This document shows positions 1 through 49,534 of a stretch of DNA of 49,534 nt, in pieces. The notes under the pieces are model-generated. The model saw only the letters and a list, made by a program, of their open reading frames with translations. It made no database searches and was not told where the DNA came from. Numbering within the stretch: the stretch's first letter is position 1; every line of letters begins with the position of its first letter. The translations under genes and the position numbers were made by a program. The DNA is from Gammaproteobacteria bacterium (lineage in GTDB: Bacteria > Pseudomonadota > Gammaproteobacteria > S012-40): contig JAOUJM010000009.1 in assembly GCA_029883265.1 (NCBI GenBank), forward strand, positions 1-49,534, in the 5' to 3' direction.

Positions 1-48
1 CGGGGTGGGATTTGTATGCTTACGGTATAAATTTTCCTTGGGTATTAG

Positions 49-224
49 AGGGTTGGCCGGGATTAAAACGAGATCCGCCGGTTCACGTATCAGTCTTTGA
101 ATAATGATGGTGAAACTCAAAAATTGAAACCAATTATCCCAAGAATATTCTTTACAATTTACTAAATGAATTCATTTGCTTGTATTAGTTTTTGGCGTAT
201 TTGACACGAATCCTGGCCAACCCT
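49..224. mobile_element. 176-bp MITE-like non-coding repeat, copy 1, with 16-bp terminal inverted repeats AGGGTTGGCC(G/A)GGATT
   Basis: Near-identical copy at 22489-22664 (same orientation) and truncated 27-bp copy at 12927-12953; left end agggttggccgggatt is reverse complement of right end aatcctggccaaccct; no ORF. Confidence 0.7.
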
Positions 225-385
225 GATTATCATTTTGATAAATCGCTTTGCATTCATTTCCTCGTGAGGTCACATGATACAACGCCCCAGCAAATTCAAT
301 TCGTAGTGGTCTCGCCATAATTTTAAATTTAGCTCATTTGTCGCTTAAGGCAAAAGACAAGACCTGCGTAACCCTGGTTTGTGTG

Positions 386-2038
386 TTAACTTTTACTCCA
401 ACGCATCTCTTGTGGAAGTATTGGCCAGCAATTTACGCCATGTTCATCAAGCGCGCACACTGTATCTTTGTGAATGTTTAATTGATGCGGATTACTTAAT
501 TGAGTATAACGACGACCATTGGGATAATATTTTCCCCAACAAAGCACGCTACCATCGTCCAAAGTGCAAATATGATTTTTTCCAATCACAACATTCGAAG
601 GACTAGTCAATGTTGGCGGTGTGAGTTGGGTCAATGCGCTGTCACCCCAACAATTAATCTGCCCATTGCTTAACGCACACAAATCCACTCCATTTCCAAT
701 GGCAAAATCACTTGCTTCTACTTCAAGTGGCATATTGGTTATTTCTTTACTGCACACGACTTTTGAATTGCTAATCGCACAACTGAAATAATTTTCAATC
801 TTTAAAACCGAAACATTTTCTAAACTCGCTAAGAAGTCTGCATCGTTTCGCGTTTCCCCCCAACACACGACGGAACCGCTATCCACCACACAAGCACTCT
901 CGTAATTCACGTTCAATTGGCTGGGCTCGCTGACGACAGGCGTGTTGAGTAATACTAACTCCCTCGACGGATTATTGATTAACTTCCAACATTGTAAGCC
1001 GTTGTCATCTAATGCACAGCTTGTCCGATATCCGAGACCAAGCTCACGTGGATGGGATAAATCGTCAGGCAAATAACGTTCGAAATTGAAACCCTGACTG
1101 CATTTAATTTGATTATTCCTGTCGATAACGCAACTGTTATAGTCATCAACGTCTAGGTAGATGCCAGCGTCTACCGCTGGTGGAAATTCAAGCTCATCAA
1201 CATAGGACTCACCCCAGCAAACAATACCTGAGGCATCTAGAGCACAAGTTCGCGATGCATATTGTACTGGGGCCTGCAACTCTGCTGGTACAGGACTAGC
1301 ACCAGAACAGCTTATTTTATTATCAATCACCGTGCAGAACTTACCACCATCTAAATTGATCAACGATAGCGTCGGTGTAAGTGTTGGATCAGACAATTCC
1401 CGTTTGATAACGCTCGAATCCGCATTCCAACAACTGATCGTTACTAAACTTTCAGCCAGTGTTACTGCGCACGCACTACTCGCTGCCGCACTAACAAAGC
1501 TCGGCCTGTCACGCAGCTGTGGAACTCTCTCTAGAACGCTGCTTTTGCTGTCCCAACATTTAACTTGATGGCGATCCAGTACGCAATTATGCGAACCAGC
1601 CACACTTATTTGCTTGGGATGATCCAAAGGTGGTACTTTCGCTTGATTGCTTTCACCCCAACAAACGACTTTGCCGCGCTCTAACGCGCAGGAGTGTCGA
1701 GCACCCGCTTTTACTTGTATTGGATTCTTCAATGCAGGGACATCGGTCTGTCCCCAGGTGTTATTACCCCAACAACTCACGCCATCTTTGTGTAAAACAC
1801 AGGCGTGCTCTGAACCAACACTAACTTGTATCGGATGCTCAATCTTCGGTTGCTGTTCTCCGAAAAATTTACCCCAACAAATCAATTCTTGTTGATGAAT
1901 TCCACAACCATTGCGTCCATAATCGCTGATCAGTTCATGGGGGTATATAAAGACTTCGGTTTGCTTTGCACCCGAGCCGCAAGCCGTTAATACAAGCGTT
2001 AAAATCGCGAAAATAAGAATGTACGAACATTTAAACAT
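386..2038 (-). CDS. RCC1-repeat (beta-propeller) lipoprotein
   Basis: N-terminal lipobox MFKCSYILIFAILTLVLTAC; at least 7 tandem repeats of the pattern H/N-xC-ALxxxGxVxCWGxNxxGQ typical of RCC1/ATS1 repeats (CWG motif recurring every ~50 aa). Confidence 0.6.
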   Translation of the reverse strand: MFKCSYILIFAILTLVLTACGSGAKQTEVFIYPHELISDYGRNGCGIHQQELICWGKFFGEQQPKIEHPIQVSVGSEHACVLHKDGVSCWGNNTWGQTDVPALKNPIQVKAGARHSCALERGKVVCWGESNQAKVPPLDHPKQISVAGSHNCVLDRHQVKCWDSKSSVLERVPQLRDRPSFVSAAASSACAVTLAESLVTISCWNADSSVIKRELSDPTLTPTLSLINLDGGKFCTVIDNKISCSGASPVPAELQAPVQYASRTCALDASGIVCWGESYVDELEFPPAVDAGIYLDVDDYNSCVIDRNNQIKCSQGFNFERYLPDDLSHPRELGLGYRTSCALDDNGLQCWKLINNPSRELVLLNTPVVSEPSQLNVNYESACVVDSGSVVCWGETRNDADFLASLENVSVLKIENYFSCAISNSKVVCSKEITNMPLEVEASDFAIGNGVDLCALSNGQINCWGDSALTQLTPPTLTSPSNVVIGKNHICTLDDGSVLCWGKYYPNGRRYTQLSNPHQLNIHKDTVCALDEHGVNCWPILPQEMRWSKS

Positions 2039-2262
2039 CGAATTTTTCTCAGTTCAGGATTGCCCATGCATCATCAAAAGCTTACGAAACCCGTTTGCGA
2101 GTGAGGGTGTGAGCTTCAGCGTTTCGTTTCGAATTGATTTAAATGACCGGGCAAACTTTTTATTAAAATAGTTGCATGACTAATTTTCCAAGCAAAACTA
2201 TTATCGCATATATTTTAATGTTATAATAGATCAAATTATAACCATCGCCATAAGCGGATTTC

Positions 2263-3375
2263 ATGATGTCCCGTATCTTTTTCCTTACCCTATTGTTTTA
2301 TATTACTTTTTCCCCTGCGTATGGCGCAGTAGATTACAGCCAATTTAGCTACACGCCACTCGATATAGGTCATCAGGGTCGTCTTCCCAGCGAGATACAA
2401 TTCATTAAAGACGGCGAGTTATCGCAAGCAGCTTATTTTTATCAGCTTCCTCGTTATGAGAAAAAACACCGTATAATCATTAACAGTCTGGTAAAAAAGA
2501 AGCAGGTTTTCTTTCCAAAAATACTATTGCTTTCTGAAAATTTCGACGTATTAGCTGAGCTGAATAATCAGCCTAAAATTTCGAGTAGCTTGACCCATGG
2601 ATTTTCCATTGGCTACAAATTCGAGATTACACCTGCTTACCGCTATATTGTTTTAGTCGCTGACCAAGCATATTTAGGCAAGAACATCCGACACACCTAT
2701 AAGGTAGCGCGAATGTATCCTCTGGTTCCGCTTTATATGAATCTACTTTTGCCCGCAAAAACTTATGTGCTCAACGCCGAAATTGTTGATCACGGACAAT
2801 TTGTTTTCTTTTTGCCATATGAAAAGAACTATGCACCGGCAATTAAACCGCATGCGCCGTCATTTGGCGTTTTTACCGGCTTCGGTCAAAACCAACTTTT
2901 TGTGAGTAACGAAATGACCCCCTATAGTGCGGGTGATGCAGCGATCGCACAACTGGGTTACCGCAATCGTCTATTCAATTTTGCTGACTGGAGTTATCGG
3001 GCGGATATAGGTTATAAGTTTTTTAATTCGGACGTGGAAGTCAGCGCAATAAACTTACAAACCTATCTCATCTATGAATTATTTAATTTCTCAAACATCG
3101 GTGTGGAATTGGGCGCTGGTGTTAATTTGGATTTAAATCATCGAGTGACTGACGTAAACGATGAGAATCTCCTAATTTATTATTATGAAGAAACCACGCC
3201 ACGCAAACTTCAGTTTAAAAATGCAATTGGACCAGCGGTATTCCTCGGATTTCAGTACGAAGGCGCACTTGAAATGAAATTGCATTATATGAAAATGAAT
3301 TACAAAACAAATAATGGGCTAAGCTTTGACGGCTCGCATGCTGGCATTTCAATAAACATACACTTTGGGATTTAA
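2263..3375 (+). CDS. hypothetical exported protein, probable outer-membrane beta-barrel
   Basis: Signal peptide MMSRIFFLTLLFYITFSPAYGA; aromatic-rich alternating pattern; C-terminus GISINIHFGI. Confidence 0.4.
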   Translation: MMSRIFFLTLLFYITFSPAYGAVDYSQFSYTPLDIGHQGRLPSEIQFIKDGELSQAAYFYQLPRYEKKHRIIINSLVKKKQVFFPKILLLSENFDVLAELNNQPKISSSLTHGFSIGYKFEITPAYRYIVLVADQAYLGKNIRHTYKVARMYPLVPLYMNLLLPAKTYVLNAEIVDHGQFVFFLPYEKNYAPAIKPHAPSFGVFTGFGQNQLFVSNEMTPYSAGDAAIAQLGYRNRLFNFADWSYRADIGYKFFNSDVEVSAINLQTYLIYELFNFSNIGVELGAGVNLDLNHRVTDVNDENLLIYYYEETTPRKLQFKNAIGPAVFLGFQYEGALEMKLHYMKMNYKTNNGLSFDGSHAGISINIHFGI

Positions 3376-3645
3376 TGATTTAGGCGCATTAAGGTATAAT
3401 GAATGGCTTTACCGGTGAGTGTTTTTGGCGGGACGTGTTGACTGGATTTTTCCAGCCAGGTTTTGAATTGCTCGATGTGGGTTTTGAGTATTGTTGTCGT
3501 GCTTGATGTTCTTGTTCGGGTGTCGCATCTTTAGTTTCTGTTTCGAAGGCGTAGAGTGTTTTAATAAAGGCTAAGCCCTGATGGGCAGGTTCAGTTTACC
3601 GATTTTACATATCTAGTTTGCGAATGTGTCTCGATCAAAATTCAC

Positions 3646-4008
3646 TTGAACACGTTTTCACATAGACATTGGTATGCAGACAACAATGAAGGCAAGCCCA
3701 CTTTTGGAAGGGCAAAGCCCCAGCGCTCAAGAACCTTAATTACGAATCGAACCACAGGTAAACCTGCCACCAAGAATGAAATCCGAACAGATTATGATGC
3801 TGTTGAAAAACAATATAAGAAATTTCTCGCTGATCCCAATAGTTTTAATAAAGAGGGCCAATTTAATATTGGCGCCGATGCCTATGAATCAGTGACAAAA
3901 CTAAGCATCACCGAAGCAGAAGCTGATCGGATATTGGCAATCGATATGCGCGACTTTGAAAAAGAACTCAGTCAACATTATAAGGGTTCCTTTCAATTTC
4001 TCTTTTAA
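3646..4008 (+). CDS. hypothetical protein (weak phage-lysozyme-like segment)
   Basis: 120-aa ORF; segment SITEAEADRILAIDMRDFEKEL weakly resembles GH24 lysozyme region; overlaps 3' end of minus-strand gene; may be fragment. Confidence 0.25.
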   Translation: MNTFSHRHWYADNNEGKPTFGRAKPQRSRTLITNRTTGKPATKNEIRTDYDAVEKQYKKFLADPNSFNKEGQFNIGADAYESVTKLSITEAEADRILAIDMRDFEKELSQHYKGSFQFLF

Positions 4009-4777
4009 TAAATTGCCCAAACCACCACCATTTATATCTTACGTCTTCAGATAGTGCACGTTCTACATTGTTCTCTACAGTTTGAAGATATCCTTCGTAT
4101 GTTGCCGTGGTACCTTGAGATGATTCATCCTGAATATAGAAGTCGTGTAACCCGTTAACTATAACTTTATCGCAATATTCCAAACACATACTATTGCTTG
4201 AGTACTCCGATTTATTCCAGTGATCGATTGCAGTAGATGAAAGTTCGACGCATGGAACCACGACTTTCTGTTCAATCATGTATGCTTCTTGATATGCGAC
4301 ACCCACTATATTGGATTCTGTATGCCACACATTACCGATGGAAATGCCACCACGAATTAGGTAACCCTTATCCAAGAGAATGTGAGTTAACTGAATTACC
4401 CGCATAACCAAAATTGACAATCCATTATAACTTTTCCTTTTGTCAGAAGTTAGTGGCGCGCTCAAAATAATACAATCAGAAATATAAATATGTTTTGGTA
4501 TTAATTCGGAAGGAACGTTCTGATCGACAGAACCATCTAAGTTAGGAACAGCAGTGGACAGGATGGTGATGAGTGACTCTAATTCTGAAAAAACTTTTTG
4601 CTCTGACTCTGCCTCGGCAACTACAGATTTAAAGCCAAGCACATCGATAAATGCCACAGCTCTAATTTCAAATTCAACTTTATTGTTCATTGTGCCACCA
4701 AAATATTTTTGATAGACGGCCCATAGAATTGCGGCAAAAACGATTGCACCGATAAAGTAAATTAATATCACCACCAT
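3968..4777 (-). CDS. membrane-anchored palm-domain nucleotide cyclase-like protein (class III cyclase/GGDEF-like fold, divergent)
   Basis: N-terminal TM helix VVILIYFIGAIVFAAILWAV; motif AFIDVLGFKS (F-x-D-x-x-GF, metal-binding Asp block of class III cyclases / D-x-x-x-FK of GGDEF), second block HIYISDCIIL, then LIRGGISIGNV...VGVAYQEAYMIE resembling lrIGihtG...GdtVNlAsRle with substitutions at canonical catalytic positions. Confidence 0.4.
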   Translation of the reverse strand: MVVILIYFIGAIVFAAILWAVYQKYFGGTMNNKVEFEIRAVAFIDVLGFKSVVAEAESEQKVFSELESLITILSTAVPNLDGSVDQNVPSELIPKHIYISDCIILSAPLTSDKRKSYNGLSILVMRVIQLTHILLDKGYLIRGGISIGNVWHTESNIVGVAYQEAYMIEQKVVVPCVELSSTAIDHWNKSEYSSNSMCLEYCDKVIVNGLHDFYIQDESSQGTTATYEGYLQTVENNVERALSEDVRYKWWWFGQFIKREIERNPYNVD

Positions 4778-5080
4778 TATTTTCTGCGCCTAGGGGTTTC
4801 GTGTCCATTCCCTCGAAATGTTGGGAACATCCGAAACAAAACTCTAATTCTATCCATAAGTTTAGCAAAAATACTTAGCAATACAAAAAACTTGATGAGA
4901 ATATTCTTTCCCATTTTTTCATTAAATTTTGGAGCGAAAATTGGGAAACTATTTTAGTCAATTTAGAAAAAGTACTACCAAACTTCGAACAACTGAACGT
5001 CTTCGATGATCCTCGTCATCAAATCGAAAACATGCGTCGTGGTCACATATATTCGAATAACACGAAGACTCGCTCAGTGG

Positions 5081-5311
5081 CTACACGATTTTGAAGCCAA
5101 TAAAAAGCATGGCCAGTCGCATCCACAGACGGAAATTCCATGCACTGGTTAAGTTGAGGTTGATTACATCACAGAGTTCGCCTTTAAGTTTGTTGCGTGG
5201 ATACGTGTGCATTGATTTTAATGGAATGACACAGATTTTTGAACACTTCCCACTTGATATCGTTCCAATCTTTCCACCTGAAAATTTCGTTTTATCCAAT
5301 GTAGAGGGCAA
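5081..5311 (-). pseudogene. displaced remnant of an RHS C-terminal toxin tail (recombination footprint)
   Basis: Translated segment LDKTKFSGGKIGTISSG duplicates the extreme C-terminus (LDNVIDNTKFSGGKIGTITSG) of the upstream RHS toxin ORF; nucleotide repeat 5270-5311 vs 5776-5820. Confidence 0.5.
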
Positions 5312-5324
5312 ACTCTGACACTAA

Positions 5325-5696
5325 TTATTTTATAGGACTTTTTCTGCGGTGAGAATTTATAACTCCAATAAAAGCAAAAACACCCAGAAAAGGAGATACT
5401 GTGTAAACATAAATTAGGGTTTTAGGATTATCAAAATATGCAATTGCTAAACTTAATGTGATCGTTATTATTAGAAGTAGTGGAAGAAAGATGTTGTTGG
5501 TAGCTATGGCAATTTTGTGTTTTGCCAATTCTACCGCTAGATAAATAATTGAAAATATATTTATTATCATCGCAATAGTAAAAATTGTTGATTTCACATT
5601 GAATGTGTCCTTATAGATTAAGTAAATAAATATAAGCCACCCTATTATGTAGAATCCGTATTTTTTATTTAACAAGTATTTCTCTATTGCATTCAT
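5325..5696 (-). CDS. putative RHS toxin immunity protein (small 4-TM membrane protein)
   Basis: 123 aa, four hydrophobic helices, gene immediately downstream (1-bp gap) of the RHS C-terminal toxin ORF on the same strand, classic toxin-immunity arrangement. Confidence 0.5.
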   Translation of the reverse strand: MNAIEKYLLNKKYGFYIIGWLIFIYLIYKDTFNVKSTIFTIAMIINIFSIIYLAVELAKHKIAIATNNIFLPLLLIITITLSLAIAYFDNPKTLIYVYTVSPFLGVFAFIGVINSHRRKSPIK

Positions 5697-5697
5697 A

Positions 5698-7026
5698 TTA
5701 CTGATCCTGATCGATTGATAGCTGATTCTTGATACTTATCCCAGTACTAATTACACCGCTGGTAATAGTACCTATTTTCCCACCAGAAAATTTCGTATTA
5801 TCAATAACATTATCAAGGGGTTTCGCCATTATGTTTGTGCCGATAACATCTTTTGCGACATTGTCAAACAATTCACTCCCACTCTTCGCCTCTTGAGAAT
5901 CAAGACGCACTGCATTCTTCGTCGCTTCAGCACCAATTGAAACCGCTGCTTCTGTTGAGATTTCCATGGCCATTTGTTTGGACTTCGCCATTTTGGCAAG
6001 CGTTGCGGTTTTCTTGATTTGGTTTACCAAGCCTGCACCGACTGCACCCGCTACAGTTGAAGTGACTACCGAACCAACACTAAACTCATCACGCAATCCG
6101 AGTTGCATTTCTGCAGCTTGCGTAGCGACGTCGAGCACACCTGCGATCACAGCGGTTACTAGGAAATTTCCATCGGGATCCGTATATCGTATTGGATTGT
6201 TCCCAGTATAAGCATAGACATTATTATTCGCCGTGTTCAGTACACCCCCTAAGCCGGGTAAATTGTAGGAAGCTTGCCAGTCATTTTCTAAACGTGGCAC
6301 ATTAAACTTCGTCGATTTATTACTATTCGGAAAATATTTACTAAACGCAGGATCCGGACTAATCCAAGTAGAAACTCTTGGATCGTAATAACGCGCTCCG
6401 AAATAATAATACCCGGTTTCACTATCGAGTTCTTTGCTGGTAAACAAATACGGCGTGACTTTATTGTTTCCGCCTTCTTGATACCAGGTCTCACCAAACG
6501 GAAAGTATTCGACATGTTCGTGAATATCTCCCTCTTCATCGGTCACATAACTGGTGGAGCCCAAATGATCCGGATGGAAAAAGTATAGCTGATCATCCGT
6601 CGGTCCGATCACAATGATTTGTGCATCATGTATCGTGCCGTCTTCGTTTTGGATGGGGGCATCAGGATCGGTTTGACCCGGTGTGCCACCTTGGTAATAC
6701 GGGCTGTTGGGATCATCGAGTAAGTATTGTAGATTTGGGTTTTTGTTAACGTTCTGTGCGACTTCATTGGCTCGGTCTGAGCGATGTTCTAGGCCTTGAC
6801 CCGGATGATTACCATCTTGGAATTGCTTCGCGCCTTTGCCGTTGCTAGGGGCTTTGCCGTTTTGTTTTTTGCTCTGGCCTTTGCCTTTGTCGTGGCCAAG
6901 TTTTTTGCCTTTGCCATTGGTTTTATCCACGGCTTTGCCTTGGCCAAGGTTTCTTGGTTTATCATTGGCGCCAGTGTAATTGTCATCCGTCTTGAATAAG
7001 TAGCAACTTAGGAATTGCCACAACAC
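5698..7026 (-). CDS. orphan RHS-repeat core / C-terminal toxin module (N-terminally truncated)
   Basis: Contains RHS core end motifs YFFHPDHLGSTSYVTDEEG...FPFGE...TPYLFTSKELDSETGYYYFGARYYDPRVSTWISPDP and YAYTGNNPIRYTDPDGNF followed by ~170-aa Ala/Gly/Val-rich C-terminal domain; only ~240 aa upstream of core (Lys/Gly-rich low complexity), so not a full-length rhs. Confidence 0.75.
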   Translation of the reverse strand: MLWQFLSCYLFKTDDNYTGANDKPRNLGQGKAVDKTNGKGKKLGHDKGKGQSKKQNGKAPSNGKGAKQFQDGNHPGQGLEHRSDRANEVAQNVNKNPNLQYLLDDPNSPYYQGGTPGQTDPDAPIQNEDGTIHDAQIIVIGPTDDQLYFFHPDHLGSTSYVTDEEGDIHEHVEYFPFGETWYQEGGNNKVTPYLFTSKELDSETGYYYFGARYYDPRVSTWISPDPAFSKYFPNSNKSTKFNVPRLENDWQASYNLPGLGGVLNTANNNVYAYTGNNPIRYTDPDGNFLVTAVIAGVLDVATQAAEMQLGLRDEFSVGSVVTSTVAGAVGAGLVNQIKKTATLAKMAKSKQMAMEISTEAAVSIGAEATKNAVRLDSQEAKSGSELFDNVAKDVIGTNIMAKPLDNVIDNTKFSGGKIGTITSGVISTGISIKNQLSIDQDQ

Positions 7027-7183
7027 CGTCTGCTTTTACAATCCCATGCATCTGCGGGGCACGAACGAAAAAATACCCAATTGCCGCAAGAAAAGATGAG
7101 ATAAATATGAAATACCAAATTAACCCTGAATAGCCAGCATACCCTGCTAGCCCAAACCCTACTAGAAATGATACATTACCCAT
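6983..7183 (-). CDS. small 2-TM membrane protein, possible orphan immunity protein of preceding (lost) toxin cassette
   Basis: 66-aa ORF with two hydrophobic helices directly upstream of orphan RHS module. Confidence 0.25.
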   Translation of the reverse strand: MGNVSFLVGFGLAGYAGYSGLIWYFIFISSFLAAIGYFFVRAPQMHGIVKADGVVAIPKLLLIQDG

Positions 7184-7379
7184 GGCTTTTTCCTGTTTTT
7201 TCTGCTATGGCGAGATAACCAACATATACTGCATTGTTGTCGACAGAAAAGGACTAGATTTTAATGCCATACAGTATTTTCCATTATTTTTTCAATTGAT
7301 TTTCACCTAAATCATCGAAAAATGAACAATTTTTGCATTTTTCACTTGTAAATATATATGCAGTTGCATATATTTAACT

Positions 7380-7757
7380 ATGAAGAAAGTTACTGAAAAG
7401 CCGCTATATTGGATAGGCTCTTCTTTAGAGGATTTGAAAAAATTCCCAGAAGGGGTTAAGGATGTTATGGGGTACTCTTTAGACGTTGCCCAAAGAGGTG
7501 TTAAGGCAGACAATGCCAAACCTCTTGCAAACGTTGTAAAGGGAGGACGCATCTTTGAAGTTTATGATGACCATAAGGGCGACACATACAGAGCTGTTTA
7601 TACAGTGAAATTTGAAAAAGCTGTATATGTTCTTCACGCTTTCAAAAAGAAATCTAAATCAGGTATAGCTACACCCAAACCCGATATAGACACCATGAGA
7701 GCAAGGTACAAAAAAGCCGAAGAGCACTATGCAAAGAATTTCGGCGGCAAAAAATAG
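7380..7757 (+). CDS. higB: type II toxin, Gp49-like / HigB-RelE-ParE superfamily
   Basis: 125 aa; motif AVYVLHAFKKKSKSGIATPKPDIDTMRARYKKAEE matches phage Gp49-like (DUF891/PF05973) toxin C-terminus; followed 11 bp later by XRE antitoxin. Confidence 0.65.
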   Translation: MKKVTEKPLYWIGSSLEDLKKFPEGVKDVMGYSLDVAQRGVKADNAKPLANVVKGGRIFEVYDDHKGDTYRAVYTVKFEKAVYVLHAFKKKSKSGIATPKPDIDTMRARYKKAEEHYAKNFGGKK

Positions 7758-7767
7758 AGGCAGGAAA

Positions 7768-8109
7768 ATGAGCAAAAAAGCTGAAAAAATAGAAGTAACT
7801 GAAGGTAGCGGCAATGTGTTCGCTGACCTTGGTTGCGCTAATCCAGAAGAATTAAAACTCAAAGCTAAAATTGCATCCTCTATCAATTCAATTTTGAAAC
7901 ATAGAGGAATCACACAAGCGCAAGCGGCTAGAGTTTTAGGGATTAATCAACCTGATGTTTCTAATCTTAAACGAGGAAATCTGAAACACTTTACTGTAGA
8001 GCGTCTTTTTGAGCATCTAAACTCTCTAGGTAGAGATGTTGAAATACGCATCAAAAAGAAAAACCCTCGTACAAAGCGCGAACCACATATTCAAGTGGTA
8101 GCGGCATAA
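7768..8109 (+). CDS. higA: XRE-family HTH antitoxin (HigA-like)
   Basis: HTH QAQAARVLGINQPDVSNLKRG; conserved tail NLKHFTVERLFEHLNSLGRDVEIRI typical of HigA partners of Gp49-like toxins; ORF track start 7729 but likely true start ATG 7768 just after toxin stop. Confidence 0.6.
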   Translation: MSKKAEKIEVTEGSGNVFADLGCANPEELKLKAKIASSINSILKHRGITQAQAARVLGINQPDVSNLKRGNLKHFTVERLFEHLNSLGRDVEIRIKKKNPRTKREPHIQVVAA

Positions 8110-8136
8110 TTCCATTATTATCACCGAAATAATATA

Positions 8137-8160
8137 AAGCCCCCGTCGGGGGCTTTATGC
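8137..8160 (+). terminator. rho-independent terminator after higA
   Basis: aagcccccgtcgggggcttt hairpin followed by T-run (tatgcgtttt). Confidence 0.55.
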
Positions 8161-8343
8161 GTTTTATCCTTGACATTCGAAAGGTTAGTTCTTATGTGAA
8201 AGATAATGAATTACTTTTGAATCCCTAGCTCTTGCTAGGGGGCTGTTTAAGCAAACCGGTTCTGTCGCAATTAATTTGTGACGCCAAGCTTGGGATAACG
8301 ACTAGCGCTTCTCCGACTTGCTCCCTATATTCTTAGGGGCCCT

Positions 8344-8988
8344 CTATTCGGCATAGCGGATGTCAACTGACATTGAACGCAATATCGATTCAAATTCCTC
8401 TAGAAGCTGTTTTTTTTTGTTTCCCATAGTCCCGATAGAAATTAAAATCACACTGAAAGGATCAACCTGGACATAATGCTCTACAATATGAATATAGCCT
8501 TTATCTGATGGCATTTCGTATTCTCTTAAGTTCATTGGAAATTTAGTAAAACGCGTAGAAAAGCATTTGTGTTGTGGGATGGCTTTAGAAAACTGTATTT
8601 TTAGCCGGGCCTGATCTTCCTGGCAGAAGCGTTGGAAAACATCAGGCTCCATGAGCATCCCAGGCTGCTTCATTATGTTAATTCGATCTACATACAGATT
8701 TCTTATTTTCTCGAACCAAGACTGTTCTCGCGTAAAAATGATTTGATCCGTAGGAGCAATCAGTTCATAAAGCTCTTCCATTTCTTGTTTATCAAAAGTC
8801 GAGGACAGCGATGGGCGTTGTCGAATAAGGTTGGTATTTTGTACTTCCCATTTGGTTGAAAGTTCAATGGTAATCAATTGAAACAATTCATATTGGTGTG
8901 TTTTCGTAGCGGCAAATAGTGGCGTGATGCATATTAAACATACCGCAACTAGTAGACAACGCTGTTTTATTCGATAGGGATTTTTCAT
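8344..8988 (-). CDS. hypothetical exported protein
   Basis: 214-aa ORF with signal peptide CLLVAVCLICITPLFAATKT. Confidence 0.4.
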   Translation of the reverse strand: MKNPYRIKQRCLLVAVCLICITPLFAATKTHQYELFQLITIELSTKWEVQNTNLIRQRPSLSSTFDKQEMEELYELIAPTDQIIFTREQSWFEKIRNLYVDRINIMKQPGMLMEPDVFQRFCQEDQARLKIQFSKAIPQHKCFSTRFTKFPMNLREYEMPSDKGYIHIVEHYVQVDPFSVILISIGTMGNKKKQLLEEFESILRSMSVDIRYAE

Positions 8989-9169
8989 AGAATAGATTAA
9001 GTTTTACTGTAGTGATTCATATTTTGACCACCATTGTTGACCTGCTTCAATGATGGCAGTTTTTCGTGAACTCTAAACCAGGGATAGGCAATCATTTGAT
9101 TTGCCATTTGTATTGCTACAAGTTTGAGATAAACATACTGAGAATAAATCAATCTGCCCCCGTTTTCAC

Positions 9170-9577
9170 CTAGCCACTTTGTATTAGGAAAAGTGTAAAT
9201 AGAACAAGGTTAATGGAAAAGAAAATCGAGGCGAGTACAAAAAATAGATCGGTGCTCTCTTTTGTTCTTATGCGATTGCGCTCACTTACATAAAAAGGAA
9301 AGGCAACAATTTGCAACAATAGCATAAAGACGCCCCAGCCCAACGGGGATAAGCTTGTTATCCGCTTTTTTATTCGAACTTTTTTAACACCAATAATCAT
9401 TGCATCAACAAACAAAAAAATTGCAGCGACAATTTGTATCAGGCTGCCACTTGGCGATAGAAAAAACATCACAATTGAAGCAATGCCCATAATCATTATT
9501 TGGGCATCTTGAGATTGAAGGCCAATCTCAACCGGCTTGTCCTCGCCTGTGTCATTCTTATGACAACTAGTGTGCAT
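9170..9577 (-). CDS. hypothetical integral membrane protein
   Basis: 135-aa ORF with ~4 hydrophobic helices. Confidence 0.35.
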   Translation of the reverse strand: MHTSCHKNDTGEDKPVEIGLQSQDAQIMIMGIASIVMFFLSPSGSLIQIVAAIFLFVDAMIIGVKKVRIKKRITSLSPLGWGVFMLLLQIVAFPFYVSERNRIRTKESTDLFFVLASIFFSINLVLFTLFLIQSG

Positions 9578-9681
9578 TGCTCCGTCCTTGTTTAACGATT
9601 ATTTTGTACCAACCGATACTTTTTGGGTTGCTGTTTAACTAACTACACCGTGTCATGAGGCTAATTCTTTAACATGTTGTG

Positions 9682-10320
9682 TCACCCTCCACACCCCCCA
9701 CATCCAAAATCAAAACTTTCATCAATTGACGTGATCATACCATTGTACAATAGAAATACATGGCCAGTGTCTGGCTGAGTACCTGGATCAAGCGAATCGG
9801 CTTGCTTTAAGCTCATAATGTTGCCGTCGGGAATAATCAATATCGTGTCTATTGCAAAAAGCAGTGGCAATTGTGTCGGTTTCCTAGGATCCAGGTTTTC
9901 ATATTCACATGCGTAATACCATGTTCGTTTGTAGGCATCACTAATTTTTTCTGGTTCCATCAACTTAGAAAACGGCGAGTGATGAAGAAATCGCCCGAAA
10001 CTATTCAGACAAAACGTTTCATAATTCTTGGTATGAATAATAAACTCATGCCATAAAGTATCGACAACTTTGGACGGCATCGCGGTAAGTTCTTTGTGCT
10101 CTCTCAAATAGACATAACAATATTGCTTGAAACCTTCAATTACGGTTGAAATTTCTGTTTCACTCAAATGTGGGTATTTTTCTTGTAGAGTTACCAAGAC
10201 TTTTTCGGGTAATTGGTAGCTACTGATATAATCCATGCGGGTATGATTTTTAGAATAAGCCATTGCCCCAAACATAGATGCAATTAAAAATATTATAAAG
10301 AGTGATAACACCGTACCCAT
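9682..10320 (-). CDS. hypothetical membrane-anchored protein with Cys/Gly-rich C-terminus
   Basis: ORF runs to 10446 but likely starts at internal Met before TM helix MGTVLSLFIIFLIASMFGAMAY; C-terminus FGCGGCGG. Confidence 0.35.
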   Translation of the reverse strand: MGTVLSLFIIFLIASMFGAMAYSKNHTRMDYISSYQLPEKVLVTLQEKYPHLSETEISTVIEGFKQYCYVYLREHKELTAMPSKVVDTLWHEFIIHTKNYETFCLNSFGRFLHHSPFSKLMEPEKISDAYKRTWYYACEYENLDPRKPTQLPLLFAIDTILIIPDGNIMSLKQADSLDPGTQPDTGHVFLLYNGMITSIDESFDFGCGGCGG

Positions 10321-10549
10321 TAGCCATCCTCCGATTGTTTGTTGATAGTCAATCAGTAGGCTGTCGCTGATATATGTATCCCGACACCCTGTGTACCTTG
10401 TATTATTGGACGCTACATCGCCCTCGACTAGCCCACCTTGTCTCATCTTGCGTTTTCATTGATTCGATATTGTGTTTCAGCGCCTCAGTAAATGCGCATT
10501 TTGTATGGCAACGATCTATACTTGATAATACTGAGCGAAAGGATCCAGC

Positions 10550-12217
10550 ATGGTCGATATGTTTATCATTGCTTTTGAAAGACTCGCGATCATTATCTGT
10601 GTAGTATTTCTTATTACTCGCATTGGTTGGTTTCAAGCCCTGATACAGGGACGATCAAAGCATCACTTGCATGTTCTTTATGCAGCCTGCCTTTTTGGTA
10701 CATTTGCAATATTTAGCACATATAGTGGAATCAGTTACGATAGTGAAAGTCAAACCTATCAATACTGGCAAACAAACCTAGGCGAAAATGAAGCAATCAT
10801 CAACTCACGTACAGTGGCCGTGGCTGCAGCTGGGTTTCTCGCTGGTGTACCTGTTGGGGTCGGCGCGGGAGTTATTGCTGCAATCCATCGATATAATCTT
10901 GATGGATTTACTGCTCTAGCCTGCTCCATTGCAACCGTCATTTCCGGTCTGATTGCCGGACTTTTCCACCGTTTTCGTGGTTCGAATGCTACCCGAAATA
11001 TCACTATTGGATTGTTACTAGGCTTCGTTTTGGAGGCTATGCAAATGGGTATTATTTTACTTGTAGCCAGTCCATTTAAGAATGCACTTGAGCTGGTTCA
11101 AGCAATTGCTTTTCCCATGATTATTAGCAATGCCATAGGGTGTGCAATTTTTATGTGGGTGTTCGAATTGGTTTATCGAGATCGATTTCTTCGTGATATG
11201 GCACAAACACAAAAGGCACTTAAGTTCGTGGGTGCAAGCCTACAACAGGACTCCATTCTGGAGGATCAGAACACACGCTTGAAAGTCGCTGAAACGATAA
11301 GACAAAACATCGGCGCTGATGAAGTTGATATTCGTATTGCGAATCATTCTGATGCCTCGATCACACCGACAGTTCGAAATGGAGCACACAGAATTTCAAC
11401 AAAAATTACCTGCTGTAGTGAACCCGTGGCCAATCTTGATGTGTATTTCAAAAATTCGTCATCGATAAATTCAGTGACCCAACTATTGATCGATAACATT
11501 GCACAAGTATTAAGTCAATATCTTGATATCCAAGAATCGCAGAAACAACAACACCTCGCTAAGTCCGCAGAAGTCAATGCACTCCATGCACAACTCTATC
11601 CTCACTTTTTAGGTAATGCATTTGTGACAATTATCAATACCCTGCGCAAGGATACTGAAGAGGCAAGAAAGCTATTGGAGAATCTCGCACATTTTTACAA
11701 TGAAAACCTCAATGCGACAGTACATAGGCGATATATTAAGCTTGACGAAGAACTCAACCATATTCAATCCTATTTAGCCATTCAGCAGGCACGATTTGGA
11801 AGTCGTTTAAAAATTCACTATCAAATCGATACCGGTACACAACACCACTTGATCCCACCCATTACTCTATTGCCTCTCGTTGAAAATGCAATTCGACATA
11901 ATACGAGCAGTTGCAAGCGTCTCGAAATAGAAATTCATAGACAAGAATGTGGTGTTTTTATTAGCATCCATGACAATGGGACGCCCATAAACGCCGTTAT
12001 CAAAAGGAACTTGGGGTTGGCACATATACAATCTCAAACGGATAGCGGGCATGGCATTGGTGTCTATACCGTTAATCAACGGTTAGTTTCTTTGTTTGGT
12101 ATTGAATCAAAACTGCAATACTCATCCACACCAAACGGAAATCGTGTTTCATTTATTTTACCTGCGATCTCGATAGAGGAAGACTATGATGCAACCAATC
12201 AAAGTGCTCATTGTTGA
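10550..12217 (+). CDS. LytS/YehU-family sensor histidine kinase (5TM-LytS + His_kinase + HATPase)
   Basis: N-terminal 5TM receptor region; LytS-type HK block LHAQLYPHFLGNAFVTIINTLRKDTEEARKLLENLAHFYN; C-terminal ATPase region. Confidence 0.7.
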   Translation: MVDMFIIAFERLAIIICVVFLITRIGWFQALIQGRSKHHLHVLYAACLFGTFAIFSTYSGISYDSESQTYQYWQTNLGENEAIINSRTVAVAAAGFLAGVPVGVGAGVIAAIHRYNLDGFTALACSIATVISGLIAGLFHRFRGSNATRNITIGLLLGFVLEAMQMGIILLVASPFKNALELVQAIAFPMIISNAIGCAIFMWVFELVYRDRFLRDMAQTQKALKFVGASLQQDSILEDQNTRLKVAETIRQNIGADEVDIRIANHSDASITPTVRNGAHRISTKITCCSEPVANLDVYFKNSSSINSVTQLLIDNIAQVLSQYLDIQESQKQQHLAKSAEVNALHAQLYPHFLGNAFVTIINTLRKDTEEARKLLENLAHFYNENLNATVHRRYIKLDEELNHIQSYLAIQQARFGSRLKIHYQIDTGTQHHLIPPITLLPLVENAIRHNTSSCKRLEIEIHRQECGVFISIHDNGTPINAVIKRNLGLAHIQSQTDSGHGIGVYTVNQRLVSLFGIESKLQYSSTPNGNRVSFILPAISIEEDYDATNQSAHC

Positions 12218-12899
12218 TGATGAACAGGCGTGCCGCGAGGATTTGCGATACCGTCTCAGTCCCTATGATGCGATTCAAATTGTAGCTGAGTCTGAAACGG
12301 CTGAACAAGCCATTACCCATTTATCCGAACAACAAATTGATGTCGCATTTCTAGACATTGAAATGCATGGCATTGATGGGATCACACTAGCTGAAATAAT
12401 TACAAAAGAGTATCCATCCACAAATATCGTTTTCGTCACAGCTTATCCGCAATATAGCTTAAAGAGTCACGACTACCACCCCATACATTATTTAACAAAA
12501 CCAATTAGTGATAAAAAATTAATGCAAGCGATTATACGACTGCAAAGAACAATCGATCACCTAATATCTAACGCTGGCAAATTAGTCATTCATTTTGCTG
12601 GCATAATGAACAGTCTTTATATCGTAGATATTGCAGCGATCTACAGAAAAAATCGTCAGTCACACATTCTGAAAACGGACGGAACTGAATTGGTGAGCAA
12701 TGCGTCGCTACAATATTTTCTTGAGCAATTAAAAGCCTATCCATTTCAGCGTATTCACAACAGTGTTATTGCCAACCTCAGTCAAGAATTCAGTATCAGC
12801 GCGTGTGGAGATGGGACATTTTCATTCCAATTCCCTAGACTGAATCAATCCTTCCCAATCAGCGCAAATGAGGCAAAGATACTTAGACGGCAACAATAG
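12186..12899 (+). CDS. LytTR-family response regulator (REC + LytTR DNA-binding)
   Basis: REC motif VLIVDDEQ...FLDIEMHGIDG; C-terminal LytTR-like domain; overlaps kinase stop (operon). Confidence 0.7.
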   Translation: MMQPIKVLIVDDEQACREDLRYRLSPYDAIQIVAESETAEQAITHLSEQQIDVAFLDIEMHGIDGITLAEIITKEYPSTNIVFVTAYPQYSLKSHDYHPIHYLTKPISDKKLMQAIIRLQRTIDHLISNAGKLVIHFAGIMNSLYIVDIAAIYRKNRQSHILKTDGTELVSNASLQYFLEQLKAYPFQRIHNSVIANLSQEFSISACGDGTFSFQFPRLNQSFPISANEAKILRRQQ

Positions 12900-12926
12900 A
12901 ATATGAAGAAAGCACTGCTAAATACG

Positions 12927-12953
12927 AGGGTTGGCCGGGATTAAAACGAGATG
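12927..12953. repeat. truncated copy of the MITE left end
   Basis: agggttggccgggattaaaacgagatg identical to first 27 bp of copies at 49 and 22489, then diverges. Confidence 0.6.
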
Positions 12954-13002
12954 TTTTAGAACTCGTGTTAGATCTTGGCCATGCAACAATACATCGTCCG
13001 TA

Positions 13003-13302
13003 TCAAGTGCCAGAAGCGTCACCGTCGTCATCAAAATAAAAATATTGCTTAATGTTTACCGCGACACTGCGGTTTTGGTGAATTTCAATCTCGGTAGCGC
13101 CAGTGGCATCGCGAATCAGAATTTGTAGCTCAGGATGGCGAATAAAATACTCAACTTTGATTTCATACACACCTGGATTGAGTACGCCCGTATTGCCTTT
13201 GACCTGTTGCTTGGTGCGATCGACCTGTAAAGACAATTGCGGTCCCTCATCAATGCGCAGAAACGCCTGCAACTCCGAGTCACCGCGCAAGTAAGCGTTC
13301 AA
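13003..13302 (-). CDS. hypothetical protein (uncertain; overlaps 5' region of hydrolase ORF)
   Basis: 99-aa ORF, mutually exclusive with upstream extension of 13237 ORF. Confidence 0.2.
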   Translation of the reverse strand: MNAYLRGDSELQAFLRIDEGPQLSLQVDRTKQQVKGNTGVLNPGVYEIKVEYFIRHPELQILIRDATGATEIEIHQNRSVAVNIKQYFYFDDDGDASGT

Positions 13303-14226
13303 AACTCTGCCCCAGGAAAAACGAATCCGGACGGTTCTGATATGGTCGCGGGTATCGACGGAGCAGGTTTGCCTAAGTCGAACAAAACAGTTACCGAAAA
13401 TTCCGACTTTGCTATAGAAGGCGCAGATTTAATGGCAAGTTGGATCGGTAAACCGCCTCAAGAGGGAACGTTTGATGGTTCGTACATGGTGGATGACGCG
13501 GGGAGTAGAATAGACGACAACGTATTATCGGCAGCTGAATTAGAGTCGTACCTAAGCAAAAAAGATGTCAAAATGGGGGCAAAACATAACCCGAATGTTG
13601 CGGTTATCCAATATCAGCTTGGAATGAGGGGTGATGATGTTGATGGTAGTTACGGGCCTAAGACTCACAAAGCGATTGCGCAATATCGAGTGGATCAACG
13701 AGTTCAAAATTTTACTGATGATAGAGGACAAATAGATTATGGAAAATTGTTAGCAGACAAGGATTTTCGAGTTTATACGTCGACAATTGCTGGTGAAGCG
13801 ATTGGTCAAGGTGTCGAGGCTCAAAAGATGATTGCAAATATCATTAATAATCGAGTTTTTAATTCTAGGGATGGTTGGAAAGGTGCGCAAACACCGATAG
13901 AAGTTTTAAGAAAAGGTGGGTTCGATGCTTTAGACTACAAGACAGGTCAATACAAACAGGCAATGGGCTATTTTGAAAGCGATGTTTCTTCAAATAAAAG
14001 AACGCTGGATAATATGGTCAAGGCGATAGCGCCAATCTATCTGGGTAAGGGGCAAGACAGTACCGATGGTTCAGTGCTTTATTTTAGCCCAAACACGCAG
14101 CTTGAACTTTATTTTGAGGGGGAGATCAGTAGGCCAGTGCCAGATGGGAAATGGAACGCAATTGAAGAAGTTTATGTTCCTGGTGTAACAAGGACTGAAG
14201 ATTTCATGATTTTTAAATACAAATAG
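13237..14226 (+). CDS. peptidoglycan-binding domain + SleB-like cell-wall hydrolase (endolysin-like)
   Basis: PG_binding_1 motif AVIQYQLGMRGDDVDGSYGPKTHKAIAQYR; Hydrolase_2/SleB-like block GEAIGQGVEAQKMIANIINNRVFNSRDGWKGAQTPIEVLRKGGFDAL; true start probably an internal Met (13342 or 13435). Confidence 0.55.
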   Translation: MRSLINAQKRLQLRVTAQVSVQNSAPGKTNPDGSDMVAGIDGAGLPKSNKTVTENSDFAIEGADLMASWIGKPPQEGTFDGSYMVDDAGSRIDDNVLSAAELESYLSKKDVKMGAKHNPNVAVIQYQLGMRGDDVDGSYGPKTHKAIAQYRVDQRVQNFTDDRGQIDYGKLLADKDFRVYTSTIAGEAIGQGVEAQKMIANIINNRVFNSRDGWKGAQTPIEVLRKGGFDALDYKTGQYKQAMGYFESDVSSNKRTLDNMVKAIAPIYLGKGQDSTDGSVLYFSPNTQLELYFEGEISRPVPDGKWNAIEEVYVPGVTRTEDFMIFKYK

Positions 14227-14234
14227 GTTCCGAG

Positions 14235-14855
14235 ATGAGGGGCATTTTACACATCATTATGTTGCTATTTACTAAACTAGCTTTTTTTAGTTTTCTTGTG
14301 TTAACGCCGATTGTTGCAGGCGCTTCTTTCACTGAAGGTAAATTGGAGTCGCCTAATGGCACTTATTTTATTACATGGAAATGTGAAAATGAGTTTAGAG
14401 CGTCCTGTAAAATTTTGATGCATAATAAGGTTGGTGACAAAATAGTAATCAAGAAAAAAGGGAAATTGCCTATCTCTATGCAGTGGCTAACTGATTCCTT
14501 ACTGCGTTTCGTTTTTTCATGTGGCTCGCCATGTAATAGTTGGGTTTTCTATACTTTTGTCGATAAAAAGTCTCCACCCTATGGGAACCCTCAGGCTATT
14601 GAAGTCGACAAATATTTAGTAGCTGAACCTAGTTGGTTTGAATCAAAAAACGGTGATACGTTTGCAGTGCTAGAAATATATGAAATATTTTCCCGCAAAC
14701 TAGTCAAACGCATTTTCTTAGATAACTTCTCGGAGGTTGCTGCTGTCTCACTTGGTATAGAAGAGGCAAAATTTGTGGACGGTGATAAGGTTTACATTCG
14801 ATACCTAAAAGGTAAAAACCAGACCTCCGCTGAGATGACGGTTCAATTTCAGTGA
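14235..14855 (+). CDS. hypothetical exported protein
   Basis: Signal peptide-like N-terminus LLFTKLAFFSFLVLTPIVAGASF; 4-6 Cys. Confidence 0.35.
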   Translation: MRGILHIIMLLFTKLAFFSFLVLTPIVAGASFTEGKLESPNGTYFITWKCENEFRASCKILMHNKVGDKIVIKKKGKLPISMQWLTDSLLRFVFSCGSPCNSWVFYTFVDKKSPPYGNPQAIEVDKYLVAEPSWFESKNGDTFAVLEIYEIFSRKLVKRIFLDNFSEVAAVSLGIEEAKFVDGDKVYIRYLKGKNQTSAEMTVQFQ

Positions 14856-14893
14856 ATCAATGTTTTTGGATGATTAACTGTCCGCAAACGTTG

Positions 14894-16339
14894 CTAATTA
14901 CTTAACAAGATACTGGAAATGTCCTCATCGCTTTGACACTCTGGCAACCGCCCAAACACCTCCACCAAATACTCATAAGGATTCACTCCCAAACTTTTAC
15001 ACGACGCCAACAACGAATAATAAATCGCAGCCGCACGACCACCCCGATCCGAGCCGATAAATAAAAAGCTTTTTCTTCCAACGGCGATGGGTCGGATGTG
15101 TTGTTCAGCCAGGTTGTTGTCGATGGTGAGATGTCCGGCATCGAGATACCGAATCAGACCATGCCACTGATTGAGCAAATAAGTAAAGGCTTTACCTAAA
15201 CTGGTCTTGGGTGGAATGTTTGGTGCGTGTTGTCGTCGATAGGCTTTGCGTTTCTTGTTGCTAAAATGTTTGCAGGCTTTTTCGATGGCATAGAGTAGTT
15301 GAATATCATCAAGCAGATGTTTTGCTTTACCTGCTTGCTTAGTGAGTTGTGATGCTTCAAAAAACTTTCGGCGCACATGGGCCCAACAAGCCACATAATG
15401 TATATTATCGGATTCATGCAGTGATCGATACCCAGTATAGCCATCGGCATGCTTATAGCCGTGGTAATCAGATAACCAGTCCTTCGGCCATTTGGATGAT
15501 CGATTATTGGTATAATCAAAAACAACCAAAGGCGGATCTTTGAGTGGACCACCGATGTACACCCAGAGCCGCGCTTGCATGATTTTGTTTCGCTTGGAGT
15601 CATTATTTTGTTTGGGCAGAATGGTGTCATCGGTCCAAATTCTTGGGCCGGATAACACTTGCTTTTTCATTAACTCATAAATTGGTTCCAGTTGATCGGC
15701 TGCTTTCAGTAAGAGCGTACTCATGGTTGAACGCGGTAAATGCACGCCTTGACGCGCTAGTTGTTGTTGAATGCGATACAAAGGTAAACCATCGCCAAAC
15801 TTACTCACAATGAGATGCGCGAGTAAACTCGGTGTGGCAAAGCTTTTAGGTAATATAAAGCTGGGTAATGCCGGTCGTTTAATGGTGTCTTCACAGGATT
15901 TGCACGCATATTTTAATCGAGCGTATTCGACGACTTGGACTTTCGCTGGGATAAATTCAATCTTTCGAGTTATGTCTTCACCGATTTTGGTCAACGGAGT
16001 GTTACAGCAATCGCAGGTCTTATCGTGTTCATCCAGATCAATCTCAACTCTACGTTTGGGTAGATCCTTAGAAAACGTCAGTCGTTGTCGTTTCTTGTGA
16101 TGATGCGCAAGTACGACAATGTTATTGTTGTGGTGTGTTGAATGAGTCGTTTCCGGCTTTGGCGAACCCACGTCAAATAACGATAACTGATCATCCGTCA
16201 TCTGTTCGGACTTCGCAGCAAACTGTCGATGCAACAACAAACGATTTTTCTCTCGAAGCAGGTTCACTTCTTTTTGAAGTTCAACCACAAGTGCTTCGAG
16301 TTCAGAATAAGAATAGCGTGTTTGTGTACTTGCCTGCAT
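14894..16339 (-). CDS. IS66-family transposase (orf3)
   Basis: Zn-finger CDCC...CKSC, GDGLPLYRIQQQLARQGVHLPRSTMSTLL and DDE region typical of IS66 TnpC. Confidence 0.85.
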   Translation of the reverse strand: MQASTQTRYSYSELEALVVELQKEVNLLREKNRLLLHRQFAAKSEQMTDDQLSLFDVGSPKPETTHSTHHNNNIVVLAHHHKKRQRLTFSKDLPKRRVEIDLDEHDKTCDCCNTPLTKIGEDITRKIEFIPAKVQVVEYARLKYACKSCEDTIKRPALPSFILPKSFATPSLLAHLIVSKFGDGLPLYRIQQQLARQGVHLPRSTMSTLLLKAADQLEPIYELMKKQVLSGPRIWTDDTILPKQNNDSKRNKIMQARLWVYIGGPLKDPPLVVFDYTNNRSSKWPKDWLSDYHGYKHADGYTGYRSLHESDNIHYVACWAHVRRKFFEASQLTKQAGKAKHLLDDIQLLYAIEKACKHFSNKKRKAYRRQHAPNIPPKTSLGKAFTYLLNQWHGLIRYLDAGHLTIDNNLAEQHIRPIAVGRKSFLFIGSDRGGRAAAIYYSLLASCKSLGVNPYEYLVEVFGRLPECQSDEDISSILLSN

Positions 16340-16369
16340 GGCGCTATTGTAATGCAGGTTAGTCCAGAA

Positions 16370-16726
16370 TCAAGTCACGGATGTGTAATGCAGTGCGGGT
16401 AATCGTTTTAGCTTCGTAAAATCAATACCGTCAAATAGCAAATCCAACTCTTGACGGGTGATCGAAAGGTGGGTGCAATCGTCCAACTCAGGAAACTTAA
16501 AACGACCACGCTCGAGTCTTTTGTAGTAAATGGTAAAGCCATTGCGATCCCAGATCAGTAATTTAATCTTGTCGGCGGCTCTATTGCGAAACACAAACAA
16601 ATGCCCCGATAATGGGTTTTGCTCGATCACATCCACCACTAACGATGCCAAACCATCAAAGCTTTTTAGCATATTGATGGGATGAACCGCGAAATAGATT
16701 TTAACTTCTCGATCTAGTTTGAGCAT
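16370..16726 (-). CDS. IS66 Orf2 (TnpB-like accessory protein)
   Basis: MLKLDREVKIYFAVHPINMLKSFDGLASLV...LLIWDRNGF matches IS66 orf2 family. Confidence 0.85.
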   Translation of the reverse strand: MLKLDREVKIYFAVHPINMLKSFDGLASLVVDVIEQNPLSGHLFVFRNRAADKIKLLIWDRNGFTIYYKRLERGRFKFPELDDCTHLSITRQELDLLFDGIDFTKLKRLPALHYTSVT

Positions 16727-17076
16727 GAAGCACGCATCAAGGTCTCAATCCAACGTAAACCCTCTGCGGGTGAGCACGACACTGGCAAGGAAATTACACA
16801 ACCGTTAGGAAGATCAATCCGAATCATCTCGTTGGATGAGGCTGGAGACACCGGCACCGTCTCCAACTTAGCCGGAACAAACAAAGCCGAGGTCTTGGCC
16901 AGTTTCTTCTCCCACTTAAAAAACGTCGCCGCTGAAAGTCCGTGATGCTTGCAATAACCGGTTTTAGTCAAACCACTTTGCTTTAACGCATCCATATGCG
17001 CCTGCCAATACTCAGGGCCTTTGCTTCGTTTATGGGTGCGAATGTTTTTGATGGATGAATGAGTGAGATCGCTCAT
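16714..17076 (-). CDS. IS66 Orf1 (TnpA-like HTH accessory protein)
   Basis: YWQAHMDALKQSGLTKTGYCKHHGLSAATFFKWEKKL matches IS66 orf1. Confidence 0.8.
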   Translation of the reverse strand: MSDLTHSSIKNIRTHKRSKGPEYWQAHMDALKQSGLTKTGYCKHHGLSAATFFKWEKKLAKTSALFVPAKLETVPVSPASSNEMIRIDLPNGCVISLPVSCSPAEGLRWIETLMRASCSN

Positions 17077-17301
17077 GGCTTGCTCCTGCCGGTAATTTAC
17101 ACAGAAACAGGCTAACGGAACTTAAGCGAACTGGGAAGGTGCGGAGTTTGGGACGCTTAATAATACTTTTGTTCGATGTATTATTCCTAGTCAATGAGTT
17201 AAATTAGGCGATGTAGAGCGTTGTTACCAACCCCTTATGCAATCAAGTATGCATTGGATTTAATCACAACAGCGACGCAAAAATACTAAGTAAGCAAATA
17301 T

Positions 17302-18444
17302 ATGGATAGTAGAAACTTAGATCACCATCTCATTGATAAAATTTATGCCGCAGGTGTTGGTGAAATACCATGGCAGGATGTGGTAACCGTTATCAATGAA
17401 TCATTTTGTTCCACCGCAGGTGGTTTTTTTATGCAAGATGATGAGGATAACGGATCTGGAGATATTCTAATGACGGGTTTTCCAGATGATTGTATGGATG
17501 TATACCATAGCCACTACAATACTGTGAATCCTTGGTTCTCAATTCCTGGAATGATGGATCCTAATTGTATTCGAACAGACTGTGATATTGACTTATATCA
17601 TAAAATATCTGGGCACTTCAATAATACAGAATTTTATAATGATTGGATGAAGCCTTATGAGCTAGGTCATTCAATCGGTGGCAGCCTAACCACTCGAGGC
17701 TCATTGCATTTAAATTTCACAATGTTTCGCACTCTGAAAGTTGGTCGCTATAGAAAAGAGGATATAGTGCGTCTTCAATACCTAGTAACACATTTACGCC
17801 GTGCCCTTGAAATCACATCTCTTAGAGAATCGTCCAACAACCAAGATGCAATCTATCTCTCTGGGTTAGACAAAATTGGCATTGGGTTGGTGTTGCTCAA
17901 CTCTCAAAGGAAGATCATCGAAAAAAATAGCACTGCATCAATAATTTTGAAAGCAAATGACGGCCTAAATATTAAAAATCAATTCATCACAATAAACCAC
18001 AATAGAACACAGAAAATTGTTGATAACTTGTTTGCCGATATTGTGATAAACCGTATCAGCCCATCTAGATCAATTAGTGATTGGGTCTATGTGCCACGAA
18101 TTAGCGACCAAGCAGCATATCAGTTGATGATAATAAAAAGTAGTAACCCATTATCTGTGTTTGGTGAAGGATTCGTCACGTATGCATTGTTAATAATAGA
18201 TCCTTCTACTCGTCGTCCACTTCCAAGAAAAGCTATTCAAGATCGCTATGGCTTTTCGGAACGAGAAACGGATGTTGCTCAGTTACTTCTGCAAGGTATG
18301 ACAGCTAGGGAAATTGATCGCGAGCTAGGCCTCCGTTATGAAACTGTTCGGACGTATATCAAACAAGTTTGTCACAAAGCAGACGTCGGTACCCGTACAC
18401 AATTCATTGCACGCGTGTTTTCCGAATTGTCACTGATAAGATAA
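17302..18444 (+). CDS. LuxR-family transcriptional regulator
   Basis: C-terminal LuxR-type HTH ERETDVAQLLLQGMTAREIDRELGLRYETVRTYIKQVCHKADVGTRTQFI; N-terminal ~300 aa unrecognised. Confidence 0.65.
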   Translation: MDSRNLDHHLIDKIYAAGVGEIPWQDVVTVINESFCSTAGGFFMQDDEDNGSGDILMTGFPDDCMDVYHSHYNTVNPWFSIPGMMDPNCIRTDCDIDLYHKISGHFNNTEFYNDWMKPYELGHSIGGSLTTRGSLHLNFTMFRTLKVGRYRKEDIVRLQYLVTHLRRALEITSLRESSNNQDAIYLSGLDKIGIGLVLLNSQRKIIEKNSTASIILKANDGLNIKNQFITINHNRTQKIVDNLFADIVINRISPSRSISDWVYVPRISDQAAYQLMIIKSSNPLSVFGEGFVTYALLIIDPSTRRPLPRKAIQDRYGFSERETDVAQLLLQGMTAREIDRELGLRYETVRTYIKQVCHKADVGTRTQFIARVFSELSLIR

Positions 18445-18523
18445 ATTCGTAAATATATTGTATCCCTCGACTTTTTTTCTCAAGGATCCATCTACGAATA
18501 CCAACGAATGTTAATAATTATCA

Positions 18524-18555
18524 GCAACTCCCCCCAATTGGGGGGAGTTGCTGTC
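18524..18555. terminator. perfect 14-bp-stem palindrome (CAGCAACTCCCCCC-AATT-GGGGGGAGTTGCTG), likely bidirectional terminator
   Basis: Seen directly; followed by T-rich tctgtagatttt. Confidence 0.5.
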
Positions 18556-19005
18556 TGTAGATTTTGTTATGGTTTTCTAATATTTTTTCAAGTTCTGGAA
18601 GTGAGATGCTTGGAATTTTTTCAAATGGATGATGGGGTTTAATGGGTCGCTTACCCTATACGGTCGAATTTGACATAAACACGTAGTTAACTACCTGTTT
18701 CAACATCATAGAACATCTATTATGTTTTATTGTCCAGGTATGGTAGAGAACCCGTTATATGTCCGTATTTGGCGCGGACTTGTTGTCCGTGTAATCACTG
18801 CTAAATGTAGAAGGAAATGAGCGAAGAGAAATACAAAAAATAGTACTCTGTCTTAAGGAAGGCACAGAGACTCCTATGTTGAAACACCTTGGGCTGTCTC
18901 GATTTAGGTGGAGGACGCTGTCATAGTATTGGCTTCATCGGAGGTTTAACCGAATTCTACTAACCAGATTCAAAACTATAATACTTACGTCAAAGGGAGG
19001 CGTTA

Positions 19006-19875
19006 ATGAAACAACTACGAATATTAGCAATTTGTATTGCATGCATACTTGCAGCAAGTTGTGCAACCATGAAAAAAGATAATCGAGATCAGTTGAGCAA
19101 AATTAAATCGGTCGCCGTGGTGCTTTTTACCGTTCCGGAAAAAATTGTTTATCGCCCTGATCCGCGCGAAACAATGAAAAAAAATATGCTCACCCAAGCT
19201 ATAAAAATGTTATCTACTGGCGATGGAACAAAAGCGGCTACGTTAGCGCATAATTCATTTATTGAGGAGCTAAATAGTAACAAGTTATCTTTTTCAGTAC
19301 TCCAACCACGCACGATGCTTGACAACGAGCAATTTGTTCGGCTGGCAACACCACCGGAGAAGTTCCAAGTTGCAGGTGTAGATGTTGATATGGTCGCTGG
19401 TGCGATTTCTATGTTTTCAAAAGGAAAGTATGGAAAAAAACGCGAACCGACAGGCGCTGCACCAGAATCCATGCGAGCATATGGGATTGCTGAACCTAGC
19501 CAAGCTTGGTCTAACACAGATGGTGAAGTCCAGTTTGTCCGAGATGCAATAGCGTCCCTTGATGTAGACGCAGCGATTATTGTCTCGGATCCTGGCATGT
19601 CATTCTATTGTCATGCCTGTGTGCTCGTCGCCAGTGCTGGTGCCTCAGGAATTAGTAGCACCGGAAGCAATTACACTGTAGCAATTGTCGATAAGCGTGG
19701 GAAAATTTTATATCAATATCACCACTGGTTTACAGGCACCGACGCCACTGCAAAAATGATTGCCAGTGCAGTCAATCCAGAAGAACACGGAACACTTTTT
19801 ACTGCTCACGGAAAAACGATTGGCAAAGCGTTCAGTGAAGATTTTGCACGCTTAATGGCAGGTGCAAAACCGTGA
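19006..19875 (+). CDS. hypothetical lipoprotein
   Basis: Lipobox ICIACILAASCATMKK after MKQLRILA; RBS aaagggagg upstream. Confidence 0.55.
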   Translation: MKQLRILAICIACILAASCATMKKDNRDQLSKIKSVAVVLFTVPEKIVYRPDPRETMKKNMLTQAIKMLSTGDGTKAATLAHNSFIEELNSNKLSFSVLQPRTMLDNEQFVRLATPPEKFQVAGVDVDMVAGAISMFSKGKYGKKREPTGAAPESMRAYGIAEPSQAWSNTDGEVQFVRDAIASLDVDAAIIVSDPGMSFYCHACVLVASAGASGISSTGSNYTVAIVDKRGKILYQYHHWFTGTDATAKMIASAVNPEEHGTLFTAHGKTIGKAFSEDFARLMAGAKP

Positions 19876-20081
19876 AAACTTGGCAGATGGAACCAGAATC
19901 GCTTGTCATGTTAGACAGATATAAATAGATGATTTTGCGAGCAATAACTCAGAACTTCTCAGGATACTTTAATTCTGAGAAGAAATTCAAACATTGGCAA
20001 GCATAAATTGTTCAACTCAAACCAACGCAGGTCGAGTTAACATCCAGCAGTCGCTTTTTAAAAACTTCTGGGAGGAAGAAA

Positions 20082-20858
20082 GTGAACATTAAAGAAAAAA
20101 TATTTTTAATAATCATGCTCAGTAGCATCAGTTTTACCGCTTTGGCACAAAAAGGTTATGCCATTTCGGCAGGCTCGTTACCTGGGGTATCTGGCTTACA
20201 GGATGCTCACTTAACTGATCGTCTTGTATCTGGCGAGGGCTCTTCCTCGGAACAAGTATTTATGGACTATTCTGACTCAAATTCTGGTTTGTTTAATCCG
20301 GCAATCTTTTTTTCAATGCCAGCAAAGTTATCTTTTTCAGGCATTCAGATTAGTAACGATTATTTTAAACCCATGTGGGAATTTGGTTTTGGTTTCGGAG
20401 CAGCAACTGTATTCCAACTCAACCTAAAAGCAGACTTTGAAGTATGGCGCCAAGATGCATCAACCTATGCAACTGTAACACCTCTGTTTGGTATGGGAGT
20501 CGCGTCTCAAGACATGGGTGAGGTTCCACAATTTCCAGGACAGATAAATACAAAGGAGGGTGATTTCAGTCCTGGCTCAGCGATTACTATGTCTAGTACT
20601 GGACTAGTATTTGGATTGAAAGCCGGCATTAATCACGACTTAGGTGGCTTGTCTACCTTTGCCAATTTAGGTTTTCAATTTGCACTCGCTCATAGCACTT
20701 CGGTTAGCATCGAATCTACTGAACTTGAAGGTCAAATACATGCAAAAAATTGCTCGGGACAATCTAGTCTGGACCTAGAGTGTAGTAACTATTTCGATCC
20801 TTTTGAAGATGCACGTGGCTTAACGGGCTTGACCATTCAAATTGGTGCAAATTTCTAA
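20082..20858 (+). CDS. hypothetical outer-membrane beta-barrel protein
   Basis: Signal peptide IFLIIMLSSISFTALAQ; C-terminal terminal Phe (TIQIGANF); RBS ggaggaag upstream. Confidence 0.5.
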   Translation: MNIKEKIFLIIMLSSISFTALAQKGYAISAGSLPGVSGLQDAHLTDRLVSGEGSSSEQVFMDYSDSNSGLFNPAIFFSMPAKLSFSGIQISNDYFKPMWEFGFGFGAATVFQLNLKADFEVWRQDASTYATVTPLFGMGVASQDMGEVPQFPGQINTKEGDFSPGSAITMSSTGLVFGLKAGINHDLGGLSTFANLGFQFALAHSTSVSIESTELEGQIHAKNCSGQSSLDLECSNYFDPFEDARGLTGLTIQIGANF

Positions 20859-21015
20859 ATTATTAATGCATTGCCTAGTGTATAGGGTCCCCAGCAGTAG
20901 TACGACACGAAGTCGCTTAGTTAAATGTTTCAACGGTCTGAGGCCCGGATGAAGCCTGTTGTTCCGACAGCAGTTCCCTACTTGGACAGGCGATCTTGAC
21001 AACGAGATGGTGACC

Positions 21016-21054
21016 TATACCCCATTTCTCGGACAGAGAAATGGGGTATAGGTC
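21016..21054. repeat. perfect 17-bp-stem hairpin (CCTATACCCCATTTCTC ggaca GAGAAATGGGGTATAGG)
   Basis: Seen directly in intergenic region between OMP gene and fic. Confidence 0.5.
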
Positions 21055-21185
21055 ATAGGGATAACTACGATCGCCCACATGGCTCGGTGCGTGGGGTTGC
21101 TTGTGATTTTATGGTGACACAGAGTTTTGAACAACCCCCCCTAGAATAAACACTATATTCGAATCATAATACCCTTGTATTTGAT

Positions 21186-22328
21186 TTGATTAAACACTAT
21201 ATTCAAATCATGAAATACAATTGGCAGCAACCAGACTGGACCGATTTTAACTACGATATCAAAGGCGTACAGGATATTTTGTTTGCTTTTGCTGAAAAGA
21301 CCGGACAAGTCAACGGTATCATGAAAAGCCTTCCTGGCACGATTCAAACCGATGCGGTCATCGACATTATGGTCTCTGAAGCTATTAAAACATCGGCAAT
21401 TGAAGGCGAGAATCTTAGCCGTTCCGATGTCATGTCCTCCATACGCCATAATCTTGGGCTCGATGCTAGTCCTTCCCTTGCTGTGGATAGACGAGCCAAA
21501 GGTGTGGCGGATCTTATGGTCGATGTACGTCACTCGTTTCAAGATCCGCTGACCGAAGCCACACTTTTTAAATGGCACGAAATGCTGATGAGCGGCCAGC
21601 GCAGAAACTTACCGGTCGGCATGTGGCGTAGTCATAAAGAACCCATGCAAGTGATCTCCGGAGTGATTGGAAAATGGAAAGTCCATTTTGAAGCACCGCC
21701 ATCTGATCAGGTTCCGCAAGAAATGATCAGATTTATAGACTGGTTTAACAAAACTGCCCCAAGCGCGGCGGAAGAAATCAAAAATCCTGTGATACGTTCC
21801 GCGATCGCTCATTTGTATTTTGAAAGCATTCATCCATTCGAGGATGGGAATGGCCGAATTGGTCGAGCCATTTCAGAAAAAGCACTCTCTCAAGGACTGG
21901 GCCGCCCCACCCTATTAAGTCTTTCCGACGCAATCGAAACAAAGAAGAAAGACTACTACAGCGCCTTAATGAATGCTCAAAAGTCTAATGAGATTACCCA
22001 CTGGATTAAATATTTTTCAACCACTGTACTTAGCGCTCAGATGATGGCGGAAGAAAAAATCGAGTTTATTCTTAATAAAACTAAATTCCTTGATCACTTC
22101 AAAGACCAGCTGAATGATCGTCAATTAAAAGTGATTCATCGAATGTTCGATGCAGGGGTACCAGGCTTTGACGGTGGAATGACACAAAAAAAATATGTCG
22201 CAATAACCAAAACATCAACTGCCACAGCGACTCGTGATCTAAAATATCTAGCCGACATCGGTGCGCTAAAACAAGTCGGCGGTGGTCGCAGTACCCGGTA
22301 TGAGATTGATTTCTGTTTTAATCGATAG
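21186..22328 (+). CDS. fic: Fic/DOC family protein (putative AMPylase)
   Basis: Canonical Fic motif HPFEDGNGRIGR within 380-aa protein; C-terminal winged-helix-like tail. Confidence 0.8.
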   Translation: MIKHYIQIMKYNWQQPDWTDFNYDIKGVQDILFAFAEKTGQVNGIMKSLPGTIQTDAVIDIMVSEAIKTSAIEGENLSRSDVMSSIRHNLGLDASPSLAVDRRAKGVADLMVDVRHSFQDPLTEATLFKWHEMLMSGQRRNLPVGMWRSHKEPMQVISGVIGKWKVHFEAPPSDQVPQEMIRFIDWFNKTAPSAAEEIKNPVIRSAIAHLYFESIHPFEDGNGRIGRAISEKALSQGLGRPTLLSLSDAIETKKKDYYSALMNAQKSNEITHWIKYFSTTVLSAQMMAEEKIEFILNKTKFLDHFKDQLNDRQLKVIHRMFDAGVPGFDGGMTQKKYVAITKTSTATATRDLKYLADIGALKQVGGGRSTRYEIDFCFNR

Positions 22329-22488
22329 CCAAACACATTTTAACTATTCCAACCTACTGTCAGATCAGAACGTTTTGCATGACTATTATCCCACATTAAA
22401 CGGGACCCCAATATAGGGTCCCCAGTTCCTTTCCGCTTTGGTGCTAGCAGATGTATTATCCACTCACGAGTAGACTGCCGGCTAATAG

Positions 22489-22664
22489 AGGGTTGGCCGT
22501 GATTAAAACGAGATCCGCCGATTCACATGTAACTCTTTGAATGGTGATGGTGAAAGTCAAAAATAGAAATCAATTACCCTGAGAATATTTTTTACAAATT
22601 TCTAGATGAATTCATTTGCTTGTATGAGTTTTTGGCGTATTTAGCACGAATCCCAGCCAACCCT
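22489..22664. mobile_element. 176-bp MITE-like repeat, copy 2
   Basis: ~90% identical to 49-224, same TIRs. Confidence 0.7.
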
Positions 22665-22675
22665 CATATACGGAC

Positions 22676-22706
22676 ATCGGCCTTGGTAGGCCGATGCTTT
22701 ATTTTG
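22676..22706. terminator. hairpin catcggcc-ttggta-ggccgatg followed by T-run
   Basis: Immediately downstream of SPFH gene stop and MITE end. Confidence 0.4.
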
Positions 22707-23850
22707 TTGGTATATTGATGCGTACCATATCATTGATCACGCCATCGAGGCCACCGAATACAGTGAGACGCTCAATCTTATCCGTCACCTTTTCGAGCGT
22801 TTCCAACTCTTTTAGTCGCAACAATGTTGGATTGCCTTCCATGAGTTTCGCGGTGTTCAAAAGTGATCGTGTTGCCGCAGTTTCTTCACGACGTTTAATC
22901 ACATTCGCTTGAGCCGCCTTTTCCGCGGTCACCACCTGGTTCAAGATTTCTTTCATGTCACCAGGAAGAATGACATCTTTCACACCCACACTCACCACTT
23001 TCAAACCATAGGGTTCTACTCGGTTCTTCACCAAGGTGAAAACGGTGTTATCCAATTCACTTTTCTCACTTAATAACACGTCCAACGTTTGAGCACTGAT
23101 TGCCGAACGCAGTGCAAATTGCAATTCGCGATACAAGTATTCAACAAAGTTGTTTAGCTGATTGCGCGCAGTAACTGCATCAGTCACTTGATAGTGAGCA
23201 CTGAGATTCACACGTAGGCTCACTTTATCCTTGGTGAGAATTTCTTGGCCACTGACTTCCATGACTTGTAGTCGTAAATCGATGATTTCAACTTTTATAT
23301 TGCGTAGAAATTTCCAATAAACATGCAGACCCGGAGCAAGTGTTTTCACAAGTGCACCCTCTTCAATAAGCAATCCGACTTTGTTGTCGGCGATTTCTGC
23401 TACGCCAATCGTATGGCTCACTTTTGATGCCAAACCACTGCTCGTGGAACGTGCTAACAACTGCGTCACCGCTTGTGGTACCTCATAGTCTTCTTTGATA
23501 TCCAATACTTTAACATCGATATCAATTGGACCTTTCCAAAAAACGGCACGTGTACCCGGTGCAAGCACATCGGCTAATTTTGCATTTTGATACACCAGAC
23601 CGATTTCAAATTCACCGAGCTCGAAAACACGAAAGTGCTCAGCCATAAGTGCCGTGCTGTCATTCAACAATACATCTAACTGGTTATGACGAAATTCAGG
23701 TACCGTAACATCATATAACTTCACTTCTACACGTTGTGCATAGTCCAATAGGTGATAAACACCGGGATGCAATATGTCCACAAGTTTTTGATCCTGCATT
23801 TTCAAGCCACGCTGGTGTTGTGCAACAACAATTCGTTTATATCCAAACAT
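22699..23850 (-). CDS. SPFH/band-7 domain protein with N-terminal extension
   Basis: C-terminal half matches SPFH domain (LRVNLSAHYQV...YGLKVVSVGVKDVILPGDMKEILNQVVTAEKAAQANVIKRREETAATRSL); N-terminal ~170 aa unassigned. Confidence 0.6.
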   Translation of the reverse strand: MFGYKRIVVAQHQRGLKMQDQKLVDILHPGVYHLLDYAQRVEVKLYDVTVPEFRHNQLDVLLNDSTALMAEHFRVFELGEFEIGLVYQNAKLADVLAPGTRAVFWKGPIDIDVKVLDIKEDYEVPQAVTQLLARSTSSGLASKVSHTIGVAEIADNKVGLLIEEGALVKTLAPGLHVYWKFLRNIKVEIIDLRLQVMEVSGQEILTKDKVSLRVNLSAHYQVTDAVTARNQLNNFVEYLYRELQFALRSAISAQTLDVLLSEKSELDNTVFTLVKNRVEPYGLKVVSVGVKDVILPGDMKEILNQVVTAEKAAQANVIKRREETAATRSLLNTAKLMEGNPTLLRLKELETLEKVTDKIERLTVFGGLDGVINDMVRINIPTK

Positions 23851-24124
23851 GGCAATACTCCTTTCTAATTTCTATTGTTAGTCGTAATGGCCGATGTCCC
23901 ACACAGTCTCGCGGATGGAGAGTTGGCCGATACGCGGACGCTGGCTGTGACACATATGACGACAATCGCTTGTCTCATGACGGTTGGCAGCCTTTGTTGG
24001 CGTAGCGGTGACCCCGCCCTACAGACGGGACTGTGCTGTCAATAAAGAAGTGGCTTGTTATTATTGTTTCCCCTTCTTCATCAACAGGGACATTGACCCC
24101 TTGGCTATTTTTAAACACTGACCT

Positions 24125-24150
24125 GAACAGTGCGGGGAGTCGAACCCCAA
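24125..24150 (-). other. isolated tRNA 3'-end-like fragment (T-arm GGGG-TTCGACT-CCCC plus acceptor), no matching 5' half
   Basis: gcggggagtcgaacccc motif without complementary acceptor strand nearby; candidate att-site remnant. Confidence 0.3.
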
Positions 24151-24171
24151 GCCTCTCGGCTTTACCACGAG

Positions 24172-24242
24172 TGTCTACGGCAGGAGTCGAACCTGCTACC
24201 GGATGATTACTGTCATCTGCTCTACCCAATGAGCTACGTACA
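24172..24242 (-). pseudogene. tRNA-like pseudogene (Tyr-GUA-like anticodon, 6-nt anticodon loop, G:G mismatch in acceptor stem)
   Basis: Manual fold: D-arm GCTC/GAGC, anticodon stem GATGA/TCATC with loop CAGTAA (6 nt), T-arm GCAGG-TTCGACT-CCTGC; 71 nt. Confidence 0.35.
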
Positions 24243-24372
24243 CTGGCCTTGTTATGCACGCATTTTTTCGGTACACACCGTGCCATTGAAGCCTAAGTGT
24301 GCCAGGTGGCAACAGATGCCACGCCGCTGAAAAAACCGATTGCTTAGCAAGTCATGAAGTATCTAACGATAC

Positions 24373-24600
24373 TTACCATTCTTTTGCACCATCACACAGA
24401 GATGGTGCGCGTTCGATCTCCTCTTCCAATCCATCAAGTAAACCATAATCCTCGGCATACCACTCATCAATCATTTGACTGAGTAAGCGCGCCTCGGATT
24501 GTCGTGCACCAGATCGAACAGTCTGGTGTACGTGGCCTTTTCTCAATAGTGGAGAACATAAAACCTGTTGACGTCGTGTCGTCATGATTGTCTCCTTCAA
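24373..24600 (-). CDS. hypothetical small protein
   Basis: 75-aa ORF overlapping stop of upstream 319-aa gene by 4 bp (operonic). Confidence 0.3.
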   Translation of the reverse strand: MKETIMTTRRQQVLCSPLLRKGHVHQTVRSGARQSEARLLSQMIDEWYAEDYGLLDGLEEEIERAPSLCDGAKEW

Positions 24601-25556
24601 TGTAGGTAATACCAGGTATTGGTTTTACTTTTTTTAATCCCGCGTCGCGCAACCGAGTCCGCCATTAAAAACGCCGGTGCTTGCGCAACCTTCTCAAAAC
24701 AAAACTGGCGTGGTAATTGACTGTACAAACGCCGCGGCGGTTGTGCCCCACGTAAACGCTTCATCACATTCCCAGTCTCAAAGCTGTGATAGTAAATATG
24801 ACGCAAGCCCAACTCATGACGAATAAACCGAACTGTTGCCATGAGCATTGCTTCTTCCCACACCTCAATATACGGTGCAAAAAAGCGATTCAAGTACATC
24901 AAAATATCACGCCGTGAACCCATTAAACGGAACACATCGGAATCGTCAGAACACTGCAATACTTGCCAGGCATACAACGCCCGCCGTACCCAATCACTTT
25001 GAATCTCTTCAATTAAGGCTTCATCGCGTTCAAAGTCCACATCCATCCGTGCCCACGCCAAGGTATGTCGAAATAGCGAACGCTCCCCCCGATGATTCAC
25101 CGGGTGTAAACCGTAGTTCAAACCACAGGTCTCATGCGGTTGCGCCAAACGCTCAAAGGCTTGGTTATGCTGTTCCGAAAAATTCAGCTGCAGCACCACG
25201 TTATACCCCGGTCGAGACGTTTGTGCCCACGCACGATCGCGTCCACCCCAGGTTGTTAAACTCAACAAAAATGGTATCGCAGGACGAATCCACTGCGACC
25301 GTAAATCTTGATCACGTACCGTGGACTGACCCAGATGCGCCAGCGATTGTTGTACCTCTCTTTTTTTTAATAAACGCGCATACGACGTTTGTTTAATCTG
25401 TTTGACCGTCATGCCTTGGCCGACCAAGTCGGCCAAGAGCAAAAACGCATACTGATCTTTGAAATACCGAAAGTGCGTTTTACCCTGAGGTAAGCAATCG
25501 ATAATTTCATTCGCTTGTGTTAGTTTCATTTTGATACGCTCTCTATGTTTCAACAC
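24597..25556 (-). CDS. hypothetical protein, co-transcribed downstream of rtcB
   Basis: 319-aa ORF, Arg/Trp-rich, no motif recognised by eye; 86 bp downstream of rtcB stop on same strand. Confidence 0.45.
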   Translation of the reverse strand: MLKHRERIKMKLTQANEIIDCLPQGKTHFRYFKDQYAFLLLADLVGQGMTVKQIKQTSYARLLKKREVQQSLAHLGQSTVRDQDLRSQWIRPAIPFLLSLTTWGGRDRAWAQTSRPGYNVVLQLNFSEQHNQAFERLAQPHETCGLNYGLHPVNHRGERSLFRHTLAWARMDVDFERDEALIEEIQSDWVRRALYAWQVLQCSDDSDVFRLMGSRRDILMYLNRFFAPYIEVWEEAMLMATVRFIRHELGLRHIYYHSFETGNVMKRLRGAQPPRRLYSQLPRQFCFEKVAQAPAFLMADSVARRGIKKSKTNTWYYLH

Positions 25557-25642
25557 GACCGCCTCAAAAGGCGTTACTTTTTTGTGCCATCAAAACATTA
25601 AGTACGCGTATCACACGCCATCATGCAAACAACACCAATCAG

Positions 25643-26869
25643 TTAACCTTTTACACAGACCACTTGTTTCAATGTATGAACCACCTCAACCAAGTCGGAC
25701 TGCGCCGCCATCACTTTGTCTATATCTTTATATGCAGCGGGCGTTTCATCGATCACACTTTTATCTTTACGACATTCCACACCGTGAGTGGCCTTCACAT
25801 GATCATCCAGACTAAAACGTTTTTTCGCTTCAGTGCGTGAATGCACCCGTCCAGCACCATGACTACAACTGCAAAAACTCTCGGCATTACCTTTGCCTTT
25901 CACAATGTAACTACGCGCACCCATTGAACCAGGAATAATCCCATACTCTCCGACCCCGGCACGCACGGCACCTTTGCGTGTGACATACACGTCCTCACCA
26001 AAATGATGTTCCACTGCCACATAATTGTGATGACAATTCACTGCCATGACTTTGGCTTGAAAACTCATGGGCAAGGTCTCACGTAAGGCCATCATAACGC
26101 GATCCATCATCACTTCTCGATTCTTCGCGGCATACGCCTGAGCCCAATGCACCGCTTGCACATAATCGTCAAAATACTCTGTGCCTTCATTCAAATATGC
26201 GAGATCACGATCCGGCAAATTTAGAATATGATGGCCCATATCTTTTTTTGCCAACTCGATAAAATAACTCCCTATGCGATTACCCACACCTCGAGAACCA
26301 CTGTGTAACATCACCCAGACATCATCTTGCTCATCCATACACACTTCGATAAAATGATTCCCGGTGCCCAAGGTGCCAAGGTGATTCACATGATTCGCTT
26401 TCGCGACCTTAGGATGTTTCTCGGCAATACGATCAAATGCATCAGCTAAGCTTGCCCATGCTTGGGATACCCGCGCGGGAATATAATGCCAGGCACCACG
26501 ATCATTACGGCCGCCGCCTTTAGTACGCCCATGCGGTACCGCCGCTTCAATGGCTGTACGCACACCGGCTAAGTTGTCTGGCAAGCGTTTTCCTTTAAGT
26601 GAGGTTTTCACTGCCATCATGCCGCAACCAATATCCACCCCCACCGCAGCTGGAATAATTGCACCGACCGTTGGAATCACCGAACCCACAGTGGCGCCTT
26701 TACCCACATGCACATCGGGCATCGCAGCTACCCAGCCATGCACAAACGGTAGCCGCGCGATATTTTGTAACTGTTGTTGCGCATTCGCATCAAACAGCAC
26801 ACCATCGGTCCAGGCTTTTATGTGCACGGCCTGTTCATCACCGATAACGTTATACGTTTTCATAGTCAT
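25643..26869 (-). CDS. rtcB: RtcB-family RNA 3'-phosphate/2',3'-cyclic phosphate ligase
   Basis: 408 aa; hallmark blocks MPDVHVGKGATVGSVIP, NCHHNYV and CSCSHGAGR (catalytic His region). Confidence 0.85.
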   Translation of the reverse strand: MTMKTYNVIGDEQAVHIKAWTDGVLFDANAQQQLQNIARLPFVHGWVAAMPDVHVGKGATVGSVIPTVGAIIPAAVGVDIGCGMMAVKTSLKGKRLPDNLAGVRTAIEAAVPHGRTKGGGRNDRGAWHYIPARVSQAWASLADAFDRIAEKHPKVAKANHVNHLGTLGTGNHFIEVCMDEQDDVWVMLHSGSRGVGNRIGSYFIELAKKDMGHHILNLPDRDLAYLNEGTEYFDDYVQAVHWAQAYAAKNREVMMDRVMMALRETLPMSFQAKVMAVNCHHNYVAVEHHFGEDVYVTRKGAVRAGVGEYGIIPGSMGARSYIVKGKGNAESFCSCSHGAGRVHSRTEAKKRFSLDDHVKATHGVECRKDKSVIDETPAAYKDIDKVMAAQSDLVEVVHTLKQVVCVKG

Positions 26870-26888
26870 GCTCTTTTCCTTATCTTAT

Positions 26889-27428
26889 TCAAAACCGATT
26901 GCTCAAAAATGCCATTTGGTCGGCAAGAATGCATCGATTTCTCAGTGTTAACCACTCCGCATAATTCGGTGTATACGGCACACCGTGTAATGTCATATTC
27001 GCTTCATCGGGCGTGCGGTCTGCTTTTCTCTCATTACATACCCGACATGCTGATACCACATTGGTCCACACATTCGCACCACCCCTTGATAGCGGCATCA
27101 CATGATCCCGCGTCAGTTTGGAATCGGGTAATGATGCTAGACAATACATACATAAATGCCCATCCCGACGGAACAACTCACGGTTATTCAATGGGGGTAT
27201 CATCGTATAACGATTGACACCGTTAACCCCGCGACATGCAAGAATAGAATTGATTGCAATCCGCGAGCGTTGGCCCGTTAACCGATTTCGGCCACCATTG
27301 ATCCACAAGTGTTCATTACCAGCGATCCAAACAACTTTATCGTTCACTAATAACAATGCCGCAGTTTGCCAAGGCATCCACCCCAAGGGTTGGCCCGCAA
27401 TATCCAGTCGCAAAATTAGATGCGTCAT
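26889..27428 (-). CDS. HNH endonuclease (McrA-like)
   Basis: HNH motif CMYCLASLPDSKLTRDHVMPLSRGGANVWTNVVSACRVCNERKADRTP (C-x2-C...H...N...C-x2-C). Confidence 0.75.
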   Translation of the reverse strand: MTHLILRLDIAGQPLGWMPWQTAALLLVNDKVVWIAGNEHLWINGGRNRLTGQRSRIAINSILACRGVNGVNRYTMIPPLNNRELFRRDGHLCMYCLASLPDSKLTRDHVMPLSRGGANVWTNVVSACRVCNERKADRTPDEANMTLHGVPYTPNYAEWLTLRNRCILADQMAFLSNRF

Positions 27429-27492
27429 TCCATTCTCTCCAAATCATCACCCTTCACTCACTTAAACCAAGTAGGAACGTGTTTTATAATCG

Positions 27493-27565
27493 TGGCGCAA
27501 GCGATGTGATTCGAACACATACATCGACAATCACTCGATGCACCAATTAGCAATCGGCTGCCTTA
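27493..27565 (-). tRNA. tRNA-like gene, non-canonical (possible Ile-GAU anticodon; too-short variable region)
   Basis: T-arm ATGTG-TTCGAAT-CACAT and CCA present; anticodon stem CATCGA/TCGATG loop GTGATTG; acceptor has one mismatch; variable loop cannot be placed canonically. Confidence 0.3.
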
Positions 27566-27592
27566 CCCTTCGGCCACGCTTTCATCAATCGG

Positions 27593-27675
27593 TGCGTCTG
27601 GCCCGATTCGAACGGGCATGCTAAAAAAGCGACGAGATTTAAGCTCGCTCTGTATTCCTAATCCACCACAGTCGC
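27593..27675 (-). tRNA. tRNA-Leu(UAA), class II
   Basis: Manual cloverleaf: anticodon loop CTTAAAT; long variable arm; T-arm GCCCG-TTCGAAT-CGGGC; one A:A mismatch in acceptor; no encoded CCA. Confidence 0.55.
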
Positions 27676-27680
27676 GCAAT

Positions 27681-27756
27681 TGGTGGTGATCGTACGATTC
27701 GAACGTACATCGCCCTGCGTATGAGACAGGTGCTTTACCAATTAAGCACGATCACC
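27681..27756 (-). tRNA. tRNA-Met(CAU) elongator-type (or Ile2)
   Basis: Perfect acceptor GGTGATC/GATCACC, D-stem GCTT/AAGC, anticodon loop CTCATAC, T-arm GTACG-TTCGAAT-CGTAC, CCA encoded. Confidence 0.7.
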
Positions 27757-27757
27757 T

Positions 27758-27832
27758 TGGCACCCCGTAACGGATTCAAACCGCTAGCTGCTGATTTGGA
27801 GTCAGCCGTTTTATCACATAAACTAACGAGGC
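27758..27832 (-). tRNA. tRNA-Trp(CCA)
   Basis: Anticodon stem GCTGA/TCAGC loop CTCCAAA; D-stem GTTT/AAAC; T-loop TTTGAAT (T56 instead of C56); CCA encoded. Confidence 0.6.
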
Positions 27833-27838
27833 TAAAAC

Positions 27839-27912
27839 TGGCTCCCCGAGATCGATTCGAACGATCACTCCAAGTGTCAAAGACTTGTGTTCTACCATTA
27901 AACCATCGGGAA
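27839..27912 (-). tRNA. tRNA-Gln(UUG)
   Basis: Anticodon stem CAAGT/ACTTG loop CTTTGAC; T-arm GATCG-TTCGAAT-CGATC; CCA encoded. Confidence 0.7.
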
Positions 27913-27920
27913 AAAGTCGT

Positions 27921-27996
27921 TGGTGCCCTCACCAAGATTCGAACTTGGATCATTCACTTTCGTAGAGTGAGGCTTTAATCATTAAGCTATGAAGGC
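27921..27996 (-). tRNA. tRNA-Arg(ACG)
   Basis: Anticodon stem TCACT/AGTGA loop CTACGAA; D-stem GCTT/AAGC; T-arm CCAAG-TTCGAAT-CTTGG; CCA encoded. Confidence 0.7.
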
Positions 27997-27998
27997 AT

Positions 27999-28073
27999 TG
28001 GTCGGCGCACTCGGATTCAAACCGAGAACCTTCTGTATGTAAAACAGATGCTCTGTCATTGAGCTATGCGTCA
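27999..28073 (-). tRNA. tRNA-Val(UAC)
   Basis: Anticodon stem TCTGT/ACAGA loop TTTACAT; D-stem GCTC/GAGC; T-loop TTTGAAT; one acceptor mismatch. Confidence 0.55.
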
Positions 28074-28074
28074 T

Positions 28075-28149
28075 TGGTAGGTCTGATAAGATTTGAACTT
28101 ATATCTTTCGGGTTAAAAGCCCGATGCTTTACCATTAAGCGACAGACCC
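28075..28149 (-). tRNA. tRNA-Lys(UUU)
   Basis: Anticodon stem TCGGG/CCCGA loop CTTTTAA; D-stem GCTT/AAGC; T-arm ATAAG-TTCAAAT-CTTAT; CCA encoded. Confidence 0.7.
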
Positions 28150-28153
28150 AGCG

Positions 28154-28372
28154 TTAGCACATAAATCGCGCAAGCATATACGCTTCATCAAAATGGTTGT
28201 GGTCACGATTACGAATGCCACCATGACGAATGAACCACACCGCATTGTTTGGACTTCCGTACTTTCGTTGCTCGGGAAGATCCATGGATGCAATCAATTG
28301 CTCAAACCGTTGAGTTTGACGGCGTCGCAATAAACCCACGGTGCGTTGTTGTTGATAGTTTAAAACAGGCAT
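28154..28372 (-). CDS. hypothetical small basic protein embedded in tRNA array
   Basis: 72-aa ORF (Arg-rich) occupying the only gap in the tRNA array. Confidence 0.3.
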   Translation of the reverse strand: MPVLNYQQQRTVGLLRRRQTQRFEQLIASMDLPEQRKYGSPNNAVWFIRHGGIRNRDHNHFDEAYMLARFMC

Positions 28373-28407
28373 TACGACGTCTCCTTTTCATTGTGTGATT
28401 AAAAAAA

Positions 28408-28483
28408 TGGTACGCCCTACAGGATTCAAACCTGTGACCCTCCGGTTCGAAGCCGGATGCGCTATTCGCTGCGCCAAGGGCGT
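28408..28483 (-). tRNA. tRNA-Arg(UCG)
   Basis: Perfect acceptor ACGCCCT/AGGGCGT, anticodon stem TCCGG/CCGGA loop CTTCGAA, T-arm ACAGG-TTTGAAT-CCTGT, CCA encoded. Confidence 0.7.
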
Positions 28484-28490
28484 TTTGAAG

Positions 28491-28576
28491 TGGTAGCGCG
28501 GGAGCGATTTGAACGCTCAATCCTCAAAGGCATCTGGGCCTAAACCAGGCGTGTATTCCAGTTCCACCACCGCGCC
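28491..28576 (-). tRNA. tRNA-Leu(UAG), class II
   Basis: 5' GGCGCGGTGGTGGAACTGGAATACAC closely resembles bacterial tRNA-Leu; anticodon loop TTTAGGC; long variable arm; T-arm GAGCG-TTCAAAT-CGCTC; CCA encoded. Confidence 0.7.
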
Positions 28577-28582
28577 AGTGTT

Positions 28583-28658
28583 TGGGGCGACCGACGAGAT
28601 TTGCACTCGTATCGTCCTGGGTCACAACCAGGTGCTTTTCTATTAAGCTAAAGCCGCC
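28583..28658 (-). tRNA. tRNA-His(GUG) with G-1:C73
   Basis: Extra 5' G pairing with discriminator C; anticodon stem CCTGG/CCAGG loop TTGTGAC; D-stem GCTT/AAGC; T-loop TGCAAAT (G at position 55). Confidence 0.65.
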
Positions 28659-28664
28659 AATGTT

Positions 28665-28742
28665 TGGTCGGTGCTGAAGGATTCGAACCTTCGACCCTCT
28701 CGTCCCAAACGAGATGCGCTCATCAGACTGCGCCAAGCCCCG
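28665..28742 (-). tRNA. tRNA-Pro(UGG)
   Basis: Anticodon stem TCTCG/CGAGA loop TTTGGGA; D-stem GCGC; T-arm GAAGG-TTCGAAT-CCTTC; CCA encoded. Confidence 0.65.
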
Positions 28743-28857
28743 TTATAATACGCCAACGTTTTCTAAGCATCATTCTGTTGGCGGTGCAATTGCACTACCA
28801 CGCCTTCTAATCGGAGGTGGTGTTCCGGTGAACAAGCGGTTCACACGCATGTGTCAT

Positions 28858-28933
28858 TGGAGAACCGGACGGGATTCGAACCCGCACCATCCAGGTTGAA
28901 GGCCTGGTCGCTTAACCATTTGCATACCGGTTC
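28858..28933 (-). tRNA. tRNA-Glu(UUC)-like, non-canonical anticodon loop (C at position 33)
   Basis: Perfect acceptor GAACCGG/CCGGTTC; anticodon stem CCAGG/CCTGG loop CCTTCAA; T-arm GCGGG-TTCGAAT-CCCGT; CCA encoded. Confidence 0.5.
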
Positions 28934-28938
28934 ATAAT

Positions 28939-29013
28939 TGGCGGGATGGACGGGAATCAAACCCGCGTCCTCTTGATCGACAATCAAGTGCATGGTCATT
29001 CTGCCACCATCCC
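28939..29013 (-). tRNA. tRNA-Asp(GUC)
   Basis: Perfect acceptor GGGATGG/CCATCCC; anticodon stem CTTGA/TCAAG loop TTGTCGA; T-loop TTTGATT; CCA encoded. Confidence 0.65.
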
Positions 29014-29019
29014 TTGGTT

Positions 29020-29094
29020 TGGCTGCTAGGGTCAGACTCGAACTGACATGCCACGCCTTAACAGGACGTTCACCTACCCATGGTGCACCTAGCA
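29020..29094 (-). tRNA. tRNA-Asn(GUU)
   Basis: Perfect acceptor TGCTAGG/CCTAGCA; D-stem CACC/GGTG; anticodon loop CTGTTAA; T-arm GTCAG-TTCGAGT-CTGAC; CCA encoded. Confidence 0.7.
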
Positions 29095-29100
29095 TCTTTT

Positions 29101-29177
29101 TGGCGCAGCGAGAAGGACTTGCACCTCCACCGCCTTGGGCTTCAACCAAGCGCTCTACTACTTGGAGCTATCGCTGC
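29101..29177 (-). tRNA. tRNA-Phe(GAA)
   Basis: Perfect acceptor GCAGCGA/TCGCTGC; D-stem GCTC/GAGC; anticodon stem CTTGG/CCAAG loop TTGAAGC; T-loop TGCAAGT (G55); CCA encoded. Confidence 0.65.
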
Positions 29178-29436
29178 AAAACTGATTGGCGTTACTGAGA
29201 TCGGGTTCCCCAACCGATACCGGACATTGCGTCTCACGTTTATGAATCAGCATTACTCGTCTTTGATTCTTTTTTGACAGTCGTAATAAAAAATCCTCAA
29301 TAGACTCTGATTCCAACCCAGTGCTGTCACACCGCTCAGTAACATTGAACCTGGAGCTCAAAATCCGATTTGCACGGACATCTACTGATTACAAGTCAGT
29401 TGTTTTGCTTATTAAACTATTTAGGCTTGGTCGTCC

Positions 29437-29531
29437 TGCCTCGAATCGAACGAGGATCATGCGCTAATCGGGCGCTCATCCAAGGTATAAGCTTGGCGTT
29501 TTACCTATTAAACTACAGGACGAAAAATTTT
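29437..29531 (-). tRNA. unusual long-variable-arm tRNA-like gene with anticodon loop CTTATAC (UAU)
   Basis: Perfect acceptor CGTCCTG/CAGGACG, D-stem GTTT/AAAC, anticodon stem CCAAG/CTTGG, 25-nt variable region, T-arm CCTCG-TTCGATT-CGAGG, CCA encoded; 95 nt. Confidence 0.45.
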
Positions 29532-30037
29532 TATGCGGGCAATGATTGCAGCACACACATGGACAAAATCATGATGTGACCGGCGAACCGAGCCCGTAGC
29601 CGTGATGTTTACAACGAAACATCACGAAACACGTTCCTACTTGTTAAAGAGCAACGTTTATCATCGTGGATAAACGTGAGGCAAAAAAAACCTCAATACA
29701 CATCGTTTTATCGATGCCCATCGAGGCTGTGTCGTTCCATCGATGGGCTGTTACTAACCCATCGCATGTGTGCAAAGGGTTAAGTCATAGTGTCATGTAC
29801 AAACCATTCGTTTGTCTCAATACCAGATGCGAGTCGATACAGATCACCGCAATTAAAAATTGTGCAACCATGTGCCGGACAACTCCTGTCTATGATCTGG
29901 GCTATTGGACTTAAAAATATTTGCATGGTGTTCCTTCAAATAAAAAAATCGTGGGCATAAAAAAACCCCGGTTTGCCAACCAGGGTTCCATTATGAATAC
30001 CGTGGAAGGCTCAGCGCCTTCCAACATGAAAGGCATA

Positions 30038-30295
30038 TTAGCTCATCGCATCACCAAATGAGCAATGACGCTGCACATCATCGATTAAATTTCGCGTCTC
30101 AAATAAGGCGATCATGGCTTCGTGTCCACTGAGGGGCTCAGGAAGCAGATAGGTGTTTAATGGGTGCGTTGCGTTTAACATGGCGCTTAGTATAGTTTGC
30201 AATTTCAAGATTGCAAGACTTTTTTTCAAGTTTCTTGTAAACTGTGACCCACGCCCAATTCTTGAGTGACACACCATGACAAACAAAAACCCCAC
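30038..30295 (-). CDS. hypothetical small protein divergent from repressor gene
   Basis: 85-aa ORF; position analogous to cro-side of a lysogeny-type switch but no HTH recognised. Confidence 0.2.
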   Translation of the reverse strand: MGFLFVMVCHSRIGRGSQFTRNLKKSLAILKLQTILSAMLNATHPLNTYLLPEPLSGHEAMIALFETRNLIDDVQRHCSFGDAMS

Positions 30296-30869
30296 GGCAT
30301 TAAAAATTGGTCAACGCATGCGCCAAGCACGACTCATGGCGGGTTATCAAACCGGCGCGGAATTACTCCAGGTCTTAAGCGAATGGGGTCGAGGACGCTT
30401 GGGGAATTATGAAACCGGTGTTTCCATCCCCTCACCCGATGACTTACTCTATTTTTGTCAAACCACCGGTGCATCACCCTGCTGGGTGATGTTTGGGATT
30501 GGCCCCATTAAAGCCGACCATCGCGACATTCAAGCCATCCGTCATCAAAACCTAGAATACTGCGTCAATCAGTTTAAACAACAACGCAAACTCAATCGTT
30601 ATCTGAAAGGCATAGGCATGGCACGTCCCAAGCTCGATCAACTGCTCGATAATCCCTTTGCTACCATTAACGATCGCATCGCACGAAAAACAGAAGTCTT
30701 TCTTAAAAAGAATCAAGGTTGGATGGACGAACAACACGTCGAAAGCGACCCCATCTGCATGGCCTTCCCCGACGAACTCCGTGAACTCATGAGTATTTAT
30801 TCAGAAATGGATGCCCCGAACCGGGCAAAATTATTGGATATCGCACGAGTTTTACAACAGACAATATGA
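30276..30869 (+). CDS. CI/XRE-like HTH transcriptional repressor with C-terminal domain
   Basis: N-terminal HTH LKIGQRMRQARLMAGYQTGAELLQVLSEWGRGRLGNYETGVSIPSPDDLLYFCQTTGASPCWVMFG resembles phage-repressor-type XRE domains. Confidence 0.55.
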   Translation: MTNKNPTALKIGQRMRQARLMAGYQTGAELLQVLSEWGRGRLGNYETGVSIPSPDDLLYFCQTTGASPCWVMFGIGPIKADHRDIQAIRHQNLEYCVNQFKQQRKLNRYLKGIGMARPKLDQLLDNPFATINDRIARKTEVFLKKNQGWMDEQHVESDPICMAFPDELRELMSIYSEMDAPNRAKLLDIARVLQQTI

Positions 30870-31072
30870 TTAGTTTTACAGTCAATGCCCATCATAATGA
30901 CTACTATAATAGTCTTTCCATTTGCTGAGTTGGTAAATTGCTTAGTTACTCTCCGCTGCTTCGAATCATAATGTTTAATGAACACGGACTTATGATTTTT
31001 CATCAGGCTTTAGAAACACCGCTGCCATTGTATACAGAGAAACGATTTTTTATACGGCTGTCCATTTATTCA

Positions 31073-31609
31073 TTAAAAAGCCAAAAACGCAAAACTCCAA
31101 CTTATACCTTTTTGACTTGAAGAGCTATTCGTTAGATTTGGGAATACCCATTTTTGCATCGTCTCAAGTGAGATACGATAATGTTCCCAGAGTCTGATAT
31201 CGATGCCTACGGCTACAAAATTGGCATAGGTTAAAAACGCGTCTTCTCGACCCAATGACGCATAAGGTACTATACCCCAACAGCAGGTTTTTGATTGTAT
31301 CCCTAATTTCGAGTAGGAATAGTCAATCGAATGTCGACCTACTAATTGTGAATAGATATTGAGAAAAATATTGTTTGCATAAGGCAAACGAATGCGAATT
31401 TTTGAATTTGTGTTCACATAGGTAAAGTCCAAGCTAACACCGACTAGCGTGTTGAAACGTACGATACTGGATTCCATTTGTAATTGCGGAAAGCTATTTT
31501 TTTGTGTGTAATTATCTGCGATCGCTAAGCACGAAATCTGAAAGAGAATGACTATCGCAATAGGCCTTCCTACATTTTTATAATTCTTTATTTTGCTTAA
31601 CGTATCCAT
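31073..31609 (-). CDS. small outer-membrane beta-barrel protein (hypothetical)
   Basis: Signal-like N-terminus; C-terminal WSFAFLAF with terminal Phe. Confidence 0.4.
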   Translation of the reverse strand: MDTLSKIKNYKNVGRPIAIVILFQISCLAIADNYTQKNSFPQLQMESSIVRFNTLVGVSLDFTYVNTNSKIRIRLPYANNIFLNIYSQLVGRHSIDYSYSKLGIQSKTCCWGIVPYASLGREDAFLTYANFVAVGIDIRLWEHYRISLETMQKWVFPNLTNSSSSQKGISWSFAFLAF

Positions 31610-31612
31610 AGT

Positions 31613-32497
31613 TTAATATTTAAAAATGGATCCAAATTGACTGTCATTACGATCATAAACCATAACGTTGAAATAGTCTGTAATATTCATACCCGAAGCA
31701 TCCGTACACAACTGATAAAACACGAACCAATCTGACGGCAAATAAATTCCAAATTCTTGCTGAAATTCGATGTTTGGTTGCACCACAATGATGTCATTCA
31801 GTGTTGTTTCGGGTATTCCAATGTCTGAGAGACGATAACTGTTGGGAAAAGTAAGATCAGGTGTCTGAAGAATGATCGAGAACCGACGAGCCCCATCTGG
31901 AGAAAAACTCAGTTGATAGCTGCTGGGAACACATGTGAAAAGCGCCTTCTTGTTTTGGCGATTTCCATATACAAGAGCCGCAATGACAGGTTTTCGAGTT
32001 TTTTCGCCGTCGCCTTCCAATACGTTGTTTCTATAGTATTCCAATTTCTGAGTAATGGTACCGTAATGATTAGTCAAACAGCTGGCTACACGCGTGTAAT
32101 CAGAATGTGTCCATTCGGTAGGGTCCAAATAGACATACCAGTAAAGCGAATCAATATCATTATTAGGATGCTTCTGCCAAATATCGCTGAAGACGGTGAA
32201 ATTTGAAGGATCTTCCAAAAGAGACAAATATGACGGCGTGGATTCCACGTGGGCGCGATTTGTTAATTCACTAACAAGCTTGCAATCACTTAGTTGGCAG
32301 ATTGAAAACTCATCCGTTGTTGATGTATTGACAGACCCATTCGATGCACCATAATGAGACTTCATTGTGCGGTTCAAATGAATTGATGTGGTATCACTAC
32401 ATCGGATATCAAATATTTCAAATGCTATCTCTTCTTCGCCACAGGCAACGAGCAGAAGAAAAAAGAATACAATACTAATACGATATACAATTAACAA
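31613..32497 (-). CDS. hypothetical lipoprotein
   Basis: Lipobox IVFFFLLLVACGEEE; adjacent to OMP gene (operon). Confidence 0.45.
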   Translation of the reverse strand: MLIVYRISIVFFFLLLVACGEEEIAFEIFDIRCSDTTSIHLNRTMKSHYGASNGSVNTSTTDEFSICQLSDCKLVSELTNRAHVESTPSYLSLLEDPSNFTVFSDIWQKHPNNDIDSLYWYVYLDPTEWTHSDYTRVASCLTNHYGTITQKLEYYRNNVLEGDGEKTRKPVIAALVYGNRQNKKALFTCVPSSYQLSFSPDGARRFSIILQTPDLTFPNSYRLSDIGIPETTLNDIIVVQPNIEFQQEFGIYLPSDWFVFYQLCTDASGMNITDYFNVMVYDRNDSQFGSIFKY

Positions 32498-32677
32498 ATC
32501 ATCGTCTCAATTCGTAGTAAAGCGTGTATATTGACATATGTATTTGAGTGAAACAGCCTTTAATATCGGAAATCCTAAACAAAATTCTAAATTGATCCAT
32601 TGCTTTTGGGAATTTCACGCAGGATACTAGATATTATAATGGTTTTGTTTTTCTATGTTCAACTGTAGTAGCTCAGA

Positions 32678-33846
32678 CCCGATCTGACAGTTACCCGTTT
32701 TTTAAGATGCCTGTCAGTTTAGATTTGAGCTATATTTTTTTCCACCCAAATCTTTTTCCCGTCAAGTAAAGTTGCTTGGGGTGTTTTCCCAAGACATTTC
32801 TTACCTTGATGGGTTCGTTCATTGTTATAGTATTCGATCCATTCGTCCAGATCTTTTTGCAAGTCCTCCATGGTTGAGTATAGTTTTTTCCGAAATGTAA
32901 TCTGATAAAATTCGTTTAAGATCGTTTTGTGAAAACGTTCGCAGATCCCATTAGTCTGCGGTGACATGGCTTTTGTCTTGGTGTGGTCAATGTCATTAAT
33001 CGCTAAATACAATTGATAATCATGCTGTTCCACGCGACCACAATATTCCGTCCCACGATCCGTCAAGATTCGTAGCATGGGGAGTTTATGGCTTTCAAAA
33101 TACGGCAGGACTTTGTCATTGAGTAAGTCGGCAGCTGTTATCGGTGTCTTCGACGTGTAGAGCTTGGCAAAGGCCACTTTACTATACGTGTCGACAAAAG
33201 TTTGTTGATAGATGCGATCGACTCCCTTGAGGTTGCCGACATAAAAGGTGTCTTGCGACCCCAGATAGCCTGGGTGCTGCGTTTCTATCTCGCCACTGAC
33301 TTCATCATCATGCTTTTTCTTTTCCAATGCAGCGACCTGTGCATCGCTGAGAATGATGCCGTCCTTCGCTACTTTTTCCTCAAGTGCTTTCAGCCGCTTT
33401 TTGAAATTCTCAAGATTGTGACGCAACCAAACGGAACGCACACCACTACCAGAAACAAAAACGCCTTGTTTGCGCAACTCATTGCTAGTGCGGTGTTGGC
33501 CATGGGCAGGCTGCTCAATCGCATAGGTGATGACCGCTTGTTCAACCACCTCGTCAACTCGATTTTTGTGATTTGGGACACGTCGATTCTTGTCAACTAA
33601 AGCGTCGATCCCACCGTCTTCCACGAGCTCTTGATAGCGATAAAACGTGTCCCGAGACACGCCCATTACTTTACAGGCTTTGGAAACATTACCTAATTCT
33701 TCCGCCAAATTGAGTAATCCGGCTTTGTGTTTAATAATAGGATTGTTAGTATGTATCATTGAGAGTTACCTTTTGTTTTGAAATAAAGATTCGACACCTT
33801 TATCAAAACGGGTAACTCTCTTCTTGTCAATTCGAAGTGTCAGATC
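32678..33846 (-). mobile_element. IS481-family insertion sequence
   Basis: Single transposase gene flanked by imperfect IRs gatctgaca...gttacccgtttt (32681-32701) and reverse complement at 33805-33846 (right IR carries a 21-bp insertion). Confidence 0.7.
32719..33759 (-). CDS. IS481-family DDE transposase (rve integrase core)
   Basis: N-terminal HTH (KACKVMGVSRDTFYRYQ), DDE/rve region ILTDRGTEY...NGICERFHKT...YNNERTHQG. Confidence 0.85.
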   Translation of the reverse strand: MIHTNNPIIKHKAGLLNLAEELGNVSKACKVMGVSRDTFYRYQELVEDGGIDALVDKNRRVPNHKNRVDEVVEQAVITYAIEQPAHGQHRTSNELRKQGVFVSGSGVRSVWLRHNLENFKKRLKALEEKVAKDGIILSDAQVAALEKKKHDDEVSGEIETQHPGYLGSQDTFYVGNLKGVDRIYQQTFVDTYSKVAFAKLYTSKTPITAADLLNDKVLPYFESHKLPMLRILTDRGTEYCGRVEQHDYQLYLAINDIDHTKTKAMSPQTNGICERFHKTILNEFYQITFRKKLYSTMEDLQKDLDEWIEYYNNERTHQGKKCLGKTPQATLLDGKKIWVEKNIAQI

Positions 33847-34495
33847 AAGTCGGAACTAATTCAGTTCAACAGAAAAAAAAGCTAATAATCTGGGATAATA
33901 ATTGTAGTGGCGAAAATCAATAATCTGCGCCTGCTCGTCCAATGATAGTGCATCTTTTGAATTGTATGATCAAAAATTTGCACAAATGAACTGCACCCAT
34001 TTACTTGTAGTTTAACGTGTTTTTCTCCGTCCGAGAAAAGGAGTATAGTTCAGATTGTTTTGAATAAATTAGCTTGAATAGTTTTTTGTCAAAATTTACC
34101 GAATCCTGTAAAAGTATCGAAAATATTTTTTAACTTTTATTACTAACATAGCTCACGAAGTGTTGCTTTTTATAGCAATAGCGCATGAAAAAATAATTAT
34201 ACAATTGCAGTTAGAACAAATAGAAAACCAGCTCTGCGGTTAGTAATTAGCAAGTTGATTCTGAGCTCTTTCTTTGCCAAACATTTTTTTTGATTCAATG
34301 TATCTTGCTGCAATCTGAGGGTTGCTCGAAATTCATGCAAAATTCGCCAATAAGTAACGTAAGGGAGTCATTCTAAATGTAGTTTTCCAGCAAAATATTT
34401 CTAATCATGTTTGCTGTTAACATAAACGCCTCATCACTAGGTCCAGTAAGTTTTGTGCGATCTTAACGGGTCACGTTGGAATCCCGCGCAACCCT

Positions 34496-37400
34496 CCTCT
34501 AAATCGTTGGGGACCCTACTTTGGGGTGCTAGGGACATATCGTCCGCACGTAACAATTATCGCTACAGCCCCTGTCACATATAGAGTCTAGAGGGGCTTC
34601 AATTTCAAAAATTTCAATACCGTCGTTTACTTTAAGGTATTATTGGGCCTTTTGGACAATTTATGGCCTTCAAAGAACGGCTCACCATTCTTCTCGAACC
34701 CAAAATCAGGGATCTTTACCGTGTCCCGGTATTATCACTTGAGCAAAAACGAGTGTGTTTTGCATTAAACGATCTCGAACTGACTTGCATAGCAACCATA
34801 AGAGACAGAAATCAAAAGTGTTTTGCGATTGCACTCCTTGGATACTTCAAGGTAAAACCAATTACACTTAATCCCCGGTTTGGTGATGTGCAATCTGATC
34901 TATTTTTCATTGCAAAGGAATATTTTCCCAAGTTTAGTGTTCCGCGTTTTAGTGTAAATCGAATGCAGAGAGTGCGGCTATATCAAAAAGTTCTCGATGT
35001 ATTGGGTTTCAAAAACTGGGCTACTTCCAATGAACTCGAATTATTTAAGCATTTGAAATCAATTGCCAACTCTTGCATTGAACCACGTTATCTTTTCGAT
35101 GCTGGTATTGAATACCTTGCTCAAAAACATATTGCTAGCCCAAAATATACCGTACTTCAACAGATAATCAGTAAAGTAATTACTGCTGAGAAACAGCAAA
35201 TCGACACGATGCTAAAAACAGTAATGCCCCCTAGTTTATCGACTGCACTGAATGAGCAGATCTTTAGTGATACGTCGACCACTTTACGTGATGTTCGTCG
35301 GTCAGCCAAAAGCTTTACACCGGCAGAGCTGGAAAAAGAACTCAAAACTTATGATCATATTTGTTCATGGGTGGACGATATTGACCTGATTAGTGGGCAA
35401 CTAAATCTATCAATTAAGAATCAGCAACACTTTGCATCCATGGTTGATTATTACACTTTAACCAAGCTAAAGCGCTTTGATCGCGGGACTCAACAACTTT
35501 ATTTGATTTGCTATTTGCAGGAGCGACATCAACTTATCGTAGAACACCTGGCTGATGGTTTTATCTATCATACTCGTAAGCTCTGTGAGCAAGCCAAAAT
35601 TTATGCAAAAGAAACAGCCTACCTGGATTGGCAAGGTGCGGCTTCGAATGTGGGTAAAGCTGCAGATCTGTTACGCTTCTTTATCGATGATGATATTGAC
35701 GGCACACTGCCTTTTGAAACCGTGCGGGAGCAAGCTCAAGATTTATTAAAAGCGAGGGACATTGAATCATTGTGCCTGTATTTATCAAAACAAAAACGAG
35801 CCTTGGATGATTATGTTTGGGAATACTATGATCAGAAGACGGATCTAATTGAACGTCTATTACGACCGATTTTTTTATCTTTGGAATTCCAAGCATCAAC
35901 AACAACTCAAACCTTAGCATCACAAATTGCAGTATCCCAACGGGAACTCCAAACCTCACAATCACTCCTTACTTTCGATCGTCGATTGATACGCCCAAAA
36001 CAGCAGCCATATGTAGTGATTGATAATAGTGTCAATGAAAACCGATTTGAAATCCTGCTATATCTTATGGTGCAAAGTAAGCTAGACGGTCAGCTCTACA
36101 TACCGAACGCCATAAAATATCGCGCACTGCAGGATGATCTGATCAGTGACGAGGTATGGAAAGGCAAGAAAAAACTGATTAAAAACTCGATGCTGCCGCG
36201 CATCGATACTGCACCCAAAAAACTCATGGGCACGATGAACAAGACGCTCTCAAAAAAGCTAAATGATGTCAGCGAACGGATTGAGAATGGTGATAATGAG
36301 AATGTCATCTTGCGCAACCGAAGCGGCAAGACTCAATGGCGACTACCCTCGACGGGCGCAAAAAGCATGCTCAATAATCCATTTTTTGAACAATTGAAAC
36401 CAGTCAACATTGCCGACCTATTGCGACTTATAGATAAAGAAACTGGCTACCTAGCATGTTTTGAACACGTGCGACAAATTCAGACTGATCAGCGTTTTTA
36501 TGTAAATGACTTGCTAGCCGCTATAATCGGTAACGGAACCAATTACGGTATTTATGGCATGGCCAGTATTTCAGATCGCAGTTATGAACAGCTGCGAACA
36601 ACCCAAGCTAACTACCTCCGTCCTGAAACGCTTAATCAAGCGAACGACACCATTAATAATGGCATCGCTAATCTTGAAATCTTCAAGCACTACAATATTC
36701 AAGAAGGCTTGGTCCACGCCAGTGCTGATGGCCAAAAGTTTGAGTCGCGCTTAGAAACGTTTAAAACGCGATACTCATCGAAGTACTTCGGCACCAACAA
36801 AGGCGTTTCCGCACTGACACTCATAGCCAACCATGCGGCTCTGAATGCAAGAGTGACTGGATCGAACGAACATGAACCTCACTACATCTTTGACTTGCTT
36901 TATAACAACACATCTGAGATCAAACCAGACGTTTTATCGACAGATACGCACGGCGTAAACCATGTGAACTTTGCACTCTTAGATCTGTTTGGATACACCT
37001 TTGCTCCAAGGTATGCGCAATTTGGTAAAGTGATTGAAGATATGTTTGTCATCAATGAGAAAGACAATCAGAAACCAATGCTGTCACTAAAAAAACCAAT
37101 CAATACTCAGCTGATCGAGCAAGAATGGGAAACGATCCAACGAATCATCATTTCTTTACAACGAAAAACAATGACACAAGCAACGCTAGTGCGGAAACTT
37201 TCAGGTTACAGTAAAAATCATCCTTTACTACAGGCATTAACGGAATACAATCGGATGATCAAAGCCATGTACATCCTGGATTATATCGATGATGCTAGCT
37301 TGCGAAGGTATGTGCAACGCGCACTGAATCGTGGAGAAGCCTATCACCAACTACGCCGTGCGATTGCTTCAGTAAATGGAAACCGATTCAGAGGCTCATC

Positions 37401-37770
37401 GGATTATGAAATCGAACTTTGGAACGAATGTGCCAGGCTATTGACCAATGCTATCATCTATTTCAACTCCCTAATCCTAAACCACTTGCTCATTTATTTT
37501 GCAGACAACGGCGATGAAGAAAAACTCGAACTAACAAAAATGGTATCACCAGTAGCCTGGTATAATATAAATCTGAACGGAACATACAGTTTCAGCTTTG
37601 AACAAAACTTGCTCGATATTATAGAAATTATGAAACCATTGACTGAAAATCAGGAAAAAGGAAATTGAAGGGGCTCTGTAAGCTATGGATACCAAGGGCT
37701 GTAGCGATAATTGTTACATGCGGACGATATGTCCCTTGTACCCCAAGTAGGGGCCTCAAGAATTTAGAGG
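34496..37770 (+). mobile_element. Tn3-family single-gene transposable element with long (~110-bp, imperfect) terminal inverted repeats
   Basis: 34496-34606 is reverse-complement of 37661-37770 (core GGGGTGCTAGGGACATATCGTCCGCACGTAACAATTATCGCTACAGCCCC nearly perfect); right IR overlaps tnpA stop; no resolvase or cargo. Confidence 0.75.
34663..37668 (+). CDS. tnpA: Tn3-family transposase TnpA
   Basis: 1001 aa; C-terminal Tn3 signature VLSTDTHGVNHVNFALLDLFGYTFAPRYAQFG (DTHG...F-PR) and overall size typical of Tn3 TnpA. Confidence 0.8.
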   Translation: MAFKERLTILLEPKIRDLYRVPVLSLEQKRVCFALNDLELTCIATIRDRNQKCFAIALLGYFKVKPITLNPRFGDVQSDLFFIAKEYFPKFSVPRFSVNRMQRVRLYQKVLDVLGFKNWATSNELELFKHLKSIANSCIEPRYLFDAGIEYLAQKHIASPKYTVLQQIISKVITAEKQQIDTMLKTVMPPSLSTALNEQIFSDTSTTLRDVRRSAKSFTPAELEKELKTYDHICSWVDDIDLISGQLNLSIKNQQHFASMVDYYTLTKLKRFDRGTQQLYLICYLQERHQLIVEHLADGFIYHTRKLCEQAKIYAKETAYLDWQGAASNVGKAADLLRFFIDDDIDGTLPFETVREQAQDLLKARDIESLCLYLSKQKRALDDYVWEYYDQKTDLIERLLRPIFLSLEFQASTTTQTLASQIAVSQRELQTSQSLLTFDRRLIRPKQQPYVVIDNSVNENRFEILLYLMVQSKLDGQLYIPNAIKYRALQDDLISDEVWKGKKKLIKNSMLPRIDTAPKKLMGTMNKTLSKKLNDVSERIENGDNENVILRNRSGKTQWRLPSTGAKSMLNNPFFEQLKPVNIADLLRLIDKETGYLACFEHVRQIQTDQRFYVNDLLAAIIGNGTNYGIYGMASISDRSYEQLRTTQANYLRPETLNQANDTINNGIANLEIFKHYNIQEGLVHASADGQKFESRLETFKTRYSSKYFGTNKGVSALTLIANHAALNARVTGSNEHEPHYIFDLLYNNTSEIKPDVLSTDTHGVNHVNFALLDLFGYTFAPRYAQFGKVIEDMFVINEKDNQKPMLSLKKPINTQLIEQEWETIQRIIISLQRKTMTQATLVRKLSGYSKNHPLLQALTEYNRMIKAMYILDYIDDASLRRYVQRALNRGEAYHQLRRAIASVNGNRFRGSSDYEIELWNECARLLTNAIIYFNSLILNHLLIYFADNGDEEKLELTKMVSPVAWYNINLNGTYSFSFEQNLLDIIEIMKPLTENQEKGN

Positions 37771-37858
37771 CATAAATAATAAATACAACCATATATTCTT
37801 AGCGATCCAACGTAGACATTGTCACGGGTGTCGACTCGAAGGTTGAACGTGTTGGCAG

Positions 37859-38605
37859 TTACATATCCTCATCGAGACCTGATTGAAATTGTAGTTCTCT
37901 ACGGATTTTTTCTAAAGCAGCTTGATGTAGGTGGGACACACGGCTTCTGCTTACATTTAGTTGGTTTGCAATATCACTAAAGTCCATGTGTTGGTAATAA
38001 TGTGATTTAATGACAGTTTGTTCTTGTTCAGACAGATCTTCTAGCACTGATTGAATTTTGTCGCTCATTTCCATCATGTATTTGCTTTGATAGACACATG
38101 CTGAGGGTTGCTGCTGTGTTGAAGTGTGATGCGCATATGCATCTAGAAGACTGGTCAATGCTAAATTGATTGTCTGGGCCGCCACATCTGAGAAAGATTG
38201 AATGGTATTATTTTCTGACGTCTCAGTTTCAATTTTCAATGCATCTATGCGATCCTTCATGTATTTGTGCTGATAGGCTTGTTGTGAGCGTTGCTCCGTC
38301 AGCTTTCCGAGACCATTGAGAATCGACCCGCGTATACGGTGAGATGCAAAAGTATTAAACGCAATTCCGCGCGACGGATCGAAACGATCAATCGCTTCGA
38401 TGAGTCCGATGAGACCGAGTTGTTTGTAGTCAGAAAACTCTACATTGTTATCGATTCGTTTTGCATAGCATTGCGAAGCGACAATTTTCGCTAACTCATC
38501 ATAGTGTTGAATTAATTGGTCACGCGCTAACATCGATTGATCGCCTTTAAAAGCTTGCCATAGTGCTTGTTCTGATTGTTTGTGATTGGCACTTTTGTTG
38601 GTCAT
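37859..38605 (-). CDS. fliA: flagellar sigma factor FliA (sigma-28)
   Basis: Sigma-70 region 2 LIGLIEAIDRFDPSRGIAFNTFASHRIRGSILN and region 4 HTH QTVIKSHYYQHMDFSDIANQLNVSRSRVSHLHQAALEKIR. Confidence 0.8.
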   Translation of the reverse strand: MTNKSANHKQSEQALWQAFKGDQSMLARDQLIQHYDELAKIVASQCYAKRIDNNVEFSDYKQLGLIGLIEAIDRFDPSRGIAFNTFASHRIRGSILNGLGKLTEQRSQQAYQHKYMKDRIDALKIETETSENNTIQSFSDVAAQTINLALTSLLDAYAHHTSTQQQPSACVYQSKYMMEMSDKIQSVLEDLSEQEQTVIKSHYYQHMDFSDIANQLNVSRSRVSHLHQAALEKIRRELQFQSGLDEDM

Positions 38606-38624
38606 GTTTGATATTATCTCATGG

Positions 38625-39416
38625 TTAATGAAAACTACCCATTAGTGCACCGGTCACAACATTCCAACCATCAATTAACACAAACATTAAAATTTTGATC
38701 GGAAGTGAAATCATCATCGGCGGAACCATCATCATACCCATTGACATCAAGATACTTGCGACAATCATGTCGATCATCAAAAACGGGAGGAAAATTACAA
38801 ATCCAATCTGGAAAGCCGTCTTGAGTTCGCTGAGCATGAACGCCGGGATAAGTAAAAAATTGGAAATATCATCTAAGGTTTTTGGAACCTCGGTTTTTGA
38901 TATTTCAACCATCAACATCAAGTCCTGTTCACGTGTTTGCCTGATCATGAATTTCCGTAAGGGCGTCATTGCTTGTTCTGCAGCTTCTTCGGTTTCTATC
39001 TTGCCATCTAAAAAGGGCGTGATGGCATGTTGATGCATATCCTTAAAAACAGGTAGCATGGTAAACACCGTTAAAAATAGCGCCAAACTAATCAGCACAG
39101 AATTGGGCGGGGTTTGTTGCATGCCGAGTGCGTGACGCAACATTGAAAAAACAATAATAATTCGTGTGAAAGAGGTCATTACAACAATGATAGATGGCGC
39201 TAAACTTAATACTGTCATTACCAGTAGTATTTTGAACGCAGTTGCAACAGGCTTAGAATCTGATTGATTGTTTATGTCGATAGAAATGCCAGGCAAATTG
39301 ATATCCGCACCGAAACCTAGACAGGGTGCCAATGTGATCAAAATCAGCAATATAAACAAATATGGTTTCATGACTCGTGTATTTTTATTCACGAGAGTTT
39401 GTGTCCTGTTTATCAA
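38625..39416 (-). CDS. fliP: flagellar export apparatus protein FliP
   Basis: Signal peptide then conserved FliP TM blocks; C-terminus PIKILMFVLIDGWNVVTGALMGSF. Confidence 0.85.
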   Translation of the reverse strand: MINRTQTLVNKNTRVMKPYLFILLILITLAPCLGFGADINLPGISIDINNQSDSKPVATAFKILLVMTVLSLAPSIIVVMTSFTRIIIVFSMLRHALGMQQTPPNSVLISLALFLTVFTMLPVFKDMHQHAITPFLDGKIETEEAAEQAMTPLRKFMIRQTREQDLMLMVEISKTEVPKTLDDISNFLLIPAFMLSELKTAFQIGFVIFLPFLMIDMIVASILMSMGMMMVPPMMISLPIKILMFVLIDGWNVVTGALMGSFH

Positions 39417-39795
39417 TCACGACTACCGTATCGCCACTTTGAGCGAGCAAATATTCGTTGCGGCCAGTAGAGATGGTTATGAGCGTGGTCCGAGTTGTGA
39501 TTCGAGTTGAATCCAATATTTTTATTTTATTTTTTTTGTCCGGTGTAATGGCTGGCATAAGTCGACTTCGAAGAAAATATAAACCTGCATAAGCAAGTGC
39601 GAGAAGAATGATTAAAACAAACGCAACTTTCACAATGTAACCCGTGGTAATAACAGGATCGGTTTGCTTAAAGGGAATTGTGGTAGCGATGGTTGGCGGT
39701 TCATTGGAACTCACTACCGAGTTGTTATCGGTATATGCTGCCGGACTACAACAAACGATGATTAGCGTCGCTATGCCATGTCGCAGCCATTTCAT
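39385..39795 (-). CDS. fliO: flagellar protein FliO
   Basis: Single-TM ~135-aa protein between fliN and fliP; ORF track start 39828, likely start MKWL at 39795. Confidence 0.55.
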   Translation of the reverse strand: MKWLRHGIATLIIVCCSPAAYTDNNSVVSSNEPPTIATTIPFKQTDPVITTGYIVKVAFVLIILLALAYAGLYFLRSRLMPAITPDKKNKIKILDSTRITTRTTLITISTGRNEYLLAQSGDTVVVIDKQDTNSRE

Positions 39796-40109
39796 TTTGA
39801 GTCTTTTGGTTTGATTTCGGAAATACAAACGCCAAAACTATCATCGACGACGACTAAACTACCTCGTGCGATGACCTCACCATCCAATACAATATCAATA
39901 GGATCATCAATATCTCTATCAAGTTTTAATACAGAATTCTCTGCTAGTTGATAAAGGTCTGAAACAGATAGATCAGAGTGCCCAAGGATCGCATCGAGTT
40001 TTATTTTCACATTTTTAATGAGTGAGAAACCATCACTAAAAATGGCATTACCGGTTTGTTCACTCTCACCAATTTCTTCTAGTGTTGTTTTTTTAATTGC
40101 CATGAGCAA
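39792..40109 (-). CDS. fliN: flagellar motor switch protein FliN (short)
   Basis: SpoA domain DIVLDGEVIARGSLVVVDDSFGVCISEI. Confidence 0.75.
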   Translation of the reverse strand: MLMAIKKTTLEEIGESEQTGNAIFSDGFSLIKNVKIKLDAILGHSDLSVSDLYQLAENSVLKLDRDIDDPIDIVLDGEVIARGSLVVVDDSFGVCISEIKPKDSK

Positions 40110-40130
40110 TAACCCATATCCCTATTTTGG

Positions 40131-40937
40131 TTATTTACCTAGTAGCTTCATTGCTTTTTGTCCTTGTCTGGCACCAAGCGTCGCACAAATTGTTACAAAG
40201 TTATCGGCAACACCCAACAAAACTTGATTACTAATCGGATTATCGAGTTTAATCACATCGCCAACTTGGATGTGTTGAATATCTTCGAGTGAAAGATTTG
40301 CTGTACCCAGTTGTAGACATAGCCGAATGGTTTGATGCTGAATCGCTTCATTTAACGATTTCAATGGGGGCATCACGCGATGTGGATCGACGTCTTTGAT
40401 CGGCGTCAAATGACGTGTTAAATAGGGGCCCACATAAAACGTATATAGTGGTTGTTGTTGATGATGTACATCTATCTTAACCAGTCCATTACTATAAAGA
40501 CATGCGAAGTCGCTGTTTGAATTATCGAATGCTATGCCCGATGGATGTTGATCCGGATAAACTAGACGTCGGACTAAATCATCGAGCAATGAAATCAACA
40601 TTTTCTCGGTGATAGCGCCAGTGGGTGCAACAACTTTCGAGGTTGTGGGCCCATACGTTGGCAAAATGGTTGTCAGTAAGGAAAATAAATTTTCTTCATT
40701 TTGGATTGAGACATAACACCAATGATCGGCCTGATCAGGGCAATATCGATAACTTTTTGCTGATTGCAGGTCTTCCTCAACCGCTGCGATGGGAATGAGC
40801 TGTGCAGCCTGGACCTCAACCGAACTGAAGGCCCAATGTTGTGACCACCTAGCCAGCGCAAGTGACGCAAGCTCGTCAAGTCGTAATAAATGGCGTTTTC
40901 CTAGTAGTAAGTTGGGCTTAAAATCCATTTTTTTCAA
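40131..40937 (-). CDS. fliM: flagellar motor switch protein FliM-like (short, divergent)
   Basis: 268 aa; C-terminal SpoA-like segment VGDVIKLDNPISNQVLLGVADNFVTICATLG; position between flgE and fliN. Confidence 0.5.
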   Translation of the reverse strand: MKKMDFKPNLLLGKRHLLRLDELASLALARWSQHWAFSSVEVQAAQLIPIAAVEEDLQSAKSYRYCPDQADHWCYVSIQNEENLFSLLTTILPTYGPTTSKVVAPTGAITEKMLISLLDDLVRRLVYPDQHPSGIAFDNSNSDFACLYSNGLVKIDVHHQQQPLYTFYVGPYLTRHLTPIKDVDPHRVMPPLKSLNEAIQHQTIRLCLQLGTANLSLEDIQHIQVGDVIKLDNPISNQVLLGVADNFVTICATLGARQGQKAMKLLGK

Positions 40938-40944
40938 TTCCAGT

Positions 40945-42153
40945 TTAGCGGCCCTTTGCCATATCTAATAGCTGCTGAATCATCTCATTTGCTGTGGTTA
41001 GAATCTGAGATGATGCTTGATAACCACGTTGAATAATTATCATATCGGTAAATTGTTGAGTAAGTTCAACATTAGATGACTCAATTCCACCCGCGACCAA
41101 TTTGCCCATCCCTTGGAGGTTGGCGTAACCCAATGTAGGCGATTGTCCGTTAACGGCTTCAAAACGGCTGTTGCTCAATCGTTTTAAGCTCTGCAAGCTA
41201 TCAAAGTTTGCGATTGCTAAACGATCAAACTGACGACTTTGCCCATTAGAATAATTTACTGAAATATTCCCATCTTCATCAAAGGTCAGGGTTGTCTGAG
41301 AACCCAACTGATGACCATCGGCGCTATCGACGGAAAGAGTTGAAACCGTACCTTCAATAAAACCGGTGGAACCGACAAACGTACCGTCCGCACCAAAATC
41401 AAGCGTGACGTTACTGCTGGCGACCCCACTCGGCGAAAAGGCGAAATTTACCGAATTGAATCCTGCTTCCGGTGAACCGTTACCTTGATAGCGAATTTCT
41501 CCGCCTGCTAATAAGATATTGCCAAATTGATCTTCTACATCAATCAGCCAACTCCGTGGCGTAACAGCATTATTGTTGGTGAATGTCATTCGAAGTTGAT
41601 GTTGACCACCATCACTATCAAACACGTTAATGTTATTGACCACATGCGAACTCGATCCGATTGATAAATTGTTGGTGAATTGGATGATGCTTGTGGCACT
41701 CGGTGGATCAATTCGGTATTGCTTGACGTTTATTTTTGACAAACTACCGTTTGAGAGCCCCATCACATAGCTATTGGCGACCTTCGAAATGAGATAACCA
41801 TCGTCATCAACCTCAAACTGACCGGCGCGTGTGTAATAAGTATGTTGGCCATCACGTAGCACAAAAAAACCATTGCCATCCAATGCAACATCGGTGTCAT
41901 TTCCTGTATTTTGTATATCGCCTTGACCAAAAAAGGTCGTTGTCTGATTGGCTTGTACACCATTTCCAATCTGCTGACTGGCATAGTTTCCCTGACTCCC
42001 GGCCAAGCGATATTGATAAATCAAGTCATTAAATAGCAAATCGTTACCTTTATATCCTGGCGTATTGAGATTCGCAATATTGTCACTGAGCACGTCGAGG
42101 CCTTTTGAAAAAGACAACATACCCGAAAGGCCGCTATAGACTGATGTAAACAT
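40945..42153 (-). CDS. flgE: flagellar hook protein FlgE
   Basis: N-terminal flagellar rod/hook motif SGLSGMLSFSKGLDVLSDNIANLNTPGYK, C-terminal conserved helix; 402 aa; downstream of flgD. Confidence 0.8.
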   Translation of the reverse strand: MFTSVYSGLSGMLSFSKGLDVLSDNIANLNTPGYKGNDLLFNDLIYQYRLAGSQGNYASQQIGNGVQANQTTTFFGQGDIQNTGNDTDVALDGNGFFVLRDGQHTYYTRAGQFEVDDDGYLISKVANSYVMGLSNGSLSKINVKQYRIDPPSATSIIQFTNNLSIGSSSHVVNNINVFDSDGGQHQLRMTFTNNNAVTPRSWLIDVEDQFGNILLAGGEIRYQGNGSPEAGFNSVNFAFSPSGVASSNVTLDFGADGTFVGSTGFIEGTVSTLSVDSADGHQLGSQTTLTFDEDGNISVNYSNGQSRQFDRLAIANFDSLQSLKRLSNSRFEAVNGQSPTLGYANLQGMGKLVAGGIESSNVELTQQFTDMIIIQRGYQASSQILTTANEMIQQLLDMAKGR

Positions 42154-42170
42154 ATGACTACCCCAACGAA

Positions 42171-42578
42171 TTATCGAACAATCAGAATTTGTGACAAGCT
42201 AATATCAGACAAAAATGCGCCAAAGGAATTTTGCACGGTCAAACGCGGGATGCCATTTTCGAAACTCACCGACGATACGGTACCTAGTTGTTGTCCAGCC
42301 GCGGTGGTCACTTCAACCGTTTTTCCAATCAAGTTGATCGACTGATTACTTGCTTGAAATGACAATAGTGCATCCATTTTCTCATTCATTTGTCGATTCA
42401 GTTCAAGATTGGTAAATTGCGCTAGTTTTGCGATGAACTCCTGATTATCCATCGGCTTTAACGGATCTTGATAACTTAACTGTGACAGCATGATTTTAAA
42501 TAAATCTTCTTGCCCAACATTCGTATTCTGAACGGAGTTTGTTGCTGCGGAGACATTCCCAATCGATTCAGTTGCCAT
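42171..42578 (-). CDS. flgD: flagellar hook capping protein FlgD
   Basis: N-terminal motif DLFKIMLSQLSYQDPLKPMDNQEFIAKLAQFTNLE. Confidence 0.75.
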   Translation of the reverse strand: MATESIGNVSAATNSVQNTNVGQEDLFKIMLSQLSYQDPLKPMDNQEFIAKLAQFTNLELNRQMNEKMDALLSFQASNQSINLIGKTVEVTTAAGQQLGTVSSVSFENGIPRLTVQNSFGAFLSDISLSQILIVR

Positions 42579-42618
42579 GTTTACCTCCTAGATAGTCTTT
42601 ACCAATCAACTCAACAGC

Positions 42619-43266
42619 CTACTTTGATGTATGACCATTTAGCGTAAATGATTTAATTTTGATGCCCATTTTTTTGAAATAACTCATTACGCTTGTCTTG
42701 AGTTTTTCAAGTAGATGTGGTGTTTGCAATGTGGTACGCATGAGTATTTGTGCTTGTTGTTGATCAATGTGTATTGCAATAGTTGATGCCGGTGATGGAT
42801 GCCGTGTTTGCGGCTGATTGAAATCGATGCTTGCTAGTCGACTTGGCAACGATTTGCTGTGTTTTGTCGTTTGCAATAATGTTGGCCAGTGTGCAGTGGA
42901 TACGGTAGTGCCGGGTTGCGGCTGCATATGGTTGTGTGTAGCTGCGTAAGCGACACGCGTTAGTAGCGGTTTGTCATGGTGATTGGCGAGTGCTGTAAAT
43001 GTTGGCTTGTGGTTTGTTGCAACCAAGGGTTGTACCGATACCTTCAATGGTGTTAGTTGAACGGACTCAGCGGTGACGCGTGTTTTCGGTAGTGGATTAG
43101 ATCCTTCAGTTGCCTTGCCTTGATTAAGGTGAGTCTGCTCCAGGCGTATACGTAATGCTTGCTCAAACTCTACACCGGTTTGGCTGCGCTGTTGTTGCTT
43201 CATCGGCACAAGAATGTGCTGTATATTGAATTCGGTTTTCATCGCCCTCTCCTGGTAAGCAGCCAA
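42619..43266 (-). CDS. fliK: putative hook-length control protein FliK
   Basis: Pro/Gln/Thr-rich 215-aa protein between fliJ and flgD with C-terminal domain ...IAIHIDQQQAQILMRTTLQTPHLLEKLK. Confidence 0.45.
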   Translation of the reverse strand: MAAYQERAMKTEFNIQHILVPMKQQQRSQTGVEFEQALRIRLEQTHLNQGKATEGSNPLPKTRVTAESVQLTPLKVSVQPLVATNHKPTFTALANHHDKPLLTRVAYAATHNHMQPQPGTTVSTAHWPTLLQTTKHSKSLPSRLASIDFNQPQTRHPSPASTIAIHIDQQQAQILMRTTLQTPHLLEKLKTSVMSYFKKMGIKIKSFTLNGHTSK

Positions 43267-43712
43267 AGCTCATCCATTTGCTTAGTGAGTTGTTTCTCCT
43301 GATGTAGCGACGCTTGGCGATGGTTTTTTTCTTTCAGGTTTTCGAACGACTTGATTTCAATTAGCGCTTGATTCAGATGTTTGATCACCTGATTAAGGCG
43401 TTCGTCCACCTGCAATTTTTCGGCTTCGGTTCGCTCCAATTCATCGATTAGGTCCAGCAGATATTCGCGCTGTAACAAGTATTCTGTCATATCGAATTGT
43501 TCATTATGTTGTGCATAACGTTGTATATCGTCTCGAATCACGTCAATTTGCTGAAGGGTTTTTTCAATTAATTGTTCATAGTGTTGTTGCTCTTGGCGAA
43601 CCGTGGCATATTCATGGCGACGGTCTTCAAGATGTATGGTATGTTTTTTGATGACCGATTCGAGCGTAGTTGCTTTTTTTACGTAATTTCTACTCATTTT
43701 AGTTTTCCCCAA
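43239..43712 (-). CDS. fliJ: flagellar export chaperone FliJ
   Basis: ~155-aa coiled-coil protein immediately downstream of fliI. Confidence 0.6.
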   Translation of the reverse strand: MGKTKMSRNYVKKATTLESVIKKHTIHLEDRRHEYATVRQEQQHYEQLIEKTLQQIDVIRDDIQRYAQHNEQFDMTEYLLQREYLLDLIDELERTEAEKLQVDERLNQVIKHLNQALIEIKSFENLKEKNHRQASLHQEKQLTKQMDELWLLTRRGR

Positions 43713-45009
43713 AAAGTTTTTGCATCGTTGTTATATTGGTATCTTCACTAATTCGCTCATGAAGTTGCTGGGTTAGAAAATGCTTCAATTCTGGTACGCG
43801 TTTAATTGCCTCATCAATATCCTGATTGCTACCGTGCTGATAGGCGCCTATATCAATCATGTCCTTGGCATTCATATAGTCACTCATCGCTTTCAAACCT
43901 TTTTGCACCAATGTTTGTTGTGATTCGCCAATCAGTTGATTAATGAGTCGACTATTACTTTGTAGGATATCGATAGCCGGAAAGTGGCCTTGCTGAGCGA
44001 GCTCACGGGTTAAAACAATATGCCCATCCAATATTGAGCGAATGCTGTCAGCAATCGGATCATTTACATCATCGCCTTCGACTAATACGGTGTACAAGGC
44101 GGTTATCGAACCACCATTCACACTTGTTCCCCCGCGTTCGAGTAATCGAGGTAACATTGCAAATACCGATGGTGTATAACCGCGAGCCGTGGGTGGCTCG
44201 CCAATTGCGAGTCCGATTTCGCGCTGTGCCATCGCATATCGAGTAATCGAGTCCATGGTTAATAGCACATCTCGTCCTTGATCCCGAAAATATTCAGCAA
44301 TCGCCGTGGCGGCAAAGACGGCATGTGAACGCACGAGCGCGGGCTGATCGGAGGTGGCGACGATTACCACGGATCGCGCTAAGCCTTCCCCACCAAGTGA
44401 TTGTTCAATGAATTCCAAGACTTCTCTGCCGCGCTCACCAATTAATGCAATAACGTTCACATGGGCTTTGGTATTTCGTGCTAACATACCAAGCAACGTA
44501 CTTTTACCGACGCCACTTCCTGAGAAAATACCGATACGTTGTCCTTTGCCTAAAGTTAAAAACGTGTCGATTGCGCGAATCCCGGTCTCCAATTTTTCGC
44601 TTATGCGCGGCCGATTAAGCGGGTTCATCGGATTCGCATAATGAGGATAATGCTCGTTAATGTTTGTCAACGGTAGTCCGTCGAGCGGTTCACCAAATCC
44701 ATCAATTACCCGTCCTAATAGTGCCTCTCCCACGGCAACTTGGGCTGCTTTACCGGTACCGACCACTTCACTGCCTAATTGAATTCCCGTCATATCACCA
44801 TATGCCATCAATAAGACACGGCCGTTTTTGATGCCGACCACTTCTGCTGGAATCGGCTTCGCTTGAGTTTTTATGTAGATTTCACAACGCTCACCTAAAA
44901 ACACATTGGGTCCATCCGACTCAATGACCAGACCGAAAAACTGTGTGACCGTTCCGATCTCACGCACAAAATCCATCGCCTTAACTGCAAGTCGCATCGC
45001 ATCTGTCAT
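43699..45009 (-). CDS. fliI: flagellum-specific ATPase FliI
   Basis: Walker A GIFSGSGVGKST, Walker B region RDVLLTMDSITR, F1/T3SS ATPase architecture; 436 aa. Confidence 0.9.
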   Translation of the reverse strand: MTDAMRLAVKAMDFVREIGTVTQFFGLVIESDGPNVFLGERCEIYIKTQAKPIPAEVVGIKNGRVLLMAYGDMTGIQLGSEVVGTGKAAQVAVGEALLGRVIDGFGEPLDGLPLTNINEHYPHYANPMNPLNRPRISEKLETGIRAIDTFLTLGKGQRIGIFSGSGVGKSTLLGMLARNTKAHVNVIALIGERGREVLEFIEQSLGGEGLARSVVIVATSDQPALVRSHAVFAATAIAEYFRDQGRDVLLTMDSITRYAMAQREIGLAIGEPPTARGYTPSVFAMLPRLLERGGTSVNGGSITALYTVLVEGDDVNDPIADSIRSILDGHIVLTRELAQQGHFPAIDILQSNSRLINQLIGESQQTLVQKGLKAMSDYMNAKDMIDIGAYQHGSNQDIDEAIKRVPELKHFLTQQLHERISEDTNITTMQKLFGEN

Positions 45010-45016
45010 AACACTA

Positions 45017-45847
45017 CTACTTTTTCTCGGACCTTAATTGTTTAGCATTCATGAGTACTTCGACAAAACGTTGATATTGAGTTTCCAGTCGGCCATCAAT
45101 GGTGTGTAGCGGCGATTCCAATATGCAGCCGCCGAGTTGTACTTTGGCATCCGCTTGTATTGATATATTCGGACTTGACTTAAGGCGATCTAATTTGTCT
45201 TTATGATGCTCAACGATATCAAAATCATCCGGATTAACCCGTACGACAAGATTATCGAGTTGTTTTGCGTGGGTAATTGTCTCTTTGATCATTGCAAGAA
45301 TCCCCTTCTCGGTGATCAATTGCTTACCCAGAATTTTTTGAACGGCTGTTAAAACAATATCAATTACCGCATCTTCTTCATGTTCGATGAGGTCTTGGTA
45401 TGCGTGGTTAACACTTTCAAGTAATGTTAGAAACGTCTGTATGAGCTCAGACCACTCTTCACTCGCCGCTTGTTCACCGGCTTGATAGCCATCTTGATAG
45501 CCCGATTGGAGTGTTGCTTCATTACTATTTTCAATCGCTTGCTGCTGATTCTGTAGTTGCTCTTGGAGCTGTTCTACCGTTTGTTCTAATCCTGCGTTTT
45601 CATTGGTTAGTTGTTCAAGTTTCGCTGACAATTCTTGTCTTTGTTGTACCTGTAATTCTGCTTGGTGCGTCGTCTGTTCGTTCGTCGATTGATCGTTCGT
45701 TACAAAAGATGGATCCAATTCAACAGGTGTAGGTGGCCCGGATTGTTCAGCATCCACTTCTTCTGACTTAATCATACTTTCAGCATCGGCCTGTGAAATC
45801 ACATGGGTGTCCGATACCAGTGGTGGTGACTTAATTACTTCTGCCAT
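45017..45847 (-). CDS. fliH: flagellar assembly protein FliH
   Basis: Gln/Glu-rich coiled coil followed by FliH C-terminal domain; directly upstream of fliI. Confidence 0.65.
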   Translation of the reverse strand: MAEVIKSPPLVSDTHVISQADAESMIKSEEVDAEQSGPPTPVELDPSFVTNDQSTNEQTTHQAELQVQQRQELSAKLEQLTNENAGLEQTVEQLQEQLQNQQQAIENSNEATLQSGYQDGYQAGEQAASEEWSELIQTFLTLLESVNHAYQDLIEHEEDAVIDIVLTAVQKILGKQLITEKGILAMIKETITHAKQLDNLVVRVNPDDFDIVEHHKDKLDRLKSSPNISIQADAKVQLGGCILESPLHTIDGRLETQYQRFVEVLMNAKQLRSEKK

Positions 45848-45865
45848 TCAACACCTTCTATTCGA

Positions 45866-46369
45866 TTAGCCTAGCGCAGTCTTAATATAATCCCTGTGTA
45901 AGTTGTTCGCTGTTGAGTCCTGTTGAGCGTCAGCCTGATACTGTTCCAGTAAATGGGTGAACATCATAATCACCACATTGGGTTGTGGGCGAGTCGATGA
46001 TGTATCGATGCGGTTAATCAATTTCAATTGGTCAATAATAGTTTGTTTCCAAGACCAATCATAATAATGAACAATTGCATTGACGATTAGCATACTCTCC
46101 CGTCCAAACACTTGCTTGAGTCTATCCGGGGCGAGTCCATCAACAATTGAGCACAGTGTTTTCAATGTTAAGGTTTGTCCTAGATGCTCAGGTAATAAGT
46201 GAGCATAGTTTTCGACAACGTATTCTCGTGGAACTGCAAGATGATCTAATTCTTCTAAGTTTACTTCGACTTGAAAGCGCATCGCTTCTGGTACACGTTT
46301 TAACAACCAATGTCGATCACTTGAATCCATCAAATACAAAATGAGTGAAATTTGTTTTGAGATATCCAT
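45866..46369 (-). CDS. short FliG-like protein (167 aa; about half normal FliG length)
   Basis: Occupies fliG position between fliF and fliH; N-terminal ISLILYLMDSSDRHWLLKRVPEAMRFQVEVNLEEL loosely resembles FliG N-domain; no canonical C-terminal torque helix recognised. Confidence 0.35.
   Translation of the reverse strand: MDISKQISLILYLMDSSDRHWLLKRVPEAMRFQVEVNLEELDHLAVPREYVVENYAHLLPEHLGQTLTLKTLCSIVDGLAPDRLKQVFGRESMLIVNAIVHYYDWSWKQTIIDQLKLINRIDTSSTRPQPNVVIMMFTHLLEQYQADAQQDSTANNLHRDYIKTALG

Positions 46370-49534: not shown

Follow-up and report, generated by a model that had tools for sequence, protein, structure and literature searches.

A truncated rhs module with a distinct tip and a candidate membrane immunity gene in an uncultured gammaproteobacterium

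Is the rhs sequence found on this contig the damaged end of a large gene, or an orphan module that holds a toxin tip in reserve together with its immunity gene? The window, i.e., the whole stretch of 49,534 nucleotides that was analyzed, is part of OEY38, a metagenome-assembled genome (MAG) of the Gammaproteobacteria. The evidence favors the second reading: as a whole, a silent orphan rhs reservoir with a membrane-inserting tip, a cognate immunity gene, and recombination through the core is the likely explanation. The features on which the argument is built are the following:

5240..5320, minus strand: toxin-tail relic, matching toxin residues 401-427 of 442, starting 5 nt past the immunity stop
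5325..5696, minus strand: candidate immunity gene imm123, 123 aa, with its ATG 1 nt past the toxin stop
5698..7026, minus strand: orphan Rhs fragment ORF, 442 aa from GTG 7026
5701..6165, minus strand: toxin tip, 155 aa, residues 288-442, after DPDGN
6166..6180, minus strand: DPDGN motif, residues 283-287, presumed autoproteolysis boundary
6350..6990, minus strand: conserved core common to other rhs copies, putative recombination substrate
6817..6957, minus strand: low-complexity insert rich in Lys and Gly, within the Rhs part (residues ~24-70)
6983..7183, minus strand: ORF66, a small two-helix membrane ORF marking the 5' breakpoint
21052..21108, minus strand: second tiny Rhs relic, NHKQPHAPSHVGDRSYPYD, ~14 kb off, adjoining a Fic gene

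The ORF scores 59.2 bits against TIGR03696 (Rhs_assc_core), for which the curated cut-off is 32.5 bits, and it contains both GARYYDPRVSTWISPDP and NPIRYTDPDGNF. Among solved structures, the relatives closest to residues 132-245 are TccC2, TccC3, and YenC2, with Tse5 weaker. A YD/RHS-repeat shell N-terminal to the core was not found, PF03527 remaining below its threshold (17.4 bits vs. 27.9). The Rhs-derived sequence starts at nt ~6990: the longer relatives P0002, P0003, and P0004 align to the fragment only from residue 13, which corresponds to this position, and extend further upstream in Rhs sequence that is absent from the window. No Rhs similarity was detected upstream of nt 6990 in any frame, and, of the Rhs shell and core, no more than the final ~270 residues are left. 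The window ORF is a fragment of an Rhs family member and not a complete member, as expected for an orphan; the N-terminal truncation proposed in the preliminary description of this DNA is confirmed.

The Lys/Gly-rich insert contains internal ~36-51-nt repeats (direct repeat families D1 and D4). The same insert is present in P0002, P0003, P0004, P0013, and P0019, where it lies between 'KHIFAGxSR' and 'YFFHPDHLGS'. The first DP motif, SPDP (residues 224-227), is located ~52 aa before DPDGN, a gap that measures 37 aa in relatives. In comparison, the two motifs of classical Rhs proteins are 18 aa apart (DPXGL-(18)-DPXGL; PMC9637101).

At the 5' breakpoint, the stop codon of ORF66 overlaps the first Rhs-derived codons. 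This ORF66/Rhs junction recurs with 98.7-99.9% identity in L020, L022, L023, and L024, independent assemblies from different samples and assemblers; therefore, it is not considered an assembly artefact or a frameshift. ORF66 itself, for which no family match was obtained, is preceded by AGGA, 7 nt ahead of its ATG. For the Rhs fragment, no ATG start is available, and translation would have to begin at GTG 7026, in the overlap with ORF66, or at GTG 6930, the start annotated by JGI (P0001, 410 aa). A consensus promoter was not found on the minus strand upstream of ORF66 or of the fragment. About 430 codons are open in both the window and the L016 allele, and the codon differences between the two are 32 synonymous and 10 non-synonymous overall (7 vs. 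2 in the variable part). From these counts, the coding sequence looks maintained, and with synonymous changes in excess in the tip, the protein would still be under constraint.

The core links this module to other rhs copies. Its DNA is 83-92% identical to the cores of L002, L008, L009, L011, L013, L015, and L016up, and the shared homology with these stops within 6316-6350, in most cases at 6350. Further rhs core/tip contigs belong to OEY38, whose locus tags include the 269-aa gene of the window, as well as P0005, P0006, and P0007; at the DNA level, these other cores are 88-92% identical to that of the window. The search for other rhs genes in this genome, suggested in the preliminary description, was thus successful for core/tip contigs but did not recover a full-length gene: every rhs contig breaks inside the repeated core. 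Contigs also end at the core edge, L018 at 6379 and L019 at 6370. A scan of genome contigs yielded one distant locus, L007 (52% identity), and no close genome; in the metagenome scan, relatives were at most 78% identical, and a full-length partner was not found. The putative recombination partner is deduced from fragments.

Comparison with L016, an assembly 99% identical to the window, reveals where the alleles differ. Outside the rhs part, the two sequences are 99.9% identical, while a divergence of 6.5% is reached within it, and 50 of the ~57 differences fall in 6841-6070. At or above 6371, 41 of these 50 form patches with alleles seen in L009a, L009b, or L016up; the remaining nine (6298-6070) are found again in L019. 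Such patchwise sharing between cores points to gene conversion, and part of the mosaic could correspond to strain variants merged by the assembler. The array of L016 is ordered as Rhs core, CTx, Sel1-repeat gene, orphan, and imm123: here, the tip and immunity gene of the window form a second cassette, behind another Rhs tip and the Sel1-repeat gene, on a contig that begins inside the upstream core. L009 and L016 have a common upstream part (CTx, Sel1-repeat gene, and the deleted 5' end of the orphan), followed by different tips and immunity genes. The 5' end of the L016 orphan carries an internal deletion with a change of frame, and that of the window is cut at 6990. Derivation of the window from an L016-type tandem by a single core crossover was considered and rejected, as the upstream core of L016 is only 89.7% identical to that of the window. 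The window has no main rhs gene upstream; ORF66 and a divergent HigB/HigA-like pair are located there. The earlier interpretation as an orphan rhs-CT/immunity module is, hence, upheld by the truncation, by the own tip with its downstream membrane gene, and by the other rhs copies in the MAG, and the recombination with such copies that it foresaw is supported by the allele patches of L016 and the different tips behind the common 5' part of L009 and L016.

The tip starts with an N-terminal helical-hairpin module, continues with a helical middle, and ends in a small-residue zipper tail, GGKIGTITSGVISTGIS. It is rich in Ala, Val, Gly, Ser, and Thr and displays three small-x3-small zipper runs. A hydrophobic C-terminal domain of ~170 aa had been announced: the domain exists, but its size is 155 aa, and it is not hydrophobic in the transmembrane (TM) sense, as the mean hydropathy is 0.18, no window reaches 1.6, and no TM-grade segment was found in the hydropathy scan. 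No match was obtained in Pfam, NCBIfam, PADLOC, or the PDB, and a profile search of the PDB with alignment A1 returned noise only. An exhaustive HMMER scan of 1.84 billion representatives gave five weak relatives of the tip, and a local jackhmmer search delineated a family of 13 members. The AF2 model is all-helical, with six helices and a mean pLDDT of 53.7: it is confident in tip residues 1-40 (pLDDT 83-92) and low beyond residue ~45, which represents two thirds of the model. With this model, Foldseek found no match in the PDB.

Tip residues 1 to ~63-102 align with the start of tips that run on into a likely deaminase (P0106, called by eye from an HAE/CxxC motif) or another domain (P0088), both followed by soluble proteins. 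In the window tip, the first ~65-100 aa may accordingly serve as a linker or for translocation instead of being toxic themselves. Its non-enzymatic relatives exceed the window tip by 30-45 aa and have a basic 'ADRAERIANNPKVGRP' segment that is missing from it; the GGxIGSG-like tail found at the C-terminus throughout the family is kept, and the relic preserves the same part. Tentatively, we may be dealing with a so far undescribed family of helical membrane toxins, borne on Rhs/YD proteins and paired with ~115-125-aa 4-TM immunity proteins, of which the tip would be a member. The hallmarks proposed for such a family are a start of the form 'IGAxIGAxxDxxxQ...FSxxSVxxSAxxGAxGVGL' and, at the other end, the small-residue zipper 'GGxIGSG'; its proposed spread covers Gammaproteobacteria MAGs and other uncultured lineages. 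Placed before enzymatic tips (e.g., deaminases), the hairpin might, in addition, mediate membrane entry in TcB/TcC-like antibacterial systems.

In imm123, a Kyte-Doolittle scan (17/19-residue windows) detects three strong hydrophobic segments, and a fourth, N-terminal one (residues 14-29) is recognizable by eye, in agreement with the 4-TM candidate immunity gene described earlier. The protein is identical beside the same tip in L016-L019 and 100% conserved in five assemblies, the window included. No homologue other than imm123 itself was found, and scans of imm123, ORF66, and the flanking 76-aa ORF against Pfam, NCBIfam, and PADLOC returned nothing meaningful. Genes for 114-121-aa 4-TM proteins are present 3' of related tips in L001, L003, and L004: each of the non-enzymatic related tips P0026, P0022, and P0019 is followed by one. 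Imm123 resembles these proteins in size and topology only (BLASTP E = 0.48; hhalign probability 1%).

Just beyond the immunity gene, a displaced remnant of the toxin tail had been reported as 230 bp re-encoding the last ~17 residues. The repeat is real: 5250-5296 and 5756-5802 are identical at 36 of 47 nt, the mismatches fall mostly on every third base, i.e., third codon positions, none of 200 shuffles reached its score, and tblastn aligns 27 aa with 59% identity (E = 2e-4). However, it matches residues 401-427 instead of the extreme end, and homology to the toxin tail is limited to ~80 nt of the 231-nt ORF. The relic would be what remains of an earlier, diverged, and displaced allele of the same tip.

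The proposed mechanism is as follows. The module would be a 5'-truncated copy that keeps ~640 nt of core, the DPDGN motif, the 155-aa tip, and a cognate immunity gene, and it would act as a silent reservoir. Homologous recombination in the core could graft the tip and immunity gene onto a full-length SpvB/TcdB/FG-GAP/RHS (TcB-TcC-like) gene, and the immunity gene would guard the cell with or without toxin production. The tip would be an alpha-helical membrane-inserting toxin dissipating the membrane potential, like Tse5-CT or the ionophores of contact-dependent inhibition (CDI), and the 4-TM inner-membrane immunity protein would neutralize it within the bilayer. A membrane-depolarizing action like that of Tse5-CT is plausible. 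In its favor, we counted the lack of an enzymatic family match, the all-helical prediction, the zipper runs, and the translationally adjacent 4-TM gene, as well as the 4-TM proteins after non-enzymatic related tips and the soluble ones after P0106 and P0088. Counted against it were the missing TM-grade segment, the weak AF2 model, the absence of detectable Tse5-CT homology, and the fact that no relationship of imm123 to the 4-TM family beside related tips could be detected.

It is possible, though rather doubtful, that the module is a decaying relic in which only imm123 is in use, as orphan immunity against neighbors firing the toxin, the toxin part being never translated or grafted. The absence of an ATG start and of a consensus minus-strand promoter fits such decay, and so do the 5' ends, degraded differently in two strains (the cut at 6990; the internal deletion and frame change of L016), the 21.1-kb relic, which demonstrates rhs decay in this genome, and the full conservation of imm123 in five assemblies. 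However, neither allele has lost its reading frame over ~430 codons, synonymous changes are in excess, and the core was recently exchanged with other copies, as a usable reservoir predicts. The two readings overlap, as the reservoir is also silent. The tip could also be something other than a membrane toxin, namely, a pre-toxin or translocation module with a short tail that lost its toxin domain, or an unrecognized soluble activity. This is unlikely: while the N-terminal 63-102 residues are common to the P0106 and P0088 tips with their soluble downstream proteins, and the tip is short, devoid of 'ADRAERIANNPKVGRP', and of modest hydropathy, its GGxIGSG-like tail is retained, even in the relic, similar non-enzymatic relatives are all paired with 4-TM proteins, and the synonymous excess suggests constraint.

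For Salmonella orphan Rhs, a role as an intracellular toxin-antitoxin-like pair has been proposed (PMC7043789), and the orphan might act alone in the same manner. The module lies beside the HigB/HigA-like pair, P0022 (L003) beside HipA/HTH, and transcription and translation could extend from ORF66, with its good Shine-Dalgarno sequence, into the fragment. Such a role is nevertheless improbable, as the membrane immunity protein and the recombining core fit a polymorphic-toxin reservoir better. An artefact is less probable still, to the point of being nearly negligible: repeats are frequent sites of mis-joining in metagenome contigs, and the rhs core is such a repeat here, but the ORF66/Rhs junction is found in four other assemblies, and Rhs similarity is absent upstream of 6990. 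The possibility raised in the preliminary description, that the ORF is the intact 3' portion of an uninterrupted full-length rhs gene (frameshifted upstream, for instance) with no second copy, fails on the same breakpoint at ~6990 and on the other copies in the MAG.

The orphan reservoir can be compared with several known systems. VgrG, PAAR, and Hcp were not found in the eight ORFs around the module and 20 larger ORFs (at least 100 aa) between 10.5 and 48 kb; among the ORFs scanned in the 49.5-kb contig, neither a PAAR/prePAAR N-terminus nor a neighboring VgrG, Hcp, or EagR chaperone was encountered. The link to type VI secretion assumed earlier is, hence, not borne out: the full-length relatives (L001, L007, and L012; 39-52% identical to the window protein) combine SpvB, TcdB_toxin_midN, FG-GAP, and RHS repeats in fused or adjacent genes. 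With the orphan rhs-CT/rhsI modules of Enterobacteriaceae (Poole et al. 2011, PMC3150448; Koskiniemi et al. 2014, PMC3967940), the module shares the 5'-truncated rhs with part of the core kept, the distinct C-terminal toxin with its own immunity gene, the evidence of core recombination, and, in L016 only, the place downstream of another rhs tip/immunity pair. On the contrary, the window has ORF66 and the HigBA-like pair upstream instead of a main rhs, the parent family would be of the SpvB/TcdB/FG-GAP/RHS type and not PAAR/VgrG-linked, and the shared core homology stops ~55 aa before DPDGN, not at the motif.

In Pseudomonas aeruginosa, ion-selective pores are formed by Tse5-CT, a 149-aa Rhs tip for which no function is predicted, and its immunity protein, Tsi5, is integral to the membrane (PMC9637101). 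The Tse5 (RhsP1)/Tsi5 pair (PMC9637101, PMC10684867) has in common with the window an Rhs tip of ~150 aa without a predicted enzymatic fold and the pairing with an integral-membrane immunity protein, and the depolarization caused by Tse5-CT is the mechanism proposed here. The tips, however, have no sequence similarity: the core alone aligns (E = 4.9e-4), chains 8cp6 and 9i9y match core residues 144-245 only, and the A1 profile search of the PDB did not return Tse5. The analogy in function is not touched by this. Moreover, Tsi5 has two TM helices vs. four in imm123, and Tse5 is PAAR-like and VgrG4-linked. In the alpha-helical CDI ionophores of the CdiA-CT(EC93) type (PMC11630599), the tips are likewise helical and highly divergent, contain glycine-zipper-like motifs, consist of a modular N-terminal part followed by a C-terminal effector part, and are paired with small polytopic immunity proteins of the membrane. 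Unlike the window tip, they are delivered by CdiA and not by Rhs; the window lacks a VENN boundary, their CdiI proteins have two TM segments vs. four here (PMC11630599), and their five-helix bundle is not confidently predicted for the window tip. The TcB/TcC cocoon proteins (TcdB2-TccC3 and YenB/YenC2) provide the best solved-structure matches for the core, and the full-length relatives of the window clade carry the same SpvB, TcdB_toxin_midN, FG-GAP, and RHS repeats. Unlike for Tc toxins, and judging from the immunity genes and orphan arrays, the use would be antibacterial rather than insecticidal. In pore-forming colicins, a helical toxin is neutralized in the inner membrane by a small polytopic (3-4-TM) immunity protein; no sequence or fold similarity between colicins and the window tip was detected, and the delivery route differs.

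Orphan rhs cassettes and membrane-depolarizing Rhs tips are both already established, and the overall picture is unchanged. What is new is an uncharacterized toxin/immunity pair without a Pfam, PDB, or fold match and a natural snapshot, at the level of a population, of an uncultured gammaproteobacterium of the sediment type: one tip in two 5' contexts, one 5' context with two different tips, and cores sharing alleles patchwise. The displacement and recombination model is thereby illustrated outside the enterobacteria. There is also an indication that, in environmental bacteria, SpvB/TcdB/RHS (Tc-like) proteins come with orphan arrays that include immunity genes, and use between bacteria is therefore suggested.

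Small membrane ORFs had been placed on both flanks of the module. The upstream one, ORF66 (7183..6983), is as described, but the 76-aa ORF on the other side has no hydrophobic segment; no tblastx match to any of the loci collected was obtained for 4780-5330 or 6980-7400. For the 269-aa neighbor, no support was found for a cyclase-like function, and the operon at 38-49.5 kb, tentatively read as nuo and syntenic with L001, is a flagellar cluster. P0022, next to HipA/HTH, is itself a related standalone orphan. The relic at 21.1 kb attracts tblastn matches from 20 Rhs proteins (best E = 3.6e-5), and its motif is also present in the L002, L013, and L015 arrays.

The orphan rhs module in the window is clean and well documented, and its tip/immunity pair is unclassified. 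Its reading as an orphan rhs-CT/immunity cassette, put forward in the preliminary description, is strengthened by population data, both from the recurrence of its 5' junction and from the contexts of its parts on two related contigs, L009 and L016. The reading frames of the module are:

7183..6983, minus strand: ORF66, a membrane ORF of two helices that has a good Shine-Dalgarno sequence.
7026..5698, minus strand: the Rhs fragment, 442 aa from a GTG; P0001 is the database call of the same gene, from the GTG at 6930 (410 aa), on a JGI contig whose 49,534 nt correspond to the entire window.
5696..5325, minus strand: imm123, the candidate immunity gene, 123 aa, starting 1 nt past the toxin stop.

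The core motifs quoted in that description are found in the 442-aa ORF on sequence reading, and the protein scores 59.2 bits with TIGR03696 (RHS repeat-associated core), a model whose cut-off is 32.5. For residues 132-245, the nearest solved structures are TccC2, TcdB2-TccC3, YenC2 and RHS2, Tse5 being weaker. A Lys/Gly-rich stretch (residues ~24-70; 6817-6957, minus strand; repeat families D1 and D4; GKGKKLGHDKGKGQSKKQNGK…) looks atypical for an Rhs protein; it is kept as a low-complexity insert in the related proteins P0002, P0003, P0004, P0013 and P0019, between 'KHIFAGxSR' and 'YFFHPDHLGS', and therefore belongs to this Rhs clade. In P0026, P0088 and P0106, this position is taken by a Gly/Asn-rich stretch. 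Around the presumed processing site (6166-6355, minus strand), the two DP motifs are ~52 aa apart, compared with 37 aa in relatives and the classical 18 aa, and the window has an extra segment, 'NSNKSTKFNVPRLENDWQASYNLPG'; DNA homology between copies stops ahead of this linker.

The 5' truncation is real. The alignment with P0002, P0003 and P0004 begins at residue 13 (TDDNYTGANDK, ~nt 6990), and the Rhs sequence that continues upstream in these proteins (…KHIFAGTSRMVSKLKGG…) is missing from the window in every frame. The breakpoint falls where ORF66 stops. Neither a mis-join nor a sequencing frameshift can explain it, since the ORF66/Rhs junction recurs in four further assemblies from other samples (L020, L022, L023 and L024) at 98.7-99.9% identity.

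Imm123 has three strong Kyte-Doolittle segments and, by eye, one N-terminal hydrophobic stretch, and the identical protein is found on four other contigs. Its size and topology are those of the 4-TM proteins beside related tips, but homology to these is not detectable. Nearly all tips, though unrelated in sequence, terminate in (D/E/N/Q)-Q-stop (window 5698-5712, L001-L004, L009, L011, L013, L015, L016), and at the same loci, the immunity ATG often overlaps the toxin stop (caATGa) or sits 1 nt beyond it; the shared ends could reflect a translational-coupling constraint or a common 3' junction for cassette exchange.

The toxin-tail repeat described downstream is also real: 36 of 47 nucleotides are identical between 5250-5296 and 5756-5802, all of 200 shuffles score below the observed value, and the mismatches fall mostly at every third base, as they do between coding copies that have diverged. 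What it repeats is not the last 17 residues of the toxin. At the protein level, the relic (5320..5240) matches toxin residues 401-427 (27 residues, 59% identity); it begins 5 nt past the immunity stop, and all similarity is gone beyond '…GTISSG', so that it is an ~80-nt remnant of this tail in a diverged allelic form.

DPDGN occupies residues 283-287 and is followed by the tip. A hydrophobic C-terminal domain of ~170 aa had been proposed; a distinct tip is indeed present, of 155 aa, and hydropathy reveals no TM-grade hydrophobic window in it. Ala, Val, Gly, Ser and Thr are abundant in the tip, and its charge is balanced (14 K+R, 16 D+E). No match to the tip was identified in Pfam, NCBIfam, PADLOC or the PDB, and an exhaustive scan of 1.84 billion representatives returned five hits, every one with an E-value of at least 1e-4. 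Local iteration joins it to 13 other Rhs/YD tips sharing an N-terminal module, 'IGAxIGAxxDxxxQ…FSxxSVxxSAxxGAxGVGL', and a 'GGxIGSG'-like C-terminal tail; in the family alignment (A1), the window tip is a shorter form, without the basic middle segment of its relatives. The AF2 model consists of six helices, with high confidence in the first ~45 residues only (pLDDT 83-92 over residues 1-40), and Foldseek found no match with this model of mean pLDDT 53.7. Three small-x3-small zipper runs are present, one of them in the tail part also kept by the relic.

The best hint at function comes from the genomic context. A 4-TM protein of 114-121 aa follows each of the non-enzymatic relatives P0026, P0022 and P0019; when these 4-TM proteins are compared with one another, two of the three pairs show significant similarity. 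P0106 adds a likely deaminase (HAE…PCxxC, by eye) and P0088 another domain, and soluble proteins come after both. A published precedent for an Rhs tip without predicted function paired with a membrane immunity protein is Tse5: its 149-aa tip inserts into membranes and forms cation-selective pores, and immunity to it is conferred by Tsi5, an integral membrane protein (PMC9637101). The CDI helical ionophores, which pair with 2-TM CdiI proteins (PMC11630599), are a second analogue. Given the 4-TM context and these precedents, the chances are roughly even that the tip is a membrane-inserting toxin: it would insert into the membrane and depolarise the cell, and imm123 would neutralise it within the bilayer. 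As the main alternative, the N-terminal hairpin would serve solely for entry or as a linker, and the short tip in the window would be defective. Across the family, the N-terminal ~65-100 aa are reused before other C-terminal domains (P0106 on L006, P0088 on L005, and P0014), which suggests a modular entry or linker element.

Evidence of exchange between copies is seen in L016, which matches window 6843..1 at 99.2%. Upstream, it carries in order:

Part 1: the end of a further Rhs gene (TIGR03696, 62 bits), whose tip, CTx, is not that of the window.
Part 2: a 220-aa gene with faint Sel1 hits.
Part 3: an orphan starting 'FHHKPNSGTSKETIYI', with an internal deletion and a frame change, then the window's core, tip and imm123.

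Of ~57 differences from the window, 50 lie in 6841-6070 (6.5% divergence there vs. 0.1% elsewhere). The 41 at or above 6371 are clustered in patches, each with alleles known from other copies:

6841-6658: matches L009b.
6633-6607: matches L009a.
6565-6550 and 6388-6371: match the copy that lies upstream in L016 itself.

The remaining nine (6298-6070) are seen again in L019; hence, the tip region has two alleles. Both the window and L016 alleles keep an open frame, with 32 synonymous and 10 non-synonymous codon differences overall (7 and 2 in the variable part). In L009, CTx, the Sel1-repeat gene and the deleted orphan 5' end are the same as in L016, but the tip that follows is another one (P0015), with a membrane protein of 192 aa behind it. 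Across the window and these contigs, the same tip thus occurs in two 5' contexts, and one of these contexts leads into either of two tips, as would be expected if recombination acts through the core. This evidence comes from short-read metagenome assemblies, in which merging of strain variants is a possible source of patches; the patches are far below the assembler k-mer size, which argues against simple chimeras. Derivation of the window from an L016-type tandem by a single crossover does not fit, because the upstream core of L016 is just 89.7% identical to that of the window.

Exact look-ups identify the module's neighbours as OEY38_ proteins (NCBI MAG 'Gammaproteobacteria bacterium'). The same tag is borne by the Rhs core/tip fragments P0005, P0006 and P0007; they are located on L009, L011 and L013, and the cores of these contigs have 88-92% DNA identity to window 6350-6843. 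Homology between copies stops at 6316-6350, mostly at 6350, right after WISPDP. Three assemblies break within the window locus (6683, 6379 and 6370), as expected for a repeated core. A second Rhs relic, of 19 aa (NHKQPHAPSHVGDRSYPYD; 21108..21052, minus strand), lies ~14 kb from the orphan, beside a Fic gene (21186-22328, plus strand); its motif recurs in L002, L013 and L015, where the arrays have decayed, so rhs debris is scattered in this genome. The tips of P0002, P0006 and P0015 (L009, L011, L002/L008; same MAG or population) are likewise Ala/Gly-rich and non-enzymatic, and multi-TM proteins of 142, 188 and 192 aa come after them; most of the rhs repertoire of this organism seems to consist of membrane-directed tips.

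The suggested T6SS linkage finds no support. No VgrG, PAAR, Hcp or Tc component was found in the eight ORFs scanned around the module and 20 of the larger ORFs at 10.5-48 kb, which encode a LytS/LytTR pair, IS66, Fic, SPFH, RtcB, HNH, an rve transposase, Tn3 and flagellar genes. Full-length relatives of the clade combine SpvB, TcdB_toxin_midN, FG-GAP and RHS repeats, either in one giant protein (L007, 3,729 aa; L012, >2,852 aa) or, as in L001, spread over adjacent genes, and point to a parent type that is probably TcB/TcC-like. The parent rhs gene of this genome was not recovered in scans of genome contigs and metagenomes.

A divergent HigB-like (Gp49) and HTH_37 antitoxin pair (7380-8109, plus strand) adjoins the orphan, and P0022, a related standalone orphan, adjoins a HipA/HTH pair (L003, 2113-3697); standalone orphans seem to be located in toxin-antitoxin-rich variable spots. 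Beside imm123, in all assemblies, stands a 269-aa protein (3968-4777, minus strand; OEY38_02210) with one N-terminal TM helix and no match in Pfam, NCBIfam, PADLOC or the PDB; a 120-aa ORF on the opposite strand (3646-4008) overlaps its gene tail-to-tail. On the downstream side of the module, L016 and L017 both keep a 550-aa RCC1-repeat protein (386-2038, minus strand), whose N-terminus resembles that of a lipoprotein by eye, and a 370-aa protein (2263-3375, plus strand) that matches MalM weakly. Elsewhere, the window is rich in mobile elements (IS66 with two small upstream ORFs, 14894-17076; an rve-type transposase, 32719-33759; a Tn3-family transposase, 34663-37668), and a flagellar gene cluster (FliF, FliI, FlgE and a sigma-70-family factor) occupies 37.8-49.5 kb.

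Follow-up and report, generated by a model that had tools for sequence, protein, structure and literature searches.

Why does a gammaproteobacterial contig carry 18 tightly packed tRNA genes beside genes for an RNA ligase and an HNH endonuclease? The window, i.e. the entire 49.5-kb contig (49,534 nucleotides) examined as host sequence, holds these genes at roughly 22.7-30.9 kb (Table 1), where the gene for an XRE-type HTH regulator diverges from a long minus-strand operon. In order, the operon comprises a leader, the 18 tRNA genes, HNH, RtcB, ORF319 with s70, b7a-tRNA and Band-7/SPFH. We consider it rather probable that this region is one divergently regulated unit, a stress-inducible kit, in gammaproteobacterial form, for backing up and repairing the translation apparatus. 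Its likeliest function is that of a tRNA back-up and RNA-repair operon that is silent normally and induced by stress.

The initial annotation had proposed a tRNA replacement-and-repair module. This general idea is supported, since the gene set recurs as an operon elsewhere and matches published systems, and the suggested role as a counter-measure to anticodon nucleases is plausible. The proposed content (array, rtcB, HNH, ORF319) also stands. The proposed limits, 24100-30900, are too narrow: given that the RNA at 24116-24243 is a b7a-tRNA, which in many Gammaproteobacteria precedes a Band-7/SPFH gene beside rtcB, the unit runs on to the end of Band-7 at 22699.

Table 1 Features of the region, in window positions
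Feature	Position	Strand	Basis or remark
SPFH/Band-7 protein, 383 aa	22699..23850	-	Pfam Band_7 2.4e-30; last gene of unit
Second tRNA-half-like domain and adjoining hairpin	24116..24170	-	Covarying in alignment A2
b7a-tRNA, tRNA-like RNA	24171..24243	-	ARAGORN '???'; Rfam tRNA model 50 bits
s70, small basic protein, 70 aa	24373..24585	-	Start 12 nt after ORF319
ORF319, conserved RtcB-associated protein, GNAT-like core	24597..25556	-	
RtcB RNA ligase, 408 aa	25643..26869	-	Pfam RtcB 1.8e-130, positions 1-426 of 426
HNH endonuclease, 179 aa	26889..27428	-	Pfam HNH_5 2.1e-15, HNH 6.3e-12
Inverted repeat, downstream arm	27468..27484	-	39 nt before HNH start codon
18 tRNA genes	27493..29522	-	ARAGORN; Rfam tRNA model (17/18); cloverleaf drawings
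s72 ORF, 72 aa	28154..28372	-	In gap of array; RBS-like AAGGAG
Inverted repeat, upstream arm (CAAGUAGGAACGUGUUU in RNA)	29627..29643	-	Perfect 17-nt complement of 27468-27484
Terminator-like hairpin T2, then U8	29683..29727	-	RNAfold -22.7 kcal/mol
Terminator-like hairpin T1, then U7	29959..29987	-	RNAfold -19.2 kcal/mol
Possible 47-aa ORF	30038..30181	-	Start ~8 nt past -10 box; seemingly leaderless; read from sequence
Operon promoter-like site	30189..30217	-	Consensus scan; -35 TTGCAA, 16-nt spacer, -10 TATACT
Palindrome CAAGnnnCTTGTA, candidate operator of HTH regulator	30227..30239	.	Conserved block of alignment A4
XRE-type HTH regulator, 197 aa	30276..30869	+	Divergent from operon

The dense same-strand array described earlier is real, with 18 complete minus-strand tRNA genes according to ARAGORN rather than 17. 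These fall into four sub-blocks (27493-28149, 28408-28742, 28858-29177 and 29352-29522), not the two (27493-28149 and 28408-29531) first reported. Read in the sense of the operon, the array begins with Ile-UAU, Thr-UGU, Phe, Asn, Asp, Glu, Pro-UGG, His, Leu-UAG and Arg-UCG, and continues after the s72 ORF with Lys-UUU, Val-UAC, Arg-ACG, Gln, Trp, Met-CAU, Leu-UAA and Ser-GCU. With the Rfam tRNA model, 17 of the 18 reach 36.6-75.6 bits (gathering score 29); Asn-GUU (29020-29094) is absent from that model's report on the array, and its ARAGORN cloverleaf is clean. The ARAGORN set has no tRNA for Ala, Gly, Cys or Tyr, as had been noted. Ser and Thr, also listed as missing, are present, as is Ile. 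The Ile-UAU-type tRNA is 95 nt long, with a long variable arm, and is strongly conserved. The s72 ORF has 49% identity over 49 aa to a 58-aa ORF located directly upstream of HNH in loci L091/L174, and weakly matches a 58-aa ORF within the array of locus L260.

The array could in principle be an ordinary housekeeping tRNA operon that lies beside an rtc locus by chance. CCA is encoded in all 18 genes, each of which forms a good cloverleaf, and about 60% of the contig's codons would be readable by the array under simple wobble rules. However, the distribution is sporadic, and the array is missing from relatives that have the same HTH and HNH genes. Moreover, tRNAs with the same anticodon are only 55-89% identical between arrays of different loci, and a BLAST comparison with E. 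coli tRNAs gave a match for tRNA-Pro only. The aberrant long-arm UAU tRNA, the four missing amino acids and the two terminators ahead of the array likewise argue against a housekeeping role, which we regard as very unlikely. Given their divergence and the single E. coli match, the array tRNAs may be poorly functional. The earlier statement on the rarity of such arrays in cellular genomes holds only in part: when the 80 closest RtcB loci from species-representative genomes are considered, seven have at least 5 tRNAs within 8 kb and four have at least 10.

The operon recurs, with tRNA order in common, in at least three other uncultured gammaproteobacterial contigs. The recurrent layout is an XRE-type regulator diverging from a tRNA array, HNH, b7a-tRNA, Band-7, ORF319 or an RbfA-like gene, and RtcB. 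Locus L260 has 19 tRNAs and an ORF316 before RtcB; L259 has 10 tRNAs and the RbfA-like gene, with an ArfB-like protein (GGQ motif) after RtcB; both have the divergent HTH gene. In L176, at least 14 tRNAs are followed by HNH, b7a, SPFH, ORF316 and RtcB. The window and these three loci share the backbone Phe-Asn-Asp-Pro-His...Lys...Gln-Trp-Met-Leu(UAA)-HNH. A broader layout without the backbone order occurs in L152 (Blastocatellia), where 21 tRNAs precede an HNH-like gene, six further tRNAs and RtcB.

The initial assignments of RtcB and HNH were correct, the former on a full-length Pfam match, and a CxxC...DH...N...CxxC motif is visible in the HNH translation. HNH homologues with 55-65% identity occupy the same position in L259, L260 and L176. 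Relatives of HNH stand alone in 74 of 80 metagenome loci, as do some of the ORF319 and HTH-regulator relatives; thus, the linkage is recurrent, not obligatory. RtcB shares 60-70% identity with its counterparts in many phyla, including chromosomal ones. ORF319, which had been listed as an unknown protein, has no Pfam or NCBIfam match, yet it has more than 1100 homologues; the usual GNAT acetyl-CoA-binding motif is absent from it. A small ORF homologous to s70 follows ORF319 homologues in L006, L254, L255 and L257, with the common motif RNPVARxP(L/I)LxKGGxH, and the trio of RtcB, ORF319 and small protein is also found in L254, L255 and L257.

The b7a-tRNA folds into a full cloverleaf with a 6-nt anticodon loop (CAGUAA) and does not encode CCA. 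In 10 other loci, a tRNA-like gene that can be aligned with it precedes the Band-7 gene. In this family the D- and T-arms are invariant, covariation is seen in the acceptor and anticodon stems, and the anticodon loop is unconstrained. More generally, in 15 of 18 gammaproteobacterial rtcB-SPFH loci a tRNA-like gene precedes the SPFH gene by 230-460 nt. The second half-domain consists of a GNRA-type hairpin and a T-arm (GGGGUUCGACUCCCC), and also occurs in L176, L259 and L260. The initial annotation had read a tRNA fragment and a pseudo-tRNA at 24125-24242 as an integration scar. A scar is ruled out at 24116-24243, because both RNA domains are conserved at the same position in other genomes. Of 80 genome loci, 18 encode homologues of the Band-7 protein (38-49% identity) no further than 2-3 kb from rtcB, and those of L176, L259 and L260 are 59-65% identical to it.

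The regulator at the other edge is an HTH protein, as predicted, with an XRE/Cro-C1 DNA-binding fold. It is not CI-like in the sense proposed: domain and fold comparison revealed no CI/LexA-type peptidase domain. In the window, in L259, L260 and L091/L174 and in the stand-alone locus L261, the CAAGnnnCTTGTA palindrome precedes the HTH start by about 47-100 nt. The promoter-like site, which is overlapped by a conserved motif (TTCAAGAnnGCAAG), probably serves as the operon promoter; its hexamers and the motif are invariant across the window, L259 and L260. The possible 47-aa leader ORF weakly resembles, by eye, a 62-aa ORF of L260. An equivalent of hairpin T1 is also found in L259, and T2 is present in the window, L259 and L260 with differing stem sequences.

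A phage remnant, i.e. a tRNA cluster, rtcB, an HNH homing endonuclease and a CI-type repressor left in the chromosome, seems to us the most improbable origin. The regulator does have the fold of phage repressors, RtcB and HNH match PHROG families, and RtcB relatives with 60-67% identity are abundant in IMG/VR contigs, where 24 of 80 RtcB loci have tRNAs (at least five in 5/80). However, chromosomal RtcB proteins of many phyla are equally similar (65-70%), members of the HTH family are chromosomal, in some cases amid housekeeping genes, and the Band-7 and b7a-tRNA partners are features of cellular rtc loci. Further, there was no megablast match in phage or plasmid collections, no PHROG match for ORF319, s70 or s72, and no phage structural, replication or integrase gene in the window.

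The two arms of the inverted repeat covary between the window, L259 and L260, pairing at 17/17, 17/17 and 16/17 positions in three loci, and five of six variable positions are compensated on both arms. No match arose in 100 shuffles. In L259 and L260 the distance from the downstream arm to HNH is 38-48 nt, and in L176 this arm also precedes HNH. The repeat could act as DNA rather than as an RNA helix, there being no G-U pair to discriminate. Indeed, the repeats might be the terminal repeats of a mobile tRNA-array cassette, or HNH cleavage sites for its homing or recombination, with the region as a genomic island. The repeat brackets exactly the tRNA block and always adjoins HNH, and HNH homing endonucleases have been proposed as spreaders of L-arrays, with T4 SegB as precedent (PMC8421152). 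G+C content is 0.45-0.50 over 24-31 kb versus ~0.38-0.44 in the flanks, IS481-family, Tn3 and IS66 elements are nearby, and a second contig departs from the window at 22486. Also, L091/L174 retain HTH-s58-HNH and, of the tRNAs, only a 5′ remnant.

A genomic island is thus plausible and mobility possible. As an explanation of the repeat and the region, however, we judge the cassette unlikely. Neither an integrase nor flanking direct repeats were found in the window, and the nearest relatives of HNH occur as lone genes in ordinary chromosomal surroundings. Although the block bounded by the repeat includes the s72 ORF, this ORF adjoins HNH where tRNAs are absent, and the operon order is conserved along with non-mobile partners. 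Finally, the downstream arm keeps a fixed distance of 38-48 nt from the HNH start, which suggests a role in forming an mRNA end or in translation.

A stress-inducible back-up and repair operon could work as follows. The HTH repressor, bound to the palindrome, and the two leader terminators would normally keep the operon silent. Translation damage, e.g. by ribotoxins, toxin RNases or phage-defence anticodon nucleases that cut tRNA or rRNA, would lead to read-through and one long transcript. The long-range helix of 17 bp or more would close off the tRNA block, and a double-strand RNase would split the tRNA precursor from the downstream mRNA, leaving a new 5′ end ~40 nt before HNH. Freed tRNAs might refill depleted pools or serve as decoys, while RtcB would reseal breaks with 2′,3′-cyclic-phosphate and 5′-OH ends, with ORF319/s70, Band-7 and the b7a tRNA-like RNA as putative accessory factors. 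Co-transcription, repression, read-through and processing are predicted here from sequence.

Such a helix has a counterpart in rRNA operons, in which RNase III sites in long-range processing stems flank 16S and 23S rRNA. In both cases, complementary segments kilobases apart bracket a stable-RNA block in a longer transcript. The putative helix differs in that it brackets a tRNA array, its cleavage is conjectural and a role at the DNA level is possible. Rsr-YrlA (bacterial Ro/Y RNA) modules beside rtcBA also encode a tRNA-mimicking ncRNA next to RtcB. Unlike YrlA, the RNA in the window is a complete cloverleaf with a second half-domain; the Rfam YrlA model gives it 19 bits (gathering score 69), and none of the ORFs scanned was identified as a Ro/TROVE gene.

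Phage tRNA clusters with RtcB or other RNA ligases have been rationalized as evading or repairing anticodon-nuclease damage (PMC7824862, PMC10264068). The window likewise co-encodes spare tRNAs with an RNA ligase, but does so in a cellular, chromosomal context that lacks phage genes and in which the partners are Band-7, b7a and ORF319.

The association of RtcB, Band-7 and b7a-tRNA was predicted by Burroughs & Aravind 2016, as cited in bioRxiv 10.1101/312249. As described there, RtcB adjoins a Band-7 protein, whose gene directly follows one for a tRNA-like ncRNA. Typical gammaproteobacterial loci have rtcR diverging from rtcB-rtcA-b7a-Band-7. By contrast, rtcR and rtcA are both missing from the window, where ORF319/s70 takes the place of rtcA, and the window adds an XRE regulator, 18 bona fide tRNAs and HNH upstream.

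The tRNA half resembles L-arrays, which are linked to HNH and rtcB and which translational stress induces (PMC8421152, PMC10272220). In Anabaena, TrcR co-represses the L-array, rtcB, two HNH and two GNAT genes and a slipin (SPFH) gene, and translation inhibitors induce them. Like the PCC 7120 trn operon described in these papers, the window has a long non-periodic same-strand array of sporadic distribution, small ORFs within it, HNH and rtcB in the neighbourhood and a dedicated repressor; its GNAT-like ORF319 and SPFH gene parallel the co-regulated set. The window, however, comes from a gammaproteobacterium and has an XRE-type HTH protein as regulator rather than the ribbon-helix-helix TrcR, and its partner genes form one operon rather than being dispersed. 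The available text of these two papers contains no mention of b7a-tRNA, ORF319/s70, an array-bracketing repeat or leader terminators. Nor did the literature searched yield a description of the conserved long-variable-arm UAU tRNA, tandem terminators in an array leader, a covarying 17-bp long-range inverted repeat around a tRNA array, or a GNAT-like ORF319 with a small basic protein as recurrent RtcB partner. The locus merges two published kinds of system, the HNH/rtcB-linked L-arrays and the RtcB/Band-7/b7a-tRNA repair system. Each half of the design has already been described separately; new in the combined, recurrent version are some of its parts and control signals.

The locus is real and well organised, and it belongs to two known kinds, namely the long arrays of tRNA genes (L-arrays) and the RtcB/Band-7/b7a-tRNA system, where b7a-tRNA stands for a Band-7-associated tRNA-like RNA. 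ARAGORN finds 18 complete tRNA genes on a single strand, which bears out the dense array of the initial annotation and corrects its count of 17. With the Rfam tRNA model, 17 of the 18 score 36.6-75.6 bits (gathering score 29); the remaining gene, Asn-GUU, has no Rfam score and a clean cloverleaf. CCA is encoded in all 18. The array lacks only Ala, Gly, Cys and Tyr: these four gaps had been noted correctly, and Ser and Thr had been added to them wrongly. The features of the locus and its surroundings are collected in the table.

Features of the locus and its surroundings, in order along the operon and then beyond it
Feature	Position	Strand	Remarks
HTH gene	30276-30869		divergent from operon
Promoter-like site of operon	30216-30189	minus	TTGCAA-16-TATACT
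47-aa ORF	30038-30181	minus	starts ~8 nt past the -10 box; appears leaderless; ends just before T1
Terminator-like hairpin T1	29987-29959	minus	
Terminator-like hairpin T2	29727-29683	minus	in window, L259 and L260; stem sequences differ
Inverted repeat, arms	29627-29643 and 27468-27484		17 nt, perfect
tRNA array	27493-29522	minus	2030 nt
Array start, operon sense		minus	Ile-UAU (long variable arm), Thr-UGU, then Phe, Asn, Asp, Glu
Array middle, operon sense		minus	Pro, His, Leu-UAG, Arg-UCG, then 72-aa ORF s72
Array end, operon sense		minus	Lys, Val, Arg-ACG, Gln, Trp, Met, Leu-UAA, Ser-GCU
UAU tRNA	29428-29522	minus	95 nt
HNH endonuclease	26889-27428	minus	strong Pfam match
RtcB	25643-26869	minus	Pfam RtcB 1.8e-130, full length
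ORF319	24597-25556	minus	no Pfam or NCBIfam match
s70, 70-aa ORF		minus	starts 12 nt after ORF319
b7a tRNA-like RNA	24171-24243		50 bits with tRNA model
103-aa protein	23975-24286	minus	annotated by metagenome gene callers; overlaps b7a RNA; probably spurious
b7a-to-SPFH motif region	23851-24115	minus	less clear than in counterparts
SPFH/Band-7 gene	22699-23850		profile match
Fic/DUF4172 gene	21186-22328		
Perfect 20-nt hairpin and 24-nt tandem direct repeat	21011-21055 and 21144-21211		just upstream of Fic/DUF4172 gene
IS481-family element (16-nt terminal inverted repeats), Tn3-family transposase, IS66 transposase	among 32686-33820, 34663-37668 and 14894-16339		

The UAU tRNA is the first gene of the array both here and in L259, a JGI contig (7127-7220). 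It combines a class-I-like D-arm with a 24-nt variable arm, A73 and CCA, and at 93% identity it is the best conserved of the tRNAs shared by the two loci, the others being 76-89% identical. We considered Leu, Ser and Tyr tRNAs as its origin, and a clear kinship to none of them emerged. Long variable arms on tRNAs with class-I anticodons occur in other arrays as well, at total lengths of 87-91 nt (Gln-UUG, Asp-GUC and Met-CAU, among L251 603-692, L068 1053-1143 and L152 6247-6333).

Beside the 18 tRNAs, ARAGORN made one anomalous call, in a place where the initial annotation had seen a tRNA 3′ fragment and a pseudo-tRNA and had judged them consistent with an integration scar. Comparison with other genomes argues for a different identity. 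A comparison by tblastn of the module proteins with the 80 closest RtcB loci from species-representative genomes places SPFH homologues at most 2-3 kb from rtcB in 18 gammaproteobacterial loci, and such homologues also adjoin rtcB in L176, L259 and L260. In 15 of these 18 loci, ARAGORN calls a same-strand gene that resembles a tRNA and lies 230-460 nt upstream of SPFH. Either the anticodon is arbitrary (Met-CAU, Phe-AAA, Lys-UUU and His-AUG occur) or the loop is malformed, with several loops of 6 nt. When the element in the window is aligned with 10 counterparts, the D- and T-arms are invariant, the acceptor and anticodon stems covary and the anticodon loop is unconstrained, with compensatory changes in 18 of 30 predicted pairs. 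A small hairpin of the GNRA type, together with a T-arm and one more hairpin, makes up a second conserved domain. The supposed scar is thus a conserved, covarying b7a RNA with a fixed position before Band-7 genes. We also rejected an identity as a YrlA Y RNA (19 bits, against an Rfam gathering score of 69), and scans of the window ORFs found no TROVE-domain (Rsr/Ro) protein.

In the stretch that separates the b7a RNA from the SPFH start, most loci have the complementary motifs GAGGCYCA and UGRGCCUC, which enclose about 250-300 nt; the counterparts are in L114, L118, L120, L122, L123 and L127. This region may be a structured mRNA leader.

The array is bracketed by a perfect inverted repeat, whose equivalent did not occur in any of 100 shuffles. 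In L259 and in L260, a contig of an NCBI MAG, the arms differ from those of the window at six positions, five of which are compensated on both arms. Pairing amounts to 17/17, 17/17 and 16/17 in the three loci, over spans of 2.1-3.0 kb. The downstream arm keeps a distance of 38-48 nt to the HNH start. We read the repeat as a long-range RNA helix that would delimit the tRNA precursor, in analogy to the stems at which rRNA is processed. It is conceivable that the repeat acts at the DNA level instead, as the ends of a cassette or as a target of the HNH enzyme. Bracketing repeats have so far been seen only in the window and in L259, L260 and L176, and we found no convincing one in the more distant arrays L152, L114, L115, L137 and L251.

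The operon recurs in other genomes. In L260, a gene for an HTH protein (HTH199) diverges from 19 tRNAs, HNH, b7a, Band-7, ORF316 and RtcB. In L259, the HTH196 gene diverges from 10 tRNAs, HNH, a small ORF, b7a, Band-7, an RbfA-like gene, RtcB and a GGQ (ArfB-like) RF-1-domain protein. L176 has at least 14 tRNAs, followed by HNH, b7a with the second domain, SPFH, ORF316 and RtcB. A backbone of tRNA order, Phe-Asn-Asp-Pro-His...Lys...Gln-Trp-Met-Leu(UAA)-HNH, is common to these three loci and the window, indicating that the operons share ancestry. The acidobacterial locus L152 is arranged as 21 tRNAs, an HNH-like gene, 6 tRNAs and RtcB. In L259, RlaP and rtcR-rtcB-rtcA lie beyond the HTH gene. 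With ArfB-like and RbfA-like genes by its RtcB, and with RlaP and a canonical rtc set alongside (193-2346 and 8639-13702), the region forms an RNA-repair and ribosome-rescue supercluster.

Within 8 kb of the 80 closest genomic RtcB loci, at least five tRNAs are found in seven cases and at least ten in four, and tRNAs are present in 24 of 80 viral RtcB loci. The linkage is therefore uncommon but recurrent and not unique, and its description as rare in cellular genomes holds only in part. Nor is the linkage of array and repair genes obligatory. No tRNAs are near 74 of 80 metagenomic HNH relatives, and close HNH relatives stand alone. One HTH homologue is located among housekeeping genes. The loci L091 and L174 retain the HTH gene, s58 (a homologue of s72) and HNH with a tRNA 5′ remnant only, which suggests that tRNAs were lost there. 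This 5′-half remnant, GGTCTGTAGCTCAACGGGTAGAGTAC, is located at about 7915-7945, between the s72 homologue and HNH, and the array is absent.

In five of the seven independent contexts examined, rtcB adjoins the gene for ORF319, a conserved GNAT-like protein, and a small basic protein with the motif RNPVARxP(L/I)LxKGGxH usually follows. A description of this trio was not found in the literature searched. A GNAT acyltransferase is marked by the GNAT fold together with the acetyl-CoA-binding motif Q/R-x-x-G-x-G/A; ORF319 has a GNAT-like core and lacks this motif in its usual form. Pfam matches with E values of up to 10 lent no support to an ArfA-like identity of s70. RtcB itself is uninformative on origin because it is uniformly 60-70% identical across phyla. 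Membership in a defence system was likewise rejected, as PADLOC matches are at the level of the HNH domain only.

The XRE-type HTH regulator had been called a CI-like repressor, but it does not have the phage CI/LexA-type architecture, in which an N-terminal HTH is joined to a C-terminal S24 self-cleaving peptidase domain. The window, L259 and L260 share a conserved divergent intergenic region, which contains the promoter-like site, the motif TTCAAGAnnGCAAG and the palindrome CAAGnnnCTTGTA. This operator-like palindrome occurs upstream of every HTH homologue examined. We rejected a dispersed HTH regulon: the palindrome was seen only upstream of HTH genes, and is absent upstream of stand-alone HNH genes and rtcB-ORF319 loci. 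The leader that runs from the conserved promoter to the array has two strong terminator-like hairpins, each with a U7-8 tail. These hairpins, with T2 retained in three loci by different stem sequences, suggest regulated read-through. The 47-aa ORF in this leader has a weak likeness to the N-terminus of a 62-aa ORF found at the corresponding position in L260, and might be a leader peptide.

Evidence on mobility points in both directions. G+C is 0.45-0.50 over 24-31 kb, above the flanks, and transposable elements are nearby. A metagenome contig (L002, ENA ERZ27296342) is 99.9% identical to the window from 35556 down to 22486 and then diverges; this point, 213 nt beyond the SPFH stop codon, marks a junction that varies between strains. 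These observations count for mobility. Counting against it, window scans found no integrase adjacent to the module, no flanking direct repeats were found at its borders, and its components have chromosomal relatives. A tRNA-targeted integrative island is recognised by an integrase and by direct repeats of a tRNA 3′ end at both borders, and neither was found at the module. A genomic island is a possible reading. Searches of the phage and plasmid collections gave no close DNA relatives. The window, which is the whole contig of a gammaproteobacterial MAG, yielded no phage genes; besides the module it holds a flagellar operon, a two-component pair (LytS/LytTR) and a Fic protein.

The best-supported reading of the sequence is that the operon would normally be silent and induced by stress, supplying spare tRNAs and RtcB repair of cleaved RNA. 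The b7a-tRNA, Band-7 and ORF319/s70 would be accessory parts of this repair. The ArfB-like and RbfA-like ribosome-rescue and maturation genes in the versions of the module in L259 and L257 point to the same function. Hints of silent and induced behaviour in the sequence consist only of the conserved operator-like palindrome and the two leader terminators. Among the tRNAs of the array are those that anticodon nucleases classically attack (Lys-UUU, Glu, Gln, His, Asn, Asp and two Arg isoacceptors), which makes a putative role as a counter-measure reasonable, and the phage literature offers precedent (PMC10264068, PMC7824862).

It is possible, if rather unlikely, that four features act jointly and make the operon a self-contained sensing-and-repair device. 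The covarying helix would cut the whole spare tRNA set from the primary transcript, and the tandem terminators, possibly coupled to the leaderless 47-aa ORF, would make expression track the state of translation. ORF319 and its small basic partner would be an unrecognised pair of RtcB cofactors or target-modifying proteins that stands in for RtcA, and the highly conserved long-arm UAU tRNA would have a non-canonical role. Handles for studying the locus include the candidate operator, the two leader terminators, the bracketing helix, a new conserved RtcB partner formed by ORF319 and the small basic protein, a b7a-tRNA with an anticodon loop that can vary freely, and an aberrant tRNA better conserved than its neighbours. 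If confirmed, these features would help to account for the survival of bacteria exposed to tRNA-cleaving toxins and for the persistence of "cryptic" tRNA arrays.

L-arrays consist of many (up to 43) tRNA genes in the same orientation, non-periodic and spaced so as to allow co-transcription. The array here is of this kind, and its internal repeats are T-arm similarities only. L-arrays are also sporadic in distribution or horizontally spread, and supernumerary to the housekeeping set. This array is missing from relatives that have the same HTH and HNH genes, and its tRNAs are divergent. Of the host's tRNA genes, the analysis covers those on this contig. Finally, L-arrays are frequently linked to an HNH endonuclease and rtcB. 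Both are directly downstream here, and the same linkage occurs in L152, L176, L259 and L260.

All parts of the RtcB/Band-7/b7a-tRNA system (predicted by Burroughs & Aravind 2016, as cited in bioRxiv 10.1101/312249) are also present: the RtcB gene, an adjoining Band-7 gene and a tRNA-like ncRNA immediately upstream of the latter. In Gammaproteobacteria, the typical order is rtcR divergent from rtcB-rtcA-b7a-Band-7. The canonical rtc operon (rtcR-rtcBA) is defined by the cyclase RtcA and the sigma-54 activator RtcR with its CARF domain. By contrast, rtcR and rtcA are both missing from the window: its scanned ORFs show no RtcR or RTC domain, whereas comparison loci such as L259 have the two. The TrcR regulon of Anabaena is reported to include rtcB, two HNH genes, two GNAT genes, a slipin gene and the trn array (PMC8421152, PMC10272220), a literature parallel to the association of rtcB with the GNAT-like ORF319. 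Until now, descriptions of L-arrays and of the RtcB/Band-7/b7a-tRNA system have been separate, and the mechanisms of both are poorly understood. The locus in the window is a new combined form of the two, with several undescribed features. In it and in its relatives the two are physically fused under one regulator, which argues that they belong to one common response when the translation machinery is damaged.

Follow-up and report, generated by a model that had tools for sequence, protein, structure and literature searches.

Variant-elbow tRNAs and a long-armed tRNA(UAU) in a gammaproteobacterial L-array-type island joined to an HNH gene and an RtcB/Band-7 repair operon

The 49,534-nucleotide stretch analyzed here (the window) belongs to a gammaproteobacterial metagenome-assembled genome and carries an L-array-type tRNA island with HNH and RtcB genes: a long, dense array of horizontal origin with both genes in its neighborhood. 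The structurally unusual tRNA genes of this island are probably intact accessory tRNAs, part of a horizontally acquired, phage-type L-array that is fused to the HNH gene and to an operon encoding RtcB, a Band-7-associated tRNA-like RNA (b7a-tRNA), and a Band-7 protein. Structures, compensatory changes, conservation, and gene context carry this reading, and from them we infer expression, charging, and any nuclease resistance.

The array occupies positions 27493..29522 on the minus strand, where ARAGORN and the Rfam tRNA covariance model place 18 tRNA genes in 2.03 kb. Spacers are mostly 2 to 10 nt, with three larger gaps. A 3' CCA is encoded in 17 of the 18 genes, the exception being Leu(UAA), whose ARAGORN call ends after ACC; U33 is likewise present in 17 of 18, with Glu as the exception. 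An Rfam search of positions 28380-29560 (E <= 1) detected no degenerate tRNAs in two of the gaps (28743-28857 and 29178-29351), and RNAfold indicated no additional tRNAs in any of the three. One gap contains a 72-aa ORF. A promoter/terminator scan, which carries little information, detected no σ70-like promoter upstream of the array. The first-pass annotation had folded the loops by hand and named software refolding and covariance-model scoring as checks. ARAGORN and the Rfam model run in Infernal reproduced its registers, with all stems of the flagged genes intact. Their RF00005 scores were 51.1 (His), 50.7 (Phe), 57.1 (Thr), 59.2 (Glu), 59.7 (UAU), and 50.0 bits (the gene at 24171-24243), that is, 50 to 60 bits against a gathering score of 29 and a range of 43 to 76 in the rest of the array. 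Measured against a canonical elongator tRNA, the RF00005 scores suffice, and the combination of G18-G19 with U54-U55-C56 is absent from 9 of the 18 array genes.

The array is followed at its 3' side by the HNH gene and the repair operon, which comprise the following features:

26889..27428, minus strand: HNH endonuclease with PHROG and Pfam HNH matches, immediately 3' to the array
25643..26869, minus strand: RtcB RNA 3'-phosphate ligase (phrog_1075, E = 3.9e-147; PF01139)
24597..25556, minus strand: 319-aa protein of no detectable family, conserved near RtcB and Band-7 in locus L026
24171..24243, minus strand: predicted b7a-tRNA; its anticodon loop has 6 nt (CAGUAA), and CCA is not encoded
22699..23850, minus strand: SPFH/Band-7 protein (PF01145, E = 2.4e-30), terminal gene of the repair module

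The 319-aa protein has 38% identity to its L026 counterpart by tblastn and had no match in PADLOC, Pfam, PHROGs, or the PDB. The RNA gene at 24171-24243 had been described as a Tyr-like copy of an array tRNA with a 6-nt anticodon loop. The loop is as described, but rather than a Tyr-like array copy the gene is a predicted b7a-tRNA, because its D- and T-arms and a position 300 to 450 nt upstream of Band-7 (here 320 nt from the Band-7 start) are common to at least 14 loci. Among these b7a-tRNA-like loci, five have 6-nt loops, and the "anticodons" vary. RtcB, Band-7, and a tRNA-like gene make up the repair operon of Burroughs and Aravind (2016), as outlined in a later summary (bioRxiv 10.1101/312249). 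The window gene would then be a cofactor-like RNA and not a decoder.

Several observations bear on the mobility of the island. The array has a GC content of ∼48%, compared with ∼41% in the flanks, and Tn3, IS481-like, and IS66 transposases lie nearby. A related contig (L002) carries the same element with a different flank, diverging from the window past position 22486. The array is collinear with that of L170/L171, and the HNH/RtcB/Band-7 supermodule recurs both there and in L026; homologues of the window HNH protein flank arrays in L170 and L026, and no arrays were present beside two other homologues (P0002 and P0004). Near and distant DNA searches of phage and plasmid collections returned generic tRNA matches only and no close relatives of the array. 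RtcB cannot trace the element since it is 60 to 70% identical across phyla. Baiting genome and viral collections with RtcB yielded background arrays and b7a-tRNA loci. The window contains neither host tRNAs nor a cognate nuclease; PADLOC reported only a SoFic-like gene near the locus.

Positions G18, G19, Ψ55, C56, and U33 are near-invariant in tRNAs. Three array genes depart from this rule at positions 18 and 55:

28583..28657, minus strand: tRNA-His(GUG), T-loop UGCAAAU (G55), D-loop AAUAGAA (A18 G19)
29101..29177, minus strand: tRNA-Phe(GAA), T-loop UGCAAGU (G55), D-loop CAAGUAGUA (A18 G19)
29352..29426, minus strand: tRNA-Thr(UGU), T-loop UGCAAAU (G55), D-loop AAUAAGCA (A18 G19)

The G55 reported earlier for His and Phe was recovered with both ARAGORN and Infernal, and the Thr gene is a third case absent from the earlier list. 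G55 had also been counted as anticodon-loop variation; it sits in the T-loop and is thus a change of the tRNA elbow. In the D-loops of all three genes, A18-G19 replaces G18-G19, and the T-loops fit the pattern U-G-N-R-A (UGCAA) with A18 as the partner base. Each of the three is single copy in the window array, and tRNA-His has an encoded G-1 (position 28658) and the discriminator C73.

To place these variants in a wider background, 1,742 unique tRNAs were compared, a set gathered with RtcB and tRNA(UAU) baits, array- and phage-rich and biased as a background. G55 was found in 3 of 18 genes of the window array, in 28 of the 1,742 tRNAs of this array-rich sample, and in 0 of 269 at RtcB-linked loci. 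A18-G19 accompanied G55 in 26 of the 28 cases, compared with 10 of the 1,714 other tRNAs (p=2.5e-47), with positions 18 and 19 assigned by a positional rule on ARAGORN D-loops and not from three-dimensional structure. The 28 tRNAs are spread over 21 loci and cover 16 anticodon classes. In the same set the 54:58 T-loop pair was maintained, including through A54/U58 swaps (p=2.5e-72). Switches are also seen between orthologues: tRNA-His is AG/UGC at positions 18-19/54-56 in the window and GG/UUU in L170 (T-loop UUUGAGU), and the L170 segment orthologous to the window Thr gene retains GUGCA. Phage T5 has no G55 tRNA and one A19/U56 tRNA.

Outside tRNAs, 88.7% of T-loops are UGNRA and the intercalating base is nearly always adenosine; tRNA T-loops have U at position 2 (bioRxiv 10.1101/2022.12.26.521914). 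The pairing of A18 with G55 would convert a UUCRA T-loop with an intercalating G18 into a UGNRA T-loop with an intercalating adenosine, a riboswitch-type contact, in which case the L-shape should be retained. An alternative fold of UGCAA, a GNRA tetraloop with U54-A59 as its closing pair, was rejected on two grounds: G55 is also found in loops of the AGCGUUA type that carry the A54/U58 swap, and the standard consensus of T-loops is UGNRA. No description of A18/G55 covariation was found in the literature searched.

A second set of elbow changes involves positions 19 and 56:

28939..29013, minus strand: tRNA-Asp(GUC), T-loop UUUGAUU (U56), D-loop GAAUGACCA (A19)
27999..28073, minus strand: tRNA-Val(UAC), U56 with A19
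27758..27832, minus strand: tRNA-Trp(CCA), U56 with A19
28408..28483, minus strand: tRNA-Arg(UCG), U56 with A19
28665..28742, minus strand: tRNA-Pro(UGG), A19 opposite C56, uncompensated
27921..27996, minus strand: tRNA-Arg(ACG), A19 opposite C56, uncompensated

In tRNA-Asp the 19:56 pair is A-U in place of G-C, as it also is in the L170 orthologue. For Arg(UCG), the window has GA/UUU and L170 has GG/UUU, the G19 and U56 of the latter forming a G-U intermediate; the L170 Pro orthologue combines A19 with U56. Association of A19 with U56 was strong among the 1,742 array tRNAs (p=5e-40), suggesting a plain Watson-Crick swap of the elbow pair. Together, the three A18 genes, four A19/U56 genes, and two A19/C56 genes leave 9 of the 18 array genes without canonical G18-G19.

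One array gene deviates in the anticodon loop instead:

28858..28933, minus strand: tRNA-Glu(UUC), anticodon loop CCUUCAA (C33), canonical elbow

ARAGORN and Infernal both place C at position 33, as first reported. C33 was present in 48 of 1,727 array tRNAs (2.8%). Unrelated Glu genes in L331 and L422 share the CCUUCAA loop, C33 in tRNA-Glu has at least two lineages of origin, and the L331 and L422 orthologues kept C33 while their anticodon stems diverged. C33 thus appears to be a recurrent variant that is tolerated in array and phage tRNAs.

If the flagged genes encode intact accessory tRNAs, the island could supply a reserve tRNA set when host tRNAs are damaged or depleted, its RtcB ligase could reseal cut tRNAs, and the altered loops might plausibly shift susceptibility to loop-specific tRNases or modification enzymes. 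Escape from tRNA-targeting nucleases is a plausible fit to this context, because an RtcB RNA-ligase repair operon borders the array and because toxins that cut the T-loop (PMC9086364) and the anticodon loop (PMC10264068) are documented. Neutral compensatory drift accounts for part of the pattern just as well.

It is possible, if on balance somewhat doubtful, that drift is the whole explanation: the tRNAs would be functional, their variants would have passed through slightly deleterious intermediates under weaker purifying selection, and nuclease evasion would play no part. Such intermediates are seen (G19/U56 in the L170 Arg(UCG) and His genes, A19/C56 in the window Pro and Arg(ACG) genes), A18 occurs in 10 non-G55 tRNAs, and two G55 tRNAs lack A18. 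The variants are spread over many isotypes with no obvious tie to a known nuclease target, and the T5 set, with its single A19/U56 tRNA, has none with G55. However, the altered positions rank among the most conserved in tRNA, half of the window array deviates from G18-G19, C33 was kept in the L331 and L422 orthologues despite divergence of the anticodon stem, and an RNA-repair operon is physically linked to the array.

The remaining flagged gene differs in architecture:

29428..29522, minus strand: class II tRNA, anticodon UAU, 95 nt, anticodon loop CUUAUAC, variable region of ∼23 nt

Both programs confirmed the combination of a UAU loop with a long variable arm that had first been noticed in this gene. 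It has a 7/5 acceptor/T configuration, A73, C4-G69, and a variable arm with the stem GCGC/GCGC and the loop CCGAUUA. These features place it in a class II tRNA(UAU) family defined in the present analysis, whose members are 91 to 96 nt long with a 7/5 cloverleaf, a 4-bp variable-arm stem, and a 7-nt arm loop, YAGAUKA, in which GAU is invariant. The family was searched with a pattern of the variable arm and T-arm only and was found in at least 120 viral loci (contigs). All 78 unique class II genes had the anticodon UAU, across more than 35 different anticodon stems. The alignment revealed pairing throughout the five helices, with double-sided changes in 4 of 4 variable-arm pairs and 4 of 5 T-stem pairs; the acceptor stem is 7 bp, the T-stem is 5 bp, U8 and A9 are invariant, and the first T-stem pair, 49:65, covaries (GC 9, AU 5, CG 3, UA 1). 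C4-G69 is present in 95% of members and A73 in 100%, as in class I tRNA-Ile(UAU). The D-arm is also class I-like (4-bp stem, 7- to 8-nt loop), which distinguishes it from the D-arms of bacterial Leu, Ser, and Tyr tRNAs carried by the same arrays. Among the first 22 class II loci, none had a class I Ile(UAU) gene alongside, which suggests that the class II tRNA stands in for it. No protein family constantly accompanied the class II gene in the stored flanks, the best being present at 15 of 131 loci. One member is from a cultured phage, Lactobacillus phage LpeD, in which the gene is unannotated. No phage class II tRNA-Ile(UAU) was described in the literature searched, and the gene apparently represents a large phage family that is new to the literature. 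Judged from these sequence features, it most likely reads AUA as Ile.

The two novelties may tentatively be joined in a single reading, for which we see a modest chance: a UGNRA elbow with an adenosine partner and a class II tRNA-Ile(UAU) with a GAU arm loop would together make the island a toxin-resistant translation back-up kit. Rewiring of the elbow would preserve the L-shape yet deprive TruB of its target U55 and T-loop tRNases of the T-Ψ site at which they cut, the arm-loop GAU could serve as an additional element for identity or handling, and AUA would be decoded independently of the host lysidine (TilS) pathway. GAU is the anticodon of the major tRNA-Ile.

A role off the ribosome is unlikely. 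On this account the G55/A18 tRNAs, and perhaps the class II tRNA(UAU), would serve as toxin decoys or sponges, as repair substrates or cofactors, or as amino-acid donors. There are precedents: a staphylococcal nonproteogenic tRNA-Gly without G18-G19 and U55 is excluded from translation (PMC13443448), allo-tRNA(UAU) species gave no suppression in E. coli, a sponge role was proposed for array tRNAs (PMC8421152), and the neighboring b7a-tRNA is a nondecoding tRNA mimic. Against this account, G55 occurs in 16 anticodon classes and fills otherwise unique decoding slots, as do the single-copy His, Phe, and Thr genes of the window, and the anticodon loops, acceptor stems, and CCA ends are canonical. 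In the Anabaena array, moreover, 23 of 26 tRNAs are aminoacylated and array tRNAs are found on polysomes (PMC8421152).

Recoding by the class II tRNA(UAU), in which the long arm and A73 would make it a LeuRS (or SerRS) substrate and AUA would be read as Leu or Ser, is improbable. A nematode class II tRNA-Ile(UAU) offers an in vitro precedent (PMC3333845), and A73 is invariant in the family. It is established that neither LeuRS nor SerRS reads the anticodon. However, the class I-like D-arm sets the family apart from Leu, Ser, and Tyr tRNAs, C4-G69 and A73 are those of class I tRNA-Ile(UAU), the class II gene replaces the class I gene without co-occurrence, and the discriminator is not the G73 preferred by SerRS.

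Decay, raised in the first-pass annotation as the alternative (silent pseudogene cargo whose odd nucleotides are random damage en route to loss), is very improbable: the flagged genes have intact stems and score 50 to 60 bits, A18 goes with G55 and A19 with U56, the A18/G55 pair arises three times in one array and in 26 of 28 cases elsewhere as random decay would not be expected to do, His switches states between orthologues and retains G-1 and C73, and the class II tRNA(UAU), with covariation in its variable-arm stem, has been conserved in more than 100 viral contigs. Decay does occur in arrays of this lineage, since L170 has a Thr gene broken in the anticodon stem, an interrupted Leu(UAG), a broken Arg(UCG), and no Glu; the uncompensated A19/C56 of the window Pro and Arg(ACG) genes, the lack of a detected promoter upstream of the array, and the 3 of 26 Anabaena array genes that are pseudogenes (PMC8421152) also speak for this alternative.

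With the flagged genes read as intact accessory tRNAs, the recurrent natural covariation of A18 with G55 suggests that the tRNA elbow can adopt the generic UGNRA T-loop solution, and these tRNAs are ready variants with which to probe what the canonical elbow contact serves: modification by TruB and TrmA, RNase P, interaction with the ribosomal L1 stalk and protein L5, and T-loop tRNases. The class II tRNA-Ile(UAU) offers a testable new tRNA architecture bound to a single anticodon. Fusion of the array to the RtcB/b7a-tRNA/Band-7 operon ties together the ideas of reserve tRNAs and tRNA repair, both so far genomics based, and because the fusion is physical, the tRNA-damage hypothesis becomes directly testable.

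Several known systems resemble parts of this island. FMN and cobalamin riboswitches share the U-G-N-R-A T-loop and its adenosine partner with the window G55 tRNAs (bioRxiv 10.1101/2022.12.26.521914). Unlike in the riboswitches, the window motif lies within otherwise ordinary tRNAs that keep G19-C56, and a three-dimensional equivalence is suggested by covariation only. The staphylococcal tRNA-Gly (PMC13443448) is a partial likeness, a natural bacterial tRNA without G18-G19 and U55. It is, however, a single isotype used in cell wall synthesis; its anticodon loop is shortened and its EF-Tu determinants are weak, whereas the window G55 tRNAs span many isotypes, replace G18 alone, and have normal anticodon loops.

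The class II tRNA(UAU) shares its long variable arm and UAU anticodon with allo-tRNA(UAU) (Mukai et al. 2017, PMC5389517). Allo-tRNAs are metagenomic, are found near mobile or toxin-antitoxin genes, and have UAU as their commonest non-Ser anticodon (PMC5389517). They are defined by 8/4 or 9/3 (12-bp) acceptor branches; membership was rejected for the window gene because it is 7/5, as is the phage family as a whole, with its invariant U8-A9 and covarying 49:65 pair. Nematode nev-tRNA-Ile(UAU) is also class II with UAU (Hamashima et al. 2012, PMC3333845), but nev-tRNAs are eukaryotic and Leu-type, and the phage family has its own variable-arm loop, YAGAUKA. In Mycoplasma and Bifidobacterium, tRNA-Ile3(UAU) likewise uses UAU as an AUA decoder without lysidine (PMC8450103), but it is a class I tRNA.

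Phage escape tRNAs (van den Berg et al. 2023, PMC10264068), including the case of PARIS and the T5 tRNA-Lys (PMC11464382), are mobile tRNAs whose nuclease-targeted loops deviate, and the window array is similar in this respect. The window C33 adjoins the usual cleavage sites. The text of PMC10264068 mentions neither position 33 nor the T-loop. The escape variants in that study are in the anticodon loop, whereas the window deviations are mostly in the elbow (positions 18, 19, 55, and 56).

The repair operon matches the parts of the Burroughs and Aravind operon outlined in bioRxiv 10.1101/312249, namely, RtcB, Band-7, and a tRNA-like gene upstream of Band-7. By comparison with that outline, it differs in its attachment to a tRNA array and an HNH gene and in its inclusion of the uncharacterized 319-aa protein. 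The island as a whole resembles the L-arrays described in 2021 (PMC8421152), which are dense and mobile, comprise ∼20 supernumerary tRNA genes, and have an adjacent HNH gene and RtcB nearby. A search of that text returned no mention of the T-loop, U33, or the variable arm. Unlike these L-arrays, the window array belongs to a gammaproteobacterium and forms a physical fusion with RtcB, the b7a-tRNA, and Band-7.

ARAGORN predicted an array of 18 tRNA genes and a single tRNA-like gene apart from it, in the following setting.

14894-16339 (−), IS66 transposase
21186-22328 (+), Fic-domain protein with a hit to the SoFic defence model of PADLOC at E = 1.9e-51, just outside ∼22486, the point where a related contig (L002) departs from the window
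24134-24148 (−), second T-arm-like hairpin (GGGGUUCGACUCCCC), ∼22 nt downstream of the lone tRNA-like gene
24171-24243 (−), lone tRNA-like gene
24597-25556 (−), 319-aa protein, between RtcB and the lone tRNA-like gene
27493-29522 (−), array of 18 tRNA genes
28154-28372 (−), called 72-aa ORF in the largest gap of the array, recalling the small ORFs scattered across the phage T5 tRNA region
29352-29426 (−), Thr gene of the array
32719-33759 (−), IS481-like transposase
34663-37668 (+), Tn3-family transposase

The loop deviations claimed by the first-pass annotation were recovered in the same register by the Rfam tRNA model: T-loops UGCAAAU in His and UGCAAGU in Phe, the C33-containing anticodon loop CCUUCAA in Glu, and the loop CUUAUAC with a variable region of ∼23 nt in a long-armed gene of 95 nt. 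The 6-nt anticodon loop of the lone gene (CAGUAA) was likewise confirmed. The flagged genes scored 50 to 60 bits (gathering score, 29), within an array spanning 43 to 76 bits. The Thr gene, absent from the original list, also has the T-loop UGCAAAU, and all three G55 genes (His, Phe, and Thr) carry A18-G19 in place of G18-G19, as in the D-loop AAUAGAA of His versus AAUGGUA of Lys. A19 and U56 occur together in Asp, Val, Trp, and Arg(UCG), C56 faces A19 in Pro and Arg(ACG), and canonical G18G19 is missing from half of the array genes. These previously overlooked features (Thr G55, A18, and A19/U56) alter the picture of the array.

Elbow positions were compared across 1,742 unique ARAGORN tRNAs, an array-rich set baited with RtcB and with patterns for the tRNA(UAU) anticodon arm and for the variable arm, with positions 18 and 19 assigned by a positional rule. 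In this bait-selected set, G55 was present in 28 tRNAs (21 loci, 16 anticodon classes), 26 of which had A18G19, versus 10 of the 1,714 others (Fisher p = 2.5e-47). A19 was associated with U56 (p = 5e-40) and U58 with A54 (p = 2.5e-72). C55 tRNAs retained GG. The A54/U58 swap was seen in G55 loops as well (AGCGUUA), which indicates that the 54:58 T-loop pair is maintained and disfavors a GNRA fold of the UGCAA loops. Non-tRNA T-loops follow UGNRA (88.7% in FMN riboswitches), with an intercalator between T-loop positions 4 and 5 that is nearly always adenosine; tRNAs form a special case in using G18 and a U at T-loop position 2 (bioRxiv 10.1101/2022.12.26.521914). Because UGCAA with A18 follows this published pattern, it reads as the generic T-loop contact set into a tRNA elbow.

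A homologous array, collinear with that of the window and adjoining a 65%-identical HNH gene, was found in L170/L171. Its His orthologue has GG with UUUGAGU versus AG with UGCAAAU in the window, its Arg(UCG) orthologue shows a G-U intermediate (GG, U56) versus GA with U56, and its Cys, a different gene, has AG with UGCAAUU. The surrounding island (1025-15988) is dense in RNA-repair and ribosome-rescue genes, holding RtcA, RtcB, RtcR, RlaP, HNH, Band-7, RbfA, a second RtcB, PrfH (PrfH-like, with an RF-1 domain), and PcfJ. About 75 nt are extra at the position of the window's Leu(UAG). The paired elbow changes are strong evidence, from sequence covariation, for selection on the fold. They oppose random decay, and with it the suggestion that these could be decaying pseudogenes. 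Some drift and decay are nevertheless real, since several L170/L171 tRNA genes are broken or interrupted (Thr, for instance, in its anticodon stem) and compensation is missing from two genes of the window.

C33 was present in 48 of 1,727 7-nt anticodon loops of the bait-selected array set, in many isotypes. The Glu loop CCUUCAA recurs identically in loci L331 and L422, whose Glu genes are mutual orthologues with differing anticodon stems and only about 67% identical to that of the window. This sharing among distant genes, together with the spread of isotypes, marks C33 as a recurrent, retained variant among array and phage tRNAs.

Eighteen relatives of the 95-nt gene, found via its anticodon arm, aligned into a cloverleaf of five helices in which every cell (100%) is paired. 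Double-sided changes occurred at all four variable-arm pairs and at four of five T-stem pairs, including the first, and U8 and A9 were invariant; therefore, the family has a 7/5 configuration, which excludes it from the 8/4 or 9/3 allo-tRNAs. [quoted passage not shown] A second pattern, drawn from the variable-arm loop and T-arm alone, matched at least 120 viral contigs; UAU is the anticodon of all 78 unique genes obtained (91 to 96 nt), whose anticodon stems come in more than 35 versions. C4-G69 (95%) and A73 (100%) are present as in class I tRNA-Ile(UAU), and none of the first 22 loci has a class I copy alongside, which together point to an AUA/Ile decoder bearing an extra arm. In the flanking sequence surveyed around these loci, no protein family emerged as a regular partner of the gene.

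C33 also occurs in 5 of the 78 genes (CCUAUAC or CCUAUAA; L339-L456 set), so that both oddities can combine in one gene. Lactobacillus phage LpeD provides a cultured, unannotated example adjoining HNH and Dps genes. No tRNAs are annotated at 134772-142861 of its record (MF787246; L338), where ARAGORN predicted 15; among them are the class II tRNA-Ile(UAU), "Leu" genes of class I length, T-loops with C55, a Gly gene with C33, and an anticodon loop of 8 nt. Further arrays (L091/L095/L151, L064, L144, L157, and L165) contain long-armed tRNAs with non-Leu/Ser/Tyr anticodons: Cys(GCA), 82 nt; Met(CAU), 87 nt; Asp(GUC), 91 nt; Thr(UGU), 87 nt; and one of 98 nt with an 8-nt loop.

The lone gene had been read as a Tyr-like copy. 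In at least 14 RtcB loci of other gammaproteobacteria, a lone tRNA-like gene precedes a Band-7 homologue by 300 to 450 nt. The D-arm (GUAGCUCA..GGGUAGAGCA) and T-arm of the window gene recur in these genes, with variable "anticodons" and 6-nt loops in five. The shared arms, the position, and the varying "anticodons" therefore identify it as the band-7-associated tRNA-like RNA (b7a-tRNA), outside the decoding array. In certain related loci, among them L025 and L065, a tandem pair of tRNA-like genes occupies the corresponding place.

Rather than a phage genome, the region is a complete contig (49.5 kb) belonging to a Gammaproteobacteria MAG; it encodes a LytS-type kinase, flagellar proteins, and transposases of the IS66, IS481-like, and Tn3 types. 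Immediately 3' of the array, the same strand carries, in order, the genes for HNH endonuclease, RtcB, and the 319-aa protein, an ORF of 70 aa, the lone tRNA-like gene, and the gene for an SPFH/Band-7 protein. The element occurs at 99.9 to 100% identity on five metagenome contigs, one of which diverges just beyond the Band-7 gene. The island of array and repair genes lies between these transposases, as would fit a mobile element. The 319-aa protein had no match in Pfam, PHROG, PADLOC, or PDB; a 38%-identical homologue lies in another RtcB/Band-7/array locus (L026, 19701-20633), and it may be an uncharacterised repair-system component.

A mobile array is joined to an RNA-ligase operon, and its tRNA structures are intact, compensated, and conserved. 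By analogy with Anabaena, where 23 of 26 array tRNAs were aminoacylated upon translational stress (PMC8421152), the island would provide reserve tRNAs and religate cut tRNAs. Hypothetically, the altered loops might also change recognition by loop-specific enzymes: the T-loop tRNase CdiA-CT E479 cleaves between the conserved T and Ψ (PMC9086364), and escape of phage tRNAs via the anticodon loop is documented (PMC10264068). A serious rival explanation for why the variants exist is that accessory tRNAs, which evolve fast, undergo neutral compensatory drift.

L-arrays are long tRNA arrays that have spread horizontally, with HNH as a conserved neighbour and RtcB as a co-regulated gene (PMC8421152). 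Burroughs and Aravind, as relayed in bioRxiv 10.1101/312249, proposed the RtcB/Band-7 operon and predicted for it a "band-7-associated tRNA". The locus is a fresh member of these known kinds, an L-array plus an RtcB/Band-7/b7a-tRNA system. Judged by the literature that could be searched, the A18/G55 elbow covariation appears to be a new variant, and so does the class II tRNA-Ile(UAU) family of phages, whose arm loop is conserved. A literature search found no published description of this family; its closest precedents are the nev-tRNA(UAU) of nematodes and allo-tRNA(UAU).

Follow-up and report, generated by a model that had tools for sequence, protein, structure and literature searches.

The feature is very probably a single copy of a resolvase-less, tnpA-only ISKox2-like transposon of the Tn3 family, which occupies positions 34523–37744 (3222 bp) of the window (the whole stretch of 49,534 nucleotides that was analysed), carries 84-bp bipartite inverted repeats (IRs) and interrupts no gene; the mirror-image sequences beyond its tips are flanking host DNA, most likely a split native hairpin. 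It is a known kind of element and a divergent addition to the ISKox2-like resolvase-less Tn3 group, with at most 78% identity to any TnpA found.

tnpA (34663–37668, plus strand) encodes a DDE transposase of 1001 amino acids with the features expected of the family (about 1000 amino acids, a catalytic DDE_Tnp_Tn3 domain and an N-terminal DUF4158 domain). Pfam matches were obtained to DDE_Tnp_Tn3 (PF01526; 1.5e-123 over the full profile) and DUF4158 (PF13700; 4.9e-24); the NCBIfam model transpos_Tn3 (NF033527) was matched at 801 bits with a cutoff of 500; and the motifs DGQK, DTHG and FAPR are present at residues 689, 761 and 780 respectively. Identity of the protein reaches 78% in metagenomic relatives and is 53% over 998 amino acids with ISKox2 and ~20% with IS1071; the best annotated plasmid matches were ISKox2 and an Acinetobacter relative. 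The transposase-only character reported in the first-pass annotation was borne out: tnpA alone lies between the IRs, with no cargo and none of the resolvases (TnpR, TnpI or TnpS/T) that go with a res site in the family. Inside the element there is no other ORF of at least 100 amino acids, and the few ORFs of 62–94 amino acids all fall within the tnpA coding region. The element thereby joins ISVsa19, ISShfr9, ISBusp1 and IS1071, which form an acknowledged IS-like subset of the Tn3 family without resolvase (PMC4337579). The 140-nt leader showed no sigma-70-type promoter for tnpA, and a promoter and terminator scan of 33850–34700 revealed nothing relevant.

Inverted similarity between the two ends extends over 34496–34606 and 37770–37661 (111 and 110 nt), with 90 of 111 positions identical (81%) and one indel in a gapped alignment; the alignment score was 115, compared with 17.2 ± 2.1 (maximum 26) over 500 shuffles. 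The true ends were nevertheless moved inward from 34496 and 37770 to 34523 and 37744, because the homology and contig ends of relatives stop at a GGGG tip. Four related elements (TnpA identities of 78%, 65% and 53%, with ISKox2 among them) all begin and end at this tip, which maps to 34523 and 37744 in the window; the left tip lies 140 nt upstream of the tnpA ATG, as in the relatives. The 65%-identical element was found in at least six left contexts and three right contexts, every one diverging exactly at GGGG, and divergence at the same point was seen in the 78% relative, in ISKox2 (seven plasmids) and in two further elements. Repeat-collapsed contigs of relatives measure 3198–3220 bp, in agreement with the tip-to-tip length, and ISKox2 in Aliivibrio wodanis pAWOD_2 is bordered by a 5-bp duplication, TTCAT, flush with the GGGG tips. 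When 10 ends of the four related elements were aligned, conservation started exactly at (T)GGGG and ran for ~84 nt, with invariant columns only inside the tips.

The end-to-end and 10-end alignments place the left IR (IRL) at 34523–34606 on the plus strand and the right IR (IRR) at 37661–37744 on the minus strand, each of 84 nt and with a GGGG tip (at 34523 and, on the minus strand, at 37744), in keeping with the IRs of at least 38 bp and GGGG tip that characterise the Tn3 family. The two arms are bipartite when compared with one another: nucleotides 1–49 are 94% identical (46/49), nucleotides 50–74 are 48% identical and nucleotides 75–84 (CTTCAATTTC) are identical. The well-conserved outer part of ~49 nt, which starts with GGGGT and contains GTAACA..ATCGC, would, on the model of other Tn3-family IRs, comprise the cleavage tip and a putative TnpA-binding region; it is followed by the variable spacer and the conserved 10-nt inner box. 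An earlier estimate of ~110 bp for the IRs was therefore right in that they are far longer than 38 bp, but the functional IR is ~84 bp as judged by the GGGG tips of the relatives and the ISKox2 duplication. Nor are these IRs unusually long, as had been proposed: ~84 bp is the norm of the clade, and long IRs have already been described for the family. The element also documents bipartite IRs of ~84–85 nt as a trait of the whole ISKox2-like clade. The reported overlap of the right IR with the tnpA stop held up, as the stop codon (37666–37668) is inside the repeat, the inner end of which is at 37661, and IRR covers the last 8 nt of tnpA.

ISKox2 (WP_008126957; NCBI 'Tn3-like element ISKox2 family transposase') also has a single tnpA of ~1000 amino acids and measures 3211 bp compared with 3222 bp here. 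Both elements have a GGGGT.CT.GGGA tip, a GTAACA...ATCGC box, bipartite IRs of ~85 nt (85-nt arms in ISKox2), a tip-to-ATG distance of ~140 nt and a stop codon inside IRR; the 53% TnpA identity over 998 amino acids and the IR alignment, with its shared boxes and geometry, place the window element in the ISKox2-like clade. They differ in that the TnpA proteins are only 53% identical, and in that the plasmids carrying ISKox2 belong to Enterobacterales, Vibrionaceae and Pseudomonas, whereas the window copy is part of a contig from an uncultured gammaproteobacterium, next to housekeeping-type genes. Mirror-image flanks without a target duplication further distinguish the window copy from ISKox2. 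Metagenomic relatives (P0002 with 78% TnpA identity; P0008, P0009, P0018 and P0037 with 64–66%) share architecture, tip, IR and leader length with the window element but do not have the outer 27-nt mirror flanks, and their IRs are more alike (~95% over 85 nt for the P0008 element). Marine sulfur-oxidising symbionts such as Candidatus Thiodiazotropha (P0019) are the source of some of the metagenomic relatives. These relatives are multi-copy and occupy several contexts, showing that the clade is mobile. In one relative (L014), 77 nt separate the tnpA stop from the end of the contig or element, and the overlap of stop and IRR is the same.

The textbook precedent for such an element is IS1071 (M65135), a class II IS with 110-bp IRs and the subject of a 2006 paper by Sota et al. 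Like the window element, IS1071 belongs to the Tn3 family and has tnpA as its only gene; its IRs are likewise very long and start at a GGGG tip, and its stop codon is near or within IRR. However, its TnpA is only ~20% identical, the best segment covering 225 amino acids, and its IRs of 106–110 nt (110 bp in PMC4739549), compared with 84 nt here, show no similarity beyond GGGGT. Membership of the IS1071 group was rejected on the TnpA identity and the unrelated IRs; IS1071 belongs to a different subgroup. TnXax1, of the Tn4651 subgroup of the Tn3 family, shares long IRs (92 bp; PMC4337579) but differs in having a TnpS/TnpT resolvase, passenger genes and a GAGGG tip.

Beyond the tips, the left outer flank (34496–34522, 27 nt) and the right outer flank (37745–37770, 26 nt) lie outside the element and are inverted repeats of one another (22/27), differing at four positions and by an indel across 27 nt. 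If joined to one another (CCCTACTTTAAGTAGGGG across the junction), the flanks would make up an imperfect palindrome of 53 nt, exactly in the middle of which the element lies; the predicted folding energy is −18 kcal/mol as DNA (z −5.85) and −28.7 as RNA. The anchored flank-symmetry score of the window copy was 13.5, whereas none of 240 mismatched control pairs exceeded 5.5, and across the clade only this copy stands out, with L108 borderline at 6.0. None of the relatives, the 78%-identical one included, has the outer 26–27 nt in its flanks; no further copies of the outer 24-nt sequence were present in the window at up to three mismatches, and no junction match was found in viral contigs. Among the loci retrieved in the analysis, the inner IR pattern matched only the same locus and one relative, and a metagenome scan for the inner IR yielded three loci, all of the 78% relative and all ending at GGGG. 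Judged from these comparisons, the outer 26–27 nt are best taken as flanking host DNA that is not part of the mobile unit. The possibility that the outer flank was the end of the neighbouring IS481 element was rejected, as the IRs of the latter (32648–32692 and 33835–33879) are unrelated.

No 5-bp target duplication was found at the window copy, either at the GGGG tips (ACTTT versus AAGTA) or at the outer edges (ACCCT versus CATAA), and a clean 5-bp duplication was seen in only one of 16 relatives having both flanks. The noisy flank evidence in the clade could stem from chimeric metagenome assemblies or from recombination between copies. Recombination or intramolecular events commonly leave a single Tn3-family copy without its target duplication, and its lack therefore does not exclude membership of the family.

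An element ending at 34496 and 37770 with functional IRs of ~110 bp, like IS1071, would account for mirror similarity that runs unbroken across the GGGG tips at ~81%, as in the inner IR, and for tips without a target duplication; IS1071 shows that IRs of 110 bp exist in the family. This reading is largely refuted and we hold it to be very improbable, given that the outer 27 nt are missing from all relatives, even the 78%-identical one, that the outer ends begin with CCTC and not with the GGGG tip of the family, and that they too are without a duplication, whereas the duplication of ISKox2 is at its GGGG tips. In addition, the TnpA and IRs of IS1071 do not support the parallel, and no second copy with the extension occurs in the window, the retrieved loci or the viral contigs. 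Our preferred guess is instead that a native terminator-like hairpin stood downstream of the sigma gene and was split at its apex by the element, each outer flank being one of its arms. Other perfect hairpins of 16–20 bp lie in the window 78–153 nt past gene ends, and a Woeseiaceae relative has a strong hairpin 3' of the sigma gene; both were counted in favour of this idea. The insertion preference of Tn4430 is shifted by pseudo-palindromes and has a weak target consensus, CTnnnAG (bioRxiv 10.64898/2026.05.30.728999), which is fitted by the centre of the joined flanks, CTTTAAG. Against insertion at a palindrome apex, a canonical event would have duplicated TTTAA and this duplication was not seen; such an event with its 5-bp duplication was rejected, since none of the possible duplications accounts for the flanks as they are. 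Four of 43 flanks beside insertions of the relatives had hairpins with z < −3 (mean z −0.5), and hairpin enrichment next to these insertions is suggestive only. Exact look-ups of the sigma and TnpA proteins gave only element-carrying contigs and no empty site, leaving the pre-insertion sequence to inference; the closest sigma homologues are at most 37% identical, which precludes DNA-level comparison of the insertion site.

The mirror flanks may also have been made after insertion, by IR-primed synthesis templated on the other IR (in break repair, or when replication switched template from one 84-bp arm to the other) that passed the tip and copied ~27 nt of one flank inverted to the other side, erasing the target duplication and extending the IR outward. 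Such copying would explain jointly the exact central position, the missing duplication and the similarity continuous across the tips, and one ISKox2 copy, in A. salmonicida pRVS1-224, is flanked by 12 nt of borderline symmetry where the DNA on the two sides clearly differs in composition. We nonetheless regard it as unlikely: the differences between the outer arms would require an old or inaccurate event, yet tnpA is intact, and clear symmetry was seen in only one of 16 copies, that of the window. Returning to the split hairpin, a rather bolder and quite doubtful proposal is that the element integrated, with no canonical 5-bp duplication, into the apex of a palindrome able to form a cruciform or hairpin, which would be a natural footprint of structure-directed integration by a Tn3-family transposase (acting on the loops of extruded hairpins or on a replication fork that the palindrome had stalled) or, alternatively, that the IRs grew outward by IR-templated repair. 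Structure-directed integration, if true, would fit a recent proposal that Tn3-family transposases target replication intermediates and impediments.

From knowledge of the family, TnpA would bind both ends, nick at the GGGG tips and join the ends to the target; transposition would, as is characteristic of the Tn3 family along with target immunity, be replicative and form cointegrates, the resolution of which would need host recombination because the element has no resolvase. The copy lies in a non-coding stretch, 114 nt downstream of the sigma gene with which a complete flagellar cluster natively closes, and hence no gene is interrupted. This gene (37859–38605, minus strand) encodes an intact sigma-70-family factor of the FliA/WhiG type, is the last of the flagellar cluster and has the same post-fliP position in relatives; its product falls below curated cutoffs (TIGR02479, 114 bits versus 189.6). 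The 88-bp spacing previously given to this gene, there called fliA, is correct for the outer repeat edge at 37770, the distance being 114 nt from the true tip at 37744. Likewise, the distance to the IS481-family IS placed ~640 bp away is ~616 nt if counted from 34496 and ~643 nt if counted from 34523. That IS is distinct from the Tn3-family element and has approximate ends at 32648 and 33879 on the minus strand, IR arms of ~45 nt and a transposase (32719–33759) that matched NCBIfam transpos_IS481 at 287 bits.

The first-pass annotation further suggested that mobile elements had broken the flagellar locus. Truncation by this element and IS481, with removal of fliQ, fliR, flhB and flhA, was prompted by the position of these genes outside the window and by the two mobile elements at the cluster end, but it is refuted and we give it practically no credence. 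fliQ, fliR and flhB are indeed missing from the window, only because the contig ends inside flgI; overlapping contigs of the same organism place fliQ-fliR-flhB-flhA at the cluster head, just past the window. One of them, SRR7132771_298746, is 100% identical to window positions 38553–49534 and shows fliQ-fliR-flhB-flhA-flgF-flgG-flgA-flgH-flgI immediately ahead of flgB. The order flgB...fliP-sigma is native and common to nine relatives, two of which have non-flagellar genes after sigma; clusters that close with fliP-sigma and continue into unrelated genes are found in distant relatives (Thiodiazotropha, Woeseiaceae, Paucimonas and others). A native order of this kind is what the first-pass annotation itself had named as refuting a disruption. 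With the flagellar cluster intact, the insertion gives no reason to predict a phenotype.

The element is of little importance beyond annotation, where it illustrates that IR similarity can exceed the true transposon tip and that ends are therefore better set by comparison of copies than by self-alignment. As mirror images without a duplication, the flanks are a minor oddity that would be of interest only if structure-directed integration is true. All contigs with the exact TnpA or sigma protein had the same neighbours and were at least 99.9% identical, and the element appears to be single-copy and non-proliferating in the gammaproteobacterial MAG. One population (ERZ27296354) carries a nonsense allele of tnpA, W119stop.

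The transposase gene tnpA (34663–37668, forward strand) encodes a protein of 1001 amino acids that covers the entire PF01526 profile (Tn3 transposase DDE; 1.5e-123), has a Pfam DUF4158 match at its N-terminus and scores 801 bits with NCBIfam transpos_Tn3 (cutoff 500). DGQK, DTHG and FAPR motifs are found at residues 689, 761 and 780 respectively. Besides tnpA, a scan between the terminal inverted repeats (IRs) found no ORF of ≥ 100 amino acids, the few small ORFs present (62–94 amino acids) all falling in the tnpA coding region; and no consensus sigma-70 promoter was detected by a promoter scan of the 140-nt leader. The tnpA stop codon (37666–37668) sits within the right repeat arm. The first-pass annotation of a 1001-amino-acid Tn3-family TnpA without resolvase or cargo, its stop overlapped by the right IR, is thereby borne out.

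Among annotated relatives, ISKox2 is the nearest (53% TnpA identity), and metagenomic TnpA relatives reach 78% (P0002), with many at 60–66%. The contigs of these relatives are often 3198–3220 bp long, the mark of a repeat collapsed to element length. The element encoding P0008 (65% identity) was fetched at ten places, where at least six distinct left flanks and three right flanks part exactly at GGGG, 140 nt 5' of the ATG. The same GGGG tip bounds the P0002 element in three metagenome loci, ISKox2 in seven plasmids and two additional related elements; and a clean duplication of 5 bp (TTCAT) abuts the tips of the ISKox2 copy carried by Aliivibrio wodanis pAWOD_2. The two GGGG tips of the window copy are at 34523 (again 140 nt 5' of the ATG) and 37744. 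When ten ends of four elements were aligned, invariant columns began at the tip and ran inward only, for ~84 nt; beyond the tip the sole conservation is that of the window's own two flanks with each other. As relatives diverge at GGGG and conservation starts there, the element is placed at 34523–37744 (3222 bp tip to tip, with 84-nt IRs).

IRs of about 110 bp had been proposed at first pass. The inverted similarity is real: 34496–34606 and 37770–37661 aligned end to end with 90 of 111 columns identical and one indel (score 115; 500 shuffles gave 17 ± 2, maximum 26). The true IR, however, is 84 nt, and the '110-bp IR' consists of this clade-typical repeat plus 26–27 nt of mirror-image flank. 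The IRs are bipartite, with 46/49 identical positions at nt 1–49, 12/25 at nt 50–74 and 10/10 at nt 75–84 in a gapped alignment; they are much longer than 38 bp. Such long IRs, initially considered unusual, are not so within the Tn3 family, for which lengths of '38 to 40 bp or sometimes even longer' are given (PMC7157771) and in which the IRs of TnXax1 are 92 bp (PMC4337579) and those of IS1071 110 bp (PMC4739549). ISKox2 IRs are likewise bipartite (43 perfect positions; 85 nt at 80% overall). Resolvase-less Tn3 derivatives, namely ISVsa19, ISShfr9, ISBusp1 and IS1071, 'resemble simple bacterial ISs' (PMC4337579). An IS1071 copy extracted from pADP-1 has IRs of about 106–110 nt that also start with GGGG. 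With a TnpA of only about 20% identity to the window's and unrelated IR sequences, IS1071 serves as a precedent and not as a close relative. The element is a divergent ISKox2-like, resolvase-less Tn3-family IS.

Several observations were made on related copies. A 78%-related element (L019, Ga0316204_10026165, 1940–4495) measures only 2556 bp tip to tip and is an internally deleted derivative. In a 3.35-Mb genome (L114, CP099567.1), an 8-nt direct repeat, TTCTGTTT, adjoins the two tips (with a 1-nt offset at the right one) in place of a 5-bp duplication, and a second, inverted DUF4158-containing ORF adjoins the element. A near-identical flank, CCC(C)A(A)GAT, occurs just outside GGGG in unrelated contexts (right of loci L108 and L115/L116, left of L006) and is common to ISKox2 and the P0018 and P0008 elements, three different members of the clade; it may represent a favoured target motif or be left over from something else.

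The outer flanks of the window copy (34496–34522 and 37745–37770) match as mirror images at 22 of 27 positions, and their sequence is unique to this copy among those compared. Their anchored symmetry score was 13.5, against a maximum of 5.5 for 240 mismatched control pairs; the remaining 15 copies scored 0–2, apart from one borderline 6.0. The flanks are not an assembly artefact, being identical in five independent assemblies. Neither the tips (ACTTT versus AAGTA) nor the outer edges show a 5-bp duplication. When the flanks are joined, an imperfect palindrome of 53 nt results, with the element sitting exactly at its midpoint; it folds at -18 kcal/mol as DNA (z -5.85) and at -28.7 as RNA. The account given here leaves over just one oddity, namely palindromic flanks that are perfectly centred and free of a duplication. 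The L108 copy of ISKox2 (Aliivibrio salmonicida pRVS1-224) is a weaker second instance, its flanks being mirror-like over about 12 nt (CAAGCC-TAGAT versus CAAGCCCCAGAT), again with no duplication; GC content differs strongly between its left and right DNA.

On circumstantial grounds, we favour the reading that the outer flanks derive from a native terminator-like hairpin. Perfect hairpins of 16–20 bp lie 78–153 nt past gene ends elsewhere in the window, and in a Woeseiaceae relative the sigma gene has a strong hairpin on its 3' side. Targeting by Tn4430 is shifted by pseudo-palindromes and has the weak consensus CTnnnAG (bioRxiv 10.64898/2026.05.30.728999), with which CTTTAAG, at the centre of the joined flanks, is compatible. 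Against insertion into a hairpin, the TTTAA duplication expected from a canonical event was not observed; and no empty site was found among contigs with this exact TnpA or sigma. Alternatively, one flank may have been copied outward by synthesis templated on the other IR.

The flagellar cluster (38625–49519, reverse strand) runs in the order flgI (truncated at the contig end), flgB, flgC, fliE, fliF, a 167-amino-acid ORF, fliH, fliI, fliJ, a 215-amino-acid ORF, flgD, flgE, a fliM-like gene, fliN, fliO, fliP and, last, a FliA/WhiG-like sigma gene (37859–38605, reverse strand) whose product scores under the curated FliA cutoffs. The suggestion that mobile elements had broken this locus, with loss of fliQ, fliR and flhB, is refuted by a Logan contig that matches 38553–49534 at 100% and reaches further, revealing fliQ-fliR-flhB-flhA-flgF-flgG-flgA-flgH-flgI directly upstream of flgB. 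The order flgB...fliP-sigma is also found in Candidatus Thiodiazotropha (FliP 67–69% identical), Woeseiaceae, Paucimonas, Marinagarivorans and other MAGs. Two of these relatives have non-flagellar genes past sigma: one encodes hydrolases and a TonB receptor there, the other TPR and contractile-injection-system proteins. Given this conserved fliP-sigma end followed by unrelated genes, the sigma gene natively closes the cluster; the element lies 114 nt beyond the sigma stop, and no flagellar gene was lost. The ORF in the fliG position (167 amino acids) has no Pfam match, and the FliM-like protein (268 amino acids) has FliMN_C as its only domain. This odd-component layout, present in the window and L104, also occurs in Candidatus Thiodiazotropha, Woeseiaceae, Paucimonas and Hahella, and the cluster could represent a separate, secondary system, flagellar or flagellum-like.

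The window corresponds to one complete contig from an NCBI MAG that bears the label 'Gammaproteobacteria bacterium'. Every contig with this exact TnpA or sigma has the same neighbours, and both this one context and the unbroken assembly across the element speak for a single copy. In the ERZ27296354 population (k141_536783; loci L021/L023), G>A at 35018 converts TnpA Trp119 to a stop, and two more G>A changes occur at 37025 and 37030. At least one population is losing the transposase, and the copy seems to be a resident one that may be decaying and is not expanding. Our analysis establishes family assignment, ends, IR architecture, lack of resolvase and insertion context; from knowledge of the family, TnpA would bind the terminal part of each IR and nick the GGGG tips, replicative strand transfer would then yield cointegrates, and host homologous recombination would resolve them. 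The inner 10-nt box of the IR is a candidate second TnpA site or host-factor site.

Three IS types occur within 49.5 kb: IS66, IS481 and Tn3-family. The IS66-family element (14894–17076, reverse strand) encodes a 481-amino-acid transposase, a TnpB_IS66 ORF and a 120-amino-acid ORF. An Rfam psRNA2 match (RF02349; 33763–33955, forward strand; E 2.7e-12; 57.4 bits, short of the gathering score, 65) overlaps the IS481-family element at its 5' end and IR, so the supposed 'sRNA' family may in fact represent the end of an IS. A perfect 32-nt palindrome (18522–18553) and a 20-bp perfect hairpin (21011–21055) lie 78 and 153 nt past the ends of their upstream genes. The non-flagellar side of the element has accessory, island-like content: a Gp49/HigB-like and HTH_37 toxin-antitoxin pair (7380–8109, forward strand), a Fic/DOC protein with DUF4172 (21186–22328, forward strand) and RtcB adjoining an HNH endonuclease (25643–27428, reverse strand).
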